Shown: in pieces, positions 1 to 64,000 of the stretch
Position numbering within the stretch: position 1 is the stretch's first letter
Layout: every line of letters begins with the position of its first letter
Source: Candidatus Woesearchaeota archaeon
GTDB lineage: Archaea; Nanobdellota; Nanobdellia; Woesearchaeales; GW2011-AR4
Assembly: GCA_016177615.1 (NCBI GenBank)
Contig: JACOUX010000006.1
Span: 30,131-94,130, forward strand
Length of the DNA: 64,000 bases
Reading direction: 5' to 3'
Notes under the pieces: model-generated
Seen by the model: the letters and a program-made list of their open reading frames with translations, nothing else
What the model was told of the DNA's origin: nothing
Databases searched by the model: none
Position numbers and translations under genes: made by a program

Positions 1-3000
1 TCCAGCTCCCAGTCATCTGGAATTCCGTCTCCGTCTGTGTCTTTAGCGCCTGCTGCCTCTTCGCTGTCAGGAATGCCGTTGCAATTCACATCATTGTCTG
101 CGCATGTTTTGCATGTTGAGGAAACACATTTTAAGTCGCTGTCGCAGTCATTATTCCTGATGCATGCCTTACCCTCCAGGCATTTTTCCGGGCATAATCC
201 TCCGCAGTCTATATCTGACTCGCTTGAGCTCAATTTGCCGTCAGAGCACGTTTCGGGAACTTGGCAATATCCAAGGCTGCAGTAAAAGCTTGCGCAATCG
301 CTGTTCTGGGTGCATTTCTTGTCAATCTGGCATTTTGCAGAGCATTGGCCTCCGCAGTCTACATCAGGCTCAAGCTGGTTCTTTATCCCGTCGCCGCATG
401 TAGGCTCTTTGCACAAGTTGTTATGGCAGAATTTGCTCCTGCAATCTGAATTGGTGCTGCAGGCAGAATTCAATTCGCATTCTCCCCTGTCCCTGCAGTT
501 TACTCCTGTTGAATTTGTTGCGCAATTTTGAGTTCTTATCCTGCAATTCCTGCAGTTAAGGGTTCCGCTTATGAAGTTGCTGCTGTAGCTGGTGCAGCTG
601 GTGCTTAGATTGCCAAAATTATTCCCATCACATTCCTCTCCTGCGTCTATAAGCCCATTGCCGCATTTTTCTGCTTCCTGACATGATTGCGTATCAAGCT
701 TGCAGGAGCTGGTACATGCTATCTCTCCTGTTCTGAAAAACACAGAATACGCAGAGCAGCTTTTATTCAATGCCCCGAAATTGTTGCCGTCGCATTCTTC
801 ACTTGGGTCTATGAGCCCGTTGCCGCATTTGTCAATCGGGTTGCATGAGCTTGTGTCAATGGCGCAATTTTTGCACTTCAGCTGGCCGCTGCTGAAACTG
901 CTGTAGTCTTTGCAGTCCTGTATACTTCCAAACTTATCATTATCACATGTTTCTCCAACATTAATTATATTGTTGCCGCATGAGCCTGCGCCTCCAAAGC
1001 AAGTGCCGGTATCGAGCTTGCAGCTGCTGTCGCATTTTAAGGTTCCGCCGCTGAAAGTCTCTGAAGAATACTGCTGGCACTGCCCGTTTAATGGACCGAG
1101 ATTGGTTCCATCACACTGCTCTCCAGGATCGATGATTCCGTTGCCGCATTTTTGCTTTGGCACGCATTTAGAGGTGTCCAAAAAGCACCCTGGAGTGCAG
1201 CCCACAGCGCCAGATGAAAAGTTCAGGTCCGAGCAGCTGCTTATTAAACCAAAAACATTGGTGTCGCAATGCTCCCCTGTATTTATCACCTTGTCTCCGC
1301 AATGCGGCTGCTCTGTGCATTTTGTTTTGTCGAGCTTGCATCCTGAACATCCAAGATCCCCTCCAATATAATTTGGGAAAAATGTGCATGTATTGATTGT
1401 GTCGCCAAAAACAGGACCTTTGTCATCGCAAAGCTCTCCAGAATCTATCTTGGCATTGCCGCATGGCGATGGCTGGTCGCATTGCGAAAAGTCAAACTGG
1501 CAGTCTGTTGATTTGCATTTCAAAGTTCCTCCTGCATAATTGAAGGATTTGCAGTTCTTGCTGTCGAGATTTGACCCGTCGCATTGCTCTCCTGCATTGA
1601 TTGCTCCATCTCCGCATCTTGGAGTGGTTGTGCAGTCGGCATAGTTAAATGTGCAGTCCCCTTTGCATGCAATCTGTCCAGCAGTATAGCTATCAAACAT
1701 TGAACATGTTTTGCCGTCGAGATTTGCCTTGTCGCATTGCTCGTTTACATCAGCATTATTCGGTTTCTGAACTATTGAATCTCCGCACCGTGGCTTATTT
1801 TCATCAGGAATGCATGCGCTAGTGTCATAAATGCAGCTTGTTGTACATTTCAATTCCCCTGAAAGGTAGCCAAGAGATTTGCAAGTGTTTCCTTTCAAGT
1901 CGGTTTTATCACATTCTTCTATGTTTTGATTTATTGTGCCATCTTGGCATGTTGGCGGATTAATTGGAGTGCATTTAGAATAATCGAAAGTGCAATCGCT
2001 CCTGCATCCAAGGTCGCCTCCGTTATATGCATCAAAAGAGGTGCATGTTTTGCTGTCAAGATTTGCCTTGTCGCATTGCTCGTTTACATCAGCATTATTC
2101 GGTTTCTGAACTATTGAATCTCCGCACCGTGGCTTATTTTCATCAGGAATGCATGCGCTAATATCATAAATACAGCCTGTGCATTTTAAGTTCCCTGAAC
2201 TGGATTTGTAACCAAATGACTGGCATGTTTTTCCCTGTAAATCGGGATCATCGCAATCTTCATTTAGCTGATTTTTAATTCCGTCCCCACATTTTGCTGT
2301 TTTCGCCTGGCAGCTTGTCGTGTTGATTTTGCATCCAGAACAAAGCAGGTCTCCGCTTATGAGGCTTGTGCTGTAGTTTATGCATGTTCCGCTGAATAAA
2401 CCAAATTTGTTGCCGTCGCAAGTTTCCCCTAATGCAGTGTCTATAACACCGTCTCCGCAGAAGTTTGGAGTGGCACATCCTGATGTGTTGAGCTTGCAGT
2501 TTATGCAGCTTAGCGAGCCGCTTGTGAAAGACCTGCTAAAGTTTGTGCATATTCCATTAAGCTTTCCGAAATTGTTGCCGTCGCATTCTTCACTTGGGTC
2601 TATAAATCCGTTGCCGCACGTCGGGCTTGGCCTGCAGCTTGTTGTGTCTAATTTGCAGTCAGAACTGCAGCTTATTGCCCCGCTTTCGAAATATTGGCTG
2701 TAATCAATGCATCTTGTTGTAAGGCTTCCGAGATTTGTCCCGTCGCATTCCTCGCTCGGGTCTATGAGCCCATTGTTGCACAGCGGCTTTGGAGTGCATT
2801 TTGCTGTATCAAGCCCGCAATTTTTGCAGCTTATATTGCCGCCCTGGAATCCAAGATCTGCGCAGCTGTCTATGACGCCGTAAAATGGCGAGTCGCAAGA
2901 TTCTCCTGGATTTATGAATTTGCCGTCGCATGCTCCAGAGGCTCCGGAGCAGCTGCTCGTATCAAGCTTGCAGCCATTGCATCTCATGCTGCCTCCTGTA

Positions 3001-6000
3001 AAGAAATTCGGATATGCCTCTTTGCAATTTGTAGTTGGCAGCCCAAGATTATTGCCGTCGCATTCTTCTCCTGCGTCTATGATGCTGTTTCCGCATAAAG
3101 CCCTTGGCTTGCATTGGGATGTATCCAGATAGCAATTTTGCCCGCATGCCAGTTGTCCAGATGCGAAGCCAAGATCAGTGCATAGTTTTGCAGCCCCGAA
3201 AAGATTTCCTTTTGTGTCGCAATGCTCACCTGAGTCAAGCTTTCCGTCCCCGCAATATGCAGGTGAAATGCAGTTTGACGTATCTGGAAGGCAGCTGTTG
3301 CGATTGCATCCTAATCTTCCTCCGATGAAGTTTGAATAAGAGGTACATTTATTTATAGGCCCGAAAACAATGGTTCCTGCGTCCGGATCGCAAAGCTCAT
3401 TTGTGTCAAGCCTTCCGTTTCCGCAAGGCAATGTTGTGTCGCATAGTGAAATGTCCACAGTTATGCCGTCGCTTGCTTTTGGCTGGCTTTCTATGCCTGC
3501 AAAATTCTTTGCCTTGACGCTGAATGTATATCTGGAATTGTCCTCTAAATTAAGGTTCTCGACCCAAAACCATTGGTTCCCTATGCCTGCTGCAATCTCC
3601 ACAAAGTCTTTAAGCAGCTGGCTTCCTTTAAATAAAGAGTAGAAATAGCTCCTTACATTAGACTCGTTGTCCTCTGCCAAAAATTTTACCCTTAGCTTGT
3701 CTGTGTTACATGTCTTGTCCGGCATTGCAAGCGTGCTTGTGTCATTTACAAAAAGCATTGCAGGAGCAGTTGTGTCAATCACAAAATTTATTGAGGTGCT
3801 TGCTGTTTCTCCTGTTGCGCTATTGCACTCTATGTTAAATGAGTATTTTCCCACATTTAACGTTAGCTCCTTCCTATGCAAATATGCTGCAGGGCCCATC
3901 ACATTTCCTGTGCTTGAAGAGGCCGCGTCTGAATAAGTGCATATTGCTCTCTTGTTTGTTTCAAGCGATATGACTGCTGTGGTTGTATTGAACAAACTTC
4001 CTGTATGGGACATGATTTTTAATGCCGCATTAACATCTACACTTACTGTAACTCCCTTTGTATCCGACTCAAGGCCTGAGCGGCTTTGGCACGCGACAAA
4101 GTAAGATACGCTGTTTCGGTTCTGGAGCGTGACTTCCTGCCTGTTTATTTCCCTAAAGTTATTGTCGTCAAAGCCGTCAAATTTATTCTCCATTGAGCTG
4201 AAAATCCTTTGGCTTGTGCTGTATTTGCAAACAGAAGGCTTATCTGTTTCAGCAGTCAATGTAGTAATAAATGGCTCTTCGGAAATTGGGTTTGGAAATG
4301 CTGTTAACTGGCTTATTTTTGGCTTTGCTGAATCCACGCTCAAGTCAAACGAATTTGATGAAATCCCCCTCCTGTCCTTGCATTTGACATAGAGCTTGTG
4401 GGTTCTTGAGTCTCCTGGCTGTATCCTGTTAAAATTTAAAATATTATGCAGCGTGGATCCTGTGTTTGTGAATCTCGCCATAGAAGCATAATTAAATTCA
4501 TTGTCAAAGCTGTACCTGCACTCTGCATCATTATCTGTTTCGACAGCTATTTCAAATGAATAGGATGTTGCTGCGCCGTTTCTCGGCTTTACAAGCTTTA
4601 TGGTTGTTGGGTTTGCATCAACGGTGAACAAAGACCTGCCGGTAACGCTGTTTCCTGCATAGTCTGCGGCTTCGGCAACAAGATTTTTATGGCCGTCAGA
4701 GAGGTTAACTGCTGCAGAAAATATCTTGTTGTCTGTTGTGTTAAAAATCCTTTTTATGTCCTGCCCGTCCAAAATTATGGATCCGAGAATAACTTCCTCG
4801 TTGAAAGACATGCGGATTTGCACTTTGGAAGAGTCATTTATGACTGCGTTATTTTCGGGAATAAGCGTGATTGTTGGCGCAGCTGTATCTATGACGATTG
4901 CAACAGCATAAACTGCATCCATCATGATGTTTTTTTCGTTTTTGGCATTGAACTCAAGCAAATATTCGCCGTCGCGGAGCAGTTCCGGAACCTGCAGGAT
5001 TGATTGTGTGCTCAATTGGGGGCTGCTCTGCAAATCAATTATTTTGCTTTTGTCCTTGGCAGATAGCTTTACAGAAAGCATAGTTGCAGGCTCGAAAAAC
5101 CTGATTGATATTGCTGGCCTTGGGTTGCTTGTGTAGATCTTACCTAGAACTTTTTGGCTTCCGATTATATCGACGGAAAATACTTTCGGACCAGCAGTAT
5201 TGCTGTATGCGTCAATAGGAATTATTTTGACTTTGCCAAGGTTCTTGGACGGGTCTTGGGAGTAATACCTGATGGTGTTGCGGCCTTCCCTGAATGACAA
5301 AAACCTGCTACCAGTTGTTGCGTCAAAAGCGTTTAGGTTGCTTATTATCACTGATCTTCCTGCCGTGAACGAGTCATAAGGAAGGTTATTGCACGGCTCC
5401 ACGCATAAAAAAGTAAGGTAATCTGCAGATGTCCTTAAAAATGAAGATCCATTGAAGCTTATCTTGTCGAGAACCTGTATGTTCAGACTGTCGTATATTC
5501 CCTTGGAGTTTCTGCCTGCCGTTATTGTTGTGTTTGGAGCAAAGTAATCGCTCTCACATTCCCTGCTGTCACAATCCGGAGCATCATCCCCATCAGCATT
5601 TTTTGCGCATCCGTTTCCGAAATTCTCGCAGACCTTTATGCCGCATACATCATTTGACTGGGATACTACGTGATTATTTTCATCAAGAATCACCTGGTTG
5701 TTACACTGGCTGGTGTCATAATCCATGCACACCAAATTATTGCAGCTTGCAGACTTTCCATTGCTGTAATAGCATTTGAATGCCCCTTCTGAAAGCGCAT
5801 CTGATTTTTCTTTTGTGCACAAGTCAAATATTTCATTGTAAGAGCGCAGGTTTTTCAGCGTTTCTGTTCCTTTTCTGTCGCACCACTTGCAGTTATAATC
5901 TTTTGTGCTCACACATGCCCCGATGCCAAATTGCCCAATTAGGGGCAGGGGCTTCCATACGCAATTTCTCAGCGCACAGTTGTCTGTGTTGCATGCACCT

Positions 6001-7298
6001 TCTGTTTTATAGTCATAGCATTCCATTGAAGGGTTGCAGTTGAAGCATGCATTCACAATTGTATAAGATCTATCATAAAAGCAGTATTTCTGGTTTCCGT
6101 CATCATATTTTTCGCATTCCTGCTTTGTGGTAAACACCCCAGTAGGGTCTTTTGCATTAATTGAGCAGTCTTCCTTATTTACACATCTTGGCTGCTGGCC
6201 GGTTGGCTTTAATGGAAGGCAAACCTGGTTTGGGGTGCATGCCAGTTGAGGGCCTTTAAGCCTGTTAATCTCGTCGCAGGCAAACGCCTTGTTGAACTTT
6301 TCCCTGTATTTGGCTACTACCTTGAGTGCAAAATCCCCTGAGAACTCATTTGGAAAATTGCTTACAAGATAGCTTTTGTACTGCTCATAAGTAGCTCTCT
6401 GGATGCAGAAAGGGCTATTGGAGGTTATTCCCAAGCACTCAATGTTTCCAAGGCTTGCTGTTTTTGAGATTGTTGGTGTTGCTGACTGTGGGGCATAATG
6501 CACCTTTATCTGATAAGTGTAGACATTATCAAACAATAAGTCGCTTGAAGAGTCCTCGAATTTGGCTTCCGAGGTTGTTGCTACAAGGGCAAAATTTGTG
6601 CAACTGCTTCCCCTGCACCTCAATACATCATAAGACTTTGCATTCTGGCTGCATTCATCTCTCCATTCAAGCCTTAATTTCTGCTCTCCTCTGGCAGGGT
6701 TGATGATTAATTCTGAAAGCTTAGGGGTGTATGCTGCATTATTGCAGTTTGCCGGAGGAGTCTTGCATGTCCCGCCTGACTCAACTTTGGTGCTGGTGGT
6801 TGCGCATGCAGTATCAAGAGAGTCGGCGCACCCGTTCCTGTCATTATCGATGCCGTCATTGCATTGAGGAATTGCGCATTTTTCATTGCATTCCTGTATA
6901 GAGCTTACTCCACCATAGAATGTAGTTCCAGGGTTTTTACACTGGAATTCAAGCACATTCACATTGCTGCCGATTGCAGAGCAGCAGCATCCCCTTGCTT
7001 GGCATTCACTGACTCCATCGCATGCCTGCCTGTCCTTGTAAAAAAGCTGGATGCACTCCTGCTGGTCTTTTGGCCCATTAGGCCAGTTATAGTATTCAGG
7101 GCTCTCTTCCTTGTTTGGGCAGCACAAGGATGCTTCCAGCAGGATTTCTGAATAGCATTTCACAGCTGTCGGTGCGCCTGGGTTGATGCAGCACCCTCGC
7201 CCTGCAAGCTGCGCATAGGCAGGACTGATGCTAAGTAATGCCATTATGCACAGCAATGAGTACAATAAAATTGCTTTTTTTGTTTTTTGAATCCCCAT
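1..7298 (-). CDS. Giant secreted cysteine-rich surface protein (>=2432 aa in window; C-terminus lies beyond window position 1). Signal peptide, Cys-rich N-domain, Cys-free beta-rich middle (~5500-3400), then a tandem array of cysteine-rich repeats
   Basis: Minus-strand frame from ATG at 7296-7298 (preceded by in-frame TAA) was hand-translated for 7298->~5200 and is in frame again at ~2660 and at 1-60 (codon phase identical). N-terminus MGIQKTKKAILLYSLLCIMALLSISPAYA|QLAG is a classic signal peptide. Region ~3400-1 encodes repeated units with CG(N/D)GxIDxxEECD(G)NN motifs (e.g. TCGNGFIDPSEECDGNNFG at ~2600), resembling Myxococcus-type cysteine-rich repeats, and a DTDGDGIPDD Ca-binding-like motif at the window edge. 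All + strand ORFs in the track between 37 and 7151 are antisense artefacts of this gene. Confidence 0.7.
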   Translation of the reverse strand, partial: MGIQKTKKAILLYSLLCIMALLSISPAYAQLAGRGCCINPGAPTAVKCYSEILLEASLCCPNKEESPEYYNWPNGPKDQQECIQLFYKDRQACDGVSECQARGCCCSAIGSNVNVLEFQCKNPGTTFYGGVSSIQECNEKCAIPQCNDGIDNDRNGCADSLDTACATTSTKVESGGTCKTPPANCNNAAYTPKLSELIINPARGEQKLRLEWRDECSQNAKSYDVLRCRGSSCTNFALVATTSEAKFEDSSSDLLFDNVYTYQIKVHYAPQSATPTISKTASLGNIECLGITSNSPFCIQRATYEQYKSYLVSNFPNEFSGDFALKVVAKYREKFNKAFACDEINRLKGPQLACTPNQVCLPLKPTGQQPRCVNKEDCSINAKDPTGVFTTKQECEKYDDGNQKYCFYDRSYTIVNACFNCNPSMECYDYKTEGACNTDNCALRNCVWKPLPLIGQFGIGACVSTKDYNCKWCDRKGTETLKNLRSYNEIFDLCTKEKSDALSEGAFKCYYSNGKSASCNNLVCMDYDTSQCNNQVILDENNHVVSQSNDVCGIKVCENFGNGCAKNADGDDAPDCDSRECESDYFAPNTTITAGRNSKGIYDSLNIQVLDKISFNGSSFLRTSADYLTFLCVEPCNNLPYDSFTAGRSVIISNLNAFDATTGSRFLSFREGRNTIRYYSQDPSKNLGKVKIIPIDAYSNTAGPKVFSVDIIGSQKVLGKIYTSNPRPAISIRFFEPATMLSVKLSAKDKSKIIDLQSSPQLSTQSILQVPELLRDGEYLLEFNAKNEKNIMMDAVYAVAIVIDTAAPTITLIPENNAVINDSSKVQIRMSFNEEVILGSIILDGQDIKRIFNTTDNKIFSAAVNLSDGHKNLVAEAADYAGNSVTGRSLFTVDANPTTIKLVKPRNGAATSYSFEIAVETDNDAECRYSFDNEFNYASMARFTNTGSTLHNILNFNRIQPGDSRTHKLYVKCKDRRGISSNSFDLSVDSAKPKISQLTAFPNPISEEPFITTLTAETDKPSVCKYSTSQRIFSSMENKFDGFDDNNFREINRQEVTLQNRNSVSYFVACQSRSGLESDTKGVTVSVDVNAALKIMSHTGSLFNTTTAVISLETNKRAICTYSDAASSSTGNVMGPAAYLHRKELTLNVGKYSFNIECNSATGETASTSINFVIDTTAPAMLFVNDTSTLAMPDKTCNTDKLRVKFLAEDNESNVRSYFYSLFKGSQLLKDFVEIAAGIGNQWFWVENLNLEDNSRYTFSVKAKNFAGIESQPKASDGITVDISLCDTTLPCGNGRLDTNELCDPDAGTIVFGPINKCTSYSNFIGGRLGCNRNSCLPDTSNCISPAYCGDGKLDSGEHCDTKGNLFGAAKLCTDLGFASGQLACGQNCYLDTSQCKPRALCGNSIIDAGEECDGNNLGLPTTNCKEAYPNFFTGGSMRCNGCKLDTSSCSGASGACDGKFINPGESCDSPFYGVIDSCADLGFQGGNISCKNCGLDTAKCTPKPLCNNGLIDPSEECDGTNLGSLTTRCIDYSQYFESGAISCSSDCKLDTTSCRPSPTCGNGFIDPSEECDGNNFGKLNGICTNFSRSFTSGSLSCINCKLNTSGCATPNFCGDGVIDTALGETCDGNKFGLFSGTCINYSTSLISGDLLCSGCKINTTSCQAKTAKCGDGIKNQLNEDCDDPDLQGKTCQSFGYKSSSGNLKCTGCIYDISACIPDENKPRCGDSIVQKPNNADVNEQCDKANLDSKTCTSFDAYNGGDLGCRSDCTFDYSKCTPINPPTCQDGTINQNIEECDKTDLKGNTCKSLGYLSGELKCTTSCIYDTSACIPDENKPRCGDSIVQKPNNADVNEQCDKANLDGKTCSMFDSYTAGQIACKGDCTFNYADCTTTPRCGDGAINAGEQCDGSNLDSKNCKSFNYAGGTLKCKSTDCQFDFSQCDQPSPCGNAKIDSGELCDDKGPVFGDTINTCTFFPNYIGGDLGCSGCKLDKTKCTEQPHCGDKVINTGEHCDTNVFGLISSCSDLNFSSGAVGCTPGCFLDTSKCVPKQKCGNGIIDPGEQCDGTNLGPLNGQCQQYSSETFSGGTLKCDSSCKLDTGTCFGGAGSCGNNIINVGETCDNDKFGSIQDCKDYSSFSSGQLKCKNCAIDTSSCNPIDKCGNGLIDPSEECDGNNFGALNKSCSAYSVFFRTGEIACTSSCKLDTQSCQEAEKCGNGLIDAGEECDGNNFGNLSTSCTSYSSNFISGTLNCRNCRIRTQNCATNSTGVNCRDRGECELNSACSTNSDCRSKFCHNNLCKEPTCGDGIKNQLEPDVDCGGQCSAKCQIDKKCTQNSDCASFYCSLGYCQVPETCSDGKLSSSESDIDCGGLCPEKCLEGKACIRNNDCDSDLKCVSSTCKTCADNDVNCNGIPDSEEAAGAKDTDGDGIPDDWEL
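1720..2160 (-). repeat. Intragenic tandem duplication: 102-bp perfect direct repeat (1720-1821 and 2059-2160), period 339 bp (= 113 codons), within the repeat array of the giant surface protein
   Basis: Exact identity of 'agatttgccttgtcgcattgctcgtttacatcagcattattcggtttctgaactattgaatctccgcaccgtggcttattttcatcaggaatgcatgcgcta' at both positions; flanks similar but diverged. Confidence 0.9.
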
Positions 7299-7311
7299 TT
7301 TTATTTTTGAC

Positions 7312-8547
7312 TCATTTTCTTTTGACAAATATTTCCTGCCAGTCCTTCAGCGCCCCATCAGCAACTTCGACCCTGAAAGTAATGGATGGCTGGTCTAATA
7401 TGGCAGATTCGGGATTGCCCGGCAATTGCGCATATACACTATATGAAAGCTGGTCTTCATCCGGGTCCTCTGCATTTTTCTGGTAGCCCTGCAGCAGCTT
7501 GCTTTCATCTATCAGTTCATCTGCATCAAATTCTACAACATTGTTTATTATATAGTAAAGTGCCGGCGCCCTATTTTTTCTGGCAAAGATATATTGGAAT
7601 TGCCTGCCGTTCACCAGCGATTTTTGGTCAGTGATTATTATTATATCTGCTTTCGCCTTTGTTTCATCATTGTATGGGTATTCATTTTTGACTACGGCCA
7701 CGGTCATAAAATCTCTATTTTCTGCATTGCCCATATCAAATTTTATGCTTCTGGTGTCATTCCTGATTAAATTTTTCGCAAAAAAATAGATTTCCTTCAG
7801 CCTTACATTTACATTTGTAGAGAATTCGCTTAACTGTGATGACTCTTTTGTTTTTGCATCAGTTATTGTTATAGGAATCTTTGACTTGACGCTTATATCG
7901 CCGCTGCCTATGATCACTGTTGTATTGGGCTTTTTCATTGCTACGTTTATGCCCTGCTCCTTAAATATGTTGAAATTTGCGCATGCTGCCATGTTGTTGT
8001 TGATGAAAGATTCCATCTGGTCCTGAAAAGAATGAGGGCCTTCAGACGAGTTTATTGGGGGAAGATAGCTGATGCCGAAATAGCCTTCAAACTTTTCATT
8101 CGCATATCTTTCAGTATATGGGAATATTTTCCATGGATAATCCCCATTGTTTGTGTTTGAAGAATATGATATGTCGTCATAAGCTGCTGCAAAGCTTGGG
8201 GGCATGATGTTGTAGGAAACATTGTAGTTGTTGTATTTTACAAATAACATGCCCTCGCTTGTTTTAGGAGGAGCAAGGGTTACCCCTCCCTGTCCTTTGT
8301 ATATAACTCCGCCTTGGTTTCCTAATAAAATTAAAGAGTCTTTTGTAAGCTTGTCAAGGCATTTTACTACAAATTCCTTTATAGGACTTGTTTCAAGCGC
8401 AGTCTCCTGCACTTTTTTTATGCTCTGCTGGGTATTTTTTTTAATGGCGGACTTGGAGAGGTACAAGACAAGGCTTACTACTATGAATAATAAAAGTCCT
8501 ATAATAAGCAGCATTGTAACCTGCGATCTTGCAGATGCTTTGCTCAT
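7312..8547 (-). CDS. N-terminally membrane-anchored extracytoplasmic protein (~411 aa), unknown function; middle gene of the surface-protein operon
   Basis: ORF 7312..8580; the preferred start MSKASARSQVTMLLIIGLLLFIVVSLVLYL (8547) directly abuts the stop of the upstream 843-aa gene. Single N-terminal TM helix followed by Asn/Ser/Tyr-rich soluble domain. 13-nt gap to the giant gene downstream. Confidence 0.55.
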   Translation of the reverse strand: MSKASARSQVTMLLIIGLLLFIVVSLVLYLSKSAIKKNTQQSIKKVQETALETSPIKEFVVKCLDKLTKDSLILLGNQGGVIYKGQGGVTLAPPKTSEGMLFVKYNNYNVSYNIMPPSFAAAYDDISYSSNTNNGDYPWKIFPYTERYANEKFEGYFGISYLPPINSSEGPHSFQDQMESFINNNMAACANFNIFKEQGINVAMKKPNTTVIIGSGDISVKSKIPITITDAKTKESSQLSEFSTNVNVRLKEIYFFAKNLIRNDTRSIKFDMGNAENRDFMTVAVVKNEYPYNDETKAKADIIIITDQKSLVNGRQFQYIFARKNRAPALYYIINNVVEFDADELIDESKLLQGYQKNAEDPDEDQLSYSVYAQLPGNPESAILDQPSITFRVEVADGALKDWQEIFVKRK

Positions 8548-11075
8548 TCCAGCCTTAGCTTCGAGGTTAAGTCCTGCCATATTGAATCAGGGTCTATGCT
8601 TGTAAACTCGCTGCCCTGCACCAAAACGTAATAATCATTGCCTGATTTCCTGCACGAAATTCCTGATGAAGATCCTTTTGATTGTGAGTACTGGCTCATG
8701 AAGCTGCATATATCAAATCCTATTCCTTTGTATTCAAGCGATGCACTTTTTGTGTTTGGGCTTTTTCCCTCTATGAATGCGCTGATGGTTTGCGTCCCTT
8801 GCTTTGCCAGATAAAGCCTGTCAAATTTCTTGATGCCCTTGAGAAAGTTGGACGAATAAGAATTGTCTATTGGGGGTGTTATCAATCTCCTTATGGAATC
8901 TATTATTCCTCTTATTATGCTGTTTAATGCCTCTGCCAGCGTACCCTGTGGAGGAACCTGAATTGCACTCGAGCTGTAAATGAGGCTTTTTAGCCTTTTG
9001 TTGTACCATACTTTCCTTGAAGAATCACATGCATGATATTGGCCATCGTCAATCAATCCGCTGCTGCAGCCTGTGACTCCAAATATGTTGAGGCTTCCTC
9101 CAGCAGCGCTTTCCAAATTCCTGTTTATGGAAGTTGCTGCAATTATCCTTGCTCCTGACTTAATTATGCAGAAATTGTTTGTCTGCAGGCTTGAAAATGT
9201 GTCCGCTACCGCGCCGCCAGATTCAGCCACAATCTCAAGGGTGTTAAGGACGTTTTCCCTTGTATCGCAGAACAATATAAAGTCATTGCCTTTCATCTCA
9301 AGCATCTTTAACGCCAAAAGCTTTGTCCTTGACGACCAGTTTCCTTTATCGCAGTAATTGTCAATTGTATAGTTTCCAGAGGGAATACATTTGTCTGTGG
9401 CCTGCGCATCCGGATTGACAAGACATTCTGTATCCGAAGGGCAAAACCCTGTCTTTTCGCCATCAGGAGTGTATTTGATTCCCAATTCTATCCATTGGCC
9501 GTCAATGCACCTTAAATTTGTATCTCCAAACGGCTTTGCATTTGGGCTGTTTCTTTGGCTGTCAATGCATACTGAGCCGTTCCAGCATTGAGTTGCAGAG
9601 CAGCATTCTGAGTAAATGGGAACATTTGAAGATGGTGCAGAGCTGAAGTATGTCTTGTCCGTTCCAAATGTCTGGTTCCACCATCCCCTTGGAGAGCAGT
9701 AGTATCTTTTGTCTGGATCATTAAAGCATGCATCGTGGTCCCTAACTAAAACAGAGCCAGTATGTGAATCTGTTTTTCCCAGTATTTTTATTTTGTCTTC
9801 CTGCGGCTTTATAGTAATCTTGCACCCATGGAATGCGCCTCCAAAATTTATTACAGAGAAGTTTGTTCCATTCACGAAATCAATGCTCCTTACAAATGAG
9901 CTGTTCCAGCAGCCTCCGATTGTTCCTGGATCATTGTAAGATTCTGTTTTTTCTGTGCATCCTTCTGCATCTTCAATCATGCAGCCATTGAATTCAGCAG
10001 GGCATCCAGAAGGCGTTATTTGGGCATATTGCAGCGTGCATATCTTGTCATCTGCCTCGCTGCAGCATTTTGTTCCAGTCCATTTTAATCCTGCCTTTTC
10101 ACATGCTGATTGGCCATCAGATGTGTCCAAGTCAGTTGCAAATTTTTTGTTTGACTTGCAGTAATAAGTGTTTGAATTTTCATCGCCTGGGCCTGAAACT
10201 ACATTACCTGTAATTAAATAGTTTCCGGGCACATCCTCATTCTCAAAATTACTTGGTTTTGTCAACTGTCCTGTTGTCAGCCTTTTTCCAGCCTCATTCG
10301 AGGACTTGCAGTCATTTGCTGAATCGCCGCAGCATTCTACTATAGAGCCTTTTCCCCTTCCTATGCATAAGTATTCCCTACCAGATACTAGTTTGTTCCA
10401 GAAATTGCCATCGCAGAGCTGCCAATCCCTTCCGTCGAACAGGTACTCAGCTGCCTTGCATTGGACATATTTTATCTCTCCTATTTTTCCTTCAGATATT
10501 TTAGGCGGCTGGCAGATTGGAACGCACTCAACATTATCTCCTGTTGCCTTGCACTCGTAGTCTTCATCGCATTTTACTTTTGTAATTTCATAATTGCTCC
10601 TGATGACCCCCCATAGATTATAATCATCTAATGATTTGCAATCGTTTTTGGCATAGACCGTGATGTCTATTGGTGATCCCCTAGAAAATGGAATTACTGT
10701 ATTCGGACTATCTGACTTGCCGCAGTTTTTGCCAGTATGATCTGGTCCACAATTACAGGCGCAATAATCCCAATTCCATATATTTTGAGTCAGTGTGCTG
10801 ATTCTGCCTTCATCGTCCACATTAACACTCCTGAGCTTGACTGAAACAGTGCATTCATCTGTCTGTATCTGGTCTGTTTTTGTGCAGGTCTGGCCGCAGC
10901 CGCCTCCACTGAATCTTATTTCGCAGTCTATTTGCTTGCTTGAGTCAGTTTCCAATACTCCGTGCTCTATGCTTTGCGCATAAACACCGAATGAAAAGAA
11001 TACTACAAGAGCTAAAAATGACAATAACAGACAAAATCTCCCGTGATTAATATTTCCTCTTTTTTTTCTTCTCAT
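8544..11075 (-). CDS. Secreted cysteine-rich protein (843 aa), unknown function
   Basis: ORF track. N-terminus MRRKKRGNINHGRFCLLLSFLALVVFFSFGVYAQS is a signal peptide with AQS cleavage site. >60 Cys spread through the extracellular region. Confidence 0.7.
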   Translation of the reverse strand: MRRKKRGNINHGRFCLLLSFLALVVFFSFGVYAQSIEHGVLETDSSKQIDCEIRFSGGGCGQTCTKTDQIQTDECTVSVKLRSVNVDDEGRISTLTQNIWNWDYCACNCGPDHTGKNCGKSDSPNTVIPFSRGSPIDITVYAKNDCKSLDDYNLWGVIRSNYEITKVKCDEDYECKATGDNVECVPICQPPKISEGKIGEIKYVQCKAAEYLFDGRDWQLCDGNFWNKLVSGREYLCIGRGKGSIVECCGDSANDCKSSNEAGKRLTTGQLTKPSNFENEDVPGNYLITGNVVSGPGDENSNTYYCKSNKKFATDLDTSDGQSACEKAGLKWTGTKCCSEADDKICTLQYAQITPSGCPAEFNGCMIEDAEGCTEKTESYNDPGTIGGCWNSSFVRSIDFVNGTNFSVINFGGAFHGCKITIKPQEDKIKILGKTDSHTGSVLVRDHDACFNDPDKRYYCSPRGWWNQTFGTDKTYFSSAPSSNVPIYSECCSATQCWNGSVCIDSQRNSPNAKPFGDTNLRCIDGQWIELGIKYTPDGEKTGFCPSDTECLVNPDAQATDKCIPSGNYTIDNYCDKGNWSSRTKLLALKMLEMKGNDFILFCDTRENVLNTLEIVAESGGAVADTFSSLQTNNFCIIKSGARIIAATSINRNLESAAGGSLNIFGVTGCSSGLIDDGQYHACDSSRKVWYNKRLKSLIYSSSAIQVPPQGTLAEALNSIIRGIIDSIRRLITPPIDNSYSSNFLKGIKKFDRLYLAKQGTQTISAFIEGKSPNTKSASLEYKGIGFDICSFMSQYSQSKGSSSGISCRKSGNDYYVLVQGSEFTSIDPDSIWQDLTSKLRLE

Positions 11076-11212
11076 TTTTTTGCCTTGTCTCTCTCAAGCT
11101 TTTCCTTTAACGCTTCGTTTATGTACTCGATTAAGGTCTTGTTCTGGAGAACGCAGTTTAGCTTTGCCTTCTTGTGGGCATCTGAATCTACTTCTATGTT
11201 TATCCTAACCAT
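11072..11212 (-). CDS. Small ribbon-helix-helix (CopG/antitoxin-like) DNA-binding protein, 46 aa; candidate regulator of the surface-protein operon
   Basis: Hand-translated minus strand: MVRINIEVDSDAHKKAKLNCVLQNKTLIEYINEALKEKLERDKAKK; beta-strand then two helices is typical of RHH proteins. Its TGA stop overlaps the ATG of the 843-aa gene (ATGA), indicating translational coupling. Absent from the ORF track because it is shorter than 60 aa. Confidence 0.45.
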   Translation of the reverse strand: MVRINIEVDSDAHKKAKLNCVLQNKTLIEYINEALKEKLERDKAKK

Positions 11213-11345
11213 GCTCTGAATAACTTAAATTACTTATTTAGCTTATTTTAGTTAGCAAACTTAATGTATTTAATATACTAAAAGATATATTATCATTTAT
11301 TTAAGTTAGTAGTATTTATAGTTTGTTATTTTTGCTGTCTGCGGC

Positions 11346-11933
11346 TTATAGCCTGAAATTCCTGGATTCTATTATTTTTCTCTTGTCCATGCCGAGTGTT
11401 GAGAACAAGCTGGATAAGTCATGGCCTGGCCTTAAGTCATAGGGGTTGCTTGAAAAACACCCAATCAAAGTCTTTACCTTGTATTTTTGGCACAGCCTGA
11501 TGTTTTGGATCATCCTTCCAATAAGCACAGTAGATTGCCTGTCCTTGCCGAACAAAGAGCTGTAGGAAAATCCTATAATAACATTATTTCTCCTTGCAAG
11601 CTCGCAGACAATGTGATTAAGGCCTGATGCTTTTTGGCTGAGGTAGTCTTTTTTTTGGCTTTCTTCAAATCCATAAACCATTTTCACTTTGCCTGTTTCA
11701 ATAAAAAAGCGCGCCATTCCATCGTCTTTTGCCACCAATGGCAGCTGCCGGCTGCTCGCTAGATTCATGCTTTTCCTGTTGATCAGGATGCACCTCTCTA
11801 TGAGGACATTGCTACCTTTACTTGCTTTGAGCCTTTCAGGATTGTAAAGAAAGCACAGCTTTTTGATGCCAAGCCTTTGTGCCATCTGCATGAATTCTTC
11901 TTCGTTATTGTCAGGCATAACAATGTCGGCCAT
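11346..11933 (-). CDS. rnp3: RNase P protein component 3 (Rpp30/Rnp3 family, TIM-barrel)
   Basis: C-terminal half GLNHIVCELARRNNVIIGFS...KYKVKTLIGCFSSNPYDLRPGHDLSSLFSTLGM aligns closely with Pyrococcus Rpp30 ([20 protein letters not shown]...KYKVRRFLTSSA...DVRYPRDLISLGVVIGM). Confidence 0.7.
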   Translation of the reverse strand: MADIVMPDNNEEEFMQMAQRLGIKKLCFLYNPERLKASKGSNVLIERCILINRKSMNLASSRQLPLVAKDDGMARFFIETGKVKMVYGFEESQKKDYLSQKASGLNHIVCELARRNNVIIGFSYSSLFGKDRQSTVLIGRMIQNIRLCQKYKVKTLIGCFSSNPYDLRPGHDLSSLFSTLGMDKRKIIESRNFRL

Positions 11934-12094
11934 TTTATTAAGATTTTTTATTTGAGATTAATAAACTTTGTTTAAGCTTAAAAATAAAAGTATTTATAAA
12001 GAAAGTGGGTTTATAAATAAATATAAATAAAATATGCCAAATAAGCATAAAAAAGACCTTATTTTTTATTTGGGGGTGTTTTAAGGCTTTTTCA

Positions 12095-12121
12095 GCTCAA
12101 ATATATTATTTTAATTGGAGG
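12095..12121 (+). promoter_or_regulatory. Archaeal TATA-like box (aaatatatta, 12099-12108) followed by GGAGG (12117-12121) upstream of the TBP gene
   Basis: AT-rich element ~25-30 bp upstream of ATG 12130; SD-like GGAGG 9 nt upstream of ATG. Confidence 0.35.
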
Positions 12122-12129
12122 AATCTAAA

Positions 12130-12684
12130 ATGGTCAAGAAAGAAACTAAAAGAGATATAAAAGTAGTTAATATTGTTGTTTCTACATCTTTAAAGCACGA
12201 TATACCGCTTGAAAAGATGGCGGCAACCTTAAGCAATACAGAATATAATCCAGAACAGTTTCCTGGCCTTGTAATAAGAATTAAAGAGCCAAAAACGTCT
12301 GCATTGATATTCAGCTCAGGCAAGGTTGTATGTACTGGAGCAAGGTCGATGGACAAGGTTGAAGAGAGCATCAAGAAGATAATCAAGAGTCTTGAGAAGA
12401 TAAATGTCAAGATTACAGTTAAGCCAGAAATAAAAATACAGAATATTGTGGCTTCTGGAAGCGTCGGCATGGACCTGAACCTGAACACATTAGCCATGAA
12501 ACTGGAAAATACTGAATACGAACCTGAGCAGTTTCCTGGCCTTGTTTACAAGCTGACTGCCGCAAAAGCAACATTTTTGCTGTTCAGCAATGGAAAAATT
12601 GTGTGCACAGGCACGAAGAGCGAAAAGGAAGTGCATGCCGCGCTTGACAAGCTGGTAGAAAACCTGAAGAAGGCCAAGGCGTAA
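12130..12684 (+). CDS. tbp: TATA-box binding protein (TBP)
   Basis: Two direct repeats of the TBP fold (VVNIVVSTSL...EQFPGLVIRIKEPKTSALIFSSGKVVCTGARS / IQNIVASGSV...EQFPGLVYKLTAAKATFLLFSNGKIVCTGTKS). The track ORF starts at a TTG (12115); the ATG at 12130 is preferred. Confidence 0.9.
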   Translation: MVKKETKRDIKVVNIVVSTSLKHDIPLEKMAATLSNTEYNPEQFPGLVIRIKEPKTSALIFSSGKVVCTGARSMDKVEESIKKIIKSLEKINVKITVKPEIKIQNIVASGSVGMDLNLNTLAMKLENTEYEPEQFPGLVYKLTAAKATFLLFSNGKIVCTGTKSEKEVHAALDKLVENLKKAKA

Positions 12685-12769
12685 TTTAAATTTTTATCTA
12701 AAATCTGATTATCAGCCACTGGACATCCTTGCCTAAAATATTTAAACTTGGAGATGGAAGAGTGCTTGT

Positions 12770-15700
12770 ATGGAAATCAACGTTTTGGAGCAGATAAAGA
12801 GGTTTCAGGATTTTATAGACGGCAACTACTATAAGTCATTGCTGGAGAATGCAAGAAAAGGGGATAGGTTTCTTATTATAGATTTTATAGAGCTTTCAAA
12901 GTACGATCCTGACCTTGCTACTCAGCTTCTTGATGCTCCTGAAGAAACTATAAAGGCAGTGGAAAAGGCGATCGAGCAGTTTGATATTGAGGGAATTTCC
13001 AGATTCAGGATAAGGTTCCATAACCTGCCACAGGGCCAGCACACAAAGATCAGGGATATAAGAAGCAAGCATATATCGCGGCTTGTATATGTCGAAGGGC
13101 TGATAAGGCAAAAATCTGATGTAAGGCCTCAGGTTACCTCGGCAAAATTTGAATGCCCTGCCTGCGGAAATATCATAAATGTCCTCCAGCTTGAAGGAAC
13201 TTTCAAAGAGCCGGCCAGGTGCGGATGCGGGAGAAAGGGAAAGTTTGTGGAGATTGGGAAAGAGCTTGTTGATGCGCAGGGCATTGTGATGGAAGAGGTG
13301 TCTGAAAATCTTGAAGGCGGAGAGCAGCCAAAGCGCATAAGCGTACTGCTGACAGACGATCTTGTAAGCCCGATCAGCGAAAAAAGAACAGCTCCGGGAA
13401 GCAAGGTTGGGATTATTGGAATTGTAAAGGAAGTCCCAATAATCTCCAGAACAGGTGCCAAGTCTACAAAATTTGATTTGATGATCGAGGCAAACTACGT
13501 CAAGCCTACCCAGGACACGTTTTATGAGGTCATGGTAAGCGATGAAGAGGAAAAGCAAATTCTGGAAATAGCTAACGACCCCAGGGGGTACGAAAAGCTG
13601 ATCAATTCCATTGCCCCCTCTATTTATGGCTACGAGAAGATAAAAGAAGCCCTGCTATTGCAGCTTATGGGAGGCGTAAGGAAAGTCAGGGCCGATAATG
13701 TGATCAGCAGAGGGGACTGCCACATTTTGCTAGTCGGTGATCCTGGAAGCGGAAAAAGCGCATTGCTCAAAAGAATAACCACTTTTGCCCCAAAAGGGAG
13801 ATATGTATCGGGCAAAGGGATTTCAGGGGCCGGAATAACTGCCGCTGTTGTTCGCGACGAATTTCTCAAGGGATGGGCTCTTGAAGCCGGAGCAATGGTT
13901 CTCAGCAGCGACGGGGTTGTTTGTGTTGACGAGCTTGACAAGATGAGCAATGAAGACAGGGCAGCGATGCATGAGAGCCTGGAAAACCAAAGCTATCACT
14001 ATAATACAGAGATAATGCTGTCTGATGGAAGCACCTTTAAGATTGGCAAATTTGTGGAAGAACTAATTGATAATAATAGGGACGAAGTTATTTTTGGAAA
14101 AAATTGTGAAATATTGCCTGTAAATAACGTAGAGCTTCTAACAACAGATTTTGAGAAAATTTTCCCTACAAAAGCAACAATGGTTAGTAAGCATAAAGCG
14201 CCAGATTACTTTGTCAAAATAACATATTCTAATGGAAGATCCATTATGGTAACTCCAGAACATCCCGTATATGTTTTCTACAATGGCAAGATAAGTGAAA
14301 CTCCAGCAGAGCAAGTAAAACAGGGTTTATTGGCTCCTGCACCAAGAAAATTGCCTACTAAAAGTAAAAATGTGGAATTTATTCCTAGTGGGCTTAATCA
14401 TTTCAACAATAAGGAAATTGAGTTTCCCTCAAGCCTTAACAACGGTCTTGCTAGGCTTCTTGGTTATATAACAACCGAGGGTTATGCTTATTTCAGCACA
14501 CAAAACAGATATGCCGAGGTTGGTATCTCCAACACGAATCCTTTTATAATTGATGAGATGTCGCTTTTATTTAAAGAAACTTTTAAAACTACAGTAAATA
14601 TCAATGTTCAATTTGCTAATAGTAGATCAAAGGCAAAAAAAGACATTGCAACAGTAAGAATTTGCTCTAAGCCATTTTATAATTATATATTCTCAAATTT
14701 TCGGGGAAGTGCAAATGGTGCTAAAAACAAGTACATCAATAATAGTCTGAGATGTGCTGATAAAGAGTTTCAATTGGAGTTTCTGAGAACCGCTTTTAAA
14801 GGTGATGGTTTTGTTGATAGCAGAAGATTTGGTTATTCTACTTCGTCTCTTGAATTGGCAAAGGGCTATCAGGATTTATTGCTTCAGAACAATATCGGCA
14901 GTCGAATAGACACAGAAAAAAGAAATTCTACAGAATATTATAAGGTAGCAATTACTGGTACAGAAGGTGCTGGCTTGTTTCTCAATAACATAGCCGAGGA
15001 AGATGATCATAGAATAAAGAGATTAAGCGAATTTTATAATGCAAGCAAAAACAAGAAAAATGAAAGAGATATTCTGCCAAGGGAAATATTGATTGAAGTT
15101 AATTTGCTTCTAAAAAGCTTTAATTTGAGTGATGGATATTTTATTAATAACATAAATAGGGGATTTAACGCGCATAAAGATGTAGTTTTAGGTTATATAA
15201 GAAAAATTGAAGATAAGCTAAAAGAATGTGATAAAGCTGTCCAACTCAACAATCCTAAAAAACTTAGGAGGTTACTGAATATTGAAGTAAATTTCCTCGC
15301 CAGAAATGTCAATGTTTCTGCTGGGACAATATACAATATAGAGAAGAAAAATAATTCTGCCAGGTATCATGAGTTAGTCAGAACCATAAAAAAACTTGGC
15401 AACGAGAAGATACAATTTACCAAATCTAAGGTAAATTATATTTTGAAACTTATTAATTCTGAAATTAGATTTCTTTACGTCAAAAAGGTAGAGAAAATAA
15501 AAAATGATGGGATGGAATGGGTTTATGATGTTACCGTTGAGCCTACAAGGACTTTTATAAGCGAAGGGTTGGTTTTACATAATACAATCAGCATTTCAAA
15601 GGCAAACATACAGGCGACATTAATTGCAAGGACTACTGTTCTCGCTGCTGCAAACCCGAAATTCGGAAGGTTTGATCCTTATGCTATAATAGCCGACCAG

Positions 15701-16384
15701 ATTGATCTTCCTCCTACCTTAATCAACAGGTTCGACCTCATCTTTCCCATAAAGGACTTGCCTGAAGAGACAAGAGATGAGAAAATGGCAAAGCATATCC
15801 TTACCCTTCACCAAAGCCCTGAGGTAAATGAGCCTGAGGTATCAACAGAGCTCTTAAGAAAATATGTTGCTTATGCGAGGCAGAAAGTGTCCCCAAAGCT
15901 TACTGATGGCGCTCTTGAAGAGATAAAAGATTTCTATTTAAAGATGCGAAAAGGAGGAGGCGAAGGGGGTATAAGGTCTGTTCCTATATCTGCAAGGCAG
16001 CTGGAAGCACTAGTCAGGCTGAGCGAAGCTTCTGCAAAAGCAAGGCTGGACGACAGGGTTACCAGAAAGGATGCAAAAAAAGCCATAGAGCTTCTTGATT
16101 ACTGCCTTATGCAGGTCGGATTTGACAAAGAGACTGGAAAGGTGGATATTGACAGGATAGCCACTGGTGTTGGAGCGTCGCAAAGAAGCCACATAATGGT
16201 TTTAAGGGATATAATAATCGAGCTTGAGTCCAAGCTTGGAAAATCTGTTCCAATGGAAGATGTCATGGCAGAAGCAAAGAGCCGCGGCTTGGATGAGGAT
16301 AAGGTTGAAGAAGCCCTTGAGAGGCTGAAGCGCTCGGGAGATGTTTATGAGCCTAAGAGAGGCCATGTAAGCAAATTGCCTTAA
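12770..16384 (+). CDS. mcm: MCM replicative helicase containing one intein
   Basis: C4 zinc finger CPACGN...CGCG, Walker A GDPGSGKS, Walker B VCVDELDKM, arginine finger SARQLEALVRLSEA, C-terminal wH. Host sequence ...HESLENQ | TISISKANIQATL is interrupted by a 531-aa insertion. Confidence 0.9.
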   Translation: MEINVLEQIKRFQDFIDGNYYKSLLENARKGDRFLIIDFIELSKYDPDLATQLLDAPEETIKAVEKAIEQFDIEGISRFRIRFHNLPQGQHTKIRDIRSKHISRLVYVEGLIRQKSDVRPQVTSAKFECPACGNIINVLQLEGTFKEPARCGCGRKGKFVEIGKELVDAQGIVMEEVSENLEGGEQPKRISVLLTDDLVSPISEKRTAPGSKVGIIGIVKEVPIISRTGAKSTKFDLMIEANYVKPTQDTFYEVMVSDEEEKQILEIANDPRGYEKLINSIAPSIYGYEKIKEALLLQLMGGVRKVRADNVISRGDCHILLVGDPGSGKSALLKRITTFAPKGRYVSGKGISGAGITAAVVRDEFLKGWALEAGAMVLSSDGVVCVDELDKMSNEDRAAMHESLENQSYHYNTEIMLSDGSTFKIGKFVEELIDNNRDEVIFGKNCEILPVNNVELLTTDFEKIFPTKATMVSKHKAPDYFVKITYSNGRSIMVTPEHPVYVFYNGKISETPAEQVKQGLLAPAPRKLPTKSKNVEFIPSGLNHFNNKEIEFPSSLNNGLARLLGYITTEGYAYFSTQNRYAEVGISNTNPFIIDEMSLLFKETFKTTVNINVQFANSRSKAKKDIATVRICSKPFYNYIFSNFRGSANGAKNKYINNSLRCADKEFQLEFLRTAFKGDGFVDSRRFGYSTSSLELAKGYQDLLLQNNIGSRIDTEKRNSTEYYKVAITGTEGAGLFLNNIAEEDDHRIKRLSEFYNASKNKKNERDILPREILIEVNLLLKSFNLSDGYFINNINRGFNAHKDVVLGYIRKIEDKLKECDKAVQLNNPKKLRRLLNIEVNFLARNVNVSAGTIYNIEKKNNSARYHELVRTIKKLGNEKIQFTKSKVNYILKLINSEIRFLYVKKVEKIKNDGMEWVYDVTVEPTRTFISEGLVLHNTISISKANIQATLIARTTVLAAANPKFGRFDPYAIIADQIDLPPTLINRFDLIFPIKDLPEETRDEKMAKHILTLHQSPEVNEPEVSTELLRKYVAYARQKVSPKLTDGALEEIKDFYLKMRKGGGEGGIRSVPISARQLEALVRLSEASAKARLDDRVTRKDAKKAIELLDYCLMQVGFDKETGKVDIDRIATGVGASQRSHIMVLRDIIIELESKLGKSVPMEDVMAEAKSRGLDEDKVEEALERLKRSGDVYEPKRGHVSKLP
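13991..15583 (+). mobile_element. Intein (531 aa) with LAGLIDADG homing-endonuclease domain inside the MCM ATPase domain
   Basis: Insertion between Walker B and sensor 1. It begins with Ser (SYHYNTEIM...) and ends ...GLVLHN followed by +1 Thr. Two LAGLIDADG-like motifs (LARLLGYITTEGYAY and LEFLRTAFKGDGFVD). Confidence 0.8.
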
Positions 16385-16398
16385 TAAGTTTCTGGAAA

Positions 16399-17028
16399 AT
16401 GGAAGGATCTCAAGAAAAGTCATTTCAAAAAAGGGATGTTGCATACAAAACCAGTGTTTTTGATGTTCTGAACAGGGAGCTGGTAATGGACGGAATGTTC
16501 AGCCATATAATTTTTGGCAATATCAAAGTTTCGAGAGCCAATATAATTGCAACTCTTGTCAACAAGCAGGAGCTGCCAAATTGCACAGCCGGAATAATAG
16601 ATGACGGCACTGGAAGGGTTTTATTGAAAAGCTTTGAAAAAATAGGAATGTTTGCGAATATTGACATCGGCGACCCTCTGGTCGTGATAGGAAGAATCAG
16701 GGAATTTGGTGGAGAAAGGTATATAATGCCCGAGATTGTAAAAAAGCTTCAAAGCAGCGAATGGATATCCATCAGGAAGGCAGAATTGGAGAGGTCAGGC
16801 GTTGCCAGCAAGCCTAAAGCCAGTGTTGCTGGTGCTGAAAATCCGGATGCTGGTGCTGGAGAAGGGATTCTATCTCTCATAAGGGAGCTGGACGATGGGA
16901 ATGGCGCATTTATAGACAAAGTTATCAAAATGAGCAATAACACAAACGCAGATGCTGTATTGAATACTTTGCTGGAGAATGGGGATATTTTCGAAGTCAA
17001 CCCAGGCAAAGTCAAGGTATTAGAATAA
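16399..17028 (+). CDS. OB-fold plus C-terminal winged-helix protein (RPA32-like / ssDNA-binding candidate)
   Basis: Central OB-fold-like segment (NIIATLVNKQEL...GIIDDGTGRVLLKSF...GDPLVVIGRIREFGGERYIMPEIV), Gly/Ala/Ser linker, C-terminal wH-like domain; immediately downstream of mcm. Confidence 0.4.
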   Translation: MEGSQEKSFQKRDVAYKTSVFDVLNRELVMDGMFSHIIFGNIKVSRANIIATLVNKQELPNCTAGIIDDGTGRVLLKSFEKIGMFANIDIGDPLVVIGRIREFGGERYIMPEIVKKLQSSEWISIRKAELERSGVASKPKASVAGAENPDAGAGEGILSLIRELDDGNGAFIDKVIKMSNNTNADAVLNTLLENGDIFEVNPGKVKVLE

Positions 17029-17928
17029 GACAGGAGTAACGTAAACTTCAAGAAATGCTGCCGCCACAAGGAACCCAACTGCTATGAGCACCAGCTCCGA
17101 AAAATCCAATATTATTTTTTGAAATTTAATGGTATTGAAGTGCTTTCTAATCAGCGCGACTGAAAGTATGCCCCCTGCCAGGCCGCCGTAGAAATATGCT
17201 GCTATTTCCGGAATTCCGTGTATCGAATATTTCAGAAGCCCTAAGGAAAAAACATGAAAATAATTCCCTGCTTCCAGCAGGCCAAGCGAGCTCGTGTATG
17301 TGCTTACGTTTGCCCTGATGAAGTTCCCTATGGCTGCTCCTATGACAGTTGCATTCCACGCAAGTATGAACAGCGCCCCTGCGCCGTAAATCAGCGCGAA
17401 AAGTATAGAGAAAGACAATACCTTGAAGTTATTGAAGAATATTTTCCAGAAAACGCCAAGGTTGACTATCACGTTTCCGGAAACCTGGTTGTTTATGGCC
17501 TGTATTGTCCCGATTTGCTTGTCGAAAAGGCTGTTGACTTGGTCTGTCGGAAGAAAAACGTACCATAATGCGCATGCCACGGTTATGCCGACAAACATGT
17601 ACATAAAAAAGGATATTGCCTTGTTGTGCTCCTTCAAAATCATAGATTCTGAGTCAATAATCATGTCTTTGCTCTCTTCCAGCTTCATTGTATTGTAAAA
17701 TATTGGCAAAGCCGCCATTGTTATCATGAATACCATTACCATGCTTGCCTGGTCTATAAAAATCCAAAGTGATAGTGCTATACCGATTGAGGCATATAGG
17801 AACCCGAGAAAGAACATCTGCCATGGCTTTTTCTCTGCATTAAGCGGGAACAGCAAGGACTCGACTACCATGGATTTTTTATTGGGCAGTCTGTTTATAT
17901 ATTTTTTGATATGTCGAAAATATACCAT
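17020..17928 (-). CDS. Polytopic membrane protein, SpoIIM/DUF95-like family
   Basis: ORF 17020..18006; ~6 predicted TM helices. Start likely at an internal Met (17928 or 17871) because the 5' end would overlap the aIF2-beta promoter region. Confidence 0.55.
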   Translation of the reverse strand: MVYFRHIKKYINRLPNKKSMVVESLLFPLNAEKKPWQMFFLGFLYASIGIALSLWIFIDQASMVMVFMITMAALPIFYNTMKLEESKDMIIDSESMILKEHNKAISFFMYMFVGITVACALWYVFLPTDQVNSLFDKQIGTIQAINNQVSGNVIVNLGVFWKIFFNNFKVLSFSILFALIYGAGALFILAWNATVIGAAIGNFIRANVSTYTSSLGLLEAGNYFHVFSLGLLKYSIHGIPEIAAYFYGGLAGGILSVALIRKHFNTIKFQKIILDFSELVLIAVGFLVAAAFLEVYVTPVLF

Positions 17929-18070
17929 CACTCTATATAATGGACATAAGTCCAATGTGCCTGCGCAGGATGATATATTTTCGAGCATGCTCAAAAACCA
18001 CCACAAATATAATAAATCTTGGTGGTTTTTGACAATTAAATTTATAAACCTTGACAGGTTATTCCCGGCA

Positions 18071-18484
18071 ATGGAAGACTACAAGTCTATGCTTGAGAGC
18101 GTAAGAAAAAACCTGCCTGAGGCTGTTTTCCTCAAGGAAAGGTTTGAGATACCAAAGGCAATGGGCCACCTCCAGGGCAACAGGACAATAATATCAAATT
18201 TTCTCCAGATTGCATCCGCTTTAAGGAGGGAGGTCAGCCATTTGCTGAAATACGTGCTCAAGGAGCTTGCGACCCCTGGCGAGATAAAGAAAAGCGGTGC
18301 GTTAATTCTTGGAACAAAAGTTCCCGCTTCAAGGATAAACGAAAAGGTAAGGCAGTATGCAAACGAGTTTGTCCTCTGCTTCGAGTGCGGCAAGCCAGAC
18401 ACGCAGCTGATAAAAGAAGGTGAATTGACTTACATGAAATGCACAGCGTGCGGCGCGAAGAATTTCGTCAAGGCGAAGATTTGA
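18071..18484 (+). CDS. eif2b: Translation initiation factor 2 beta subunit (aIF2-beta)
   Basis: MEDYKSMLESVRKNLPEAV...; C-terminal C4 zinc ribbon CFECGKPDTQL...MKCTACGA. The track ORF 17726..18484 is an upstream in-frame extension with no homology. Confidence 0.8.
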   Translation: MEDYKSMLESVRKNLPEAVFLKERFEIPKAMGHLQGNRTIISNFLQIASALRREVSHLLKYVLKELATPGEIKKSGALILGTKVPASRINEKVRQYANEFVLCFECGKPDTQLIKEGELTYMKCTACGAKNFVKAKI

Positions 18485-18556
18485 TTCTTGATAGAAAATC
18501 TCTAAATTTAAGATTAGCCATTTTGGTTTTGGAATTTCTTAATCAACTATTATTCT

Positions 18557-21500
18557 CTACCCAAACCATCTCCCTAACCCTTCCTGCTTTTCCTTGTCCC
18601 TTCCGAAGACTCCTTCCACTCTATCTTTAGTCAAAAGCAAAGTCTGCTTCAGGTAAGGGGGCAGGTTGTACTTGTCGGACAGGGAAATCGCAGGCTCGAG
18701 ATATTTTATTATTGCCCCCTCTGTAACTGTGAATATGAGCTTGCTTCCGCATTCCAGGCATTTCCCGGCCAAAGGGGGCCTCCTGTATTTTTCAGTGCAC
18801 TTGCTGCACCTGAACTGCTGTTGGGAGAATTTCCTTAAGTTTCCTCTTATGTCCCTCAGCAAATGCTTTTCAATGACCAGCCTTGCAACATCGGCTGCGT
18901 CAACCGCCCTTATCTTGTCTGCAAGGTCCATCTGCCCCTTTAGCTTGTCTTCCATTGAAGGGATTGTCTTGTATGAAGAGCACTTTACTCCCATGTTTAT
19001 GCTGCTGACGGGATGGGTGTAGTAAATTGCAGACGCCTCTTTTGAGCCTAGAATGTTTGCAATCCTTTGTATCTTGACATTGTGCGGCATCTCATAATTC
19101 AAAGCCGCTTCATAAAATTCCAAAGGGTATCTTTTGACAACATCCACATCGAATGCCATGTCATCAACTTCTGTCGGAACCAAAATGGATGTTAAAACTA
19201 ATGGCGCGTCCTGTGTCGCACCTCTTGTGTCTGGAAGAAACTGCTTTGAGAAATTTAGCAATACGTCCATTAGTAATGTTACTGAAGCTTCGTCGCCATC
19301 ACAATCGCGCCTAGTAGCAGCATGAAGCAGCGGATGGGCATAAAATGCCTGTGTTTTTGAAAACCCGATTATTCTTCCTATTATTCCAGCTGATGTGTGC
19401 GGAGCAAGCGCGACTACCAATTCTCCAATAAGGTCTTTTTCGGATTTAAGGTTGTAGAATTTGCCAAGCTTGTACAAAGACCCCAGCAGCTCATCTATAA
19501 ACAGGCTGACTTCGTAAAGAACCTTGTCTGCGCCTTTCTCAGGAGCATCCTCGCATTTGGGTAGTATTATATCCTGAGGCATCAACTCAATGATTTGTTC
19601 CTCATCCTCCAATTGGTTGGAGTTTATATCCTCAGTATACCCAAGCTGCCTGAGTTTCTCTATAGAGGTCCCTATCTCTCTTGGCTTGAAATGTGTTATC
19701 GGCAGTTGCGTCATATCATACCTTGTTGTGCCGTCTTTATTGACTGGTATGCCATATTTTGCCCTCAGTATACCTTTAGCCAAATGCTCGGGAATATGGT
19801 TTTTATTTGATGTCCCTCTAACCCCTTTTACCAGATCTGGATAATGGCTCATGCCTAAGTTAGCCAATATTCTGTTGAAGTAGTGGTTAATGTCAATTTT
19901 TTGCAGTTTATAGGTTGTTGTTTTTCCGTGAATGCATTTTTCATTTCTTATCGTGCCGCAAACCTTGCACAGGTGCATCTGTACGGACTTGGAATTGCAT
20001 TTCTCGCAGACAGGCATGATTGTTGGCTCCTTGCAGCTTTCGCAGAAATAAATCGGAAATTCTGCTGTTACGCCCCCAATTCCGAGGGCGCTTTGAAAAG
20101 ACCTTAGCTTGCCCCCTTCTTTGCCTACTGGAAAGAGCATATGAGGATCACCTTCCATTTTCCTGACTTTTCCTTTTTCGGGCCTGCCCATTCTTGCACC
20201 TATGAATGTGCCTGATTTGTCTCTTATCTTAATCTCAGATGACATATTTATAATTTCAATTGTGTTTTCGTTTATAACGCTTGCATATTTTTCATAAAAT
20301 TCTTCATTATCCAGGCTTAGAAGGGCATAGAATACCTCTGCTTCATTTTTCTCCAAAATAGTGAATTCATTATTCACATAGATATGCGGTGCACCTATAG
20401 ATTCCAGTACTTTCTTGGCTTTCTCGTTTTTTGGAAGAATTATTTTGCTTAGCTTGCTGTTTTCAAACTCCATCTTTGCATGCTTAAACCATGACAAAAT
20501 CTCAAGCAGCGATTCTCTTGAAATAATTTTCCAGTGGTAGGTATGAAATGGGTGGAGGGGGACACTTAAAATTCTGCTTAACGCTGCCGACTCGTATCCG
20601 TTGGGCTTTGAAATAAAATAATCCTGAATGAACGACTTTAGGTTTTCAACTGGAATTCCGCTCAGTTCAGATAATTTGCCAAAGTCATTGTTGAATAACT
20701 CCTTTATCGCCTGCTCTGCTTCAAGCGCCCACCATTCCTCACAATAGCCTGCAGGCACCAACTGATGCGCCCTGTTAAAAAAATCACCGTAATTTATCAA
20801 TATATCTCCCAAAAATATTATTTCGCTGATTTGGCTGGCTGACTGCTTTGCGATTTGTTCGCTGTGCACATATATAACACTCCCATCATTTAATTTGACT
20901 ATTGGACCCTCTAAGCAATCACATACTGTTATCGCTGTTGCTTTCCCGGGCCTTTCCACTTTCAGCTGGGTGCCTATCCCAAGGTATTTGTTTAGCACAT
21001 ACATAGTCGCAGGATGTATTGATGTAGCAGAATATCCTGACGTTCTGCATCTGCCGTACCTTAATCTGAACCCTCCAGTTGCAGAAGGGTGCCCCAAAAC
21101 CGGGCGTCCTGCAACCAGATCCTGAATGTATGTGTAAATCGGGGTTATTCCTTTCTTTGATGCCTTTTCTTTCGCTTTTATTTCCTTTTGCAGATGCACA
21201 AATTCCTGCAGAAAAGACCAGTGGCCAAGCTCAAACTCGTCTCCCCATTTTTTAAGCTGCGACCATACTTTGGGTGCCTTTTGCGCAATGCACTCCCCCA
21301 AAACAAGCGCGGGCCCGCTTCTTATCCTATTTGTAGCAATCCTATCTAGGTCTTTGTAGTTAGATACCTCAATTTCTTCTGAAGGGTCTCCATCTATTTG
21401 GACAGGGAGGTTGCTTACCAAAAAGGATATTTCTTTTTCGCTTGGCAGGTATTGAAGGTTTGTAACCCTTTCGTGATAATCATACAGTTCTGTTACCATC

Positions 21501-22060
21501 CTCCTGATTTCCTGCTCTGACGGGTCATAAGCTTCAAACCCCATTTTTTTCCTGATATAGTCCGCTATAACTGCGCTGACTGCCCCAGCTGTCCCGCCAG
21601 CGCTTCGTATTGGGCCGGAGTACATCAGCGAGAAATAATCTTTGCCGTCCCTGCGCTTGTTGATTTTTAGTTCCACAAACCCCTCAAGCGGCGATGCCAC
21701 AACACCCAATGTCAAATATGCGAGACCAATCCTTATGCCAGTCTCCATAGCAATCTTCTGTGAATCGAATTTGCAGAATCTTTCCTGAGACACTTCCAGC
21801 GAAATTGAAAGTGCAACCCTCCAGTCCGATTTTCCGTAAATGGCTTCCAATTCTTTGATTCTTTCCGGAATCCCACTATTCATGAGTTGGGGCACAACAA
21901 CACTTACAATACCTTCCACTCTTTCTGCCATATTTTTTGCGAGAGGTGCGCATACTATCGGTTCAGGATCATACCCTTTGGACCTTGCTTCAGAGGCTAT
22001 GGCGTAGCATTTCTCAATTTCTTCCGCCATCTTCTTGCTGGATTTTTCGTTGGTAATCAT
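18557..22060 (-). CDS. polC: DNA polymerase II (PolD) large subunit DP2
   Basis: 1167 aa; DP2-typical Cys clusters (CESCKEPTIMPVCEKCNSK...CKVCG; C-terminal CSKCTEKYRRPPLAGKCLECGS); global similarity to archaeal DP2. Confidence 0.9.
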   Translation of the reverse strand: MITNEKSSKKMAEEIEKCYAIASEARSKGYDPEPIVCAPLAKNMAERVEGIVSVVVPQLMNSGIPERIKELEAIYGKSDWRVALSISLEVSQERFCKFDSQKIAMETGIRIGLAYLTLGVVASPLEGFVELKINKRRDGKDYFSLMYSGPIRSAGGTAGAVSAVIADYIRKKMGFEAYDPSEQEIRRMVTELYDYHERVTNLQYLPSEKEISFLVSNLPVQIDGDPSEEIEVSNYKDLDRIATNRIRSGPALVLGECIAQKAPKVWSQLKKWGDEFELGHWSFLQEFVHLQKEIKAKEKASKKGITPIYTYIQDLVAGRPVLGHPSATGGFRLRYGRCRTSGYSATSIHPATMYVLNKYLGIGTQLKVERPGKATAITVCDCLEGPIVKLNDGSVIYVHSEQIAKQSASQISEIIFLGDILINYGDFFNRAHQLVPAGYCEEWWALEAEQAIKELFNNDFGKLSELSGIPVENLKSFIQDYFISKPNGYESAALSRILSVPLHPFHTYHWKIISRESLLEILSWFKHAKMEFENSKLSKIILPKNEKAKKVLESIGAPHIYVNNEFTILEKNEAEVFYALLSLDNEEFYEKYASVINENTIEIINMSSEIKIRDKSGTFIGARMGRPEKGKVRKMEGDPHMLFPVGKEGGKLRSFQSALGIGGVTAEFPIYFCESCKEPTIMPVCEKCNSKSVQMHLCKVCGTIRNEKCIHGKTTTYKLQKIDINHYFNRILANLGMSHYPDLVKGVRGTSNKNHIPEHLAKGILRAKYGIPVNKDGTTRYDMTQLPITHFKPREIGTSIEKLRQLGYTEDINSNQLEDEEQIIELMPQDIILPKCEDAPEKGADKVLYEVSLFIDELLGSLYKLGKFYNLKSEKDLIGELVVALAPHTSAGIIGRIIGFSKTQAFYAHPLLHAATRRDCDGDEASVTLLMDVLLNFSKQFLPDTRGATQDAPLVLTSILVPTEVDDMAFDVDVVKRYPLEFYEAALNYEMPHNVKIQRIANILGSKEASAIYYTHPVSSINMGVKCSSYKTIPSMEDKLKGQMDLADKIRAVDAADVARLVIEKHLLRDIRGNLRKFSQQQFRCSKCTEKYRRPPLAGKCLECGSKLIFTVTEGAIIKYLEPAISLSDKYNLPPYLKQTLLLTKDRVEGVFGRDKEKQEGLGRWFG

Positions 22061-22066
22061 TCTGGT

Positions 22067-23551
22067 TTATTGCCCAAACTTAAGGATTTTTATGTCTCTT
22101 GTGCCAAGGTTCACTATTGGAACTCTGCTCGGCTCTGGATTGTGGCCAACCTTTTCCTGAAAAGTAGTTTTTCCTTGCCAACAGCTGCCGCAGATTAGTG
22201 TAGTGTTCCTGTAATTGGAAGTTGATGATTTGTGTATATGGCCGCTGAGAAAAAAGTCAGGGACTTTCTCTATCACTAAATTGTCTTTTTTTGTGTCTGG
22301 GATGTATAAAGATGATAAGTGAGAAGGGGCCAAATGCCTTCTTTTTAGAAGGAACTTCATGATGAGGTCAGGCCTGTTATAACCACCTAGACTTCTCAAT
22401 GAGTCTACATTTGCCACAAAATAATCAAAAGAATAGCCATGATACATCAATACATCAAAGCCCGAAAAGTTACTTGTTGAGTTTATGTTTATCATTGAGG
22501 GGTTTGATACCATTATAACATTGCTCATTTCGTGCAGTGGCTTTGCAAAGTCTTTGGATAATTGTGGCTGCGGCTCTGCTATTCTCAGAGCATCATGGTT
22601 TCCAGGGCAGATAATCAATGGTATTTGGTGGGGGATCTGCCTTAAAAGACCTGCGCATTCTTCGTATTGCTCATAAATGTCTTTTGTAATGAGCTCTTTC
22701 TCTTGACCGGGGTACACCCCGCACCCATCAACTAAGTCTCCTGCAATAAAGATGTATTGGATTTTATTCGATATGCTTCTTTGCTGTTCGTTTCCCATCT
22801 TCCCGTTTATCCATTTCAAAAACCTTTCAAAATCTTCAGGCAAAAATTTTGAAGATCCAACGTGCAAGTCTGAGAGGAATATAGCATAAGATTCCTCCTC
22901 GTGCTTCTTGAGCTCCTTGCTCGCTGGTATGTCTGGCCACAGTATGTTATTGGCAAAAATAAAATTCTCTATGTTTACACCAACCACTCCTACAACCTCG
23001 TCCAGCACAATGTCTTTGGCCTCGTTGAAAAGCGCCGGCTTGTTTTTGTTTACTAGGACCTTTCTTTGACCTGTTGGGTCTTCCAAAAGCAAGAGGAGAT
23101 TTCCATTTTTTGTTGTTTGCTTGTAGCTGACCATTCCAATCACAGAAAGGGGCTCTTTTTCCCTTTTGTTTGGAATTTTCCCTATTGAAACCGTATTTTG
23201 CATCTCTTGCCTTTGCTTCAATATTTTTTCGATCGCTTTGTACCTGTTGTTGAAGTGGTCCACAAAATCCTGGATGTCCCTTTTCTTTGGCTCTTCTTTG
23301 TAAGAATAAACAATTTTTATTTCCCCTTGCTTTGGGGCTTCTGCCATTTCTGGCGATTTTGTGCATGTTAATTCTGTTAAACTGAAGTCCGCTACCGGAT
23401 CGTTAAGCTGTTTCGTCCTGATAACCTCAAAAATTCTGGATATCTTGTCATAGTCATTAATTCCCCTCAAAAAGTCAGGGCTTATGAGAATTCCTTTCTT
23501 TAAGCACGCTTCTATTACTTCCCGCTTTTTGTCTATAAGTTCCTGCTGCAT
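22067..23551 (-). CDS. polB: DNA polymerase II (PolD) small subunit DP1 (calcineurin-like phosphoesterase)
   Basis: Phosphoesterase motifs (IFLSDLHVGS, FIAGDLVDG, GNHD, GHIH). Start trimmed to the Met that avoids overlap with cdc6 (track ORF extends to 23647). Confidence 0.85.
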   Translation of the reverse strand: MQQELIDKKREVIEACLKKGILISPDFLRGINDYDKISRIFEVIRTKQLNDPVADFSLTELTCTKSPEMAEAPKQGEIKIVYSYKEEPKKRDIQDFVDHFNNRYKAIEKILKQRQEMQNTVSIGKIPNKREKEPLSVIGMVSYKQTTKNGNLLLLLEDPTGQRKVLVNKNKPALFNEAKDIVLDEVVGVVGVNIENFIFANNILWPDIPASKELKKHEEESYAIFLSDLHVGSSKFLPEDFERFLKWINGKMGNEQQRSISNKIQYIFIAGDLVDGCGVYPGQEKELITKDIYEQYEECAGLLRQIPHQIPLIICPGNHDALRIAEPQPQLSKDFAKPLHEMSNVIMVSNPSMININSTSNFSGFDVLMYHGYSFDYFVANVDSLRSLGGYNRPDLIMKFLLKRRHLAPSHLSSLYIPDTKKDNLVIEKVPDFFLSGHIHKSSTSNYRNTTLICGSCWQGKTTFQEKVGHNPEPSRVPIVNLGTRDIKILKFGQ

Positions 23552-23558
23552 GTCCCAA

Positions 23559-24764
23559 TTAAATATGAATGCTGTCTTCAAGAATGCTCTTGGTTTTTTG
23601 GAGTGTTGCTTCTGGGATTTCCAGGGATATCTCTCTTGTTCTGCCATACCTCCCTTTGGAAATCACTTTGGCATTTACTACCCCCATCATATCAAACTCG
23701 GATATAATATCTGAAACCCTTCTTTGTGTCAATGTGCTTATGTTTATCTTGCTGCACAGGGATTTGTAAACCCCATATACCTCCCCGGTGAACAGCGATT
23801 CCCTGCCGCGCTGCAAGGAGATTATGGAATAAAGCACAACCTGATATTGTTTTGGCTGAGTTGTTGCTATATCCATTATCCTGTCTCGATCTATCTTTTC
23901 CTCTGCTTCATCTATGTCTTCCAGAGTTATTGTTTTTGTGTTTTTCCTGTCTGCAACTTCCCCTGCAACCCTTAGAAGCTCCATGGCGCGCCTTGCATCC
24001 CCGTGGTCGCGAGCTGCGTAAGCCGCGCATTTCTCAATTACCCCCTGCCCCAAAACCCCTTTATTAAATGCGAATTCCGCTCTTTGCTTTAAAATGGATT
24101 GAATTTGGAGCGCGTTGTATGGAGGAAAAACAATTTCTTCTTCTGATAATGATGATCTGACCCTAGGATCGAGCCCATCAACAAACATTATGTCATTAGA
24201 TATCCCAATCAAAGAGATTTGTGATGTTGTGTCTTCTTCACTAATCCGTGTTAGGTTGTAAAGCGCATTGTCTCCCATCTTGTTAATGAGTTGGTCTATC
24301 TCATCGAGTATTATCACGTAGTTTTGATTTTGCTTATTTAATGCCTTAAAGAATGATCTGTAAACTTCTTCTGTAGGCAAACCTGTTGGGGGGATTTCCT
24401 TGCCGAGTTCCCTCGCAAGCTGCGCTATGAGCCTGTATTCTGTATCGGCGCTTCTCTTTAGCTTGCAATTGACATAAATTACCTTCAAAGGCAACTTCTC
24501 TTTTTCTGCTACGCTAGCCAGTTTTTGAGTGGTGTGTTTTACCGTAAGGGTTTTTCCTGTGCCTGTTTTGCCATAGACAAAGGTGTTTGAGGTTTTGTCC
24601 CCTTTTAAAGATGGTGCAAGGACATTGGCTACTTGTTTTATCTGGATTTCCCTATGTAAGACCGTTTCTGGAATATAGGATGCTTGAAGTGCCTTTTTAT
24701 CAGAAAAAACGCTCTTTTTCCTTAAAAAATCTTCAAAGAAGGTTTCTGTGTCCTTTTCTACCAT
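23559..24764 (-). CDS. cdc6: Orc1/Cdc6 replication initiator
   Basis: AAA+ Walker A GKTGTGKT, Walker B ILDEID, C-terminal wH; lies directly next to the ORB-containing AT-rich region. Confidence 0.9.
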   Translation of the reverse strand: MVEKDTETFFEDFLRKKSVFSDKKALQASYIPETVLHREIQIKQVANVLAPSLKGDKTSNTFVYGKTGTGKTLTVKHTTQKLASVAEKEKLPLKVIYVNCKLKRSADTEYRLIAQLARELGKEIPPTGLPTEEVYRSFFKALNKQNQNYVIILDEIDQLINKMGDNALYNLTRISEEDTTSQISLIGISNDIMFVDGLDPRVRSSLSEEEIVFPPYNALQIQSILKQRAEFAFNKGVLGQGVIEKCAAYAARDHGDARRAMELLRVAGEVADRKNTKTITLEDIDEAEEKIDRDRIMDIATTQPKQYQVVLYSIISLQRGRESLFTGEVYGVYKSLCSKINISTLTQRRVSDIISEFDMMGVVNAKVISKGRYGRTREISLEIPEATLQKTKSILEDSIHI

Positions 24765-24969
24765 AAATTTCCATACGAAATATAGGTATTTAAGCCTTTT
24801 CTTTGCTCAAGACTCCCCTTTATTTCGTATGGAAGTTGTTTATTGATTGTGTGTCTGTTTAATTAATATTTTTCTATATAGAAAAAATAATAAATAATAT
24901 AAAAAAATATAAAAAATAAAATATATAAAAAAATATAAAATATTTTCCAAAGGAAATGAAGGGCATGGG
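24765..24969. other. Candidate chromosomal replication origin (oriC): AT-rich DUE (24835-24944) flanked by inverted ORB elements
   Basis: ORB2 on minus strand (24813-24834, TTCCATACGAAATAAAGGGGAG, carries G-string). ORB3 on plus strand (24945-24969, TTCCAAAGGAAATGAAGGGCATGGG). mini-ORB1 (24769-24781, TTCCATACGAAAT) 5 bp upstream of the cdc6 ATG. These match the archaeal ORB consensus TTCCAgtGGAAAtGAAa...GGGG. The intervening ~110 bp is >90% A+T with aatataaaaaa repeats. Confidence 0.65.
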
Positions 24970-25187
24970 AAAACGCAACGGCTTTGCCCGAAAACTCGCC
25001 AAAGACTCGGTTTTTACCATCGCTCAGCTTATTTTTCCCTTACTTGATTGCAATTTTCTCTCTGGAACTCCGAAAATTGCTGGTTTTTATTGTAAATCAG
25101 CTTCGCATTTTGATGGCAAAAACTACTTTTCGGGCAAAGCCAAAAGCAACAAAACCTATTTATATAGGCGCCCAGACACTAGCGAAC

Positions 25188-25829
25188 ATGTATGGCATAA
25201 TGCGCTGGCTCATGCCAAGGGATGAAAAATTCTTCGAGATGTTGTTAGAGCAGGCGGAAATTGCTTTGCAAGGCGCCAAAGAGCTTAAAGATTTTGTAGA
25301 GAACTACTCAAATCTTGACAGAAACTGGCGCAAGTCAAAGTCGCAGTTAATAAGGGAAATAGAGCATAAGGGAGACAAAACAACCCACAAGCTCATTGAA
25401 AAGCTCAACAAGAGCTTTATAACGCCCATCGACAAGGAAGATATACACCAGATGGCCGTGCTTCTTGATGATGTAATTGATTTAATCAATGCTGTTGTGT
25501 TAAGGTTTAGCCTCCTTGGCATAGAAAGAATAGATATTTGCATAACCGAGCTGGTGGAAATTATTTACAAGTCTGTAGCCGAGCTGAACAAAAGCATTTC
25601 TGACTTGAGAAAGATGAAAGACATGAAAGAGTATTACATAAAGATACACAGCCTTGAAAATGAGGCAGACGAAGTATATTACAAGGGCATCGATGAATTA
25701 TTTCATTTCTACAAGAACCCCATTGACATTATGAAATACAAGGAAATTTACGAGCTTCTTGAGTCGGTTACAGATAAATGTGAAGACATCACCAATGTCA
25801 TTGAAGGCATAGTGGTCAAACATGCTTGA
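25188..25829 (+). CDS. PhoU-like phosphate-uptake regulator (DUF47 family)
   Basis: Helical protein that overlaps pit by 8 nt in an operon; TATA-like tttatata at 25161-25168. The track ORF 24984.. is an unsupported 5' extension across the origin. Confidence 0.6.
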   Translation: MYGIMRWLMPRDEKFFEMLLEQAEIALQGAKELKDFVENYSNLDRNWRKSKSQLIREIEHKGDKTTHKLIEKLNKSFITPIDKEDIHQMAVLLDDVIDLINAVVLRFSLLGIERIDICITELVEIIYKSVAELNKSISDLRKMKDMKEYYIKIHSLENEADEVYYKGIDELFHFYKNPIDIMKYKEIYELLESVTDKCEDITNVIEGIVVKHA

Positions 25830-26820
25830 AATCCCCATAGTGGTATTTATAGGGATTTTGCTCGCATTGGTATTTGATTTTGGCAATGGGCTAAATGATG
25901 CTGCAAACGCTGTTTCTACGATAATTGCTACGCGCGGCCTTAGCCTGCGCCAGGCTGTTCTTATGTCAGCGATAGGCAATTTCATCGGCGCTTTTATATT
26001 TGGTGTTGCTGTTGCAACAACCATTGGAAAAGGGCTGGTAATTCCGGAAATTGTTAATCCCTATATAATCATCACGGGCCTTGCCGGAGCTATTTTCTGG
26101 GTTTATTTTACAACCTATTTTGGCTTGCCCATATCTGCAAGCCACTCTTTGATAGGTGGTTATGTTGGAAGCGCCGTTGCTGCAGCAGGATTGAAAGCAG
26201 TTATTTTTTCCGGCATCACAAAAGTGTTGCTGTTTATATTTGCCGCCCCTTTGCTTGGAATGATTGTGGCATTTTTGTTCCAGCTGCTTATTTTTCACAT
26301 TTTTAAGAAATCAGATCCTTCGCAAGTCAATAAATATTTCAGGAAGCTCCAGATAGTGTCAGCATCTATTTATAGCATAGGCCACGGCACAAATGATGCA
26401 CAAAAGACGATGGGAATAATTGCAATACTCCTTTTCAGCGCAGGCATTCTTGGAAAAGAGTTTTATGTCCCTTTCTGGGTTGCTATTATGTCTTACGCAG
26501 CAATAGCCCTTGGCACCATTGCAGGCGGCTGGAAAGTGATTAAGACAATGGGGATGAGAATAACAAAGCTGCAGCCTGTTAATGGATTTTGCGCAGAAAC
26601 AGCAGGCTCCAGCGTAGTGATTGGCTCCACAATCCTAGGAATACCAGTAAGCACCACCCACGTTATAAGCGGCTCCATCATTGGAGTTGGTGTTCTAAAA
26701 AGAGTATCTGCAGTAAGGTGGGGTATTGCAAGAAACATTATGTGGGCATGGATACTTACAATGCCTGTGTCTGGGCTGGTAGGAGGATTAAGCTATTTTG
26801 CTGTAAAGCTCTTTATCTAA
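25822..26820 (+). CDS. pit: Inorganic phosphate transporter, PiT family
   Basis: Signature GNGLNDAANA... and HGTNDAQKTMGII repeats; ~10 TM helices. Confidence 0.85.
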   Translation: MLEIPIVVFIGILLALVFDFGNGLNDAANAVSTIIATRGLSLRQAVLMSAIGNFIGAFIFGVAVATTIGKGLVIPEIVNPYIIITGLAGAIFWVYFTTYFGLPISASHSLIGGYVGSAVAAAGLKAVIFSGITKVLLFIFAAPLLGMIVAFLFQLLIFHIFKKSDPSQVNKYFRKLQIVSASIYSIGHGTNDAQKTMGIIAILLFSAGILGKEFYVPFWVAIMSYAAIALGTIAGGWKVIKTMGMRITKLQPVNGFCAETAGSSVVIGSTILGIPVSTTHVISGSIIGVGVLKRVSAVRWGIARNIMWAWILTMPVSGLVGGLSYFAVKLFI

Positions 26821-26881
26821 TCACCATTCCTTAATGCTAACAAAAGTTTTAATAAAAACAGCTTCGCATATCTCTTGGTGA

Positions 26882-27523
26882 ATGTTAGTGGGGTTTTTTA
26901 AGTTCTTGAAAAGAGGAAAAGAGAAGGCAGAAGAAGGTGGCTTGGATTTGCCGCCTATGCCACCCATGGACGAAGGTTTAAGCATGGACGCGCACGGAAT
27001 AGATTTTGATAAAGATCTGCCAGATCTTCCTGAATTGCAGGGTTTGGACAAAGATTTTGATAATGCCTCTGGCGTGTCCGAATTTGACATTCCAAAAATT
27101 GATGAATGGCCACAAGCAGCAGCAGAACAACCAGCTTCAGAACTTGATAGGGAAGCCACAAACCAAACACTTCCAGTCCCACAAACCCCGGAGCAGAACA
27201 TTGAACCCCAAAACATACAAAAGGATATTTCTGGTTTAATCCATTTATCTGAAGAACCAAAAAGCCAGATTTCTGTGCACGGAAGAAACTTTCCAAGGGC
27301 ACACGCCGGGAAAACCGTTTATGTAAGGGTTGACGACTTTAAAGCCGCGCTTGGAACCATAAACATGGTTAAAACCGACTTAAGGAAATGGGAAGGTGCA
27401 TTGGCTAAATTGGAAAACGTAAAAGCTGCGAAAGACTCATCATTCGAAAAGATTAGAACATCCATAGGAGATTTGCAGAAAAAGCTCATTTTCATAGACA
27501 AAACTTTATTCAAGGGTGATTGA
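26882..27523 (+). CDS. Hypothetical protein, paralog 1 of a tandem triplet (acidic Pro-rich N-terminus, conserved C-terminal ~70-aa domain)
   Basis: The C-terminal domain VYVRVDDFKAALGTINMVKTDLRKWEGALAKLENVK... aligns with the next two ORFs. Confidence 0.5.
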   Translation: MLVGFFKFLKRGKEKAEEGGLDLPPMPPMDEGLSMDAHGIDFDKDLPDLPELQGLDKDFDNASGVSEFDIPKIDEWPQAAAEQPASELDREATNQTLPVPQTPEQNIEPQNIQKDISGLIHLSEEPKSQISVHGRNFPRAHAGKTVYVRVDDFKAALGTINMVKTDLRKWEGALAKLENVKAAKDSSFEKIRTSIGDLQKKLIFIDKTLFKGD

Positions 27524-27526
27524 GAA

Positions 27527-27769
27527 ATGAAAGACCAAAGATCAGGTGCACCGGTTTTTGTAAAGGTAGATGAGTACAAAGAAATTCTGGACGTGCTGGA
27601 AATGGTAAAATCAAAAATAACAGAAATAAGGGAAACCCTCGGGAGCATAAATTCGCTGAGAAACGAGGAAGATGCGGAGCTGGCTATGTGGAACAACGCG
27701 ATCAGCGACATTGAAAAAAAAGTGGACCGCATTGACAAGCTGATGTTTGAGCCGGAGCACACATGGTGA
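27527..27769 (+). CDS. Hypothetical protein, paralog 2 (domain only)
   Basis: VFVKVDEYKEILDVLEMVKSKITEIRETLGSINSLRNEE... aligns residue-for-residue with paralog 1. Confidence 0.5.
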   Translation: MKDQRSGAPVFVKVDEYKEILDVLEMVKSKITEIRETLGSINSLRNEEDAELAMWNNAISDIEKKVDRIDKLMFEPEHTW

Positions 27770-28166
27770 GAAATTGAAAGAGCAAACAAACGACCTTTTC
27801 TTTGTTGAAATAAGGCAGCACAGCGAAATCAGGAAGGATATTCTTGAAGCCCTGAAGCAGATGCTGGAAGTGCTGCAGAGATTTGAAAAGTTTAGGCACA
27901 TCAGGCACTCAAAGTCAGAAAATATCCAGAAGCTTAAGGCAATGATTAAGGACGCGAATAAAGTGCTTGGAACTCTTAAGGGCAAGCTGCCGCAGACAAA
28001 TTTAAGGGTATCATCCGTAAGGGAGGACAAGCCAGCCCCAAAAAAAATTCACAAAAAAAACAAACCAGCTCCGCAGAAAAAAGAGCCAAAGCGGGAAATG
28101 ACAGAAATGGAAAGGCTCGAGGCAGAGCTAAATGCAATAGAAAGCAAGCTGAAAAGTTTGGACTAA
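27747..28166 (+). CDS. Hypothetical protein, paralog 3 (domain plus Lys-rich C-terminal tail)
   Basis: FFVEIRQHSEIRKDILEALKQMLEVLQRFEKF... shares the domain; KKIHKKNKPAPQKKEPK tail followed by a coiled coil. Confidence 0.45.
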   Translation: MSRSTHGEKLKEQTNDLFFVEIRQHSEIRKDILEALKQMLEVLQRFEKFRHIRHSKSENIQKLKAMIKDANKVLGTLKGKLPQTNLRVSSVREDKPAPKKIHKKNKPAPQKKEPKREMTEMERLEAELNAIESKLKSLD

Positions 28167-28230
28167 TTCTGTAAGTGCCTAATCAGTTTAAGAAAATTAA
28201 AAGTGGAGATTATTCCCCTATGATAATAAA

Positions 28231-28372
28231 GTGGACAGCTTTTCTGTTTTCCCGTGCGGAGCACAGTACACACAGAAACGGAGGCTTGCTTAACTTCCGT
28301 GAACCCGCTAAAATGCGGACGCACTTTACTTTCGGGATGGGAACGGGTGAACCAAGCCCCTATGGCCGTCCA
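28231..28372 (-). rRNA. rrf: 5S ribosomal RNA (stand-alone gene), apparently with a ~29-nt hairpin insertion in loop C
   Basis: Minus strand reads UUGGACGGCCAUAGGGGCUUGGUUCACCCGUUCCCAUCCCGAA[AGUAAAGUGCGUCCGCAUUUUAGCGGGUU]CACGGAAGUUAAGCAAGCCUCCGUUUCUG...GUACUGUGCUCCGCACGGGAAAACAGAAAAGCUGUCCAC. This aligns with archaeal 5S (e.g. GGCGGCCAUAGCGGUGGGGUUACUCCCGUACCCAUCCCGAACACGGAAGAUAAGCCCACC...). Helix I (GGACGGCC/GGCUGUCC) and helix II (GGGGCUUG/CAAGCCUC) are complementary. GC-rich relative to surrounding intergenic DNA. Confidence 0.75.
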
Positions 28373-28476
28373 AGCTAAAAGGGAAGAAAACCCGGTTTAA
28401 AAATGTTGTGGAATTTTTTTGTTTTGCCTGAAAAGATTTTTAAAGCGAAGCTTATAATTTGCTCTTGGTGATTTAA

Positions 28477-28719
28477 ATGAGCACAGTTCCAGCGGTTCCA
28501 TTGGAGAGTAAAGTAATTGAGGTTGTAGTAACTGGTGACATAAGATATGATATTCAGAGGGCTATAGCCATGATGGGCTCCAGTTTCCCAGGCGCGCATT
28601 TGTCAGGCAAAGCATTGGCAAAAGCCCTGGATGAAAAGCTGCCAGAAGGAAAGTACATAGCCCATGCAACAGGGAATATTGTAGAGTATATTGAGCCTAA
28701 ACCAGCCAATTACAATTAA
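28477..28719 (+). CDS. Hypothetical small protein (80 aa)
   Basis: ORF only; no recognised motif. Confidence 0.35.
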   Translation: MSTVPAVPLESKVIEVVVTGDIRYDIQRAIAMMGSSFPGAHLSGKALAKALDEKLPEGKYIAHATGNIVEYIEPKPANYN

Positions 28720-28946
28720 AGAGCGGGAAAGAGCTATAAAAGCATTTTAATCTACTTCAAACAGTACAGATTCTAATGACTTATTTCATCCCTTATTACA
28801 TGAATTAAGATTATGGAAAAGTTCGCCATAACGGTGTTATATTCACTTTTTTTATCGCCTATAAGGTTGCTATCGCACACCGGAAATTTAGATTTGTTAT
28901 CTTCGCTTAAGATTGGTATCTTAAACAAACTTTTTTATTATACTAT

Positions 28947-28989
28947 GAATCGGGGGCTAACGATTAATAAAACGATAACGGTTCGGGGG
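28947..28989 (+). repeat. Left terminal inverted repeat (bipartite: 12-nt outer box + 10-nt inner box)
   Basis: gaatcgggggctaacgattaataaaacgataacggttcggggg. Confidence 0.7.
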
Positions 28990-29386
28990 TGAAAAATAGC
29001 TGCTGCTGAGGAATGGTGCAAGGCAAGGAAGATGAAATTTAGGATAATCTCAAGATACTAAAGCTGCTTCTGTTTTACTAATTTCTATTTTAAATTCTAG
29101 TCCGCATTTTTTGCATTTGTATGATCCTAAATCTTCAAATCTCTTTGATATAGGTTCAAATTTATGTTTATGATTTTCCACTACTACCACCTCTTTTGCT
29201 ATTCGCTTTTTATTTCAATGAGGTATTTTATAGGTATTAGTAGTTGGGGTTTATATAGTTCACGCAGAGATGTCCAGTGATACTCTAATATATAGATTAA
29301 AATAAATGAACTACAACTAAGAAATTAAGAAAAGAAAACTTTATATATGTGATATACTAGATTTTCTAAATAAATGGGTTTTTAGT

Positions 29387-30094
29387 ATGAATAAAATTTC
29401 TGAATTAGGAATAGAGAAAGTTACCCCTGATGAACTTATAGGCCCATTGAATGACATTGAGAAGAAGTTTGCTCCACCTTACCTTTTTCTTAAAGGAAAT
29501 CGTAAACTTATAGATAATCATCCTAGAGTCTCAATTATTGGTACTAGGCATCCTAGTGAGGGCGGAATAAATAACACTAGTAAATTAACGAAGTTTCTTC
29601 TTAAGAATGAAGTGGTTATTGTAAGTGGTCTTGCCCTAGGTATAGATACCGTGGCACATAAAACTGCGATTGAAAATGGTGGTAGAACCATAGCTGTGTT
29701 AGGTACGCCTCTTGATAGGTATTACCCAAAACAGAATAGTGATTTGCAGGATGAAATTGCGAGAGACAATTTAGTAATCTCACAATTTTCCTTAGGGTCA
29801 GCCATACAAAGGAAGAACTTCCCTCTACGTAATAGAACAATGGCATTGCTTTCTCATGTTTCAATTATTGTTGAAGCAGGGGAGGGTAGTGGAACAATTC
29901 ACCAAGGATGGGAAGCACTTCGTTTGGGTCGACCATTATTTCTTATTGAAGATATAATTAAGAATAAGAATCTAAAATGGCCACATAAATTAATTGGATA
30001 TGGTGCTAAAATTCTTCCAATTTCTCAAGCCAAATTTGTGCTTGAATCTTTACCAGTCCCCATGCTAGAGGCGGGGAACTATGCTACTTTCTGA
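29387..30094 (+). CDS. DprA/Smf-like Rossmann-fold (SLOG superfamily) protein; Rossmann core only, no SAM or wH domains
   Basis: RVSIIGTRHPSEGG...VVIVSGLALGIDTVAHKTAIENGGRTIAVLGTPLDRYYPKQN...NFPLRNRTMALLSHVSIIVEAGEGSGT matches the DprA Rossmann motifs (GxRxxS, SGxAxGID..AH, TIAVLG.G.D..YP, RNR, VVEA...SG). Confidence 0.8.
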   Translation: MNKISELGIEKVTPDELIGPLNDIEKKFAPPYLFLKGNRKLIDNHPRVSIIGTRHPSEGGINNTSKLTKFLLKNEVVIVSGLALGIDTVAHKTAIENGGRTIAVLGTPLDRYYPKQNSDLQDEIARDNLVISQFSLGSAIQRKNFPLRNRTMALLSHVSIIVEAGEGSGTIHQGWEALRLGRPLFLIEDIIKNKNLKWPHKLIGYGAKILPISQAKFVLESLPVPMLEAGNYATF

Positions 30095-30725
30095 ATTAGA
30101 ATTTGGTTCTTATCTAACTTATAGTCCCCGAGGAAAATCTGATCTTGCTAAGCGGTCTAAGAATATTATGATTTATCTTAAATCTGAAGGAAATTTTGGT
30201 AACCCACCCAAGTTTATGTCACAACTTGTTGCAGAAAGGATAAAGGAAAGTATTGACAAAATGCCATTCAATCATTTTTTTAGTCCAAATGTTTCATTAG
30301 TTCCTATACCCAAAAGTTCTCTGATGCAACCAAACACACTTTGGGTTTCTGAGAAAATTGCAAAGGCTCTATCAAAACAAGCATTTGGAGATTTTTATCC
30401 TTGTTTAAAAAGAATAAAACCATTACAAAAAGCAGCTTATTCAAATCCACCAAATAGGCCTAAAGCTATTGATCACTATAACAGTATAGAATGTCAACCA
30501 CTTGTTCATAGACCGAAAGAGATAGTTCTTATTGATGACATTATTACGCGTGGTTCCACTCTACTTGGATGTGCAAGTAGATTAAAGGAAATTTTTTCTG
30601 ATGTACCGATTCGGGCATTTGCAGTCATTAGAACGATGAGTGATCCTAACGACTTTACAAATATAGAAGACCCATGTATTGGAACGATAACTCTCTCTAA
30701 CAATGATACATTTAGAAAACCCTAA
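30081..30725 (+). CDS. Phosphoribosyltransferase (PRTase) domain protein, ComF-like without zinc finger
   Basis: PRPP-binding motif EIVLIDDIITRGSTL; overlaps the dprA-like gene by 14 nt in an operon. Confidence 0.7.
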   Translation: MLLSELEFGSYLTYSPRGKSDLAKRSKNIMIYLKSEGNFGNPPKFMSQLVAERIKESIDKMPFNHFFSPNVSLVPIPKSSLMQPNTLWVSEKIAKALSKQAFGDFYPCLKRIKPLQKAAYSNPPNRPKAIDHYNSIECQPLVHRPKEIVLIDDIITRGSTLLGCASRLKEIFSDVPIRAFAVIRTMSDPNDFTNIEDPCIGTITLSNNDTFRKP

Positions 30726-30776
30726 TATAAAATAAGTGAATAAAAGCTAATAATAATTCAATTAAGCTATTCTTCG

Positions 30777-30817
30777 CCCCCGAACCCCCAGGATATACTA
30801 ATTAAAGCCCCCGATTC
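30777..30817 (-). repeat. Right terminal inverted repeat
   Basis: plus strand cccccgaacccccaggatatactaattaaagcccccgattc; reverse complement gaatcgggggctttaattagtatatcctgggggttcggggg. Confidence 0.7.
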
Positions 30818-30932
30818 TTAATAAAAAAGTACTATAACACTAAATTTTCGGCGGTAAAAAACTCGATGTTCGCTACGCTCACTCGCCTATCGGTCGCCTA
30901 ACACTCGCAAGGCAAACTTTTTCTCGCTTCGC

Positions 30933-32090
30933 TCAAAAAAGTCTCGAGTGCTTCAAAATTTTTTCAGCTCTGAATTTTGCGGGTTGCCTCAAAATTCGAG
31001 GAAAAAATTTCTCGCCTCGAGCCAAATGTCGCCGGCCCTTCAGCTTTTCCTTTATCTCTTTCCAGGAAAACTTTTTGCTGGCCTTGCTGAGCTCATCAAG
31101 CACGTCCTTGATTAATCCATAATTATGGTAAATCAATTCGCCTTTCTGCCTTAGCTCGTGCCCTTCCTTTCCAAGCTCCTCTATTGTTTGCTTCTGCTGC
31201 CCAATTATTCTCTGCAGCGACTTTATCTGTTTGTCCTGCTCAGTTTCTTTTATTTCCCTGAACTGGGAATAAAAATGCCGCACAGCATCATTGAAGGTTT
31301 CAAATTTTGTTTTTTTGCTGTTTTTGTAGAAATTCAAGCCAAATGGAATGAAATCTATTAAGCTGTTGTCCGCGTCCAATACAGCATAAGGCTCTGTCTT
31401 GTTGTTGAGCAAGCTGTTAATGGAATCCTGCAATTGCTGCGCTTGCTTTTCATCAATGTTCTTGGGATTAAGATTTTTATCAACATTGGACATCAAGCAG
31501 AGCTCTTCAGAATACAACCCTCCCAGGCCAAGCTCCGTTGCCAGCGCAACCACAACACTTTCCTTTTTTGAATTTTTCATCAGCTCAGCAAGCTCATTAT
31601 TTTTCAAATCAAACATGTTAAAATCCATGATAGGATACGTGTACTTTAATTTTGGCTTGATAGACCTTTCCCTGAACTCATGATGCTCAAGTGCGTTTAT
31701 TATCACGTTATGGCTGTCGCAAAGGATTGCATTGCCCTTTCCGAAGAATTCTATGTAAAGATATTTATTTTCATCCTTGATATTAAACCCTAATTTAATT
31801 ATCCTTTCCGGCTTCAGCTGGCTTATCTCGCTTAAGAAATGCCCGTCCAAATGCTTTCTCAAAAGCATCCCGAAGCCAAGAGTCTCCCCATAATCTTCTT
31901 TGGTTTCTGCAGCGAATATGGACTGCCCGACACATATCCTCAGCAGCTTTTTGCCCAAATTCGCCTTGTGCAGGCTGAACATCAGGACAGTTTTCTCTGG
32001 CTGGTATATTTTGTCTATTCTTGAATCTTTAAGAGCTTCAAGCTCCATGACCAAAAAGTGCAGGTCCAATGAAGACAATTGCCTTTTCAT
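30933..32090 (-). CDS. NFACT-N/FbpA-family protein (archaeal RqcH/Tae2 homolog), apparently C-terminally truncated
   Basis: The N-terminus MKRQLSSLDLHFLVMELEALKDSRIDKIYQPEKTVLMFSLH matches NFACT-N, followed by a coiled coil. Length is only ~385 aa, with no NFACT-R or zinc-ribbon domain. The last ~35 codons (GRRHLARGEKFFPRILRQPAKFRAEKILKHSRLF) are encoded by atypical GC-rich repetitive DNA next to the insertion. Confidence 0.55.
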   Translation of the reverse strand: MKRQLSSLDLHFLVMELEALKDSRIDKIYQPEKTVLMFSLHKANLGKKLLRICVGQSIFAAETKEDYGETLGFGMLLRKHLDGHFLSEISQLKPERIIKLGFNIKDENKYLYIEFFGKGNAILCDSHNVIINALEHHEFRERSIKPKLKYTYPIMDFNMFDLKNNELAELMKNSKKESVVVALATELGLGGLYSEELCLMSNVDKNLNPKNIDEKQAQQLQDSINSLLNNKTEPYAVLDADNSLIDFIPFGLNFYKNSKKTKFETFNDAVRHFYSQFREIKETEQDKQIKSLQRIIGQQKQTIEELGKEGHELRQKGELIYHNYGLIKDVLDELSKASKKFSWKEIKEKLKGRRHLARGEKFFPRILRQPAKFRAEKILKHSRLF

Positions 32091-32100
32091 AAAAATTAAA

Positions 32101-32469
32101 CTAACCTCTTTCCACAACAACCAAGTCTCCGTTATTTACCGTTTTGAATATTGCAGAGTTTCCAATAATCTTTCCAAAAACATTAACCTTTGATGCAGCC
32201 CTTATCCCGTCTTCTGTTGATTCCGGGGTTTTTCCGAAGAATATGCAGAAGCAGCTTCCTTCAGGCCAGTAGGCAACATCACCTTTCTCAACAATGTCTG
32301 TTGCATTTTTCTCCTCATCAACCCTTACAGGAATGACAAAATAAATCTCGTCTCCCCACCTGTTTGCAGCCCCGTCAATCGGGAGTGAATTGTAGATGGT
32401 TCTGGCAGTTTGGGTTTCTTCAAGCTCTACTCCAGCCTCGATATCATTTACAAAAATTTTTATTTTCAT
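32101..32469 (-). CDS. Cyclophilin-like-fold protein (DUF369/TM1367-like)
   Basis: Motifs ...LEETQTARTIYNSLPI...WGDEIYFVIPV...GDVAYWPEGSCFCIFFGKTP... resemble the DUF369 family. Confidence 0.45.
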   Translation of the reverse strand: MKIKIFVNDIEAGVELEETQTARTIYNSLPIDGAANRWGDEIYFVIPVRVDEEKNATDIVEKGDVAYWPEGSCFCIFFGKTPESTEDGIRAASKVNVFGKIIGNSAIFKTVNNGDLVVVERG

Positions 32470-33623
32470 TTCAATGACTTGCCAACCCACTTCTCAATCC
32501 TGTCCATTCCCTTTTCTATCTCTTTTGTTGAAGTTGCATAGCTTAGCCTTATATGGCTGTCTGAGCCGAAGGCAATGCCAGGAACAACAGCAACAAGGGC
32601 ATCGTCAAGCAGCCCAGAGCAAAATTCCATCGATTTCATGCCGGTTTGGCTTATGTCGGCAAACGCATAAAAAGCGCCCTGCGGCTCGACACAGCTCATT
32701 CCCTTTATTTCATTAAGCCTCTTGTGCATGAGCTTTCTCCTTTCATCAAACGCTTCCACCATTTTTGCAACGCTGTCCTGCGGCCCGTTGAGCGCCTCAA
32801 GCGCTGCCATCTGCGCAATGCTCGACGGGTTGCTCGTGGAGTGGCTTTGAAGATTTTCCATTCCCTTTATTACTTCCTTGCCAGCACCGCAATATCCGAT
32901 GCGCCAGCCTGTCATAGCATATGTTTTTGAGACAGCATTCACGGTTATAGTAAGATTTTTGATGTCCTCATTTAAGGATGCTATGCTAATGAACTCATTG
33001 TTCCCATACACAAAATGCTCGTAAACCTCATCTGATATTACATAAAAATTATGCCTGGCTGCAAGCTCCGCTATCTTCCTTATCTCTTCAGGCTCAACAA
33101 CTGCGCCGCTCGGATTGCTCGGGCTGTTCAGCACAAGCAGTTTCGTCTTTTCGGTTATTTTTTCTTCAACAGTTTTTGCCGTGAGCATGAATCTTTTGTC
33201 AGTGTCGCAGAAAACAGTCTTTGCCCCTGTAAGCCTTATCATCTCATCAAAGCTCACCCAATATGGCACAGGAAGAATTGCCTCATTACATTCTCCAAGC
33301 ACAGCCATCATTGCATTGTAAAGTATATGCTTGCCGCCGCATCCAACAGTTACTTCAGAAACATCATATTGTATTTTGTTAAATCTCCTGAACTTATCGG
33401 CAACAGCCTTCTTAAGCTCCGGAATGCCTCCTACAGGAGTGTACCTTGTAATGTTATTGTTGATTGCCCTGATTGCGGCTTCTTTTATGTTGTTCGGCGT
33501 GTTGAAATCTGGCTCCCCTGCGCCGAAAATAACCATATCCTTTCCTTCTTTTTTAAGCTGCTTTGCCTTTGCGTCAATGGCCAGCGTTGCACTGGGAGCG
33601 ATATTTCTTACCTTTTGTGACAG
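32466..33623 (-). CDS. Aspartate/aromatic aminotransferase (class I PLP-dependent)
   Basis: MLSQKVRNIAPSATL start, SKTYAMTGWRIGY (PLP-Lys), NPSGAV, overall AspAT architecture. Confidence 0.8.
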   Translation of the reverse strand: MSQKVRNIAPSATLAIDAKAKQLKKEGKDMVIFGAGEPDFNTPNNIKEAAIRAINNNITRYTPVGGIPELKKAVADKFRRFNKIQYDVSEVTVGCGGKHILYNAMMAVLGECNEAILPVPYWVSFDEMIRLTGAKTVFCDTDKRFMLTAKTVEEKITEKTKLLVLNSPSNPSGAVVEPEEIRKIAELAARHNFYVISDEVYEHFVYGNNEFISIASLNEDIKNLTITVNAVSKTYAMTGWRIGYCGAGKEVIKGMENLQSHSTSNPSSIAQMAALEALNGPQDSVAKMVEAFDERRKLMHKRLNEIKGMSCVEPQGAFYAFADISQTGMKSMEFCSGLLDDALVAVVPGIAFGSDSHIRLSYATSTKEIEKGMDRIEKWVGKSLK

Positions 33624-33655
33624 CATGCTTTCACCAAAATTTATTAGCCAAAAAA

Positions 33656-34156
33656 TCAAATCTTTGATTTGATTTTTTGGTATATTGTATATGTATTAAA
33701 ACCTTTTGTAGTGTCAACTTCTATCAGTTTATGCCCTCTTTCCCTGGCTTCGTTAAGGCAGATATCAAATATCTCTGACTGAAGGTTTTCTTTTATTTTT
33801 TCTTTGTGGAAGCCCTTCTTTTTGAGGCGCTTATTTAATTCTTTAATATCACATTTTGTAATGATGCAGAAATCAACCAATCTTTTCGGCAGGTAGTGGG
33901 AAAGATGGGAATCTATTATGATCCCGTCTGCTTTCTTGGTTTTTTTGATATCAGCCATCTCTTTTATTATTTGCCCGTTTAAATTTTTTATGTCTACAAT
34001 CATGGTTTTTCTTTTTTTGTCATAGCCCTCAGACAATCTATATTTTGAAATGATTTTATTAGCATCCAAATAATGGAATTTTAGCTTATTGAACAAGCTC
34101 TTTGCCAAAGTGGTTTTTCCGGTTCCTGGGGTCCCAGACACAATTATAACTTTCAT
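33656..34156 (-). CDS. Adenylate kinase isoenzyme-6 / Fap7-like nucleoside kinase
   Basis: P-loop SGTPGTGKTT at the N-terminus; ~166-aa size typical of archaeal AK6. Confidence 0.65.
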   Translation of the reverse strand: MKVIIVSGTPGTGKTTLAKSLFNKLKFHYLDANKIISKYRLSEGYDKKRKTMIVDIKNLNGQIIKEMADIKKTKKADGIIIDSHLSHYLPKRLVDFCIITKCDIKELNKRLKKKGFHKEKIKENLQSEIFDICLNEARERGHKLIEVDTTKGFNTYTIYQKIKSKI

Positions 34157-34157
34157 T

Positions 34158-35243
34158 TTAATAATTAAGCCTAAACCTTAATATTGCTCCAATCCCCCCC
34201 AACCCATCAAGCCTTTGCCCCCCTTCATGCTCCGAGCTTATTATATTTATTTCACCCTTTGTCTTATCTACAATTTTCATTATATTTTCTATTTCTTTGT
34301 AGAAATTTTCAGCCCTTGATTTTTGTATTAAAGTGTCTGTAATCAGAAACTCCTTTACAGCTCCGATGGAGGCCGCATCTGCAGTTTCTTTCATCCCGTA
34401 TACTGCAAGGTTGCTTCTGGCGATTTCAGTCAATAGCTCTTCCACTTTACCCATCTCTTTTGCAGCCCTTTCCCGCTTTAGAGCTTCCCTGACTTCAGGC
34501 CTTTTGATTACTTCGTCAATCCCGTTTTTCGTTGCAGAAGAGCATGTGGCGAGAATTATCTTCTGCTTCATCTCTTTATCGCTTACATTTTTCATAAGGT
34601 CTTCCTTCCAGAATGCAGGGGATGCAACAATGATCTGGCTTATTTTGTGTCTTTCCACATACTCCTTCATCTTGCCTATTATTGCAGCATAGAAATTTTC
34701 TTTCTTTATGTTCTCCTCCCTTTTCTTCTGCACTTCCCCATGAAGATGGCAGATGACCTCATACCCATATTTCCTGAACAAGGCGAAATAAGCCTCTTCC
34801 CGGTCGTGGACGCAGATGAGCAATGAAGATTTCTTCTCGGAGCACGCCTCTTTCAGCTTGTCAAGCTGGTATTTAAGCCAGGATTCCTTTATTATTGTTA
34901 GGGCAGTGTTTTCGTCAACATTAAAGGTGTGATGCTCTCCAAGCGGAATGTCCTCTGGCGCCTCTTTTATGACTCCAGAAACCCTAAGCAAATTGGAGGA
35001 CTTTCCGAACTCAACCTTCTCAACAAGGAGCTTCAAAAAAACAGCCATCTTGGCAGCATCCCTTGGCCTTTCGCCATCGGACTGGGATTTTATCTTCCTA
35101 AAGGTTTTTCCCTTGACAAAGTCACCTGGCTCTATTATTCCATTCAGATACCATAAGTCATCAAGATTCTGTACCAGTATTTTTACTTCCCCTGTTTTCA
35201 GATTGGAATGAACTAGTTTCATATCGCTGTCTGTAATTTTCAA
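34158..35243 (-). CDS. pelA: Pelota/Dom34 ribosome-rescue factor
   Basis: Three-domain aRF1-like architecture; global similarity to archaeal Pelota. Confidence 0.8.
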   Translation of the reverse strand: MKITDSDMKLVHSNLKTGEVKILVQNLDDLWYLNGIIEPGDFVKGKTFRKIKSQSDGERPRDAAKMAVFLKLLVEKVEFGKSSNLLRVSGVIKEAPEDIPLGEHHTFNVDENTALTIIKESWLKYQLDKLKEACSEKKSSLLICVHDREEAYFALFRKYGYEVICHLHGEVQKKREENIKKENFYAAIIGKMKEYVERHKISQIIVASPAFWKEDLMKNVSDKEMKQKIILATCSSATKNGIDEVIKRPEVREALKRERAAKEMGKVEELLTEIARSNLAVYGMKETADAASIGAVKEFLITDTLIQKSRAENFYKEIENIMKIVDKTKGEINIISSEHEGGQRLDGLGGIGAILRFRLNY

Positions 35244-35282
35244 AACATTTAAATATGTTTATGTAAATTTCTTCACCTTGAA

Positions 35283-36449
35283 ATGGAAAAAAAAGCCCAG
35301 AGCGGGATGAACGCTGCCATACTAGTGGCAATCATCGCAGGGCTTATCGTCCTTTACATAGTTTTTCTGCCGACTTCCGAGCGCGAGCGCCTGGTTTTGG
35401 ATAAGGGTGAAGAAGATGGAGCTGAAACCCAATCCAATCTTTTGCTTGACGTGTTCCCAGGGACGCTCAGCATTTCAAAAGGACTTGAGAACGAAAAGCC
35501 AATCCCAAACCTATTCCTGATTGAGACAACGAATGCAATGGAATTTGAGACAATCAATCCTTTTATAATAAGGAACGGGTGGTTTGACAAGAAATCAAAG
35601 TCTTTTGACTTTTCACTTGATGATCCTTCCAATGTTGATAATGTAATCCTTTCATTCACGACAAAAAAGAGGCAAGGCATACTTACTATACGGCTAAATA
35701 ATGAAGTGGTATTCGAAAATGAGTTTGCAAGCGACATAGTTGCCCCTGTAAGGCTTAGCAAAAGGCTCCTGGACAAGGCCAACACGCTGCAGTTCAGCGT
35801 TTCATCAGTAGGGGCAAGGTTCTGGGCAACCAATGAATATGAATTCGAAAATGCGAAGATAATAGGCGACATAACCGATACAAGCAGGCAGGAAAGCTCT
35901 AATGTGTTTGTCATCAGCGATTCAGAATACCAAAATATGGAAAAGGCAGAATTGAAGTTTAACCCGTACTGCGGCAATGTACGCGACTTGGGGGCTTTGA
36001 ACATACTTATAAACAACAAGAAATTAGTGTCTTCAGTTCCCAAGTGCGACGACCCTTACAACCAGCCAATTCCAAAATCCGTGCTTAATTCAGGAGAAAA
36101 CAACATAGTATTCAAGACAGACAAGGGAAGCTACGGCATCGAGCAGATAAGAGTGACATTGGATTTCAAAGGAGCTGCTGTCAAGACTTATTATTTTGAG
36201 ATAAAGACAGATGATTTCCAGAGCATCAGGAGCAATTCGAGGAAAGTCATGCTCATGGTCAAGTTTGCAGACGGGAAAACCCTTAAGAGGGCAAAGCTTG
36301 ATGTCAACAGCAGGATAGAAACAATAGAAACAGACAAAATGCTGTTTTCAAAGGACATAACAGGCAAAATTTCAGAAGGAAACAACTTTGTAAGGCTCGA
36401 GCCGCTTGAAGACATAGAAGTCGTAGAGCTGAAAGTTGAGCTGGCATAA
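35283..36449 (+). CDS. N-terminally anchored extracellular protein with pilin-like (class III signal-peptide-like) N-terminus
   Basis: MEKKAQSGMNAAILVAIIAGLIVLYIVFL resembles archaeal prepilin signals (KxQxS...hydrophobic), though the usual +5 Glu is absent; the rest is beta-rich. Confidence 0.45.
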   Translation: MEKKAQSGMNAAILVAIIAGLIVLYIVFLPTSERERLVLDKGEEDGAETQSNLLLDVFPGTLSISKGLENEKPIPNLFLIETTNAMEFETINPFIIRNGWFDKKSKSFDFSLDDPSNVDNVILSFTTKKRQGILTIRLNNEVVFENEFASDIVAPVRLSKRLLDKANTLQFSVSSVGARFWATNEYEFENAKIIGDITDTSRQESSNVFVISDSEYQNMEKAELKFNPYCGNVRDLGALNILINNKKLVSSVPKCDDPYNQPIPKSVLNSGENNIVFKTDKGSYGIEQIRVTLDFKGAAVKTYYFEIKTDDFQSIRSNSRKVMLMVKFADGKTLKRAKLDVNSRIETIETDKMLFSKDITGKISEGNNFVRLEPLEDIEVVELKVELA

Positions 36450-36510
36450 TTCATTTCCCTTTCAATTGCTTAAAAACAAGAGGTGGCTAGGAAGAGTTCT
36501 CTATTAAGGT

Positions 36511-39500
36511 ATGACAGACGATAAATTGCCGTTTAAGGTGGTGGATAAAAGAAGAAGAGAGCCAGAGGAAGGTGGCAAGCAGTTGTTTAAGGTTACAGAT
36601 AGGAGAAGTCTAGAGGCACAGAATGCGGCAGCAGAAATGCAAAGAAGAGCAACAACAACTGCTCCGAAGAATGATAATCCGCCTTTCAAAGTTATAGACA
36701 GGAGAAACGAAGAAAGCCAGAGAATAGCTGAAGAAATGCGAAGGGAAAGGGAGCAACAGGCTGCCCAAGCCAAAAGCGCGGCAAGCGAAGCTGCCAGAGG
36801 AAGGCGAATGAATTTAAGGGCTTCTTGGCAGGCTATGAGAAATAACATGCTAATAGCAAAACAGAACCGTGCTTCTGAAAAGCAAGCTGCCAAGAAACAA
36901 GCCCAAAAGACTCCTGAGCAGGAGCCAGAAGATCAGGGACAGGCTAAAGGCAGGGGAAGCGGACTAATAAATCCCATTCAAATCAATATGCCAGGGGGTG
37001 GTTTGCTGAAGTTTCTTTTGAGAATATTAATATTTTTTGCATTGGTGGTAGCCTTTGTGATTTTTTTTGGCCAAGGAATAACGATCAATACATCATTTAT
37101 AATAAAATCAGTTATTGCATTGATGTTTTTTGGGTTTGTCCTTGCAGGTTTATTTCTCAATAAAGAGGGGGATATCGCTCCTTTTTTTATTTCTGTTGCC
37201 TTGATTATTACATTCATAGACATGTTGCCAGAGTTTTTTTCTGGATATGGAAGCTATTACACCGGATTTGCATTTGATTCACAGGGCCTTTTAAACACAA
37301 ACTGGTCGGCAGTTATTGCTTCAAGCCTTGTCTTTTTGCTTTTGCTCTTGGGGATGTTTAAAACTATCCTAAAAAGAAGCATAGTGGGTTTTCTTATCAT
37401 AGCCTCACTTATACTTATAATCTTCAATAAATACATGAATTATTACACAACAACAATCAGCAAACCTTACCTAAACTACTACATTGCTGGAATAGTGGTT
37501 GCTTTTTTAGTCATATACTTGCTGATTAAGCATAAGATTGAGGGCTCCGAGCTTGAAGAAAAAATAACTTACGTCTTCATGGCTTTGGTTTTTTCCTTCT
37601 TTTGGGTCAATATTGGATGGAAAGATGATACAAAGGCATTAATCCATATGATCTACATTTTGATTTATGGTTTTGTTTATATAAGGTCATATGCGGAAAG
37701 CCCTAGCGAATGGCATATACTAATCCCCGTTTTTATTATACTTGATTTCTTTGGTTATGGCATTATCTATAATTATGTTTACACAGCCGGCAATCTTGAT
37801 AAAGTTCTGCATATTCCGATCTTGCTTTTCCTGGTAAACCTCTATTGCCTAAAAAGGTCAAAGAGCCCATATCCTACATTTGTTATGATGTTTATAGCAG
37901 TTATTATCTTATTTTCAGGCGTTAATCTAATTGTATTCGCAGCCGGCGAAGGTTCATATACCTTTCAAAAGCAGGCTATTCAGGGTGTAGAGGGATTTTG
38001 GGAAAGGATTGCTGGAGGCATAGAAAGATTCACCCAGCAGGGGCTTGATTATGCAACAGGAGGATATTACAGCAGCACTGTTGAGCAGAACCAGTATGAA
38101 AGCCTTGGGGTTTACTTTTCAAATGTAAGGGGCGCAGACCCAAAATTCTACACAGACCAGCCAGTAACAATCTGGGGAACCATCAAAAGCAAGACGTATA
38201 AGGATCCTGTCTTGGTAAGCTTCAACTGCCAACTGGAGGGGCCCCAGAAGCAGACACCCATTGATCCAACCAGCCACTATCCTAACCAAGAGTTTCCTGT
38301 ATTTACATTTGACCAGATTGATACAGAATGCACATTTGACCCAAAAATCACAGGAGAGCTGCCTGCAGGCGCCAACAAGGCAAAATTAAGCGCAGATTAC
38401 AATTTCGGCACAGACGCTTATATCAAAACATATTTTATTGACAGAAGCAGGCTGATAGCAAGCAGCAGGGAAGACATAGATATATTGGCTCAATATGGAA
38501 TTCAGGATAATGACCCTATTGCAGTTTTTACAAACGGGCCTGTGGCAATCGGCATAGAAAGAGTTCCTTTGGTTCCTGTAGGCGCAACTGATTATCCAGT
38601 CAAGCCAGCCATAGGAATTAGCCTGAGCAATAGAGGACAAATTACAGATAAAAATGAGAACGTCTATTCAAGATGGGAAGGAAGAATAAACAAAGTGACA
38701 GAGCTTGTTTTATTGACTCCGCCGGGAGTAACTCTTGCGAAAGATGCTAACAATAATTATATATGCAGCACGCCTTTTAAGGATTACACAGCATTAAATT
38801 GTATCGCCTCTTGTAAAGACAATGTTGGTGATCCATGCAAGTATTTATGCTCCAAGATTTACACTTTCAATGCACTTACAGACTGTACTACAGAGTGCAC
38901 CAATAGCCTTATGAACTGTGAAGGCGAATGTGGAAGTATTTTCACAGGCGACGGCCTGCAGGGAAAATATAATGGATACCAGGCAGACATAGAGTTTCTT
39001 AATAAAAACAAACTGAACGAAAATATAGAAAAGAGCCTAAGGGTGCAATGCCGCTATAACGCAGATGAAAGCGTTCTGGACAAGACACCCATAACAACAA
39101 GGTATTTCAGGGTAAGGGCAAGATACAATTATTATCTTGAGAACAAGTTTAATGTCCCAATTGAAAAGAGGATAGAGGAAAGCTTATTGCCGCAGCCGGC
39201 TCCGGCAGAAACTTCCACGCCAGGATTCAGAACAGACTTACCCGAAGGTGTTTATAAAAATGCTTATTTTACAGCCGGGCAAAGAGAAGCAGATTATAGT
39301 GGTATTGTGTTTGAAGTTGCTAAGCAATATAATGTAGATTATCTTTTTGTAAAAGCAATAATACAACAAGAAAGTAGTTGGAATCCAAACGCAGTTGGAG
39401 ATGGAGGGAATTCATTTGGCCTTATGCAAGTTTCTAGAACCAACGCGCAGAAATTAGGATGCGGAGCCAATTTTGAAACTGACCCAAGAGCAAATATAGA

Positions 39501-39768
39501 ATGTGGCATAAAGTTAATAAGAGAATTAATGGATGTCCAACAAAAAAATAGCTGGAAACCCGGGTTAAGGAACATTGCTGGAGGCTACAACTGTGGTGAG
39601 CAGGCCATGAGGTACATCACTAGTCCAACCGGACAAATATCATATTGGGAAGGCCAAGGTAATTGTCCACACCGCGATCAAAAGGGGAACATCGTTTCCT
39701 ATACAAGAAATTATGTAGACATCATATGGAATAATTATCAAACCTTAAAAAACAAAATCCCGCAGTAG
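36511..39768 (+). CDS. Large polytopic membrane protein with extracellular Cys-rich region and C-terminal lytic transglycosylase (SLT/GH23) domain
   Basis: N-terminal cytoplasmic triple repeat (LPFKVVDKRRRE / QLFKVTDRRSLE / PPFKVIDRRNEE), ~12 TM helices (aa ~170-480), a Cys-cluster region (CIASCKDNVGDPCKYLCSK...CTTECTNSLMNCEGECGS), and a C-terminal domain VAKQYNVDYLFVKAIIQQESSWNPNAVGDGGNSFGLMQV that fits the SLT catalytic motif (E-S...GLMQ). Confidence 0.7.
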   Translation: MTDDKLPFKVVDKRRREPEEGGKQLFKVTDRRSLEAQNAAAEMQRRATTTAPKNDNPPFKVIDRRNEESQRIAEEMRREREQQAAQAKSAASEAARGRRMNLRASWQAMRNNMLIAKQNRASEKQAAKKQAQKTPEQEPEDQGQAKGRGSGLINPIQINMPGGGLLKFLLRILIFFALVVAFVIFFGQGITINTSFIIKSVIALMFFGFVLAGLFLNKEGDIAPFFISVALIITFIDMLPEFFSGYGSYYTGFAFDSQGLLNTNWSAVIASSLVFLLLLLGMFKTILKRSIVGFLIIASLILIIFNKYMNYYTTTISKPYLNYYIAGIVVAFLVIYLLIKHKIEGSELEEKITYVFMALVFSFFWVNIGWKDDTKALIHMIYILIYGFVYIRSYAESPSEWHILIPVFIILDFFGYGIIYNYVYTAGNLDKVLHIPILLFLVNLYCLKRSKSPYPTFVMMFIAVIILFSGVNLIVFAAGEGSYTFQKQAIQGVEGFWERIAGGIERFTQQGLDYATGGYYSSTVEQNQYESLGVYFSNVRGADPKFYTDQPVTIWGTIKSKTYKDPVLVSFNCQLEGPQKQTPIDPTSHYPNQEFPVFTFDQIDTECTFDPKITGELPAGANKAKLSADYNFGTDAYIKTYFIDRSRLIASSREDIDILAQYGIQDNDPIAVFTNGPVAIGIERVPLVPVGATDYPVKPAIGISLSNRGQITDKNENVYSRWEGRINKVTELVLLTPPGVTLAKDANNNYICSTPFKDYTALNCIASCKDNVGDPCKYLCSKIYTFNALTDCTTECTNSLMNCEGECGSIFTGDGLQGKYNGYQADIEFLNKNKLNENIEKSLRVQCRYNADESVLDKTPITTRYFRVRARYNYYLENKFNVPIEKRIEESLLPQPAPAETSTPGFRTDLPEGVYKNAYFTAGQREADYSGIVFEVAKQYNVDYLFVKAIIQQESSWNPNAVGDGGNSFGLMQVSRTNAQKLGCGANFETDPRANIECGIKLIRELMDVQQKNSWKPGLRNIAGGYNCGEQAMRYITSPTGQISYWEGQGNCPHRDQKGNIVSYTRNYVDIIWNNYQTLKNKIPQ

Positions 39769-39777
39769 GCAGGAGCC

Positions 39778-40824
39778 ATGAAAAATATGGAACAAAGGTT
39801 TTTAGCATCGATCACATGTTTATTAATATTCCTCTCAGCCTGCACTCTAACCTCATCCGGCGCATCAGAGCAAAATTTCCGCACAGGAAATACCGGCCTT
39901 GCTTTGGAATTATTGAAAAACACCCCTCCTCCAAGGATGTTTGAAGGCGACACATTTCCTGTTGTTATAAGGGTGGCAAACACAGGAGCCTTTGATATTC
40001 CTCCGGAAGGGGCAGTCCTGTCGCTTGGAGTGGAAAAGGACTATACAAAGGAAGTCAGCCTTTTGTACAAACAAGATCATCTTACGCCGGATACTGCAAA
40101 TGATTTTTCAGGATTTTTTGGAATAAAAGGAAAGAGCATGTTGAGCCCAAGAGGGGAAGAAGAAGTCTTTAGCTATAATGTGATAGCAGGAAAACTGGAT
40201 CCCCAAAGCGAGCAGCACATCTCAACAATCACAGCATCTGTATGCTATCCTTATGAGACAATTCTTGACACGACAATATGCATAGACACAGACGTCAATA
40301 GCCTAAGGCCCGGTAAAAAGGTATGCAGCAACCAGGACATTATATTCGGGAATGGCCAGGGAGCGCCTGTTGCAATAACAAAGATAGAGCCAAAAATGCT
40401 TCCGATACAGGCATTCGGCAATGTAGAGTCTTCTGACAAGATAAAGCCGCAGTTCCTGATTTATGTCGAGGATTTTGGAGGAGGAGTTGTGATAAAAAAG
40501 GAATCACTTAAAAAATCATGCATAGGGGAACAGGACAGACCATTTGACCATAATGATTTTGGAATAGTATATGTTAAGGTAGAACTTTCAGGAAAAGAGC
40601 TCCACTGCCAGCTGGAAAAGAAGGAGCGCGACCCCGGGCCTGGGCACATCAAGCTTCAGGACAAGAAAGACATAATAAGATGCAATACAGAGAATAATAA
40701 AGAATACTTGACTGTCATAGACAGGAGCCAGGATTCCTATTTTGCCCCGCTAAGAATCACATTGGAATACGGATACACTAAATCCATATCCGCAAGCTAC
40801 ACAATACAAAAGCCAGTCAGCTGA
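39778..40824 (+). CDS. Lipoprotein, paralog A of a tandem triplet
   Basis: Signal peptide with lipobox FLSAC. Shared motifs NTGAFDIPPEG...CYPYETILDTTICIDTDVNS...KKVCSNQDIIFGNGQGAPVAITKIE. Confidence 0.6.
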   Translation: MKNMEQRFLASITCLLIFLSACTLTSSGASEQNFRTGNTGLALELLKNTPPPRMFEGDTFPVVIRVANTGAFDIPPEGAVLSLGVEKDYTKEVSLLYKQDHLTPDTANDFSGFFGIKGKSMLSPRGEEEVFSYNVIAGKLDPQSEQHISTITASVCYPYETILDTTICIDTDVNSLRPGKKVCSNQDIIFGNGQGAPVAITKIEPKMLPIQAFGNVESSDKIKPQFLIYVEDFGGGVVIKKESLKKSCIGEQDRPFDHNDFGIVYVKVELSGKELHCQLEKKERDPGPGHIKLQDKKDIIRCNTENNKEYLTVIDRSQDSYFAPLRITLEYGYTKSISASYTIQKPVS

Positions 40825-40890
40825 GTTATTCACTAAACCTTTAATCCTTATCAAAAGTTTTAAATATCATATCCCCAATTTTGCATAATT

Positions 40891-41970
40891 ATGGCTAAGC
40901 CGCATAAATTCTTGATAGCTGGGTTTTTATTATTTTTATTGTTGTTTATTTCATATGGCTGCGGCAGCAAGTCCAGCGGGAAAAAATCCCTTGAAGAAAT
41001 AAGGTCAGGCACAACTGGAGTAAATTTGGCTTTCCTTCCGAATAACCCCCCGTCAACAATACATGCAGAGCAGGCTTCAAACACATTTGATGTTGCCATT
41101 GAAGTGCAGAATACCGGCGCATTTCCGCAGCCTGAAGATCTAATGGATAAGAAGCTCGAAGGCAGGATTTATTTAAGCGGCTTTGATACAAGCATAATCA
41201 GCTTTAATACAATTGATCTGAAAGGGCAGTCTTCACAGAAATTTTATGCTTTTGAGAATCATGAGCCAGAACTGCACGGCAAAAGCAACATCAATCCAAA
41301 CGGAGGCTCTGATATTGCCTCATTCAAGGGAACCATAGACATGGGCAAGCTAAATGTAGAGAGTTATGAGCCGTCAATTTTGGCAACAGCATGCTATAAA
41401 TACTACACAATAGCAGGCCCTTCTGTATGCATTGATCCTGACCCTTATTCCACAATGAAGCAAAAAAAAGTTTGCGAAATCCGAAGCACGACTTTGACAG
41501 GCCAGGGAGCACCAATATCAGTAATACAAGTCGATGAAGACGCCACTGCAGACAAAACACAGTTCAAGATAACCATTAGAAATGCAGGCAATGGCGATGT
41601 TTTCTGGCCCGGCCAAAAAGGTGAAGAAGAGCCGCAAACATCAAACGCCATTGGAAAGTGCAACCCATCTGCCGACAATAAGAACAAGGTTGGAAGAGAT
41701 GATATTGGCAGGGTGCATCTTGACAAGGCCATTATAGGAGACTTGCAATTGGTATGCTGGCCTTTTGCACAGGAGAATGTAAGGTCAGAGAACGGAGGCA
41801 TAATAAGGCTTCTTGAAGGCGAAGGCTCAATATTCTGCGAGCTTAAAAAGGATAAATACAAGGGAGGAAACACAGCTTATACCACTCCATTAAGGATTGA
41901 GCTAAGCTACTTTTACAGGACATCCGCAGAGCGAAAGGTGCTGATAAAGAAAGAAATGCCAAGCCCATAA
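40891..41970 (+). CDS. Lipoprotein, paralog B
   Basis: Lipobox ISYGC. Motifs NTGAFPQPED...CYKYYTIAGPSVCIDPDPYS...KKVCEIRSTTLTGQGAPISVIQVD are collinear with paralog A. Confidence 0.6.
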   Translation: MAKPHKFLIAGFLLFLLLFISYGCGSKSSGKKSLEEIRSGTTGVNLAFLPNNPPSTIHAEQASNTFDVAIEVQNTGAFPQPEDLMDKKLEGRIYLSGFDTSIISFNTIDLKGQSSQKFYAFENHEPELHGKSNINPNGGSDIASFKGTIDMGKLNVESYEPSILATACYKYYTIAGPSVCIDPDPYSTMKQKKVCEIRSTTLTGQGAPISVIQVDEDATADKTQFKITIRNAGNGDVFWPGQKGEEEPQTSNAIGKCNPSADNKNKVGRDDIGRVHLDKAIIGDLQLVCWPFAQENVRSENGGIIRLLEGEGSIFCELKKDKYKGGNTAYTTPLRIELSYFYRTSAERKVLIKKEMPSP

Positions 41971-42046
41971 AACAAAAACAGAAAACTTTATATAATCGAA
42001 AAAAAATTTCAATTTGATTGAAATTTTTTATAATTAAAGAGGCAAA

Positions 42047-43078
42047 ATGAATAAGAGGTTTTATGCGATTGCATTGCTTGTAATTCTTGTTCTTCTAATG
42101 GCCGCATGCAAGAAAAGCGGAGCATCAACTGGTAGCGCCCCAAGGACGCCGTTTATAGGCGGAACAGCAGGGGTGACAATCAACTTTGAAAAGGATTCAC
42201 CGCCTCCGGAAGTGACAGATGACGAGTCTTTCGCATTTAACGCGATTGTAAGGCTTAAAAATGACGGGGAGCACACTGTAAACAAAAATGACATGAGAAT
42301 AAACATGGTCGGCTTTGACCCAGCTGATTTTGGCAAGGACTTTATTGACATGAAGGATGTGCAGCCTCAGGACGATTTGCTGGCCAAAAGAAGAGACTCT
42401 GAAGGCAACCTGATAGAGGGAACAACCACCTTCGCAACATTTCCAAGAAGCGGAGACTCATTTATCCCAAAAAAATTCAGCGGCAACCTTGAGTTCACAT
42501 TCAGGGCAGACACATGCTATAACTACATGACCGAGGCTAACACAAAGCTATGTATTTTAAGGGACATGATTAATATCAGGGATGACAGCATCTGCAGGCC
42601 AAGCGGAACAGGCACCTCAGGCAGGCCAATATACAGCTCGTCAGGTCCTGTGCAAATCACAAATTTCAGGCAAAGCGTGATAGGAAGAGACAAAATATCT
42701 TTCAGCTTTGACATTGTGTTAAGCGGCAATGTGGACATTTTCTGGAGCAGGGACAAAAGAACGCCGTCAAGCGGGTTTGATGCAGCATGCCCAAGAGACC
42801 CAAGGCTTAGAAGGGAAATCGAAAATAATGTGGGAATAGAAATCACAGAAATAGCAGGAGACCCAATAATAACCGATTTAAGGTGCGGCGGCCTTGAAAG
42901 CGACTCAGTCGGAACAGTCAAGCTGGTCAACGGCAAGAGAACCATAACCTGCACAGCTGATTTGCTGCAGGACAGGCTTGACTTGGAAAAGGCAGTCGGC
43001 ATATTGTTAACCTATAATGTCTTGGACAATAAAGAAACAAAAGTTCTGATAAAGCACTTGGCTTCTACAAACCCGTAA
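42047..43078 (+). CDS. Lipoprotein, paralog C (more divergent)
   Basis: Lipobox LMAAC. CYNYMTEANTKLCILRDMIN...SGTGTSGRPIYSSSGPVQITNF is collinear with A and B. Confidence 0.55.
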   Translation: MNKRFYAIALLVILVLLMAACKKSGASTGSAPRTPFIGGTAGVTINFEKDSPPPEVTDDESFAFNAIVRLKNDGEHTVNKNDMRINMVGFDPADFGKDFIDMKDVQPQDDLLAKRRDSEGNLIEGTTTFATFPRSGDSFIPKKFSGNLEFTFRADTCYNYMTEANTKLCILRDMINIRDDSICRPSGTGTSGRPIYSSSGPVQITNFRQSVIGRDKISFSFDIVLSGNVDIFWSRDKRTPSSGFDAACPRDPRLRREIENNVGIEITEIAGDPIITDLRCGGLESDSVGTVKLVNGKRTITCTADLLQDRLDLEKAVGILLTYNVLDNKETKVLIKHLASTNP

Positions 43079-43096
43079 TTTGATAGCGCTCTGATA

Positions 43097-44068
43097 TTAC
43101 CTGCTTCCAGCCAAGGCAAACTGGCTTAATAATGCCTCAAGCTGCACAAATTCATCAGAGCCTTCTGTCATCCTGAATTCTGTTTCTCCGCATTTCTCGA
43201 TAAGGCTCATCTTGGACTTATTGTCAAGGTTTAGCTCCAGAATTTCTTTTTGAATCTGCTTTATTATGTCAATGCCTGCCAATCCGTAGTTAAGCATAAG
43301 TTCAAGCAGCTTTGTCCTTGCTTCAATGAACCTGTTGCCCATTGCCAATTCCAAAACTTCCCTTATCTCTTTCGGCTTTGCCATAGAAGCCATAGAATGG
43401 ATTAAATCTTCTGTCAGATGGTCTGCAATCGCTGAAGAGCTTTGCAGTATGTTTTCCAGCCTCCTGCAGTCTCCCTCTGAGATTTCGTACAGTGCCTCTT
43501 TTGCCTTCTCGTCTATCTTTATTTTTTCATCTTCAGCGATTTTATCTATAATGGAAAAAATATCCTTTTTGTCCAACGGCTTGAACCTGAAGACAACGCA
43601 CCTGCTTTGGATCGGGTCGATAATTTTTGAGGAATAATTCGCCGAAAGGACAAACCTGGTTGTCTGGGCGAAATTTTCCATGGTCCTTCTTAGCGCTTGC
43701 TGGGCTTCTCTTGTTAATGCATCAGCCTCGTCTAAAAAAATAATTTTGAAGGGAACATTTCCTATTGATTTTGTCCTTGCAAAATCCTTTACATTAGTCC
43801 GTATAGTATCTATACCACGCGTATCGCTAGCATTTAACTCGAGAAAATTTTGTCGCCATTGAGATTCAAACAATTTCTTTGCGATTACTATGGCTAATGT
43901 TGATTTTCCAACCCCTGCAGGCCCTGCAAACAGCAAATGCGGCAGGTTTTTCTGCTCGACAAATGCCTTCACTCTTTGCACTATCTCTTTCTGGCCCTTT
44001 ATATCAGAGAAGTCGCTGGGCCTATACTTCTCAGTCCAGAGAGCACTTTCAGGGTTCATTAAAATCAA
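43097..44068 (-). CDS. rfcS: Replication factor C small subunit
   Basis: PHLLFAGPAGVGKST (Walker A), IIFLDEADALT, SRC motif (QSRC). Confidence 0.9.
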   Translation of the reverse strand: MILMNPESALWTEKYRPSDFSDIKGQKEIVQRVKAFVEQKNLPHLLFAGPAGVGKSTLAIVIAKKLFESQWRQNFLELNASDTRGIDTIRTNVKDFARTKSIGNVPFKIIFLDEADALTREAQQALRRTMENFAQTTRFVLSANYSSKIIDPIQSRCVVFRFKPLDKKDIFSIIDKIAEDEKIKIDEKAKEALYEISEGDCRRLENILQSSSAIADHLTEDLIHSMASMAKPKEIREVLELAMGNRFIEARTKLLELMLNYGLAGIDIIKQIQKEILELNLDNKSKMSLIEKCGETEFRMTEGSDEFVQLEALLSQFALAGSR

Positions 44069-44108
44069 GGACGAGTAATCAAAGAACGTTTAAAAATGTA
44101 TTTGAAGA

Positions 44109-44372
44109 TTAAACAATATCCTCTTCAGCCACAACAACAAAGTCTCCAGTTGCTATGACTGCGCTGAAAGGTATAAGTATATGGCTTTCCTTGTCTTTCT
44201 CCAGCTCAAGCTTTTCAGTATATGATGTAGGGTTATGGAGCACTACATGAACAAGCTCCCCTGTTCTTGTCTCAAAAATAAGATCTCCAACCTCTCCGAA
44301 CCTCTTGCCCGTCTTGCTTACAACAGTCTTTCCAATCAATTGCTTTGAGAATTTCTTGTCTTCTTCAGGCAT
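44109..44372 (-). CDS. PRC-barrel domain protein
   Basis: 87 aa; LIGKTVVSKTGKRFGEVGDLIFETRTGEL is typical of PRC barrels. Confidence 0.6.
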   Translation of the reverse strand: MPEEDKKFSKQLIGKTVVSKTGKRFGEVGDLIFETRTGELVHVVLHNPTSYTEKLELEKDKESHILIPFSAVIATGDFVVVAEEDIV

Positions 44373-44408
44373 TTTCTTCCCTCTTGAGTTAATACTAAAG
44401 TTTAGACA

Positions 44409-45299
44409 TCAAGTTATATTTAAATGTTTTTGTTTTATGGGCGTTTCGCTGCGGTTTGCCCTTATTTTCAGTAGATTCTCCATTTCTCCCTTACTATAGC
44501 ATTTTTCCCTTAATCCACACTTCCTGCACTTGTTTTTGTTATTGCAAAAATCAGGCAGTTCTTTGCTCTCCAACAAATCAATTACCTCATTAACCAGTTG
44601 TATTACTTCCTCTTTCATATAGGGATTTATGGCTATGTGCCTTTTTTCCTTTGTATCAAGATAAACCACGAATCCTTCCTTTATATCTTTGTTAAATCTC
44701 TCCTGAAGAAGCATTGAATAAGCAGCTATCTGTACCCTGTGGGATGGCCAGATGCCATCAAAAGGCATTTTGCCTGTTTTCAGCTCAAATGGCACGTAAT
44801 CGTTGTCATAAACATGCACTTGGTCAATTATTCCCTTTAATCTAAGCTCATCAGATTCCACCCTTAATTCCGAGATTATTTTTGGAGTCAGCCTTTCCCA
44901 CAGCACCTCACCGAAAACATTGTTTTGCTCGATGAAATTGAATATGTTAAGGGCTCTTGTAGAGGACTCCTCCAAAATGAAAGGAAATGATTTTTTGTAT
45001 GCATCAAGCATGTTTATATTAACTTCTTTCAATCTTAGCTTGTTGTTGACTATGACCTTTCGTAAGATTTTAAGATATTCTTTCTTATAGAGCTCTTGTA
45101 CCTCCCCCAAAGGAATCTTTTTCTCAATTGAGGAAACAATCAGCTCTTCTTTTTTGTTTATATAATCATAGGCCTCGTGCCTTATGGTGCCCATTACAAG
45201 GCTTTCTTTTGGAGGCTCTTCAAGCTTCAAAACCTTCTCAAGAAAGAGCTTTCTGGAGCAGTAAAGATAGCTTGAAAGAAGGGTAACAGAGATTTTCAT
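44409..45299 (-). CDS. Cas4-like / RecB-family PD-(D/E)xK exonuclease with 4Fe-4S cluster (stand-alone, no CRISPR locus)
   Basis: N-terminal Cys (YLYCSRKLFL) plus C-terminal CNNKNKCRKCGLREKC Cys triad; central nuclease motifs (DQVHVYD...FELKTGK). Confidence 0.6.
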   Translation of the reverse strand: MKISVTLLSSYLYCSRKLFLEKVLKLEEPPKESLVMGTIRHEAYDYINKKEELIVSSIEKKIPLGEVQELYKKEYLKILRKVIVNNKLRLKEVNINMLDAYKKSFPFILEESSTRALNIFNFIEQNNVFGEVLWERLTPKIISELRVESDELRLKGIIDQVHVYDNDYVPFELKTGKMPFDGIWPSHRVQIAAYSMLLQERFNKDIKEGFVVYLDTKEKRHIAINPYMKEEVIQLVNEVIDLLESKELPDFCNNKNKCRKCGLREKCYSKGEMENLLKIRANRSETPIKQKHLNIT

Positions 45300-45401
45300 C
45301 TTGTTTTCATGGCAGAATTGCTTTAAATATTTTACGTGGGCATGTCCAGTGGTCTGCGTACATAGAAAACTATTTTAATGACCTTTTAAATAACATAATT
45401 T

Positions 45402-45662
45402 ATGAAAGAAGGAGCATATATAGGTGCTTTTGCAGCTTTTCTGGTCTATCTAATGCTGCCTATCTATGGCGAAAACGGAGAGCCAGCCACTATTATGCCA
45501 ACAGGCCATGCAATATCGAGCCCTGCTGCTTTTAATGGTTATGTATCCAATCTCCCTTTCAGCATGATAGTGTTCTTTGGTTTAGAGGTGTTGGGCATAT
45601 CTGCAGGAATAGCCTCTCAGATGGCTTTGAGGAAATACGGCAATACGAATAACAATCAATGA
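45402..45662 (+). CDS. Small hypothetical membrane protein
   Basis: Two hydrophobic helices; ORF only. Confidence 0.3.
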   Translation: MKEGAYIGAFAAFLVYLMLPIYGENGEPATIMPTGHAISSPAAFNGYVSNLPFSMIVFFGLEVLGISAGIASQMALRKYGNTNNNQ

Positions 45663-45729
45663 AAAAATTATTTTTTTTCTTTCCAAATCCAACAACCTTT
45701 AAATACAAATAATAAAACTTGTTCTTGAT

Positions 45730-46803
45730 ATGGACTTTGAGGCAAGATTAGAGCTTGTAAAGCAGGTTGGAGAGGAAATTCTTACAGAAGAGGAGCTTAA
45801 GCATCTTCTGCAGACAGAAGATCATCCAGTTGCCTATGACGGATTTGAGCCTTCAGGCACCGATATACATATTGCTCAGGGAATTCTAAGATCCATAAAC
45901 ATCAACAAGATGGTCAAGGCTGGTATCAAGTTCAAGATGCTTGTTGCAGACTGGCATGCGTGGGCAAACAACAAGATGTCCGGCGATTTGGAAAAGATAC
46001 AATCAGTCGGCAAATATATGATTGAGGTATGGAAGCATTGCGGAATGGACTTAAAAAACGTGGAATTCATATGGGCCAATGATTTTGTCAAAGAGCCAGA
46101 GTACTGGAAGAAGGTTATGCAGGTTGCAAGGCATTCCACTGTTAACAGGATAGTCAGGACAGGCCAGATAATGGGCAGGAAAGAGGCAGAAGTCCAGCAG
46201 GCTTCGCAGATTCTTTATCCTTGCATGCAGTGCGCTGACATCTTCCAGCTTAAAGCTGATATAACCCAGCTAGGAATGGACCAGAGAAAAGTCAATGTTT
46301 TGGCTAGGGAGCTGGGCCCCTCATTGGGCTTCTGGAAGCCTGTTGTAGTTTCTCATCATATGCTTATGGGCCTTGGAGAGCCTCCAAAGACAAAAGACAT
46401 TGACAGGGTTATTGACTTGAAAATGTCAAAATCAAAGCCGGACACGGCAATCTTTATGAATGATTCTGAAGAAGAGATTAAAAGAAAAATATCTAAGGCT
46501 TACTGCCCTGTTAAAGTTATTGAGGAAAATCCAATTTTGGAATACTGCAAATACCTGGTCTTTGAAAAATTCAATGCCATGGAATTCAAACGGCCTGAAA
46601 AGTTTGGCGGAGACTTAGTTGTGGGAAATTATAAAGAATTGGAAAAGCTGTACTCAGAAGGAAAAATACACCCGATGGATTTGAAAAATGCAGCGGTTTT
46701 TTACATCAACGAGATGGTGAATCCTGTAAGAGGGGCATTTGAAAAAGATAGTAAACTGAAAAAATTGCTGCATACCATAAGAGAGTATGAAGTAACTAGA
46801 TAA
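45730..46803 (+). CDS. tyrS: Tyrosyl-tRNA synthetase (archaeal type)
   Basis: KMSKS motif (KMSKSKP); class I Rossmann N-terminus. Confidence 0.85.
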   Translation: MDFEARLELVKQVGEEILTEEELKHLLQTEDHPVAYDGFEPSGTDIHIAQGILRSININKMVKAGIKFKMLVADWHAWANNKMSGDLEKIQSVGKYMIEVWKHCGMDLKNVEFIWANDFVKEPEYWKKVMQVARHSTVNRIVRTGQIMGRKEAEVQQASQILYPCMQCADIFQLKADITQLGMDQRKVNVLARELGPSLGFWKPVVVSHHMLMGLGEPPKTKDIDRVIDLKMSKSKPDTAIFMNDSEEEIKRKISKAYCPVKVIEENPILEYCKYLVFEKFNAMEFKRPEKFGGDLVVGNYKELEKLYSEGKIHPMDLKNAAVFYINEMVNPVRGAFEKDSKLKKLLHTIREYEVTR

Positions 46804-46841
46804 TCTTGTCACAAAATAGAATTAAAGATATCAAATGATTT

Positions 46842-47108
46842 TTAATGAACCGATATATCCGCTAGTTTTTTCCGTTCTGGTGGTTTATTAGAAAATACAA
46901 CATAAAGACTGTAACCGGTACTTTCGCTTCCTTCAATAACCGCTATTCCAGGTATAGGCGATATTAATCTTGCTATTAAATGGTTTAGAGATTTATATTG
47001 TCCTTCAACAAGTCCGTAATACGTTCTATCCAGCCCCGTACTCGAGTCAAACCTAGCTTCTAAAGGTGCTCCTTCTGGAATATCTAACGCTTCGTTATGC
47101 ACAATCAT
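46842..47108 (-). CDS. Hypothetical protein (88 aa)
   Basis: ORF only; co-oriented with the GalT-like gene. Confidence 0.3.
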   Translation of the reverse strand: MIVHNEALDIPEGAPLEARFDSSTGLDRTYYGLVEGQYKSLNHLIARLISPIPGIAVIEGSESTGYSLYVVFSNKPPERKKLADISVH

Positions 47109-47190
47109 TTTATAAGATATTTTTAATATGTATTTAAATCTATCTTAAGCCCTTCTGGAAACTATAAAGAAGTTTGAAGTGACTAGGTAG

Positions 47191-48339
47191 TTATTTCTTA
47201 GGTCTATTTTGTTCAATTTTAGCAGCAATATCTTCTGGCGCATGTTTAAGAACTGGAATACCTAAAAAGTGTGACATAATTCCACTGCGCCTTTCAGTTT
47301 CTAATTCAGGCGAAGCGGGATATATGCTAAATTTCCAATGATACAATCTTGAATCTCTCCTGGATTTCCAAGGGGCTTGTACCAATTCATAATTATATCC
47401 GCAATCAGGATATGTATTGCCTAGTGCAATCATGGTTCTATGCAACATATCTGCAAACGATGAAGCTTGTTCATCGGTTATTTCATCAAACAGGCTTTGA
47501 TGGTTTATTGGAACAATCTTAATCTCTGAATGATACGGGGGCATATCTGGATCTCGCACATAATAGCTTATATGAGTACCATCATTTTCTCTTGCTAGAG
47601 GCAAATCTCTTAGTTCAATACATCCTTTGCACCCCATTAATATCTTTCCTAAATTGTCAGTTTTTAATATTTTCTCATATTTTTCGGATGGAAGATCATA
47701 CTCCTCTATACGTTTTGGAGTTTTGTCAAGTGCAATTCCCTGGGAATGTAAATGTGGTTGTGAATCGCCTGCATCTTTCTTCATGCCATCTTTGTACCCG
47801 CCATTTCTATTTTTTATTACACCGCCAAATTCATACATACCATACCCTTCACTTCTTAATGCTCGCAGCATTTGAATCCACCCCCATACAATGTTGTGGT
47901 AGTAATTTCTAGTCATTGGGGAATCTTCAAATGTATCAAGATAGTGATTTGGTGTTTCAATCATAACCAAATGTCTTCCTCTTGCCAATCTTCTATTGGA
48001 AAAAATACTAAGTTGATTAAGATAAGTCATATCAATTCCTTTTGTGATTTCTGGAGGCACTACTGTTGGAAATTTGTTGTCAATAACGTACAAACCCCGG
48101 TCTTCCATCATAGCCAGCCTGGCGCCACCAAAATATACTTCCCCTAATTTATGCCGAGCATCAGGACAGAAAACACATACTTCGTCAAGCGTTTTATCTT
48201 TTGCCGGCTCTGGCTTAGCAAGCCTAGTATAAGGAACTATAGCCTGTTTTCCACTAGAACCTGTTCTAATTTCTGAGGCACCACGTAATAAATTAAAGTC
48301 AATAGTGTGCTTATCGCCATCTGCCAAGATTCTCACCAA
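47191..48339 (-). CDS. GalT-family (HIT superfamily) nucleotidyltransferase
   Basis: Zn site CVFCPD; HIT-like motif SQPHLHSQG (compare GalT SNPHPHGQ); two half-barrel repeats. Confidence 0.55.
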   Translation of the reverse strand: MVRILADGDKHTIDFNLLRGASEIRTGSSGKQAIVPYTRLAKPEPAKDKTLDEVCVFCPDARHKLGEVYFGGARLAMMEDRGLYVIDNKFPTVVPPEITKGIDMTYLNQLSIFSNRRLARGRHLVMIETPNHYLDTFEDSPMTRNYYHNIVWGWIQMLRALRSEGYGMYEFGGVIKNRNGGYKDGMKKDAGDSQPHLHSQGIALDKTPKRIEEYDLPSEKYEKILKTDNLGKILMGCKGCIELRDLPLARENDGTHISYYVRDPDMPPYHSEIKIVPINHQSLFDEITDEQASSFADMLHRTMIALGNTYPDCGYNYELVQAPWKSRRDSRLYHWKFSIYPASPELETERRSGIMSHFLGIPVLKHAPEDIAAKIEQNRPKK

Positions 48340-48422
48340 ATTACTCTAATAAACTAGTGCTTATAAATCTTTCCATATAGTTATAACTTAAAAGTAGTTA
48401 AAATTTATCCTAAGAAATCTAA

Positions 48423-49631
48423 TCATTCCTGCTCAATCACAATCATCGTGTAATTGGCATTAAGGTATTTCTTTGCGACCATTTTAACATCTTCTATGGA
48501 AACTTTTTTTACATTTTTTAGATAAGATTCTGCCAATCTTGAATCTTTTATTGACTCCCAGACTGCAAGATTGTCTGCATGGTGGAAATTATCTTCCATC
48601 TGCAAAGTGTGGTTTCCTTCAATGTAAGTCTTGGCTTCATCCAGCTCAGTATCACTTAAGTTTTCCAGCTTCCTAAGCTGCTCTAGGATTATTTCTTTTG
48701 CCTTTTCGATATTCTTTTTATCTAATCCAGTATAAACCGCAAACATCCCGTAATCAGATTCATGCTCAGTGTTCACGCCAACCTGGTATGCAAGGCCCCT
48801 TTTGTTCCTTATCTCGTTGAACATCCATCCTGACTGGCCCCTTCCAAGCACTGCTGAAATTACATCAAGAACATAGCTATCAGCATGAGTCCTTGAAACA
48901 GTTTTGTACCCAAGAACCATGTATGAATTCAAAGTTTTCTTTTTCTCAATGAAATTTTTTATTTTATTCTGCAATGGCTCATTTATAGCAGGCCTTCTCA
49001 AAAGTTTTCCCGGCTTAAGCTTTCCAAAGTATTTTTCTATCTTTTCCTTTACGTTATCAACATTCCCGATAACTAAAATTATCATGTTATTCGGAACATA
49101 ATGGCTGAAATAATATCTTGAAACATGGTTTCTGTCAAAGCTTTTTACAGTTTTCACTGTCCCATAAGTCGGATTTTTAGCAGGGTGCTCTTCGAAAAGA
49201 TTTTTCTGGAAAAGAATCCATTGATGAAGCCTAGGATCATCTGTTACCATGTTTATCTCCTTCAGAACAACCTGCTTCTCTTTCTCAAGAATTTTTGAGT
49301 CAAAAACAGGATTTGCAGCCATGTCTGAAAGAATATCCAGCGCAATATCAAGCCTCTTGCTTATTATCTTGATGAAGAACGCGGTCCTGTCGCCTGTTGT
49401 GTAAGCATTGAATTCTCCGCCGTATTTTTCAATCTCGTTTGCTATTTCTCTTGAGTCTTTTCTTTTTTTTGTGCCTTCAAAAAGCATATGCTCAAGAAAG
49501 TGGGAAATGCCGGCCATTTCTTTGCTTTCAAAATTGGAGCCGACCTTGTACATGACTTCAACTGCAACAGACTTAGAAGAAGTTTTCTCGAAAATAAGGG
49601 TAATTCCATTTTTTAGCTTCTGCTTAATCAT
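48423..49631 (-). CDS. M16 family zinc peptidase (pitrilysin-like)
   Basis: Inverted zincin motif HFLEHMLFEGT. Confidence 0.8.
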   Translation of the reverse strand: MIKQKLKNGITLIFEKTSSKSVAVEVMYKVGSNFESKEMAGISHFLEHMLFEGTKKRKDSREIANEIEKYGGEFNAYTTGDRTAFFIKIISKRLDIALDILSDMAANPVFDSKILEKEKQVVLKEINMVTDDPRLHQWILFQKNLFEEHPAKNPTYGTVKTVKSFDRNHVSRYYFSHYVPNNMIILVIGNVDNVKEKIEKYFGKLKPGKLLRRPAINEPLQNKIKNFIEKKKTLNSYMVLGYKTVSRTHADSYVLDVISAVLGRGQSGWMFNEIRNKRGLAYQVGVNTEHESDYGMFAVYTGLDKKNIEKAKEIILEQLRKLENLSDTELDEAKTYIEGNHTLQMEDNFHHADNLAVWESIKDSRLAESYLKNVKKVSIEDVKMVAKKYLNANYTMIVIEQE

Positions 49632-49676
49632 CCAAATAGGAAAACTTTAAAACATATATAAGTTTATGGATTTTAT

Positions 49677-50747
49677 ATGAAGTTAAACGAATTCCAGAAT
49701 ATATTGGAAAAAAAGAACTGCGATTTTGCAGTGTTCTATACTGCCGATTCTTCAAGAATAAATCCAAACCTGTTTTATTTTACCGGCTACAGCGGAATAG
49801 GAATTTTGGTCGTTCCGAAAAAACATAGGCCTTTTCTAATTGCGCCGCAGATGGAATTTCAAAGAGCCAAGAAATCTTCAATCAAAAAAGTTTATTCCAT
49901 GGAGAAGAAAAGATTTTTTGAATCAGCCCATTCCATAATAAAGAAAAATAGCATTAAAACTAAAAACATTGCTATTGACAAGAATAATTTTACTTTAAAT
50001 TCTTACAAGCATTTCAAAAGGCAATTCAAAAAATCAAAAACAAAAGATATTGCTTTAGAATGCCTGAAATTAAGGGGGAGAAAAACAGAAAAGGAAGTAC
50101 AAATCTTAAGGAAGTCATGCAATTATGCTGACAATATTCTTCAAAAAACGATTAAAAACTTCGAATCATTCAAAACTGAATCAGAAGTTTCTGCATTTCT
50201 GGAATACGAGACGAAAAAATTAGGTTTAGAACTCTCCTTTAATCCAATAATAGCATCAGGAAGCAACGGAAGCATGCCCCATTACGAGCCAAAAAATATC
50301 AAGATAAAAAATGGATTTTGCGTTATTGATTTTGGGGTAAAATATAAGGGATATTGCTCTGACATAACGAGGACAATTTATATTGGAAAGCCGAGCCAAA
50401 AAGAAAGAGGAATTTATAATTTATTATTGGGAATTCAGGAAGATTCAATTAAAATGGTAAAAAATAACATCAAATGCTCCGGGATTTATGATTTTGTATG
50501 CAATAAGCTGGGAAAATATAAAAATAATTTTACTCACGGGCTTGGGCACGGAGTGGGTATTGAAATCCACGAAATGCCAAACCTTACCTTAAATTCAACA
50601 GACAGGATAAAAGACAATATGGTTTTTACTATTGAGCCGGGAGTTTATTTTCCTAATAAGTTCGGGATAAGGATCGAGGATACTATTTTGTTTAAGGGGA
50701 GAGTTAAAGTTTTGACCAGAACATCAAAACATTTATTAATCGTTTAG
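49677..50747 (+). CDS. M24 family Xaa-Pro aminopeptidase / prolidase
   Basis: HGLGHGVGIEIHE and ITRTIYIG motifs of the pita-bread fold. Confidence 0.8.
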   Translation: MKLNEFQNILEKKNCDFAVFYTADSSRINPNLFYFTGYSGIGILVVPKKHRPFLIAPQMEFQRAKKSSIKKVYSMEKKRFFESAHSIIKKNSIKTKNIAIDKNNFTLNSYKHFKRQFKKSKTKDIALECLKLRGRKTEKEVQILRKSCNYADNILQKTIKNFESFKTESEVSAFLEYETKKLGLELSFNPIIASGSNGSMPHYEPKNIKIKNGFCVIDFGVKYKGYCSDITRTIYIGKPSQKERGIYNLLLGIQEDSIKMVKNNIKCSGIYDFVCNKLGKYKNNFTHGLGHGVGIEIHEMPNLTLNSTDRIKDNMVFTIEPGVYFPNKFGIRIEDTILFKGRVKVLTRTSKHLLIV

Positions 50748-50834
50748 TCTTGCCTTTTCTGATGAAATACAACGAGAGCGCCTTTAATTCTGCATAAAAA
50801 TGCCTTCTACTCTATTGCTCCTTTATCAAGAGCT

Positions 50835-52463
50835 TTGCATGATCTTGAAGCCGATGTAAGCTGCATTGGAATTAACGGGAAATCAGAAGCTCTTGATGCG
50901 GTAAAAGATGTCTGGAATGTTTCTGAAGAGCTTGAAAATGGAATCAGCAATGAGAAAACTTCTGCTCTGAAAGAATTCATAGAAGAAGTCGACAAAAAAG
51001 CAAAAGGTGAATTCAAAAAAATATTCAAAAAGCCGGATTTTATTCTTGAAGCAAAGAACGGAAAATTCAAAGGAAATTTAGAGCTGCCATTCCATTCAGA
51101 ATGGTTCAATGATTACAGGATGGATGAATTAATGCAGACTTCTAATATCCTATGGAGAGATGTTTATTCTTTAAAAAAAGGTGAGAAAGTCGGAATTGGA
51201 TTTTCTCTCATACCAACTTCTGAGCTAATAGGGCATCCTTTGGAAGACTATCTAGATTCATATTCCATAATCTGGGCAATGACGCAAAGCGCATCAAAAA
51301 TAGCAGAGCCTACAATGAGCGGCTATACTTTCAGGAGGTCTATGCTTGAAAGCAGCGAAAAGGTTTCTGAACTAAGGTCAACATTGTTGGGATGTGAATT
51401 AGACAAGGAAATAGATGAAGAGCCTTTTATTAAATACAAAAAACTTTCAAAATTATTAGGCTTAGACAGAATAAAACCAATCGATTTGTCTTTTTCAATA
51501 AGCGCAAAAGGATACCCCGGAAAACATTTGTTTGGAGAAATAATCGGATATCCGTCATCAAATAAAAAAACAAGATGGCAGACACCTGGGCAGATAGTCT
51601 ACAAGCTTGATTTCTACCCGCAGACAAAGTATGAGCCAAGAGACCCGATTGCGAGGGTTGCTTTTACTGAAACAATCCCAATAGACATCTTCATAGAAAC
51701 AAACCTTGTCGACTGGAAAGACATAAGGGAAAGAAACCAAAAGATAAAGGACAAGATGGATAGGTGCGATGTCATTTACGTTGAAGGAAAACTGAAAGAG
51801 AGGCATGTAACTAAACTTGAAGTTGGGTTAGTGAAAGAAAACGGCACAAGAAGATGGGTCAGAAGGTCAGATACTGATGTAAGGGAGAAGATAAACAAGA
51901 CTTATTTTGAGATGACAGGAATAAGAGCAGGAAACATGGGAAATATACCTGGAGGAGAGGCTTTCACAACGCCGGAATACATTAAAGGAGTTTTTGTCGG
52001 GGATGTTGTTGTTCACGTCGACCAGAGCTATCCTTTGGATGAAAAAAATCCTCTTGTTATAGGATGCTATGGCGACAGCTACAAAATAATAGATGGCCCA
52101 AAGGAGATTATCACAAAAATAAACGAGAGGAAAGCGGAAGCAATGAAGCTGTTGCTCGAGGCTGAGAAAAATAATAGCCTTCCGCACGAAATAATTGATT
52201 TGAAAAAAAAGAATTTTGAGAGGGTTGGCGAGTTTGCAATCAACACAAACCCGAAGGCCAGGCTATGTGAATACCTTATTGTAAACGAGAAGATAGCAAA
52301 GATGATGCACATTGCCTTGGGCTCCGGATTCGAGCCTGACCGGAGCACAGAATACCACATGGACATCGTCTTCAATGCACCAAGGCAGAAGCTTGATGTT
52401 TTTGGAAAGGACAAGAATGGAAATATTCATTGGATTTTAAAGGAAGGGGAGTTTGTAGCTTAA
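50835..52463 (+). CDS. M29-family aminopeptidase (AmpS/aminopeptidase T-like), long form
   Basis: C-terminal HIALGSG...H motif; N-terminal extension; start uncertain. Confidence 0.5.
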   Translation: MHDLEADVSCIGINGKSEALDAVKDVWNVSEELENGISNEKTSALKEFIEEVDKKAKGEFKKIFKKPDFILEAKNGKFKGNLELPFHSEWFNDYRMDELMQTSNILWRDVYSLKKGEKVGIGFSLIPTSELIGHPLEDYLDSYSIIWAMTQSASKIAEPTMSGYTFRRSMLESSEKVSELRSTLLGCELDKEIDEEPFIKYKKLSKLLGLDRIKPIDLSFSISAKGYPGKHLFGEIIGYPSSNKKTRWQTPGQIVYKLDFYPQTKYEPRDPIARVAFTETIPIDIFIETNLVDWKDIRERNQKIKDKMDRCDVIYVEGKLKERHVTKLEVGLVKENGTRRWVRRSDTDVREKINKTYFEMTGIRAGNMGNIPGGEAFTTPEYIKGVFVGDVVVHVDQSYPLDEKNPLVIGCYGDSYKIIDGPKEIITKINERKAEAMKLLLEAEKNNSLPHEIIDLKKKNFERVGEFAINTNPKARLCEYLIVNEKIAKMMHIALGSGFEPDRSTEYHMDIVFNAPRQKLDVFGKDKNGNIHWILKEGEFVA

Positions 52464-52464
52464 A

Positions 52465-53433
52465 ATGCTGGAAAAACCCTCCAACACGATTCTTAGAAAT
52501 TGCATGGCTCTCAAAAAGAATGAAAGCTGCTTGATAATAACAGACTCTAAATTAAGCAGAATAGGGCATTCATTATACAAAAACTCATTAAAAATTACAA
52601 AAAAATCAAAAATAATCCTTATTCCAATTCCAGAAGCCCACGGCAGCGAGCCTCCTTCTGGTATTGCAAAAGAAATGCTGAGATATGACGTTATTTTGAT
52701 GCCAACCACGAAATCACTGAGCCATACAACTGCAAGGAAAACTGCTTCAGTGAAAGGGGCAAGAATAGCTAGCATGCCTGGCATCACAATGAGCATGATG
52801 AAAAGGACATTAAATGTTGATTTCAATAAAATTAAGTCCATCAACGAAAAACTCATTAACAAATTAAACAATAAAAATAAAATAAGAATCACCACAAAAA
52901 AAGGGACTGATGTTTTATTTCAGCTTAAAGGGAGAAAATGGATTTCTGATGATGGTATTTACACAAAAAAGGGAGCTTTTGGCAACCTTCCTGCAGGAGA
53001 AGTGTTTATAGCGCCTCTTGAAAACAAGGCAAATGGGATAATTGTCGCTGATGCGAGCGTAGGAGGATTAGGCAAAGTTGATGAAAATATCATTGTAAAA
53101 ATCAAAAATGGGTTTATTCAGTCCATCACAGGAGGAAATGTTGCTGCCGAATTCAAAAAATTATTGAAAAATAGGCTTTACAGAAATGTTGCAGAGCTTG
53201 GAATAGGGACAAATTACAAGGCAAAAATAACCGGAGAAGTCCTGGAAGACGAGAAAGTCTCAGGCACTTTCCATGTGGCTTTCGGCAACAATATGCACTT
53301 TGGCGGAAAAGTTGATGTTCCTTTCCATGTTGACTTTGTTGTTAAGAATCCGATGATTTATGCTGATGGAGAAATCATAAAGAAGGAAAAATATCCTAAA
53401 CCCAAAGACTTTTATATTACTTTATTGTCCTAG
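52465..53433 (+). CDS. M29-family aminopeptidase, short form
   Basis: FHVAFGNNMHFGG...FHVDFV motifs; abuts the preceding gene. Confidence 0.55.
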   Translation: MLEKPSNTILRNCMALKKNESCLIITDSKLSRIGHSLYKNSLKITKKSKIILIPIPEAHGSEPPSGIAKEMLRYDVILMPTTKSLSHTTARKTASVKGARIASMPGITMSMMKRTLNVDFNKIKSINEKLINKLNNKNKIRITTKKGTDVLFQLKGRKWISDDGIYTKKGAFGNLPAGEVFIAPLENKANGIIVADASVGGLGKVDENIIVKIKNGFIQSITGGNVAAEFKKLLKNRLYRNVAELGIGTNYKAKITGEVLEDEKVSGTFHVAFGNNMHFGGKVDVPFHVDFVVKNPMIYADGEIIKKEKYPKPKDFYITLLS

Positions 53434-53438
53434 GAAAA

Positions 53439-54587
53439 ATGGCTATCCAGGAAGAAAAGACAAAAAATATAATTGACAGCGTGATGTACAGCTACTCCAC
53501 TGCCGCAAACATACATGAGGAGGAAAACAGGATTCTTAGGGAGACTGTATCAAGGCTGAGGGAAGAGGTTGAAAGGTTTAAAGCAACTCCTTTGATGGTT
53601 TGCGAAGTGAGAGACCTAATAGGCAAAAATGCCATAATAAAAATCCCGAATGGCAACCAGTTTCTTGTTAACATCTCCAATGAATGTGAGAAGCTGAGAT
53701 CAGGAGACCTTATCCTTGTCGAGCAGAAAAACCTCACTATAATAAAAAAAGTCCCGATAGCAAGGCGCTTTAATGTTGAAAAGTTTGTCATAGTTGAAAA
53801 GCCCAAGGTTTCGTGGGAAGAAATAGGTGGGTTAAATCATCAAGTCCGGGAAATAAAGGAAGTCGTGGAGCTTCCGCTGAAAAATCCTGAGCTGTTCAAG
53901 AAAATCGGAATTTCTCCTCCAAAAGGCATATTGCTTTATGGAGAGCCGGGAACCGGAAAAACACTTTTGGCAAAGGCCGTTGCAGCATCCACAAACTCCA
54001 CTTTCATCGAGGTTGTAGGCTCCGAGCTGGTGCAGAAATTCATAGGCGAAGGCGCAAAGCTGGTAAAGGAAATCTTTGAGCTGGCGAGGAGAAAATCACC
54101 TTCTGTAGTGTTTATTGACGAGCTGGACGCATTGGCCGCAAAAAGAATGGAAGTCGGCACTTCAGGAGAAAGGGAAGTAAACAGGACCTTCATGCAGCTG
54201 CTGGCCGAAATTGACGGCTTCAAGCCATTGGACAATGTAAAGATAATAGGCGCGACAAACAGGAAAGACATACTGGATCCTGCAATAATAAGGCCGGGAA
54301 GGCTCGACAGGCTTATTGAAATTCCGATTCCAACAAAAGAAGCCAGGATTGAGATATTCAAAATCCACACAAAAAGCATGAGCCTTGATAAAAGCGTTGA
54401 CATAGCGCACATCAATGGGGAAACAGAAGGATTAAGCGGGGCAGAGATAAGGGCGATATGTACAGAAGCAGGATATTTTGCAATCAGGGATAACAGGACT
54501 CAAGTTACAAAATCAGATTTTCTGAAAGGAATTGAAAGGGTCAGGCAGGAAGAGAAAGATAGCGATTACAAGGGGATTTTTGGGTAG
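53439..54587 (+). CDS. pan: Proteasome-activating nucleotidase (PAN, AAA+ ATPase)
   Basis: N-terminal coiled coil, OB domain, Walker A GEPGTGKT, Walker B VVFIDELD, C-terminal hydrophobic-Tyr-X-like tail. Confidence 0.85.
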   Translation: MAIQEEKTKNIIDSVMYSYSTAANIHEEENRILRETVSRLREEVERFKATPLMVCEVRDLIGKNAIIKIPNGNQFLVNISNECEKLRSGDLILVEQKNLTIIKKVPIARRFNVEKFVIVEKPKVSWEEIGGLNHQVREIKEVVELPLKNPELFKKIGISPPKGILLYGEPGTGKTLLAKAVAASTNSTFIEVVGSELVQKFIGEGAKLVKEIFELARRKSPSVVFIDELDALAAKRMEVGTSGEREVNRTFMQLLAEIDGFKPLDNVKIIGATNRKDILDPAIIRPGRLDRLIEIPIPTKEARIEIFKIHTKSMSLDKSVDIAHINGETEGLSGAEIRAICTEAGYFAIRDNRTQVTKSDFLKGIERVRQEEKDSDYKGIFG

Positions 54588-54621
54588 AAAGCCTTAAAAA
54601 CAAATGTTCATTCTGGCTGAT

Positions 54622-54736
54622 GTGTACGCGATGACTTCGTGAACACCCTTTGAGCAGTGACATGCGGGTGAGCTTCGTTTCACTCGCTCACAAATTCACG
54701 GCGATGAAATGCGGAAAGTAACTGCTGAGCGTACAC
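54622..54736 (+). ncRNA. Candidate structured small RNA in the convergent intergenic spacer (C/D-box-like: terminal stem + GAUGA ... CUGA)
   Basis: 8-bp terminal stem GUGUACGC (54622-29) / GCGUACAC (54729-36). Immediately inside are GAUGA (5' side) and CUGA (3' side). A second GCGAUGA box at ~54699. Internal hairpin GUGAGC-N12-GCUCAC. GC-rich compared with neighbouring DNA. Confidence 0.3.
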
Positions 54737-54738
54737 AC

Positions 54739-55572
54739 TTAATTAACTTTAAAATCAACACACACCCTATAGAATCCAGGAGAGTACTGCCCGCATTTTA
54801 AAATATTCAGTATTTTAAACCTTTTATTCAATCCTTGGCAGGCCCTTTGAATCTTATCTTCTGCCTTGTAAAATTCATTCTCATGCAGGAAATCGTAAAA
54901 ATGAATTATTCCGTTATTTTTAATATGAGTTAATGCCAGTTCAAGGAAATGCTCTCCGCCTTTGGGCAGCGGCATCAGAATTCTGTCAAACTTTTTATTT
55001 AACTTAGACAGGATTTTTTTGACATCTCCCAAAAAAATCTTGATTTTGCTTTCCATCTTATTTCTTATTACATTTTCCAGAGCATATTTGTGTGCAACAG
55101 GATTTATTTCGATTCCATAAACTTCTTTGCATTTGGAGTTTTTTGCTATGACTAAAGGGTATGGTCCGGCGCCTGAAAACATCACTAGAACAGATTCATC
55201 CGGCTTGGTCAACTCAGAAATTCTTTTCCTCTCTGTTGACATTCTTGGGGAGAAATAAACTCTTTCAACATCCAGCTTTATGAAAACGCCGTTTTCCTTG
55301 TGTGTTGTTTCTTTTCTTTTCCCGCCTGCAATGATTTTCAGTTTAGGAGTCCTGAATTTGCCTGAATATTTTTTGGTTTTTTTGAGGATTGTTTTAATAT
55401 GCGGATAAGTTTTCAATATGGTTTCTCCGATTAACTTTTCTTTTTTGCTTAATTCTTTTGGAAACTCAGAGAAAATAAGAATATCGCCGACTACATCAAA
55501 TGAGGTAGGAAGCAACTCCAGCTCTTTTTTGCTTAATTTATTTTTTAGGTAAAATTTTAGGTTTTGTTTCAT
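54739..55572 (-). CDS. trm5: tRNA (guanine37-N1)-methyltransferase Trm5 / TYW2-like class I SAM MTase
   Basis: Met-10+ like fold; SAM-binding VLVMFSGAGPY and catalytic-region IEINP motifs. Confidence 0.65.
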   Translation of the reverse strand: MKQNLKFYLKNKLSKKELELLPTSFDVVGDILIFSEFPKELSKKEKLIGETILKTYPHIKTILKKTKKYSGKFRTPKLKIIAGGKRKETTHKENGVFIKLDVERVYFSPRMSTERKRISELTKPDESVLVMFSGAGPYPLVIAKNSKCKEVYGIEINPVAHKYALENVIRNKMESKIKIFLGDVKKILSKLNKKFDRILMPLPKGGEHFLELALTHIKNNGIIHFYDFLHENEFYKAEDKIQRACQGLNKRFKILNILKCGQYSPGFYRVCVDFKVN

Positions 55573-56606
55573 CCAAAAAACTCCCCCAGCCCTTTCTGGT
55601 TCGCTTTCCTTTTTGACTCCACGAGCCCTTCAATCTGCCCTCTTACCCTTTCTTCCGAAAAGTCATGCTTGTCAACAAGCAACTTGGTAATCTCTTCTTC
55701 ATCTATATCTGACCAGTTAAGGCTGTAATCATTGCTTACTGGCATGTTTCTTATCAAGTCAAACACTTCTTCCCACCCAAATTCAAAATGCTCATTCCAT
55801 TTTGCCTCATTGAATATAGATTTAAGATCATTTCCATGCTTTTTTACAATTTTAAGGGCAGTCCTTGGGCCTATTCCCTTGACTCCACCCATATTGTAAT
55901 CTGTGCCTATCAGCATGGCAAGAGCAATAAGCTGTCCATGGCCTATGCCTAAATGCCTAAGGTTATCTTCAAGCACAATCAAATCGGGATTTATAGTCTG
56001 AAAACTTAGCTTGTTTGCCTTCTTTTTCCTGCCGGTCATGTTGAGGTTCCTTATAATCCTTGGAGACTCAAACAGCAATGCATCAGCGTCATTTGTGGCA
56101 ATAGAGAAAGCATCGCCATTTCTTACAATCAAAGATGCCTGGGCCTCTGCCTCTGTCGGCGCTTCAATGACTGGCAATCCAAACGCTTCTGCAAGCTTTT
56201 TTGCCTCTTCAATCATCTCATCTGTCAGCCTTGATGTCCTTGCAGCGTACTTCTTCATTAATCCTTCATCTGCTTTCTCCTTTGCTTTTTCAAAATTTTT
56301 TTCAGCTTCAATCTTCATTGCCTTTCTTTTTTCAAGAGTCAGTTTTTTCAGGACAGGAGGCTCTCCGTCAAACACAAAAGCCAGCCTGATGCTCCTCTGG
56401 GCTAGGCTGGATATTCTGGACAACAGCCCCATTAAATGGGAGGTCACATTCCCCTTTGAATCAGTAAGCAAAGAGCCGTCCCGCTGCCTTATCGAGCTCA
56501 GGAATTGGTAAAGCCACATCGGGGCATCAACAATTAATGTTTTATTTCTGAGAAAATCTAAGTCAATCTCTTTCATCAGCAATAATTCGGTTAAGGCAAC
56601 TCCCAT
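55569..56606 (-). CDS. fen: Flap endonuclease FEN1
   Basis: XPG-N/XPG-I domains; H3TH GIGPRTALKI; C-terminal PIP box QKGLGEFF. Confidence 0.9.
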   Translation of the reverse strand: MGVALTELLLMKEIDLDFLRNKTLIVDAPMWLYQFLSSIRQRDGSLLTDSKGNVTSHLMGLLSRISSLAQRSIRLAFVFDGEPPVLKKLTLEKRKAMKIEAEKNFEKAKEKADEGLMKKYAARTSRLTDEMIEEAKKLAEAFGLPVIEAPTEAEAQASLIVRNGDAFSIATNDADALLFESPRIIRNLNMTGRKKKANKLSFQTINPDLIVLEDNLRHLGIGHGQLIALAMLIGTDYNMGGVKGIGPRTALKIVKKHGNDLKSIFNEAKWNEHFEFGWEEVFDLIRNMPVSNDYSLNWSDIDEEEITKLLVDKHDFSEERVRGQIEGLVESKRKANQKGLGEFFG

Positions 56607-56615
56607 TTTGGTTAA

Positions 56616-57542
56616 TTATATTTTCTTAAACGTCAAATTCCTTAGTTCCTTGCTTATCATCTCCTGCGCTTTTGCTGACAGCTCTCCGGGCGACAAAAAA
56701 ATAACAGGCAGCTTCTTGAATTGCCCCTTGACATATGCATTGCTCAAATCAGAATCGCTAACCCTTTTCTTGCTCTTTGCCTTGCAGTAATACTGCAGAT
56801 TTCCAACAACGCTTGGGATTTCAACAACAAAATCAATCTCAGAGTTCTTCTTTATAACTTCTGAATTGACTATATTTATCTTGTTCTTTTCAAAAAATCT
56901 GGATATTTCTCTAAGAAAGCTGTCTTCTGTTTCTTTTTGCTTTGGCTTCCTTTCCCTTTTAGCAGGCTCCTGTTCAGCAGGCAGCTCTCTTTGAACTGTT
57001 TTGGCATGCTCCTCTTCTGCCGTTTTCTCGATTGGCTTCTCTTCAACCGCATTTGGAAGCGGCTGCTCAGCTTTTTTCGCCGGCAGGTTCAGCTTTGATT
57101 TTATCAATAATTCAGCTTCCTCATTGCTGAGAAGATGCCATTTCCAGAATATTTCTGTTTTATTTTCATGCGTTACATTAAGCTGCACTGCAAAATCCCT
57201 TATTTCTCGCATCGCAACCCTTATAACAGGCTCCTGTTCAGAGTCCCTTAAAACTTTGCTTTGCTGCAGCAGATCATATGCCTTTCTTTCCTTGTCATTC
57301 ATGCCTCCTATAAATTTTTGCAGCATGGCTTCCTGCCCGGAAAGATAATAAAGCGGCGAGCCTCCTACTTTTATTGCGGAAATTTTCAATTTGCCGCTTG
57401 CTGTAAGCTCCGCAAGATGAGCTGATGATATGAGTATGTCTGTTCCTATAATCTTTGATATCTCAACTGGCAATACAGGCCCTTTTACTCTAATAAACTG
57501 GAGAATCTTATCGCGGTTTTCCATAAACAAAGAATAGAACAA
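56616..57542 (-). CDS. Hypothetical protein: N-terminal winged-helix, acidic/Lys-rich linker, C-terminal putative nuclease-like domain
   Basis: ORF; N-terminal wH-like ILQFIRVKGPVLPVEISKIIG; C-terminal EIDFVVEIPS...YYCKAK resembles a PD-(D/E)xK core. Confidence 0.35.
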   Translation of the reverse strand: MFYSLFMENRDKILQFIRVKGPVLPVEISKIIGTDILISSAHLAELTASGKLKISAIKVGGSPLYYLSGQEAMLQKFIGGMNDKERKAYDLLQQSKVLRDSEQEPVIRVAMREIRDFAVQLNVTHENKTEIFWKWHLLSNEEAELLIKSKLNLPAKKAEQPLPNAVEEKPIEKTAEEEHAKTVQRELPAEQEPAKRERKPKQKETEDSFLREISRFFEKNKINIVNSEVIKKNSEIDFVVEIPSVVGNLQYYCKAKSKKRVSDSDLSNAYVKGQFKKLPVIFLSPGELSAKAQEMISKELRNLTFKKI

Positions 57543-57577
57543 GTGTTTTTATATATTTTTGGCTTATATGTAAAAAT

Positions 57578-58183
57578 CTAAGGCCTTAACCATCTACATT
57601 CGTAGTATGTTACATCATTTTCCGAGTCAACAATGCCCAAAAGCAGCCTTTTTTTCGTGGAATGAGCAACCCTATTCTTGGCTGCAAACTCGTACCAGGT
57701 CAGGCTGGAGCCTTCATGCACAGGAAAAACAACCCATCTCGCATGGTCTTCTCCCGGCTTTATTCCCCTATCATAAATCCTGAAGTCGGCCCCGAATTTC
57801 AGCGCTGTTTTTATTATGTAGCCCCTGTTCCTTATATCTTTGAAGACAGAGTATTTGACCCAGAAATTTGTTTCTGATTTCTGGCCTTTCTTGAAGAGAG
57901 CATCAAAATCAATTTGCTTGTCTTTAGAATCATAAACTATCAGCCTTTTCTTTTCAATCAGGTAAGTTGCTTCAATTAGTGAAAGCTGGATTCGTCCATC
58001 ATCAAGCAAAGTGCCATATCTGCTTTGGTTATAGAGCTCTCTAGCATTATCTGAGCTTTCTGTAAGCACTCTTTCCTTTGAAAAAAATGCCTTGACAGGC
58101 TCTTTTGGCTCCTTGGACTTTTCTTCCTTTGTCTCCTTATGCGGAAGAATTTCTTCTGACTCTTCCTTTTTCTTGGCCGTCAT
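57578..58183 (-). CDS. endA: tRNA-splicing endonuclease EndA
   Basis: C-terminal catalytic domain SVFKDIRNRGYIIKTALKFGADFRIYDRG...HARWVVFP (conserved Tyr/His/Lys triad); N-terminal Lys/Glu-rich region. Confidence 0.75.
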   Translation of the reverse strand: MTAKKKEESEEILPHKETKEEKSKEPKEPVKAFFSKERVLTESSDNARELYNQSRYGTLLDDGRIQLSLIEATYLIEKKRLIVYDSKDKQIDFDALFKKGQKSETNFWVKYSVFKDIRNRGYIIKTALKFGADFRIYDRGIKPGEDHARWVVFPVHEGSSLTWYEFAAKNRVAHSTKKRLLLGIVDSENDVTYYECRWLRP

Positions 58184-58258
58184 GATTTTAGATATGAGAT
58201 TTTTGGTATAGTAGGGACTTTAAAAAGGTTTTTAAAGCATTTTAGAATACAACAATGT

Positions 58259-59149
58259 ATGCAGCTGACATTTTTAGGAACATCTTCAATGGTTCCTACA
58301 AAAGAGAGAAACCAGACAGCGGTTTTCCTTAGCTACGGCTCTGAGGGAATATTGTTTGATTGCGGGGAAGGAACGCAAAGGCAATTAAAAATAGCAGGAA
58401 TAAGTCTTACAAAAGTCACAAAAGTGCTCATAAGTCACTGGCACGGCGACCATGTTCTTGGATTGCCTGGGCTAATGCAGACATTAAGCTCGACAGAATA
58501 CGAAAAAACCCTTGAGATTTATGGTCCAACAGGAACAAAGAAAAGGATGGAAAAGATGTTTGAAGCATTTGTTTTTGACAAAAGGCTAAACTTCAAAGTT
58601 ATTGAAGTCAAGTCAGGAAAATTCTTTGAGAACAATGATTTTGAAATAGAATCGTATCCTTTAGAGCATGGAATAGAAACTTTAGGATTCAGGTTTGTTG
58701 AAAAACCCAAAAGGAGGATTGACATTAAGAAGATTAAAAAATTTGGAATTCCTGAAGGGCCTTTGCTTGGCGAGCTTCAGAGAGACAATTCCATAACTCA
58801 TAATGGAAAAAAAATTAATCCAGATGATGTCACTTACATTGAAGAGGGAAAAATTATAGCCTATGTGACAGATACATTGCTTTGTGACGGCTGCTACAAA
58901 GCTGCGCAAGATTCTGATGTACTTATTGCAGAAGCAACCTATTCCTCAAAATTGACTGACAAAAGTGAGGAATACGGCCATATGACTGCAAAGCAGGCAG
59001 GCCAATTGGCAAACAAGGCAAATGCAAAGCAGTTGGTTTTGATGCACTTTAGTGCAAGATACAAAAACACCCAGGAGATAGAAGAAGACGCAAGAAATGT
59101 TTTCGATAATGTGATCTGTGCAAAAGACTTCATGAAGATTGAACTGTGA
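58259..59149 (+). CDS. rnz: Ribonuclease Z (tRNA 3' endonuclease, metallo-beta-lactamase)
   Basis: HWHGDH zinc motif; ~300-aa short-form RNase Z. Confidence 0.85.
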   Translation: MQLTFLGTSSMVPTKERNQTAVFLSYGSEGILFDCGEGTQRQLKIAGISLTKVTKVLISHWHGDHVLGLPGLMQTLSSTEYEKTLEIYGPTGTKKRMEKMFEAFVFDKRLNFKVIEVKSGKFFENNDFEIESYPLEHGIETLGFRFVEKPKRRIDIKKIKKFGIPEGPLLGELQRDNSITHNGKKINPDDVTYIEEGKIIAYVTDTLLCDGCYKAAQDSDVLIAEATYSSKLTDKSEEYGHMTAKQAGQLANKANAKQLVLMHFSARYKNTQEIEEDARNVFDNVICAKDFMKIEL

Positions 59150-59250
59150 TTTTAATCCATTCTAATTAATATATTCTTTAACATATATATTGTGCTATCA
59201 CTGGACATGCTCACGTAAAGCTTTTAAAGAACGCAACTATAACTAGGTTT

Positions 59251-60087
59251 ATGAGTATTGCACAACTAATTTATCCAAAAGAGAGTAAAAACAAAACTAA
59301 AAGTGTAAATAAACCATATTTATCAAAAAAAAATATCATAATATTCAATGACGACATTTTGGCCATTAACTCTATTCCATTATCCTCTGTAGATTTAATT
59401 GTAACTTCGCCACCGTATAATGTCGATATTGATTACAATTTGCATAAAGATGATGCTTCTTATGAAGAATACTTGGATTTTACTGCAAAATGGCTTAAAA
59501 AATGCTTTGATTTAGCAAAAGATGATTGTAGATTTTGCTTGAATATTCCATTGGATAAAAATAAAGGAGGCCATCATTCTGTTTATTCCGACATAATTAA
59601 TTTAGCTAAAAAAATAGGATGGAAATATCATTCTACTATTGTGTGGAATGAGCAGAACATGTCTAAGAGAACCGCATGGGGTTCATGGTTATCTGCGTCT
59701 GCACCTCACGTCATAGCCCCAGTTGAAATGATAGCTATACTTTATAAGGATAAATGGAAAAAGGAAGGGGGTAGTAAAAAATCTGATATTAATAAAGATG
59801 AGTTTATGGCATGGACAAATGGAGTCTGGAATTTTAATGGAGAGAGCAAGAAAAGAATAGGACATCCTGCACCTTTTCCTGTTGAGTTGCCAAGAAGATG
59901 CATTAAGTTGTTTAGTTTTGTTGGCGATGTTGTCTTTGATCCCTTTTTAGGAAGTGGAACGACTCTTTTAGCTGCCGCTTCGACAAAAAGGAAAGGCATT
60001 GGAGTGGAGATTGACAAAACTTATTGTGAACTCGCTAAAAGAAGATTGACCAAAGAAGCCAAGATTACCCAATCCACTCTGATATGA
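59251..60087 (+). CDS. DNA methyltransferase, beta-class N4-cytosine/N6-adenine (N6_N4_Mtase family)
   Basis: Motif IV SPPY (VTSPPYN) precedes motif I FDPFLGSGTT. Confidence 0.8.
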   Translation: MSIAQLIYPKESKNKTKSVNKPYLSKKNIIIFNDDILAINSIPLSSVDLIVTSPPYNVDIDYNLHKDDASYEEYLDFTAKWLKKCFDLAKDDCRFCLNIPLDKNKGGHHSVYSDIINLAKKIGWKYHSTIVWNEQNMSKRTAWGSWLSASAPHVIAPVEMIAILYKDKWKKEGGSKKSDINKDEFMAWTNGVWNFNGESKKRIGHPAPFPVELPRRCIKLFSFVGDVVFDPFLGSGTTLLAAASTKRKGIGVEIDKTYCELAKRRLTKEAKITQSTLI

Positions 60088-60093
60088 TTAAAT

Positions 60094-60678
60094 ATGAAAA
60101 AGGACAAATCTGTTAGTGAATTAATTGTAGAATATTTCAAAAGTCATCCTAAACAGGATTTGACACATGGCCCAGTGGTTGACTGGGTGGAAGAAAAATA
60201 TATAGAATTGTATAAAAAGAAACCTCGTGATACATGGAGGGCCATAAGGAAGCTGCATGAAGAAGGATTTTTAATCAAGGTTAAAAAAGGAGTTTACAGA
60301 TATGACCCCGATTTAGTTCAGAAGCGAAAAATAGAGGAATTTACCGAGCAACAAAAGAAAAAAATTCTGGAAAGAGACGATTATAAATGTGTCAGATGCG
60401 GCAGGGGGCCTAAAGAAGGCGTTGAACTGCAAGTAGACCACATTGATCCTAAATATTTAGGCGGTAAAGCAATTCTTGAAAATGGCCAAACACTCTGCTC
60501 TCAACATAATTTTGTAAAAAAACATCTAAATCAGACAGAAACTGGCAAGAAGATGTTTATACGTTTGTACGAATTAGCTAAGAAAAAGGACAATAAAGAA
60601 ATTTTGAATTTCTGTAAAGAAGTACTGGAAGTTTATGATAAGCATCATATAAATAACCATATTATCTGGAAAGAATAA
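60094..60678 (+). CDS. HNH endonuclease (probable restriction endonuclease partner of the MTase)
   Basis: CVRCGRG...QVDHIDPKYLGG...CSQHN: HNH with zinc-binding Cys pairs; 6-nt gap after the MTase gene. Confidence 0.7.
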   Translation: MKKDKSVSELIVEYFKSHPKQDLTHGPVVDWVEEKYIELYKKKPRDTWRAIRKLHEEGFLIKVKKGVYRYDPDLVQKRKIEEFTEQQKKKILERDDYKCVRCGRGPKEGVELQVDHIDPKYLGGKAILENGQTLCSQHNFVKKHLNQTETGKKMFIRLYELAKKKDNKEILNFCKEVLEVYDKHHINNHIIWKE

Positions 60679-60690
60679 TGGAGGTGTTTT

Positions 60691-60879
60691 ATGGTAACTA
60701 AATCATTAATGGGAAGGAGAGAAATTTATAAAATTTATCAAGAATATTATGAAGATGAAACATTAAATGAATTTGAAGAATTCTTGAGTTTTTTAGAGAT
60801 TGATTTATATGATTGGGTTAATGAGAATTTAAGGCAATTTGAGTATAATAAAAACTTTGAACCAATTAATAAAAGATAA
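60691..60879 (+). CDS. Small hypothetical protein (62 aa), possible R-M controller or accessory
   Basis: ORF only, tightly linked to the HNH gene. Confidence 0.25.
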   Translation: MVTKSLMGRREIYKIYQEYYEDETLNEFEEFLSFLEIDLYDWVNENLRQFEYNKNFEPINKR

Positions 60880-60905
60880 TATTTAATTATCGATATGGAG
60901 ATTAT

Positions 60906-61307
60906 ATGATGTCTCACAAATCCAAAGGCTCAAACGCGGAAAGAGAATTATTGCACATGTTCTGGAGCAGAGGATGGCCTTGTTTGCGATCTGCAGGCTC
61001 AGGTTCAATGAAATATCCGGGACCTGATTTGCTGGCAGGGAGCAAGGACAAGACAAGAAGAGTGGCAATAGAATGCAAGACTACAAAAACAAACAAAGTC
61101 TATCTAAACGAGCATGATATAATCCAGCTCAAAGAATTCTCAGCCATCTTTGATGCAAGGCCCTGGTTTGCTGTTAAATTTGCAGGAAAAGAGTGGCTTT
61201 TCATCATGATAGAAGATTTGGAGAAAACGCCGACAGGATATGCAGTGGACCAGAAGAAAGCTGAGTTAAGAGGAATATCTTTTAATGAATTAATAGAATA
61301 TAAATAA
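60906..61307 (+). CDS. hjc: Holliday junction resolvase Hjc
   Basis: KGSNAERELLHMFWSRGWPCLRSAGSG...PDLLAG...RRVAIECKTTK matches Hjc catalytic motifs (E..D..EcK). Confidence 0.85.
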   Translation: MMSHKSKGSNAERELLHMFWSRGWPCLRSAGSGSMKYPGPDLLAGSKDKTRRVAIECKTTKTNKVYLNEHDIIQLKEFSAIFDARPWFAVKFAGKEWLFIMIEDLEKTPTGYAVDQKKAELRGISFNELIEYK

Positions 61308-61308
61308 A

Positions 61309-61650
61309 TTACTTTTTTGTCTTTTTTCGAATATCGCTCTTTTTATGCACTTTATTTGAAGATTTAATAAAAAGAAATATTCCTATAACTAAAGGAAAAT
61401 ATATGAACCATGCAGCACCAGAACCGAGTGCAATAAAAACTTCCTTTATACATATGCCAAAACCACACGCTTCGCTTTTCGGATATAACCTGCCAACAAT
61501 AAAAATGATGGGTATTACTGGAATAAGCCACGATAACAATACTTTTTTCAATAAACCTAATTTTTTAGAAAGCTTGATTAAATAAAATACAGAAAAGAAA
61601 AAAATAATCCAAGCGACAATTTCCGTAAAAAGATTATAATTAAAAGGCAA
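61309..61650 (-). CDS. Hypothetical membrane protein (113 aa)
   Basis: 3 predicted TM helices; ORF only. Confidence 0.35.
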   Translation of the reverse strand: MPFNYNLFTEIVAWIIFFFSVFYLIKLSKKLGLLKKVLLSWLIPVIPIIFIVGRLYPKSEACGFGICIKEVFIALGSGAAWFIYFPLVIGIFLFIKSSNKVHKKSDIRKKTKK

Positions 61651-61685
61651 AAATAGAGTTATTATAATTTCATCAAAAATTTTAA

Positions 61686-61877
61686 TTACCTCTTTCTGAC
61701 TGCCCTTTCGATTTTTATCTCTTCCTTGACAACCTTGTCCACAACTCTTTCAATATGCATCTCTATCCTTGCAATCCTCCGCTCCATAAGGACAAGTATC
61801 CTCAAAGAATAAACAATGGCAGCCAATGTGCCTATGATAATAGCAAGTGTTATTTCCTGAACTTCAAATGCCATCAT
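61686..61877 (-). CDS. Small hypothetical membrane protein (63 aa)
   Basis: One TM helix; ORF only. Confidence 0.25.
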   Translation of the reverse strand: MMAFEVQEITLAIIIGTLAAIVYSLRILVLMERRIARIEMHIERVVDKVVKEEIKIERAVRKR

Positions 61878-61945
61878 ATCACCTCAATTTTTTCTATTGC
61901 ATATTATTTATCTGGTTATTTATAAAGCTTTCGCAAATCGCCAAA

Positions 61946-63304
61946 TCACAAATCATTATTTGGACTCTGCTTGGCAGCACCAGCTTTCTTCCCTATCTTG
62001 CCTCCTTTGCTGATGAGCCATGCCTTTCTTGTCGTGTACTGTGCAGGGTTCCTTATCTTTTGGCAGAAATTATCAGGCTTGCACACACCGATGCCGACCA
62101 TGTACATCTCATTATCGCAATTTGGAGGCGGCACCTTTTTCCGCATCTGCTTGTGGTACCTCAACTGGCCAAGCAAATAAGGCTCCCTTATCGGCTCTTT
62201 GTTCTTCGCATTCCATTCTTTCAGCCTTTTCTCGATCATCTCGTAATCCCATCCAATCGAGGCGAAGTAATTAATAAGAATGAGCAAAGCCCTTTTTCTT
62301 CCATCTTCCATACCATTCAAGATCAGCTTGACACAGGGAGGAAACAGCTCTTCTGGCAGCGCCTTTTCAGGCCTCTTGAACTCTTTTGGCACCTTATCTT
62401 TATAGTCCTCCTCTTTTTTCAGGCTGAAATCAAGCGCAGCCACCAGCAGTTGCTTTGCCTCATTTAAATCGGCATCCGAGCTGTCCAGAAACCTGTGACG
62501 GCTTATCTTAACATTTTTTGGCAGCGCAAATTCTTTTCTGAAAAGCAAAACTTTGTCGGGATTCAATGGAGTTGAAACTAATCCGGATTTCTCGTGCAGC
62601 GAATAAGCCATCCTGTACAAATGCCTTGAAGAGATCAGCAAAGTGTCCATCTGTAAAATAGATTCGGGATTGAATTTTTTTGTGCCATTTTGGACCAATA
62701 CGACTTCAGAATATGCCTTTCCAGTCTTTTCGAGCAGGGCGCCAAAATCATGCTTTTCAAAATCCATGATTCTGTTTCCGAACTCTTCCATTATCATGCT
62801 CTTTATATACAAGGCTATTTTTTTTGGCGCTTCGGGAAACATGTTTTTTGTTTCTTTGTCCATTATTCTTTTCGGAAAAGCTTCGAAAGGCACACCTATA
62901 TGGAACCCCTTATTGCCTGAAAACTTGCAGGATATTGACTTGATTTTGTGAAACTTTAAGGCATTGACTATCAAATCAGCCGCAATTTTTGAATACTCAA
63001 ACACTCCACAGTCAATGTCTATGACAAGGTCCCAGCCAATCCTCAGGTTGTCAAGCTCATGCCGCCTTAGCGAAGGGTCGAGCTGCAGCGGATTCCTCCA
63101 AAGCTCCTCAGAGGCATGAAAAGAAGTCGCGCCCTGCTTTGCAAGCTCAAGTATGTCGCTTTTGTTCCTCAGAATATCCGGCCTTTTGGAAAAATTATCG
63201 TTGAACCTTGCAGCGACCTCCCTGTTTTCAGAATTTGCAATTATCTCTTCCTGCACATCGCTTATTTTGTAGTGGCTCAGCGAAACGCTTATAGGAATCA
63301 TCAT
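61946..63304 (-). CDS. priS: DNA primase, catalytic PriS domain fused to a PriL-CTD-like (Fe-S) C-terminal domain
   Basis: PriS catalytic motifs LVIDIDCG (DxD) and SGNKGFHIGVPF (SGxRGxH). C-terminal ~120 aa with FPPCVKLIL...GRKRALLILINYF and a further CDNE...CKPDNFC Cys cluster reminiscent of the PriL 4Fe-4S domain. Length 452 aa vs ~330 for stand-alone PriS. Confidence 0.7.
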   Translation of the reverse strand: MMIPISVSLSHYKISDVQEEIIANSENREVAARFNDNFSKRPDILRNKSDILELAKQGATSFHASEELWRNPLQLDPSLRRHELDNLRIGWDLVIDIDCGVFEYSKIAADLIVNALKFHKIKSISCKFSGNKGFHIGVPFEAFPKRIMDKETKNMFPEAPKKIALYIKSMIMEEFGNRIMDFEKHDFGALLEKTGKAYSEVVLVQNGTKKFNPESILQMDTLLISSRHLYRMAYSLHEKSGLVSTPLNPDKVLLFRKEFALPKNVKISRHRFLDSSDADLNEAKQLLVAALDFSLKKEEDYKDKVPKEFKRPEKALPEELFPPCVKLILNGMEDGRKRALLILINYFASIGWDYEMIEKRLKEWNAKNKEPIREPYLLGQLRYHKQMRKKVPPPNCDNEMYMVGIGVCKPDNFCQKIRNPAQYTTRKAWLISKGGKIGKKAGAAKQSPNNDL

Positions 63305-63346
63305 ATTAGGAAAATTTATATGTTTTTAATAGTTTTGAAACCCGTA

Positions 63347-63703
63347 ATGGATGAAAAAACAGGAAAACTCAATAACTTAATAGGGAAAGCCATGGAAAGC
63401 GGCATTTTGGTTATTGTGGAGGGGAGGAAGGATAAAAACGCGTTGAACAAGCTTGGAATCAGAAACATAATAGAGTTAAATAAAAAGCCGCTTTTCAGCA
63501 TTGTCGAAGAAGCGGCAGGGCAGAAAGAATGCATTATACTCACAGATCTTGATAGAAAAGGGAGGGAGTTATACGGGAAACTCAATTCTGGCTTACAGGA
63601 AAGAGGGGTAAAGGTTGACAATAGACTAAGGAACTTCCTGTTTAAGAGCACGAAGCTCAGGCAGATTGAAGGAATCTTGAAGCTATTTCCTATAAATTTT
63701 TAA
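63347..63703 (+). CDS. Small Toprim-domain protein
   Basis: ILVIVEGRKD...CIILTDLDRKG (Toprim E...DxD). Track ORF 63116.. is a 5' extension; ATG at 63347 preferred. Confidence 0.6.
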   Translation: MDEKTGKLNNLIGKAMESGILVIVEGRKDKNALNKLGIRNIIELNKKPLFSIVEEAAGQKECIILTDLDRKGRELYGKLNSGLQERGVKVDNRLRNFLFKSTKLRQIEGILKLFPINF

Positions 63704-63726
63704 ATAAGTGCATCTTAGCATTTAGC

Positions 63727-64000
63727 TATGGCAATCAAAAACCAGCTCAAGACAGCAGTATTGCTGGCGCTGCTTACCGCTGTATTCTTGTGGGTAGGCA
63801 GCTTATTTGGCAGAACAGGATTTTATTTTGCTTTAATATTTGTAGGGATAATGAACTTTGGCTCATACTGGTTTTCCGACAAAATTGTGCTGTGGATGTA
63901 TAGGGCAAAAGAAGCTAAAGAAAGCGAATATCCTAAGCTTTATAAGATTGTAAAAGAAGTCGCGAGATTAAGCAATTTGCCAATGCCAAAGGTTTATGTA
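63727..64000 (+). CDS. htpX: HtpX-like M48 membrane protease (N-terminal part; continues beyond window)
   Basis: MAIKNQLKTAVLLALLTAVFLWVGSLFG...EYPKLYKIVKEVARLSNLPMPKVYV is a typical HtpX N-terminus (TM helices then the segment before HExxH). Confidence 0.6.

Follow-up and report, generated by a model that had tools for sequence, protein, structure and literature searches.

A minimal ShosTA-type gene pair between two unlike, inverted box-bearing ends in a Woesearchaeota chromosome: a possible member of a recombinase-less cassette family

The NFACT–5S rRNA locus and its insert

The window analyzed here is a 64-kb stretch (64,000 nt) of a Woesearchaeota chromosome. An insert occupies ~28860 to 31033, in the spacer between the NFACT gene and p80–5S rRNA, and is wider than the limits of 28947 and 30817 proposed in an earlier, sequence-only reading. 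The cargo (28991 to ~30725) is a self-promoted three-gene module composed of a small ORF and a minimal ShosTA pair. It is flanked by two unlike, oppositely oriented non-coding end modules, the A-end by NFACT and the B-end by p80, and the GC content of the cassette was 0.29–0.38 compared to 0.40–0.45 in the flanks. The features of the locus are the following.

28230–28373, − strand: 5S rRNA gene, bordering the variable slot on the host side (Rfam RF00001, 58.2 bits, E 1.3e-9)
28477–28719, + strand: p80, an 80-aa host gene convergent with NFACT (from the ORF list)
28818–28839, + strand: motif AAAGTTCGCCATAACGGTGTTA, belonging to the host side or to the B-end as its outer tip (21/22 identical to the p80–NFACT spacer of L010)
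28860–28946, + strand: outer B-end, inward T-runs and a 28-bp 11-6-11 palindrome (76% over 93 columns to the L118 B-end)
28947–28989, + strand: B-end boxes, GAATCGGGGGCT, 21 nt, GGTTCGGGGG, the left terminal inverted repeat (TIR) of the sequence-only reading (nhmmer core model, E 6.7e-10)
28991–29049, no strand: conserved non-coding start of the cargo (96.6% identical to the independent copy in L129)
29050–29190, − strand: small ORF of 46 aa with HxH...CxxC (98.6% identical in nucleotides, and identical in amino acids, in L129)
29330–29347, + strand: purine-rich, promoter-like stretch with TTTATATA, 40 nt upstream of the ShosA ATG (read from the sequence)
29387–30094, + strand: ShosA-like antitoxin, 235 aa, DprA Rossmann domain only (PADLOC PDLC03961, 6.1e-72)
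30081–30725, + strand: ShosT-like toxin, 214 aa, phosphoribosyltransferase (PRTase) domain only, PRPP loop VLIDDIITRGST (PADLOC PDLC03962, 3.9e-22)
30726–30776, − strand: inner conserved segment of the A-end, hairpin 3' arm (AAGAATAGC) followed by TTAATTGAATTATTATTAGCTTTTATTCACTTATTTTAT, abutting the ShosT stop codon
30777–30817, − strand: A-end boxes, GAATCGGGGGCT, 19 nt, GGTTCGGGGG, previously the right TIR (nhmmer E 1.2e-13)
30818–31033, − strand: outer A-end, T-run segment TTTTTTACCGCCGAAAATTTAGTGTTATAGTACTTTTTTATTAAG and the hairpin-rich element X (30857–31033)
30933–32090 (or to 32120), − strand: NFACT-N host gene (Pfam NFACT_N, 1.1e-51)

The search for unoccupied sites that had been suggested as a check was successful in relatives. 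The insert was absent from L008, L009, L010, and L018, in which NFACT is followed by (p80 and) 5S-homologous DNA within 36–100 nt; these are different species and not members of the same population. Among the relatives, 5S-homologous DNA lies 36–450 nt downstream of NFACT. In L010, a p80 homologue (62% amino acid identity) is located directly between NFACT and 5S, and the outer B-end is absent. Exact look-ups for NFACT and p80, seeking a population-level empty site, gave no match; the NFACT of the window is only 59–68% identical in amino acids to that of the nearest genomes, whose core proteins are only ~65% identical.

The neighboring NFACT gene had been taken to be truncated. A gross truncation was not found, as an NFACT-N-only gene of ~370 aa is present in 14/14 relatives examined, but the last ~19 codons of the window gene are replaced by 32 codons read from element X. 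The junction between NFACT and element X lies at 31033/31034, the homology to the 14 relatives ends at 31034–31045, and the C-terminus of the relatives reads KEKLKGHKxIKEVNEKERKVVVEI followed by the stop codon. The window has lost the tip of the insert on the NFACT side. No direct repeat indicating a target-site duplication was seen at the tips presumed for L118, and no excision junction was observed in any contig.

Inverted boxes and the anatomy of the two ends

Both boxes, GAATCGGGGGCT (28947–28958, +; 30806–30817, −) and GGTTCGGGGG (28980–28989, +; 30777–30786, −), have their sole exact copies in the 64 kb at these positions. The inverted repeat was longer than originally described, with an inner arm of 22 nt (91% identity, 28980–29001/30765–30786), an outer arm of 21 nt (86% identity), and ACTTTTTTATTA outside both outer boxes. 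Chance was evaluated by simulating the 5-kb region 3000 times with a first-order Markov model. Single 12-nt inverted pairs of any kind were common in 5 kb of the same composition (mean of 2.4 per simulation), as a chance inverted repeat in AT-rich DNA would have it; however, a GC-rich 12-nt pair arose in 47/3000 simulations, a pair with a colinear second GC-rich 10-mer in only 3/3000, and the motif with flanking homology recurs in ~30 independent contigs. The simulations and the contigs with the same motif refute an origin by chance, which we consider to have next to no credibility. The inverted bipartite G-rich boxes are thus real, unique in the window, and rare by simulation.

Their earlier description as TIRs was correct as to orientation, since the boxes and their flanks are inverted here and the A/B ends are inverted in four contigs; as to position, they proved to be sub-terminal portions of two longer and dissimilar end modules. 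Nor are they private to this element, the same bipartite motif being present in ~30 AT-rich metagenome contigs. A local inverted duplication as the origin of the repeat was rejected because each end resembles ends of its own type in other contigs more closely than it resembles the opposite end of the insert.

The ends are composite, of two kinds, and 180–450 nt long, and each consists of inward-pointing hairpin/T-run units and 2–4 polar G5 boxes ([GA][AT]TCGGGGG). In the B-end, the 28-bp 11-6-11 palindrome (28902–28929) is common to the window and L118, with changes on both arms, and is without an A-end equivalent; a terminator hairpin would explain it equally well. The type B spacer ACGATnAATAAAaCGATAA of the window was also found in L098, L100, L102, L103, L117, and L119, and AAAGTTCGTGAAAC-related motifs follow the NFACT stop codon in L016, L033, and L006 and occur at both ends of L118. 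In the A-end, the inner segment matched L109 at 87% identity over 140 nt and L121 at 86%, with the homology ending at ~30724, and its 11-10-11 palindrome is kept in both. The inner box of most type A copies is located in the loop of the hairpin GCTATTCT/AGAATAGC (89% of cells paired), the 5' arm of which is degenerate in the window. The outer A-end with element X was 93.8% identical to L012:12021–12193 and 97% identical over 117 nt to L099, and it was also found in L118, L033, and L016. Altogether, the A-end of the window was 97%, 87%, and 86% identical to L099, L109, and L118, respectively, and its B-end 76% identical to that of L118.

This structure-rich anatomy raises the possibility that the ends, especially element X, are structured non-coding RNA genes that act with or regulate defense islands, the boxes being parts of two such genes. 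Element X folds better as RNA than shuffled sequences (z = −3.4 on the − strand), it is 94–97% conserved across contigs, and between the window and L012 the stems are kept while the loops differ. However, its length and hairpin content vary widely (~190 to ~330 nt), covariation in the inner-box hairpin was not significant, and in the window ~25 nt are missing from the start of element X, which is read there as the C-terminal codons of NFACT. Furthermore, no Rfam family passed the threshold for the boxes or for element X; only the 5S rRNA did, and the best sub-threshold match was TD-2 (25 bits, with a cut-off of 48.7). We therefore regard RNA genes of this kind as improbable.

Several other identities were considered. 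ARAGORN detected no tRNA or tmRNA that could serve as an integration target in the window or in 40 loci. By reading, an rRNA-like processing stem or BHB splice motif was rejected (internal loop of 21/19 nt, no 3-4-3 bulge-helix-bulge), as was a C/D-box sRNA (the left copy has CTGA without a proper C box, the right copy has neither). Likewise, oriC ORB/G-string or KOPS-like polar sequences did not fit, as the boxes are unique in 64 kb and bracket genes, not an AT-rich unwinding element. A viral or plasmid origin was discarded because no member of the family was found in IMG/VR: the strict box pattern gave 0 matches there, and the loose pattern gave 36, mostly GC-rich and without flanking similarity to the family. 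PLSDB yielded only a 72-nt DprA match and INPHARED nothing.

A minimal ShosTA-type pair with an additional small ORF

The 400 bp in front of the gene pair had been described as ORF-free, but they contain the conserved 46-aa ORF. Homology of the window to the cargo copy in L129 starts exactly at 28991, and the ShosA of L129 is only 88.7% identical to that of the window, compared to the 98.6% nucleotide identity of the small ORF. A 43-aa version of this ORF is called as a gene on L001, and in close relatives the small ORF belongs to the ShosTA module. Its product had no match in Pfam or NCBIfam; judging from its HxH...CxxC pattern, it is possibly a zinc-binding protein. The stretch at 29330–29347 probably functions as a promoter, and a similar AAAGAAAAACCTTATATAT was found upstream of the ShosA homologues in L005 and L131.

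The ShosA-like protein also matched PADLOC model PDLC02997 (2e-22) and Pfam PF02481 (DNA_processg_A, 2.8e-55), and among PDB structures it matched DprA (3uqz, 1.3e-36) better than ShosA (9vzo, 6.3e-22). Its ORF overlaps that of the ShosT-like protein by 14 nt. For the latter, the AF2 model had a pLDDT of 95.4, and Foldseek retrieved ComF (7p0h, 2.4e-5) and ShosT (8zvc/8zvd, 3–4e-4, TMq 0.51, 14% identity). When the PRPP loop was examined in 50 homologues, D153 and T156 were invariant, and D152, R157, G158, and T160 were conserved in at least 90%. Single-sequence and profile searches of the PDB with the PRTase did not find the solved ShosT; the putative ShosT assignment rests on the PADLOC model together with a modest structural match. 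The gene pair had been proposed to be a defense or conflict module, and the PADLOC matches to ShosA (6e-72) and ShosT (4e-22) bear this out: it is a minimal pair of the ShosTA type, an already described toxin-antitoxin/abortive-infection system.

The prototype is the ShosTA toxin-antitoxin/abortive-infection system of Escherichia coli APEC O1 (PMC11961720, PMC12961424), with which the window pair shares a DprA-like antitoxin beside a PRPP-binding PRTase toxin, a single operon, and matches to the PADLOC ShosA and ShosT models. In E. coli, ShosT has 424 aa with an N-terminal Rossmann domain and ShosA 328 aa with a SAM domain (PMC12961424), whereas the window proteins have 214 and 235 aa, lack these domains, and cover only 29–224/237 and 92–280/303 of the PADLOC profiles; the window therefore holds a minimal ShosTA variant. 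In further contrast to the prototype, the ShosA-like gene comes first in the operon and overlaps the ShosT-like gene by 14 nt, the 46-aa ORF is an extra conserved gene upstream on the opposite strand, and the archaeal host implies that any partner would be RadA and not RecA. By analogy with the mechanism reported for E. coli (PMC11961720, PMC12961424), we infer that the archaeal pair works in the same way: the PRTase ShosT would use PRPP to derail purine nucleotide metabolism, leading to cell death, the DprA-like, ssDNA-binding ShosA would counteract it indirectly, and loss or diversion of ShosA during infection would release the toxin.

Pairs of this kind had been considered unusual in archaea, but ShosTA is common in DPANN archaea. 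Many ShosA-like homologues were found in Woesearchaeota, Nanoarchaeota, and Aenigmarchaeota, and wherever the contig extends past such a homologue, a PRTase gene of ~214 aa follows. The complete cargo (28991 to ~30725) recurs at 88% identity in L129 with a different left junction, and ShosTA homologues with 71–80% nucleotide identity occur in other contexts without boxes, which indicates that the boxes and ShosTA do not form an invariable unit.

Recurrence of the ends and their possible mobilization

The exact bipartite motif was present in 43 metagenome stretches, of which ~30 are AT-rich with extended homology; in these contigs, the motif sits inside longer conserved non-coding ends of types A and B. 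Facing pairs of A- and B-ends were found in the window, L107, L118, and L098+L106, and the cargo of these four units comprises ShosTA, MNT/HEPN, type I restriction-modification (R-M), and methyltransferases with a Cas4-like nuclease. No recombinase or transposase was found inside the four complete A/B units, and tblastn with the XerA-like queries of L115 and L117 detected no recombinase in the window. The proposal that the boxes border a cargo-carrying unit without its own recombinase is thus supported, and in other DPANN-like contigs they bracket defense cargo as well. Occurrence at many unrelated loci had been named as an observation that would speak for ordinary regulatory palindromes; the boxes do occur at such loci, but as polar borders of variable defense cargo.

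Genes on the inner side of the ends are mostly defense genes (R-M, methyltransferases, MNT/HEPN, RadC, GmrSD, CARF), and those on the outer side mostly housekeeping genes (FeoAB, FolD, transketolase, eIF-2B, and similar). XerA-type recombinase genes lie beside B-type boxes in L115 and L117 only. Two outer-side ORFs matched DDE_Tnp_1, one of which, in L124, is an IS1182-family transposase. Boxes were located at most 400 nt from a contig end in 17/25 whole contigs, compared to 8.5 expected. Type A units also occur in direct orientation, in L121/L122 and as one internal copy in L107. An identical element at two sites was not seen among the contigs examined. Conservation of the ends from contig to contig far exceeds that of host genes among related genomes, and the 86–97% identity of the window ends to ends in unrelated contigs indicates that they travel horizontally.

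The recurrence of such ends around differing defense genes suggests an undescribed way of shuttling these genes. On balance, we favor the interpretation that the ShosTA insert lies between the A/B ends of a recombinase-less, cargo-carrying cassette family that is moved in trans. A site-specific recombinase or transposase supplied in trans would recognize the boxes and move or exchange the cassettes, and the T-run stacks would keep read-through transcription from reaching the toxic cargo. The boxes are presumed to be the sites of action, and the choice of enzyme is likewise presumptive.

The main rival to a trans-acting enzyme, which is our best guess, is a fixed hotspot, in which the A- and B-ends would be resident insulator or regulatory borders (terminator stacks, protein-binding boxes, promoters) of a variable defense slot. 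The cargo would be swapped by homologous recombination through the ends after DNA transfer, and the boxes would not be sites of recombination or transposition. Several inward hairpin and T-run units at both ends, the absence of a recombinase from every unit, and the promoter-like TATA, palindrome, and RHH gene that regularly follow type A units ~100 nt on are consistent with such borders, and highly identical ends would serve as homology arms. In addition, A-end-like sequence is located 0–5 nt after the NFACT stop codon in L006, L007, L016, and L033, so the ends could be long-resident at the NFACT locus. However, several relatives have no ends at the NFACT site, and ends of one family lie beside quite different outer genes (xerA/FeoB, FolD, transketolase, RecJ-like). 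An identity of 86–97% between the ends of different contigs, against ~65% for the core proteins of the nearest genomes, argues that the ends move with the cargo and do not belong to the host backbone. For these reasons, we rate a fixed hotspot as unlikely, albeit the strongest competitor.

Integron-like gene cassettes, with the box units as attC sites, were also weighed. Archaeal integrons and attC arrays rich in toxin-antitoxin (TA) and R-M cassettes are on record, with Nanoarchaeota among the hosts (PMC9668308). In L121, L122, and L107, TA cassettes are separated by A units arranged as direct arrays, and the NCBIfam model of the XerA-type proteins in L115 and L117 is named 'site-specific tyrosine recombinase/integron integrase'. 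Like the archaeal cassettes and CALINs (PMC9668308), the units described here are recombinase-less arrays of TA and R-M genes with repeated sites in DPANN genomes. In contrast to them, the sites are inverted around the cargo, the cassettes are multi-gene, use both strands, and have their own promoters, and no integrase was detected in the window in the tblastn search. The R''/L''...L'/R' imperfect palindrome of attC with its RYYYAAC and GTTRRRY cores is absent, and only an 8-bp stem surrounds the inner box. The anatomy, which has no RYYYAAC...GTTRRRY pair, largely refutes an attC identity, and integron-like cassettes are accordingly very improbable.

Returning to mobilization in trans, a more specific and tentative version can be formulated: the G5-box A/B ends may define an undescribed DPANN family of two-ended, recombinase-less defense/TA cassettes, placed in fixed orientation beside conserved genes and mobilized by an enzyme that the host supplies in trans (a XerA-type recombinase, for instance, with the boxes or the 28-bp palindrome as its target), as an archaeal counterpart of dif modules or Tn7-like carriers. 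Little is known about how DPANN archaea, with their tiny genomes and dependence on hosts, acquire and trade antiviral genes. Should the box-bearing ends prove to be the handles by which cassettes are mobilized in trans, they would provide a sequence signature for defense islands in DPANN genomes, a lead toward the responsible enzyme, and an analogue in archaea of the dif modules, integrons, and Tn7-like defense carriers of bacteria. If they are insulators of a fixed hotspot, the result would be a modest annotation of a known defense system. The stripped-down ShosTA, a PRTase and a DprA Rossmann domain widespread in DPANN archaea, offers a compact test of which parts are essential.

Among known mobile elements, MITEs and other non-autonomous TIR elements resemble the cassettes in their inverted ends, the lack of a transposase, the many metagenome copies, and the assembly breaks at the ends. 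In contrast to MITEs, the ends are much longer, are of two types, and are not simple TIRs, direct arrays also occur, and no target-site duplication was seen at the presumed L118 tips. We know of no autonomous element that matches the cassette ends.

Tn7-like transposons share asymmetric ends, each with several directly repeated boxes resembling protein-binding sites, a fixed orientation immediately after a conserved gene's stop codon (that of NFACT in L016, L033, and the window), and a cargo that consists here mainly of defense genes. Unlike them, the units showed no visible 5-bp duplication and no TGT...ACA termini, and genes of the tnsA/B/C type were found neither among the 25 commonest Pfam families of the inner side nor among the ORFs of the L107 and L118 units. 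To our knowledge, Tn7-like elements are not known in archaea.

A further comparison is with the dif (pdif) modules of Acinetobacter and other Xer-dependent elements, as described in PMC6449649 and PMC13141974. Unlike the 28-bp XerC/XerD sites of pdif modules, the ends described here are composite and of two kinds, they are located on an archaeal chromosome and not on a plasmid, and any action of XerA on them is hypothetical; an 11-6-11 palindrome is present only in the B-ends of the window and L118. Like Xer-dependent elements, B-type ends lie beside a XerA-type gene in two loci. Finally, like the pdif modules, the cassettes have no recombinase of their own, carry inversely oriented short border sites around TA or adaptive genes, and appear shuffled between locations.

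Bounding boxes and cargo in the window

The sequence-only reading had proposed that two GC-rich bipartite boxes bound a 1.87-kb mobile cassette at 28947-30817. The boxes lie where it placed them, in exactly inverted orientation, and the surroundings are as it described: a 5S rRNA, an NFACT gene and an AT-rich cassette (GC 0.40-0.45 in the flanks, 0.29-0.38 in the cassette).

Features of the window
28230-28373 (-), 5S rRNA, host flank
28947-28958 (+) and 30806-30817 (-), outer box GAATCGGGGGCT, exact copies
28980-28989 (+) and 30777-30786 (-), inner box GGTTCGGGGG, exact copies
29050-29190 (-), 46-aa ORF with HxH...CxxC, upstream of ShosA (also L129:72-212 (-))
30933-32120 (-), NFACT_N gene, host flank

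The inverted repeat itself stands but is longer than had been stated, its inner arm extending over 22 nt at 91% and its outer arm over 21 nt at 86%; ACTTTTTTATTA flanks both outer boxes on their outer side. No exact box copies occur elsewhere in the 64-kb window. Single 12-nt inverted pairs were common in simulated DNA of like composition, but a GC-rich bipartite inverted pair arose in only 3 of 3000 simulations.

The ORF at 29387-30094 was matched to ShosA (PADLOC, 6.1e-72; Pfam DNA_processg_A, 2.8e-55) and the ORF at 30081-30725 to ShosT (PADLOC, 3.9e-22), the latter with only weak matches to the PRTase/ComF models of Pfam and NCBIfam. In the PDB, the window ShosA matched DprA 3uqz (1.3e-36) and ShosA 9vzo (6.3e-22). 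The PRPP loop of the PRTase is VLIDDIITRGST, with core residues kept in 50 homologues. The structures nearest to its AF2 model (pLDDT 95.4) were H. pylori ComF (E 2.4e-5) and the solved ShosT (E 3.4e-4, TMq 0.51), which sequence and profile searches from the window PRTase did not reach. The gene identification is firm, and the cargo belongs to an already known system. ShosTA has been experimentally characterised as a type IV toxin-antitoxin and abortive-infection system, in which ShosT, a PRPP-dependent PRTase/pyrophosphatase, upsets purine metabolism and ShosA, a DprA-like ssDNA binder, counters it indirectly via recombination proteins (PMC11961720, PMC12961424). In contrast to the characterised proteins, both window proteins are single-domain, the PRTase being without the N-terminal domain and the DprA-like protein without the SAM domain. 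The pair is a minimal ShosTA variant, which would function by analogy with the E. coli prototype. Such pairs had been thought unusual in archaea; however, searching with ShosA gave thousands of homologues, many of them labelled Woesearchaeota, Nanoarchaeota or Aenigmarchaeota, and an overlapping PRTase gene (~214 aa) followed 3' of the ShosA homologue wherever the contig reached downstream.

L129, an independent cassette copy from another sample set (88% nt identity), begins to resemble the window at 28991, one base past the inner box plus T, the preceding 12 nt being different. On the right, A-end (NFACT-side) homology to the compared locus L109 stops at the ShosT stop codon; the cargo therefore spans 28991 to ~30725. 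Between the window and L129, identity is 97-99% across the 46-aa ORF and the 59 nt preceding it (ORF, 98.6% nt), compared to 88.7% for ShosA. The ORF is probably functional and may be a third component or regulator of an archaeal ShosTA variant.

The slot between NFACT and 5S rRNA

NFACT comparisons placed the window in Woesearchaeota (59-68% aa identity), with conserved aminotransferase-cupin-NFACT synteny around the locus. NFACT had been read as truncated; it has lost its last ~19 codons, but the loss extends no further, since in 14/14 relatives examined the protein is already ~370 aa, NFACT-N only, ending ...KEKLKGHKxIKEVNEKERKVVVEI*. Homology ends at 31034-31045 and the reading frame runs on into foreign sequence. 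In this lineage (window 30933-32120; L006-L033), NFACT comprises the NFACT-N and coiled-coil part only, and neither an NFACT-R nor an NFACT-C part was seen adjoining it in the window or these relatives.

A search for empty sites, suggested by the sequence-only reading, found them in four relatives: NFACT is followed after 36-100 nt by 5S-homologous DNA in L008, L009 and L018, and by a homologue of p80 (an 80-aa host gene) and then 5S-homologous DNA in L010. All four are unoccupied sites; elsewhere among the relatives, the interval is filled with different material, such as ParE-type and PIN/RHH toxin-antitoxin genes (L012, L014); the NFACT-5S interval is a variable slot. Compared to L010, the insert spans ~28860 to 31033, so that the boundaries first proposed were too narrow, and the empty L010 spacer already has the 22-nt motif found at 28818-28839 (21/22 identical).

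The 5S match covers 144 nt compared to a 120-position model, leaving ~24 extra nt in the gene; the L009 copy seems to have extra sequence in the same region, and most relatives' copies score below the Rfam threshold. Cumulative GC skew peaks at ~29800-30200, at a convergent switch from + genes on the left to - genes on the right, which could reflect mere gene orientation or a replication-related landmark.

Anatomy and distribution of the two end types

The cassette's right end in the window, read on the - strand, represents type A.

Type A end, outside to inside
1, tip resembling AAAGTTCGTGAAACGTACA
2, element X, hairpin-rich, 150-330 nt
3, TTTTTTAYCGCCGAAAATTTATTGTTATCGTACTTTTTTATTAAG
4, outer box
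5, inner box in the loop of hairpin GCTATTCT/AGAATAGC
6, TTAATTGAATTATTATTAGCTTTAATTCACTTATTTTAT

The inner-box hairpin is 89% paired, with no significant covariation. Element X was located at window 30857-31033 (-), L012:12021-12193, L099, L118:1-330, L016:1114-1490 and L033:8930-9172; its start, AAAGTTCGTGAAACGTACAGAGCAAGGCGACC..., is conserved, its inserted hairpins vary, copies on unrelated contigs are 94-97% identical, and Rfam gave no match. The window copy has lost its first ~25 nt and is translated as the NFACT C-terminal tail. In a related genome, a 484-aa ORF (L012:12279-13733 (+)) without significant Pfam match lies directly 3' of the X-like element.

Type B, the window's left (p80-side) end, has a ACGATAAATAAAcgGATAA-like inter-box spacer and often extra tandem outer boxes 35-50 nt upstream. 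The window's B-end contains a 28-bp 11-6-11 palindrome (28902-28929), shared with L118 with both arms changed, which is one candidate recombinase core site and could equally be a terminator hairpin.

For the window A-end, identity is 97% with L099 (over 117 nt), 87% with L109 (over 140 nt) and 86% with L118; element X shares 93.8% with that of L012, and the B-end 76% with that of L118. Because non-coding DNA is this alike in genomes with core proteins ~65% identical, the ends must have moved horizontally.

Scanning JGI metagenome contigs with AATCGGGGGCT-N12-30-GGTTCGGGGG yielded 43 stretches, ~30 on AT-rich contigs with long flanking homology and 11 in GC-rich coding sequence or by chance. 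Conserved, apparently protein-coding GC-rich carriers (L087, L088, L089, L091, L093, L111, L113, L114, L116, L126) have the bipartite motif in frame-like conservation, ...CTGGAATCGGGGGCTCGAGTGCTCGACCTCGGCAGCGGTTCGGGGGAGATGCT..., are unrelated to the DPANN ends and cause false positives in motif scans. The box-end family was absent from IMG/VR, INPHARED and PLSDB. At eight loci (L097, L102, L103, L104, L115, L117, L119, L127), GACAAAGAGGCAC stands 20-60 nt outside the first box; it is missing from the window's ends, and an IMG/VR scan found none together with a box. Tandem GTTTCCA[CT]GTTCGGGGG repeats on GC-rich viral contigs (IMG/VR; L143, L145, L161, L165) are iteron-like and unrelated to the window.

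Paired ends and the nature of the carrier

An A-end faces a B-end on four contigs.

Units bounded by A- and B-ends
Window, 1.7 kb: ShosTA
L107, 3 kb: MNT/HEPN, RHH, DUF1643 and an internal decayed A unit
L118, 9.7 kb: RadC, large PIN-like protein, ASCH-like, type I hsdS/M/R, Cas4-like nuclease
L098+L106 (neighbouring parts of one contig, an intact ORF crossing the junction), ~9.3 kb: RHH, methyltransferase, large ATPase-like proteins, Cas4-like

None of the four contains a recombinase or transposase. The sequence-only reading is borne out in part: a defence module in an end-bounded unit without recombinase stands, and its boundaries, the rarity of the gene pair and the extent of the NFACT truncation do not. 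Remoter ShosTA modules (71-80% nt) occur in other contexts without boxes; ShosTA is one among many possible passengers. Counted over all loci, 82 ORFs lie inward of the boxes, mainly DNA methylases, restriction subunits, nucleotidyltransferase/HEPN pairs, RadC, GmrSD and CARF domains. Another 64 lie outward, for the most part housekeeping genes along with two XerA-type recombinases and two DDE transposases. A units also form direct arrays (L121/L122). A Cas4-like gene (PD-(D/E)XK, CxxC...CxxC), not found in the window, recurs in box-bounded units, near the B-end in two (L118:9349-10032; L098+L106 junction, Ga0257125_1002430, 1041-1727; L097:1371-1736).

In 17 of 25 whole contigs (8.5 expected), boxes lay <400 nt from a contig end, and the window's cassette is on a Logan contig with breaks at 28823 and 30886; both observations fit sequences repeated in communities.

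We favour a family of two-ended cassettes that an enzyme acting in trans would move, because the ends are polar, multi-box and of two types, their orientation beside the NFACT stop is fixed (L016, L033, window), they are horizontally mobile, the defence cargo varies and the units are without internal recombinase. XerA-type tyrosine recombinase genes (L115:3648-4466 (-); L117:1592-2401 (+)) are found outside type B box clusters, at a distance of 320-410 nt; their NCBIfam recomb_XerA_Arch scores, 204-209 bits, are slightly under the cut-off of 220. In Thermococcales, dif is not adjacent to xerA (PMC2958812). The chief competing reading is a fixed hotspot, whose ends would be insulators made of inward terminator stacks, protein-binding boxes and promoters and whose cargo would be swapped by homologous recombination. 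A-end-like sequence, present 3' of NFACT in several relatives, is compatible with long residence at the locus, and no duplication, excision junction or mobilising enzyme was found, so the evidence stops short of demonstrating cassette movement. It is a tentative proposal, which we rate at somewhat over one chance in three, that the ends define an archaeal cassette of a new kind. In their logic, the features that favour a trans-mobilised cassette are like those of dif modules or Tn7-like carriers.

Follow-up and report, generated by a model that had tools for sequence, protein, structure and literature searches.

The locus and its genes

The window analysed here, a 64,000-nucleotide stretch of DNA from a Woesearchaeota (DPANN) archaeon, carries the archaeal markers MCM (with an intein), PolD, Orc1/Cdc6, pelota and RFC. 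The last two, both on the minus strand, flank five plus-strand genes that we refer to as a cassette, in the order pelota, 388-aa protein, ectodomain protein, three lipoproteins, RFC. The features of the cassette are as follows.

35249..35256, plus strand: TATA-like box TTTAAATA, read from the sequence, ~27 nt ahead of the start of cassette gene 1
35283..36449, plus strand: cassette gene 1, 388-aa signal-anchored protein
36511..39768, plus strand: cassette gene 2, 1085-aa polytopic membrane protein with an ectodomain and a C-terminal SLT domain
39778..40824, plus strand: cassette gene 3, predicted lipoprotein paralogue A, 348 aa, lipobox LSAC
40891..41970, plus strand: cassette gene 4, predicted lipoprotein paralogue B, 359 aa, SYGC, two beta-sandwich domains
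42047..43078, plus strand: cassette gene 5, predicted lipoprotein paralogue C, 343 aa, lipobox MAAC

The TATA-like box lies in the 39-nt divergent gap between cassette gene 1 and pelota, and may act as a promoter. A sigma-70 promoter scan was set aside, its model being inapplicable to archaea. Of the 54 species-level genomes recovered, one of them the closed chromosome OY970338.1, nearly all keep this cassette order where the contig is long enough, and an orthologue of the 388-aa protein adjoins the main gene in nearly all related loci. The neighbourhood consists of housekeeping genes, with vertical inheritance. An ATG opens the 1085-aa reading frame of gene 2, and the identical protein, with the same cassette genes at its flanks, is present in four independent SRA assemblies. 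Samples containing this population are SRR12113420/22/24/31.

Architecture and topology of the 1085-aa protein

The following features were located within gene 2.

36511..36999, plus strand: predicted cytoplasmic N-terminal region (aa 1-163), of low complexity, with 34 Lys+Arg
36532..36552, plus strand: FKVVDKR repeat copy 1 (aa 8-14)
36586..36606, plus strand: FKVTDRR repeat copy 2 (aa 26-32)
36685..36705, plus strand: FKVIDRR repeat copy 3 (aa 59-65)
37000..37917, plus strand: transmembrane block of ~11 helices (aa 164-469)
38011..39165, plus strand: conserved ectodomain (aa 501-885), from alignments; a juxtamembrane motif, then beta-sandwich domains
38791..38937, plus strand: helical hairpin with four CX3C motifs (aa 761-809), an insert within the ectodomain
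39166..39309, plus strand: Pro/Thr-rich tether between ectodomain and enzyme (aa 886-933), from sequence
39310..39612, plus strand: SLT / GH23 lytic transglycosylase domain (aa 934-1034), Pfam PF01464
39370..39372, plus strand: codon of the predicted catalytic Glu954 (E-S motif), from the MltC alignment
39418..39429, plus strand: GLMQ motif (aa 970-973), from the family SLT alignment

The original prediction had described a cytoplasmic triple repeat in this protein. Three copies of FKVxD[KR]R do occur in the basic N-terminus, the first two sharing 70% identity across 37 nt at the DNA level, but the motif is confined to a single lineage: of 156 family representatives only 1 has it, and the search of related loci gave no further case. 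It is probably a lineage-specific short binding motif. The N-terminal 165 aa matched no family in Pfam. A likeness of the motif to one in DUF1844 was not supported, and a literature search yielded nothing useful.

The transmembrane block, for which ~12 helices had been proposed, contains ~11 both by hydropathy and by AF2 secondary structure, which are crude methods of counting. AF2 confidence in this block is 40-55 and its fold is not interpretable. Matches of the block to presenilin (E 0.2) were dismissed as noise, and its resemblance to GT-C glycosyltransferases is argued against by minimal orthologues that have only 4-5 helices.

The ectodomain opens with an invariant juxtamembrane motif, LDYATGGYY..VE.N..E.LGVY in alignments, and belongs to a family of 526 cluster representatives at E<1e-30 in an exhaustive search of representatives. 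It is modelled by AF2 with a pLDDT of 70-88; its structure matches are to generic Ig/MG-like beta-sandwiches only, and a PDB profile search with its core returned no sequence relative. The disulfide-rich domain of the original prediction is well founded: 16 cysteines lie C-terminal of aa 476, among them the four CX3C pairs of a predicted helical hairpin (C764/768, C776/780, C792/796 and C803/807) that is missing from minimal orthologues.

No signal peptide is present at the N-terminus of the protein. A cytoplasmic N-terminus combined with an odd number of helices would place both ectodomain and enzyme outside the cell. Independent support comes from N-glycosylation sequons, which across orthologues are depleted in the ectodomain (observed-to-expected ratio 0.44) and in the tails that follow it (0.14); the N-terminal/transmembrane part (0.90) and cytoplasmic proteins (1.03) show no depletion. 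Since depletion affects tail and ectodomain and spares the N-terminal part, it too assigns the SLT domain to the outside. The predicted extracytoplasmic location, which the original prediction had put forward for checking, is thus in agreement with the basic N-terminus, the ~11 helices, the Cys-rich C-terminal part and the sequon pattern.

Sequon avoidance extends to the other cassette products. The lipoproteins contain 4 sequons where 283 are expected (ratio 0.01); the 388-aa protein of this window has none against 4 expected, and its ratio across orthologues is 0.27. This near-total absence from exposed parts is a selective signal that may bear on how the cell surface is built or used.

The SLT / GH23 domain

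Pfam PF01464 matches aa 934-1034 of the full protein with E 7.4e-17 and 61.4 bits, far over the cut-off of 21.3, and the C-terminal tail alone with E 4.8e-18 and 65.3 bits, so that the SLT/GH23 assignment first made from the sequence stands. NCBIfam matches are to MltC, MltF and IagB (E 4.7e-6 for IagB), and PDB sequence matches to MltC (the top match, E 6e-6), MltF, g-type lysozyme and the phage tape-measure protein 9b45 (E 4e-5). Alignment to the solved MltC, MltF and g-type lysozyme suggests a lysozyme-like alpha-helical fold.

The catalytic glutamate and the GLMQ motif, the two points on which the original prediction had staked the domain, are both kept. Glu954-Ser955 of 'QQESSW' aligns to the ES of E. 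coli MltC (4c5f), and the codon of Glu954 was verified. A second MltC entry, 4cfo, has Gln at the aligned position; we take this position to be the catalytic Glu217 of MltC, and 4cfo to be the E217Q mutant. GLMQ is intact at aa 970-973, and at its positions the SLT domains of the family have G in 119/119 and M and Q in 114/119. Glu-Ser/Thr/Asn lies upstream of GxMQ in 107 of 118 family SLT domains by pattern, and in most of the others by eye. Motif III reads GYNCG (aa 1025-1029) in this protein and AYNG(W/L)G in orthologues; its consensus is A-Y-N-x-G, from which the first residue of GYNCG departs. By these sequence features the domain is a well-formed predicted family-1 lytic transglycosylase with its catalytic motifs intact.

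The partner proteins of the cassette

The 388-aa protein begins with a highly conserved N-terminus, KKAQSG-MNAAILVAIIAGLIVLYIVFLP-SERE, in which a basic stretch is followed by a hydrophobic helix, and profile searches found no relative of it in Pfam or the PDB. When examined for a class III signal peptide it showed a conserved [KR][KR][GA]Q followed by the hydrophobic helix, with several polar residues after the putative site, and it does not strictly follow what we take to be the FlaFind-type pattern. Neither the cassette nor the scanned ORFs of the window include a prepilin peptidase or an assembly ATPase. The protein is possibly pilin-like.

The three downstream genes, which had been described as linked lipoprotein paralogues, proved to be true paralogues by BLASTP (E 1e-24 and 1e-11) and hhalign (probability 100%). 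Their lipobox-type N-termini mark all three as predicted lipoproteins: LSAC (A) and MAAC (C) fit the pattern [LVI][ASTVI][GAS]-Cys, and SYGC (B) deviates from it. A relaxed lipobox pattern of our own definition fits 105 of 124 lipoprotein orthologues, and the remainder, as printed, mostly have a similar x-G-C. PDB profile searches with the lipoproteins matched nothing. For the cassette core as a whole no recognisable function was found, its structure matches being to generic beta-sandwiches only. Composition and conservation suggest the label 'contact apparatus' for the cassette, whose five proteins may physically assemble.

Hydrolase modules are swapped on a conserved scaffold

The same fusion recurs in relatives, as the original prediction had proposed to check: past the ectodomain, the tail carries an SLT domain in 30 of 50 orthologues. 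Two of the 50 carry other hydrolases, one case each. In orthologue L015 a GH73 glucosaminidase occupies the SLT position, replacing SLT, and in L047 an M23 peptidase is added at the tail, together with an SLT-like stretch that apparently has no catalytic Glu. Five orthologues have fn3 domains in their tails, many tails have no hydrolase at all, and many orthologues combine the absence of a hydrolase with only 4-5 transmembrane helices. In the tree, L015 is nested within an SLT clade, and L049, which has no SLT domain, is nested among SLT bearers.

SLT, GH73 and M23 are three unrelated folds that have only murein in common, which points to true murein, rather than another glycan, as the probable substrate. 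The initial proposal of a murein- or glycan-cleaving device is therefore narrowed: the GH73 and M23 variants favour its murein half, and disfavour the suggestion that the enzyme processes a glycan surface layer. Since many orthologues have no hydrolase, the primary role of the cassette would be independent of murein cutting. On this sequence evidence we regard the hydrolase as an add-on to a conserved scaffold, and the 1085-aa protein as a predicted membrane-anchored subunit of the cassette that is not primarily an enzyme.

Discussion

We propose that the 1085-aa protein is an integral-membrane subunit of a five-gene cell-surface cassette of Woesearchaeota-type archaea. The products of the cassette would be a signal-anchored protein, three beta-sandwich lipoproteins paralogous to one another, and a polytopic anchor whose ectodomain is built of beta-sandwiches. 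The anchor of the present lineage would carry a lytic transglycosylase at its outer C-terminal end on the Pro/Thr-rich tether, where the enzyme would most likely cut MurNAc-GlcNAc strands in bacterial murein touched by the archaeon. Such cutting would either breach the sacculus of the bacterium, be it partner or prey, where the two cells touch, or set wall fragments free. We infer enzymatic activity, the murein of other cells as its target and a role in host contact, and we consider the explanation as a whole to be probable, with moderate confidence.

The same enzyme evidence would also suit a tethered enzyme that digests free murein debris or dead cells for amino sugars and peptides, with no specific bacterial host. 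DPANN genomes have been described as recycling cellular polymers and as having muramoyl-tetrapeptide carboxypeptidases (PMC9723730, PMC11537232), and the cassette contains no recognisable adhesin or pore former. However, a single-copy enzyme that a conserved structural scaffold fixes to its own cell's membrane is badly suited to breaking down polymers in bulk, and no uptake or catabolic genes are linked within the cassette. Contact-dependent attack and scavenging are indistinguishable from sequence data; on balance we judge scavenging unlikely, while taking it seriously. Very little probability attaches to a domain with weak or no catalysis that acts as a murein-binding adhesin, fixing the archaeon to bacterial walls, which is the reading to which we give least credence. 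The L047 stretch apparently devoid of its catalytic Glu would fit it, and 'attachment to bacterial cell walls' is a role that Castelle et al. put forward as possible. Nonetheless, this protein has Glu954-Ser, GLMQ and GYNCG intact, and almost every member of the family preserves the Glu, a retention expected from selection for catalysis, which disfavours binding alone.

Two further explanations concern the substrate. Some GH23 members act on chitin, and g-type lysozymes, which belong to GH23, are among the PDB matches, so that a repurposed glycosidase might act on chitin, on the archaeon's own surface glycans or on the envelope of a host archaeon. Cultivated DPANN known so far have archaeal hosts (PMC8204110). 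Against this, GH73 replacement and M23 addition at the same position favour murein, M23 in particular because it cuts peptide cross-links and not glycans, and the cassette proteins, in avoiding N-glycosylation sites, are not obvious glycan substrates; we consider repurposing highly improbable. To our knowledge archaea lack murein, and the beta-1,3 bonds of pseudomurein are resistant to lysozyme-type enzymes, which weighs against an autolysin that remodels a murein- or pseudomurein-like wall built by these archaea themselves. A membrane anchor combined with SLT does resemble the bacterial Mlt enzymes, and the cassette lies, vertically inherited, in a housekeeping neighbourhood. Yet the hydrolase is patchy within one orthologous family, several close relatives having no SLT, whereas an essential wall-remodelling enzyme should be kept; no murein-synthesis gene was found among the window ORFs scanned; and the literature describes murein transglycosylases as normally absent in Archaea. 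The chance that the enzyme is an autolysin therefore appears to us very slim.

Our preferred reading, a surface-cassette subunit whose enzyme cuts contacted bacterial murein, could be extended to the order as a whole, although we offer the extension as doubtful. The cassette might be an order-wide Woesearchaeota surface apparatus, either a contact/feeding structure or a core envelope complex, that serves bacterium-dependent lineages as a platform for interchangeable anti-murein SLT, GH73 and M23 'warheads', with its exposed parts kept free of N-glycans. If so, the presence and type of warhead would predict whether the partner of an uncultured lineage is bacterial or archaeal. An isolated domain match becomes a defined genetic object, a conserved five-gene cassette with a single subunit on which peptidoglycan hydrolases are acquired, lost or exchanged. 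This object offers lineages expected to occur with bacteria, proteins to localise or pull down, and a short soluble domain to assay.

Comparison with known systems

Murein-cutting enzymes in Woesearchaeota are already published and are not new. Transglycosylases of Woese- and Pacearchaeota were noted by Rinke 2013 and Castelle 2015, and large 'murein-like lytic transglycosylase' proteins of these groups are reported as fam00969 (Castelle et al. 2021) and as GH23 (Vigneron et al. 2022). SLT/GH23 domains in Woesearchaeota and Pacearchaeota appear in print together with the idea of a bacterial host (PMC8204110, PMC9723730, PMC10936187), and action on bacterial walls has been inferred for DPANN GH23 proteins (PMC8204110, PMC9723730). 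In the text available from this literature, these enzymes drove the idea that Woesearchaeota are parasites of bacteria, and the cultivated organisms mentioned include none of Woesearchaeota type. The surprise that the original prediction attached to an SLT domain in an archaeon was accordingly overstated, the more so as the NCBI entry for the identical 1085-aa protein already names it an SLT-domain protein.

The 1085-aa protein has the Woese-/Pacearchaeota origin, the large extracellular protein and the SLT domain that characterise fam00969, and it shares with the fam00969/GH23 proteins the organisms, the domain and the proposed role against bacterial walls. The available text on those proteins gives domain and protein size only; the polytopic anchor, the conserved cassette, the interchange of SLT, GH73 and M23 and sequon avoidance were not found in it, nor was an earlier description of cassette, swappable enzyme or sequon avoidance found in the available text of the DPANN transglycosylase literature. 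PMC12352652 (PLoS Biol 2025), on archaeal peptidoglycan hydrolases that kill bacteria, shares the concept of archaeal murein hydrolases directed against bacteria. Its available text contains neither GH23 nor SLT, and cites Woesearchaeota transglycosylases only as a further lead from another study.

Among bacterial enzymes, MltC, MltF, EmtA and Slt70 of E. coli share PF01464 with E-S, GLMQ and AYNxG-type motifs, and the Mlt enzymes are likewise tethered to a membrane, their catalytic domain facing outwards. In contrast to these, the host here belongs to the Archaea, for which no murein synthesis is known; the anchor consists of ~11 transmembrane helices and a 400-aa beta-sandwich ectodomain instead of a lipobox or an ABC-type binding domain; and the enzyme would act on the wall of another cell. 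A second set of parallels is provided by T3SS IagB/EtgA, T4SS VirB1, FlgJ and phage tape-measure/tail lysins, in which local opening of murein falls to a small SLT module tied to a multi-protein surface structure by genetic or physical linkage. The cassette has no homology to any component of these machines. Its SLT domain is instead part of one polypeptide with a membrane protein, encoded in an archaeal cassette that is itself uncharacterised, and would, like the phage lysins, be directed at the wall of another organism.

Results

An SLT domain on a polytopic archaeal membrane protein

The ORF listing of the window gives the gene at 36511..39768 (+) as a single ORF with an ATG start, encoding 1085 aa. 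The same protein, with the same neighbours, occurs in independent assemblies of four sequencing runs, and its NCBI entry is named 'transglycosylase SLT domain-containing protein [Candidatus Woesearchaeota archaeon]'. The window is archaeal, since its genes include an intein-containing MCM, the two PolD subunits, Orc1/Cdc6, pelota and the RFC small subunit.

Features of the window
3-7346 (-): giant ORF, 2448 aa or more, running off the left end; sole Pfam matches Ig-like (Big_13, Big_3_3)
7312-8580 (-) and 8544-11075 (-): two further ORFs, no Pfam match; the three ORFs of 3-11075 (-) are probably a second surface-protein locus
12770-16384 (+): MCM helicase gene, split by an intein that contains a LAGLIDADG homing endonuclease
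18557-24764 (-): adjoining PolD large subunit, PolD small subunit and Orc1/Cdc6, a replication gene cluster near which a replication origin may lie
35283-43078 (+): five-gene cassette (388-aa protein, ectodomain protein, lipoproteins A, B and C), with intergenic gaps of 9-76 nt; a TATA-like box, TTTAAATA, is read from sequence ~27 nt 5' of the first gene
36511-39768 (+): ectodomain protein, bearing the SLT domain
38791-38937 (+): CX3C hairpin (aa 761-809)

The well-formed C-terminal SLT domain of the original prediction is present: PF01464 matches aa 934-1034 (E 7.4e-17; 61 bits, where the cut-off is 21), as do the NCBIfam models MltC, MltF and IagB, and the closest solved structures by PDB sequence match are E. 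coli MltC, a phage tape-measure protein, g-type lysozymes and MltF. Glu954, within QQESSW, is intact and aligns with a position occupied by Gln in the second MltC entry; we take this position to be the catalytic Glu217 and the Gln entry to be an E217Q mutant. GLMQ (970-973) and GYNCG (1025-1029) follow. By all sequence criteria tested the domain belongs to the SLT/GH23 family, and its catalytic Glu and GxMQ are kept almost throughout the SLT-bearing family, as expected of an active enzyme.

Hydropathy and predicted secondary structure place ~11 helices within aa 164-469, one fewer than the ~12 first proposed. An N-in, C-out orientation is favoured by the basic N-terminus (34 Lys+Arg in 163 aa), the absence of a signal peptide, the odd helix count and the Cys-rich C-terminal part (16 Cys beyond aa 476). 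The ectodomain of the window's subclade has a specific insertion, a predicted antiparallel helical hairpin that bears four CX3C motifs; this arrangement is similar to the disulfide staple that small Tim proteins build from twin CX3C motifs. The predicted triple FKVxDRR repeat is confirmed, with FKVxD[KR]R copies at aa 8-14, 26-32 and 59-65, of which the first two are alike in DNA too. It is idiosyncratic, however: of 156 family representatives one has it, all other ORFs in the related loci searched lack it, and it matches no Pfam family. Our guess is that, as a short linear motif, it most likely binds a cytoplasmic partner.

An old cassette with a variable member

An initial homologue search returned six relatives at 30-39% identity, an exhaustive profile search 526 cluster representatives at E<1e-30, and a scan of one genome per species 54 loci. 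Wherever contigs extend far enough, nearly all 54 share one order: pelota (-), 388-aa protein, ectodomain protein, three lipoprotein paralogues, RFC small subunit (-). The cassette is therefore old and vertically inherited in this order. Informative titles name Woesearchaeota, Nanoarchaeota or Nanoarchaeia, apart from one 'Aenigmatarchaeota' contig, one record titled only 'archaeon' and 24 titled 'uncultured Methanosarcinales archaeon' (L004, L005, L009-L011 and others); in these 24, too, the Woesearchaeota cassette lies between pelota and RFC, and the organism names given to the MAG records are apparently placeholders or mistakes. The RFC small-subunit ORF beside the L005 cassette (9520-12387 (-)) has 955 aa versus ~320 aa elsewhere, and may carry an intein.

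The three genes downstream of the ectodomain protein match the lipoprotein paralogues of the original prediction: BLASTP (E 1e-24 and 1e-11) and profile-profile comparison (probability 100%) show them to be paralogous, and each product begins with a signal peptide ending at a lipobox-type Cys. The 388-aa protein starts with a short basic stretch that leads into a hydrophobic helix almost invariant among orthologues; such conservation suggests a packing or recognition role. This near-invariant segment reads NAAILVAIIAGLIILYIVFLP.SERE (35283-35400); whole-protein identity to the window copy drops to ~31-45% in more distant orthologues.

The ectodomain protein is the variable member (488-1253 aa). 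Minimal forms have 4-5 helices and a ~380-aa ectodomain with nothing after it; members of the window's subclade have 8-11 helices, carry the CX3C insertion and continue into a C-terminal tail. Two distant orthologues (L030, 3010-6339; L042, 9545-12883) begin MR.KKL.KKGQ and extend 350-400 aa beyond the SLT domain, ending in Cys-rich repeats. At both loci the protein encoded 5' of the main gene is larger as well: 559 aa in L042, and in L030 a 695-aa ORF that overlaps pelota and is probably over-extended.

Predicted structures are moderately confident for the ectodomain (pLDDT 70-88), confident for lipoprotein B (89.7) and not confident for the membrane block. Matches of the first two are only generic beta-sandwiches (macroglobulin domains, transglutaminase barrels, CARDB, RbmA, HAP2/fusexin domain III), and the three core families have no sequence relative in PDB or Pfam; the core is thus best described as uncharacterised membrane-anchored beta-sandwich surface proteins.

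Interchangeable hydrolases

Tails C-terminal to the ectodomain in 50 orthologues (Pfam)
SLT: 30 of 50
fn3: 5 of 50
GH73 glucosaminidase: 1 of 50 (L015, 9806-12940); E about 1e-17 to 1e-18; replaces SLT
M23 peptidase: 1 of 50 (L047, 1413-2783); E 3e-21; HxxxD and HxH motifs visible
No recognised hydrolase domain: the remainder

In L047, M23 is preceded by an SLT-like stretch apparently without the catalytic Glu. A tree of the ectodomain alone puts the GH73 bearer deep within an SLT clade and L049, which has no SLT, among SLT bearers; read from this tree, the hydrolase is a swappable accessory.

Avoidance of sequons

Across the 1951 extracytoplasmic residues of the window's five cassette proteins, N-x-S/T sequons are absent, against an expectation of ~17.

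Sequons in related loci (observed; expected; ratio)
Lipoproteins (128): 4; 283; 0.01
Post-ectodomain tails: 15; 104; 0.14
388-aa protein: 50; 186; 0.27
Ectodomain core: 62; 140; 0.44
N-terminal/TM part of ectodomain protein: 59; 66; 0.90
Cytoplasmic-type ORFs, same loci: 463; 452; 1.03

Control patterns in the lipoproteins (reversed motif, D-x-S/T, Q-x-S/T, N-P-S/T) all give ratios near 1. Near-absence of sequons, with control motifs and cytoplasmic proteins at ~1.0, implies strong selection against N-glycosylation in the exposed parts. Since such counter-selection makes sense only where oligosaccharyltransferase has access, it independently places the ectodomain and SLT tail outside the cell, in agreement with the topology evidence and the extracellular location originally proposed. 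The probable second surface-protein locus is only mildly depleted (18 observed, 34 expected).

Discussion

We propose that the five proteins probably form or share one surface structure, with helices, lipids and a signal anchor as its anchorage. The membrane subunit of this lineage presents its lytic transglycosylase at the far end of ~400 residues of beta-sandwich scaffold, on a Pro/Thr-rich tether; on meeting a bacterium or wall debris, the enzyme would cut murein glycan strands. The analysis establishes what the domain is, its motifs, its conservation and modularity and its position outside the cell; activity, target organism and assembly of the proteins are inferred.

The strongest argument that the substrate would be real peptidoglycan and not another glycan is that SLT, GH73 and M23 are unrelated folds with only murein in common. 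The original prediction of a murein- or glycan-cleaving device was largely right, but its non-murein option is disfavoured, and it was neither new nor complete on the protein's main nature. The M23 and GH73 variants likewise make a glycosidase repurposed for a non-murein substrate very improbable. An autolysin for an archaeal murein of unknown kind is slightly less credible still, as patchy enzyme distribution argues against an essential one, and a binding-only role for the SLT domain, with its Glu and GxMQ so widely kept, is the least credible of all. Scavenging of murein debris, which would use the same cutting activity, is unlikely but deserves more weight than these.

That Woesearchaeota and Pacearchaeota encode large SLT proteins, from which bacterial partners are inferred, has been described before (Castelle et al. 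2021, PMC8204110; Vigneron et al. 2022, PMC9723730), with further accounts in PMC10936187 and PMC11537232; PMC12352652 cites that work again. The SLT domain and the bacterial-partner idea were therefore already known, whereas the portions of these publications consulted contain no description of the polytopic-anchor fusion, the five-gene cassette, hydrolase interchange or sequon avoidance. The conserved cassette, its swappable hydrolases and the sequon purge are worth following. In working principle, the nearest counterparts of the SLT protein are the dedicated transglycosylases of secretion systems, flagella and phage tails, with which it has no other component in common.

Follow-up and report, generated by a model that had tools for sequence, protein, structure and literature searches.

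Large membrane proteins of Woesearchaeota with a C-terminal SLT/GH23 domain have been read as proteins that degrade murein outside the cell and thereby serve contact with bacteria (2021, PMC8204110; Vigneron et al. 2022, PMC9723730). The passages of these papers that deal with them treat them as single proteins, and mention no five-gene module, lipoprotein trio, hydrolase exchange or sequon avoidance. Lipidation at a lipobox is established in archaea, and AliA has been reported in DPANN (Hong et al. 2025, PMC12462473); such lipoproteins, anchored by thioether-archaeol through the AliA/AliB pathway, carry a signal peptide followed by [LVI][AST][GAS]C, and those characterised are mostly haloarchaeal solute-binding proteins, halocyanins and the like. 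N-glycosylation is characteristic of the S-layer proteins, archaellins and pilins of archaea (PMC2952790).

The window analysed here, 64 kb of DNA from a Woesearchaeal DPANN archaeon, encodes an SLT/GH23 protein of the same kind (g2) within a previously undescribed surface module of five genes, g1-g2-A-B-C, through which these archaea may engage bacteria. The last three genes encode proteins that likewise begin with a signal peptide and a lipobox, and whose predicted beta-sandwich fold differs from that of the characterised archaeal lipoproteins.

A five-gene module with an exchangeable hydrolase

The g2 gene (36511..39768, + strand) encodes a membrane protein of 1085 aa, with a charged N-terminal region (aa 1-165), and about 10 TM helices by hydropathy (aa 168-475). 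These are followed by an ectodomain (aa ~505-885), conserved and rich in beta structure, that contains a Cys-rich helical insert, and by an SLT/GH23 lytic transglycosylase domain at the C-terminus (aa 934-1034, nt 39310-39612, + strand; PF01464, E 7e-17, 61.4 bits against a Pfam gathering cut-off of 21.3). Catalytic-type motifs are present in this domain ('QQESS...GLMQ...YNCG'), E954 is nearly invariant in the orthologs that bear it, and its closest sequence relatives are of the MltC/EtgA/IagB type. An AlphaFold2 model of g2 has a pLDDT of 60 overall and of 65-88 in the ectodomain. The TM domain matches no transporter family and has no informative PDB match, and we detected no ATPase or permease family in g2 or the neighbouring genes. 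A homolog search aimed at identifying the TM domain returned only seven proteins, because of low-complexity word saturation.

The SLT domain of g2 is an exchangeable add-on. Among 24 orthologs, the hydrolase is SLT in 17, Phage_lysozyme2 in three, Glucosaminidase in three and Amidase_2 in one; the ortholog in L027, for example, has a phage lysozyme in place of SLT, and that in L033 has SLT plus an amidase. In five loci (L003, L005, L006, L025 and L036) g2 lacks a recognisable hydrolase, and the module is nonetheless kept. Hence, the core function of the module cannot be peptidoglycan attack.

The gene directly 5' of g2, wherever the sequence of a locus reaches far enough, is g1 (35283..36449, + strand), which encodes a 388-aa protein with one N-terminal membrane anchor (aa 11-29) and a large beta-rich ectodomain that contains two Cys; it has no match in Pfam, NCBIfam or PDB sequences. 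The g1-g2 spacer contains a conserved element, AGAGGTG-N-GGAAGA(A/G)TTCT (36479..36500, + strand), whose single match in the window compares with 0 expected. The form GAGGTG-N3-8-GAAGARTTCT occurs exactly once per locus, on the + strand and between g1 and g2, in 22 loci, and may serve g2 as a leader or uORF region. On the other side of g2, the start of A is 9 nt past the stop of the 1085-aa protein, in agreement with the first-pass annotation, which had placed the lipoprotein trio directly downstream of the SLT protein. Given this short gap, A is probably co-transcribed with g2.

Wherever a locus extends far enough, distant genomes included, the five genes stand in the fixed order g1-g2-A-B-C with Pelota and RFC on either side; the exceptions are at least two genomes (L031 and L038) in which C lies apart from the other four genes. 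Replication and translation genes make up the neighbourhood (Pelota, RFC, MCM, PolD and Orc1). Three features had been overlooked in the first-pass annotation: the 388-aa g1 as part of the module, the exchangeability of SLT, and the avoidance of sequons in all five ectodomains.

Three paralogous lipoproteins and their expression signals

The trio consists, as had been claimed, of three consecutive ORFs of about 350 aa on the + strand: A (39778..40824, 348 aa), B (40891..41970, 359 aa) and C (42047..43078, 343 aa). When the window is translated in all six frames, these ORFs alone match the family profile (E 1e-82 to 1e-109), and A is a 100% match to NCBI HYS31_00700, annotated as a 'hypothetical protein' of Candidatus Woesearchaeota. 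Each has a hydrophobic start followed by a Cys, at LSAC22 in A, an atypical SYGC24 in B and MAAC21 in C, and the proposed signal peptides and lipoboxes are therefore present in all three. Of the 361 family members whose N-terminus includes a hydrophobic segment, 322 (89%) have a canonical lipobox, most commonly VSAC, ISGC, LSAC or IAGC; orthologs of B have boxes of the ISGC/VSGC/SGC type, and those of C mostly VSAC. This supports the idea that A, B and C are exported and anchored at the lipobox, where the sequence of the box predicts lipidation of the Cys. We found no twin-arginine motif in the family, and export is therefore expected to be of the Sec type. Each protein contains six further Cys, as do 279 of 292 family members (exactly six), and these presumably form three disulfides.

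A, B and C align over their full length, with 43 invariant columns, at 34% identity for A/B and 23% for A/C. The Cys-bracketed core described earlier as 'C-x3-C-I-D-x-D' has in fact the spacing C-x11-C-I-D-x-D (C156/C168 in A, C168/C180 in B), and its counterpart in C is C-x11-C-I-L-R-D. Likewise, the 'KVC' and 'GQGAP' motifs, said to be shared by all three, are exact in A and B only; C has 'SIC' and 'SSGP'. The suggestion of an old tandem duplication held up well: positions 1, 2 and 3 correspond to three clean orthogroups that follow gene position even in distant genomes, at about 30% identity. The sequences thus indicate that the triplication is ancient and that A, B and C are true paralogs. 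Large loop insertions and C-terminal extensions are tolerated in the family, one member of which has fn3 domains.

One homology search with the lipoproteins gave 338 family matches, and the family comprises 2,605 clusters (50% identity) at E<=1e-3, or 2,078 at E<=1e-10. A genome scan made with C orthologs only reached 39 species, a number that under-samples the family for that reason. Searches of Pfam, NCBIfam, PHROG, PADLOC and PDB sequences returned no match, consistent with the earlier remark that no nameable family fits these proteins, and an SLT-type domain is absent from A, B and C (Pfam, NCBIfam). A phage or defence origin was considered and rejected: the cluster is part of the core genome, none of g1, A, B and C has a PHROG match, and PADLOC matches were limited to two weak ones of g1 (E about 2e-3), against none of g2, A, B and C. 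Rfam identified only 5S rRNA in the window, with no known RNA family in the region.

An AlphaFold2 model of C (pLDDT 93.1, pTM 0.86) is all-beta past the signal helix, with tandem beta-sandwiches; the predicted fold is neither that of a substrate-binding protein nor that of an enzyme. On the basis of this model, we consider A, B and C likely to be non-enzymatic all-beta proteins. Foldseek returned only weak tandem-beta-sandwich matches, to integrin alpha legs, SdrG, transglutaminase barrels and WxLIP (query TM-score <=0.23); those to SdrG, ClfB, SdrD and FnBPA have E values of 3e-4 to 9e-3 and TM-scores <=0.16. None of the structural matches suggests a function. A class-II fusogen or viral glycoprotein-like fold was rejected, with no such match in PDB or BFVD, as was an ABC substrate-binding protein, since the model lacks two alpha/beta lobes and no such family was found in Pfam or NCBIfam. 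There are no permease or ATPase genes near the trio in the window or in the orthologous loci, and the statement that no ABC transporter is encoded nearby was thus correct. As a hypothetical fourth paralog of the lipoprotein domain, the g2 ectodomain has motifs collinear with those of the lipoproteins, two long hairpins at matching places and an overlapping Foldseek list. Neither it nor g1, however, shows significant profile-sequence or profile-profile similarity to the lipoproteins; with an hhalign score of 20.5 (E 0.09), the g2 ectodomain falls inside the range of 13-29 given by block-shuffled controls.

A perfect 13-bp palindrome between B and C had been proposed as a device for differential expression. 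The inverted repeat, AAAAAATTTCAAT-ttg-ATTGAAATTTTTT (42001..42029; arms 42001-42013 and 42017-42029), is present in the window, where it lies 3' of the TATA box and 5' of the Shine-Dalgarno sequence of C and covers the site at which transcription would be expected to start. We did not find it in any of 23 distinct orthologous B-C spacers, which have CCAACATTAAAATAA in the corresponding position, and in the window it replaces a stretch after the TATA box that is otherwise conserved in orthologs. We conclude that the repeat is lineage-specific, and we reject it as a conserved regulator. The conserved features of the spacer are instead a BRE and TATA box (AGAAAAC TTTATATA; 41980..41994, + strand), found in 22 of the 23 spacers (the exception, L005, has a gap of just 13 nt), and the Shine-Dalgarno sequence AAAGAGGC (42036-42043, + strand), the ribosome-binding partner of the predicted promoter. 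This conserved archaeal promoter, rather than the palindrome, is the feature that would allow separate expression of C. A BRE/TATA-like promoter motif, AAAAGTTTTAAATA, also precedes B (40853..40866, + strand); this is a motif reading with no mapped transcription start, and AAAGTTTTATATA or a close variant is found in nearly all orthologous A-B spacers. Because of its own predicted promoter and its separate location in L031 and L038, C may also work independently.

Sequon avoidance and unequal rates of evolution

All five module ectodomains avoid N-glycosylation sequons. N-x-S/T occurs 35 times in the lipoprotein family against 974 expected, and is missing from every one of the 51 A, B and C sequences that 17 genomes provide. 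The g1 ectodomain has 7 sequons against 102 expected and the g2 ectodomain 30 against 130, whereas the N-terminus plus TM region of g2 has 44 against 36. Reverse and neighbouring motifs are close to expectation, and the sequons themselves are at expectation in cytoplasmic proteins and in two further proteins of the window that have a hydrophobic N-terminus.

Mean pairwise identity across the 17 genomes is 66% for g1, 36% for g2, 47% for A, 53% for B and 68% for C, as compared to 83%, 74% and 73% for RFC, Pelota and TyrRS from the same genomes. Thus, C and g1 are conserved at nearly housekeeping level, and A, B and g2 are fast-evolving. The earlier description of A and B as close and of C as distant is accurate for similarity between the paralogs; across genomes C is the slowest of the three and no outlier. 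Similarly, diversification of the kind expected for partner recognition fits A and B, but not C, which approaches Pelota and TyrRS.

Interpretation and comparison with known systems

We estimate at roughly 55% the probability that A, B and C serve, without enzymatic activity and anchored by a lipid, as scaffold or contact subunits in a five-protein surface module that, in many lineages, directs a hydrolase toward bacterial walls. The lipoproteins would be exported by Sec and held by their lipid on the outside of the cytoplasmic membrane of the Woesearchaeal cell; in each, tandem beta-sandwich domains would surround a long, conserved beta-hairpin bearing C-x11-C. Together with the signal-anchored ectoprotein g1 and with g2, in which 10 TM helices are combined with a beta-rich ectodomain, they would constitute a vertically inherited surface module, in which g1 and C may be the slow-evolving base and g2, A and B the fast-evolving, outward-facing part. 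The module would present the hydrolase head of g2 to bacterial walls, leading to attachment to or feeding on bacteria, and N-glycans would be kept off all five ectodomains. Gene order and common sequon avoidance are indirect signs that the five proteins may physically form a complex. The scaffold or contact role and the bacterial target are what we infer rather than things shown directly; a role for the module in engaging bacterial cell walls is plausible.

More tentatively, the module could be a glycan-free contact machine that anchors Woesearchaeales to bacteria and breaches murein with its exchangeable head, with A, B and g2 as rapidly adapting, partner-facing components on an invariant base of C and g1. 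If true, this would be the first molecular apparatus to be defined for the episymbiosis of archaea on bacteria, or for predation on them.

Surface-layer proteins of archaea typically contain beta-sandwich domains, and the module might instead be a general envelope scaffold, that is, a housekeeping surface layer or membrane-proximal lattice (for instance an S-layer substitute or envelope spacer) unrelated to bacteria, with the g2 hydrolase as an opportunistic passenger. Its core-genome site among Pelota, RFC, MCM, PolD and Orc1, its fixed order and vertical inheritance, its retention where g2 has no hydrolase, the near-housekeeping conservation of C and g1, and the strong conserved promoter motif and Shine-Dalgarno sequence before C all fit such a role. 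We nevertheless consider it unlikely, since S-layer proteins are characteristically N-glycosylated and the five ectodomains avoid sequons almost completely, since the rates of A, B and g2 far exceed what a purely structural lattice would predict, and since four hydrolase types have been gained independently at the same C-terminal position of g2. This repeated gain speaks for a module that is favoured as a platform for action on murein.

It is improbable that A, B and C are free-standing adhesins whose adjacency to g1 and g2 reflects common regulation or history only. The weak structural likeness to MSCRAMM adhesins, integrin legs, WxLIP and RbmA would agree with this, as would the predicted promoters before B and C, the location of C outside the cluster in two genomes, and the tolerance of loop insertions, C-terminal extensions and, in one case, fn3 domains; however, those matches are generic (TM-scores <=0.23), copy number and order are fixed across deep divergence, C is too conserved for a host-facing adhesin, and the extreme sequon avoidance is common to g1 and the g2 ectodomain, not to the window's other exported proteins.

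In archaea and Gram-positive bacteria, uptake systems usually have genes for lipid-anchored binding proteins next to one for a polytopic membrane protein. An uptake system in which A, B and C pass ligands such as muropeptides or lipids to a 10-TM transporter or channel, g2, shares this layout, could draw on soluble wall fragments from the hydrolase and would suit the dependence of DPANN on scavenged metabolites (PMC8204110), but is very improbable given the all-beta model of C with no two-lobed alpha/beta architecture, the lack of any ATPase or permease family in g2 or its neighbours and of a transporter-family match for its TM domain, and a 1:1:1 conservation of paralogs over very long time that is unlike interchangeable binding proteins.

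Woesearchaeota and their relatives account for a large share of archaeal diversity, and none is in pure culture. Our analysis places the SLT protein, the literature's clue to bacterial hosts, inside a fixed five-gene module, and adds an exchangeable wall-cutting head, a very large unannotated lipoprotein family with a confident model, and strong common sequon avoidance. The five proteins are concrete targets for studies of DPANN-bacteria contact, and the lipoproteins are a candidate domain-database family.

Compared with archaeal S-layer glycoproteins, which are abundant, form lattices and are N-glycosylated at N-x-S/T as a rule, A, B and C stand apart, with 0 sequons in 51 proteins. The best Foldseek matches of the C and g2-ectodomain models are SdrG/CNA/ACE, the integrin alpha thigh and calf, enterococcal WxLIP and Vibrio RbmA, with which they share two stacked beta-sandwiches on the cell surface; at E values of only 1e-3 to 5e-6, query TM-scores <=0.23 and 5-11% identity, this is a likeness of fold class and not evidence of homology. 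MSCRAMMs are characterised by tandem IgG-like (DEv-IgG) domains with a ligand trench; MSCRAMM and WxL proteins are anchored by LPXTG or WxL, whereas A, B and C have an N-terminal lipobox. The C-x11-C hairpin core and the six-Cys pattern are peculiar to the lipoprotein family. BamA-BamBCDE and LptD-LptE, which also combine one integral membrane protein with several lipid-anchored subunits, are functional analogies only, with no relation in sequence or fold; the module belongs to single-membrane archaea, and its lipoproteins are mutually paralogous. As is proposed for g2, EtgA/IagB of type III secretion, MltC and the flagellar LTs place a wall-cutting enzyme on a membrane-embedded multi-protein machine, but these open the bacterium's own wall, and their partner proteins are unrelated to those of the module. 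To our knowledge, archaea are generally described as having no murein, and the target of the g2 hydrolase would therefore be foreign.

The lipoprotein family and its fold

Three tandem ORFs, A (39778-40824, 348 aa), B (40891-41970, 359 aa) and C (42047-43078, 343 aa), lie exactly where the first-pass annotation had placed them, and all three have an N-terminal hydrophobic signal sequence with a cysteine at the lipobox position. Their description as paralogs is borne out by end-to-end alignment (A/B 34% and A/C 23% identity, 43 invariant columns). The shared core proposed for them, C-x3-C-I-D-x-D followed by KVC and GQGAP, needs adjustment: the cysteine bracket is present, with its spacing slightly misread (C-x11-C-I-D-x-D in A and B, C-x11-C-I-L-R-D in C), and only A and B match KVC and GQGAP exactly. 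The source of the window is a Candidatus Woesearchaeota (DPANN) archaeon. A database protein search found A to be 100% identical to NCBI HYS31_00700, and a profile of the family, run against a six-frame translation of the window, matched only the A, B and C ORFs.

No family could be named for these proteins from sequence inspection, and we likewise detected no match to any of them in Pfam, NCBIfam, PHROGs, PADLOC or any PDB sequence. Yet the family is large: a word-seeded search with 90% clustering gave 338 matches, and an exhaustive search gave 2,605 clusters (clustering at 50% identity) at E<=1e-3 and 2,078 at E<=1e-10. Relatives whose source name was seen come from MAGs of Woesearchaeota, Nanoarchaeota or Nanoarchaeia, and every one is labelled 'hypothetical protein'. 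Of the 361 members that have an N-terminal hydrophobic segment, 322 show a canonical lipobox (VSAC, ISGC, LSAC, IAGC and similar); lipidation of lipoboxes by thioether-linked archaeol is documented, and AliA is present in DPANN (PMC12462473). Exactly six further cysteines occur in 279 of 292 normal-length members, which would imply three disulfides in the exported protein. Longer members (P0235, P0241, P0323, P0353, P0252, P0266, P0240, P0259, P0262 and P0270) take two forms, one with insertions of 100-200 aa in two loops whose place is fixed (profile positions ~100 and ~230), the other with C-terminal extensions of ~330 aa that have no assigned fold; P0270 carries fn3 domains. It seems that the lipoprotein scaffold can accommodate additional modules, or present them.

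We modelled C with AlphaFold2, with 123 aligned sequences of C and B orthologs as input. The model (pLDDT 93.1, pTM 0.86) consists of a signal helix followed by beta structure only. Two of its hairpins are very long: residues 148-170, with the C-x11-C motif, and residues 313-336. Foldseek searches of PDB and BFVD returned only generic tandem beta-sandwich proteins, at query TM-scores of <=0.23: integrin alpha legs, SdrG and other MSCRAMMs, transglutaminase C-terminal barrels, WxLIP and RbmA. Together, the all-beta model and these generic matches make 'cell-surface beta-sandwich' the fold class. It is not that of a substrate-binding protein, nor of any enzyme that could be recognised, and no close relative has a solved structure.

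Genomic setting, age and expression of the five genes

The three genes are preceded by g1, encoding a 388-aa signal-anchored ectoprotein (35283-36449, +), and g2, encoding a 1085-aa polytopic protein with an SLT domain (36511-39768, +). The genes around them in the window are of the archaeal housekeeping type (Pelota, RFC small subunit, TyrRS, intein-containing MCM, PolD, Orc1/Cdc6 and primase). We compared the loci of 39 GTDB species matches and of contigs from an exact-protein look-up. The order g1-g2-A-B-C, flanked by Pelota and RFC, was found at all loci with enough upstream sequence; g1 is a signal-anchored protein of ~390 aa and g2 a polytopic protein of 700-1250 aa, and A, B and C follow. 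Two genomes have a C ortholog outside this context: locus L031 has two tandem copies (8160-9173 and 9191-10216), with g1, g2, A and B absent within 8 kb upstream, and locus L038 has a single copy (8989-10008) adjoining RFC. Elsewhere in the window, an intein bearing a LAGLIDADG endonuclease splits the MCM helicase gene (12770-16384, +); the clustering of PolD DP2, DP1 and Orc1/Cdc6 at 18.5-24.8 kb (18557-24764, -) suggests that a replication origin is probably nearby; and an Rfam search of the window at gathering threshold detected nothing besides 5S rRNA, the gene for which lies at 28230-28373 (-).

The top 119 matches to a profile of the three paralogs were all C orthologs (66-85% identity); B orthologs showed 42-52% identity. 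An NJ tree of the first-, second- and third-position proteins from 15 genomes resolved three clean clades by gene position, with A and B as sister groups, and this held even for the distant loci L005 and L006, where identity is ~30%. Hence the triplication is ancient and every copy has been retained, in agreement with the old tandem duplication proposed initially. Mean pairwise identity across 17 genomes was 66% for g1, 36% for g2, 47% for A, 53% for B and 68% for C; for scale, identity to the window proteins in the same genomes was 83% for RFC, 74% for Pelota and 73% for TyrRS. The central hairpin/Cys segment is the most conserved part of A and B (63-67%).

A perfect 13-nt palindrome between B and C (42001-42029) does exist, as the first-pass annotation noted, but it is no conserved regulatory device, being absent from 23 of 23 distinct orthologous B-C spacers. 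These spacers carry AGAAAAC-TTTATATA (BRE and TATA), then CCAACATTAAAATAA, then AAAGAGGCAAA immediately before the ATG. The window counterpart of the BRE and TATA lies at 41980-41994, with the TATA box at 41987-41994, and the palindrome takes the place of the middle segment, where transcription would be expected to start. B (at 40853-40866) and g1 have similar TATA motifs in front of them, and the gap between g2 and A is 9 nt; the TATA motifs before g1, B and C, together with this gap, suggest that the transcription units are likely g1, g2-A, B and C. Separate expression of C from its own promoter is plausible, and agrees with the loci at which C stands alone (L038) or forms a tandem pair (L031) away from its usual partners. 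The g1-g2 spacer contains an element of its own (36479-36500), GAGGTG-N3-8-GAAGA(A/G)TTCT, with the consensus AAGAGGTGGCTTGGGAAGAATTCTTTAG and a self-complementary AAGAATTCTT. Each of 22 loci (L001 4306-4326, L007 3279-3300 and 20 others) has exactly one copy, located in the g1-g2 spacer, and its distance to the start of g2 varies. From its GTG/TTG run short uORFs that appear to terminate at the g2 start codon or to overlap it, that of the window running from GTG 36483 to TGA 36518 and overlapping the g2 ATG at 36511; the element may serve as a leader in translation or as a site bound by protein.

The exchangeable hydrolase of g2

In a database search, g2 was 100% identical to a Woesearchaeota 'transglycosylase SLT domain-containing protein'. 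Its parts, from the N-terminus, are a charged region, some 10 TM helices (aa 168-475), an ectodomain that is conserved and has a Cys-rich insert, and the SLT domain (aa 934-1034). In 24 orthologs the enzyme at the C-terminus is SLT (17), Phage_lysozyme2 (3), Glucosaminidase (3) or Amidase_2 (1); L027 has a phage lysozyme instead of SLT, L033 has SLT plus an amidase, and no hydrolase domain was seen in L005 and L006 (about 700 aa), L003, L025 or L036. This variation in type, extending to absence, shows the hydrolase to be an exchangeable add-on to a conserved core. In the available text of a 2021 paper (PMC8204110) and of Vigneron et al. 2022 (PMC9723730), action on bacterial walls is proposed for g2-type proteins, and the lipoproteins and the module are not described. 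The cytoplasmic N-terminus of g2 contains three copies of F-K-V-[VTI]-D-[KR]-R (aa 8-14, 26-32 and 59-65; aa 8-65 correspond to 36532-36705) in a charged, low-complexity region that lacks conservation among orthologs.

Evidence points both ways on whether the g2 ectodomain is a fourth copy of the lipoprotein domain. On the positive side, two motifs are collinear between the g2 ectodomain and the lipoproteins: 'SAxYNFxTxAYxKxYFIDR' against 'ATACYxYxTxAxPxVCIDPD', and 'C...TPITTKYFRVRARYNY..V.VE' against 'C...YTTPLxIxLxYxY...I.IK'. Long hairpins are found at these sites in the models of both C and g2, and the Foldseek match lists of the two models overlap. On the negative side, an hhalign comparison of the g2 ectodomain with the lipoproteins scored 20.5, inside the range of block-shuffled controls (13-29), and confidence in the g2 model is low overall (pLDDT 60).

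Glycosylation sequons and the proposed role of the module

We counted N-glycosylation sequons (N-x-S/T, x not P), with expected counts from composition-preserving shuffles. A, B and C from 17 genomes (51 proteins) contain none, with about 2.5 expected in each. Across 374 members of the lipoprotein family we observed 35 (974 expected), in the g1 ectodomain 7 (102 expected) and in the g2 ectodomain 30 (130 expected); the g2 N-terminus and TM region had 44 (36 expected). Control motifs in the lipoprotein family were near expectation (S/T-x-N, 884 versus 979; Q-x-S/T, 490 versus 533; D-x-S/T, 1136 versus 1274), except for N-x-A/G, which was in excess (1232 versus 884), and cytoplasmic proteins of the window had sequons at expectation. 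The pattern reads as strong selection keeping precisely the five module ectodomains unglycosylated. Sequon avoidance supports their predicted outside topology and a functional link among them, and argues against a conventional glycosylated S-layer role; possible reasons for it are tight all-round protein packing, glycan- or wall-binding surfaces, or entry into the murein mesh. Two other ORFs of the window, 7312-8580 and 8544-11075 (both -; 422 and 843 aa), have N-terminal hydrophobic segments, no Pfam match and sequons at expected frequency (4 versus 4.1 and 7 versus 8.7), and may be ordinary glycosylated surface proteins.

We put at roughly 55% the probability that a five-protein surface module includes A, B and C as non-enzymatic beta-sandwich subunits, anchored by lipid and stabilised by disulfides. 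Its conserved base would be C and g1, its outward, fast-evolving part A, B and g2, and in many lineages it would present bacteria with a murein hydrolase. A general envelope scaffold that has nothing to do with bacteria would fit the core-genome position and the lineages whose g2 has no hydrolase, but neither sequon avoidance nor repeated hydrolase capture; we consider it rather unlikely. That A, B and C are free-standing adhesins is improbable, as both the common sequon constraint and the fixed 1:1:1 order contradict it. We give still less credence to their being binding proteins for a g2 transporter, which the fold contradicts. Surface proteins that have a lipid anchor and accompany a wall hydrolase, as we propose for A, B and C, are of a familiar kind; by comparison with the literature we searched, where we found no description of them, what is new here is the family, the fixed five-gene module, the swapping of hydrolases and the avoidance of glycans.
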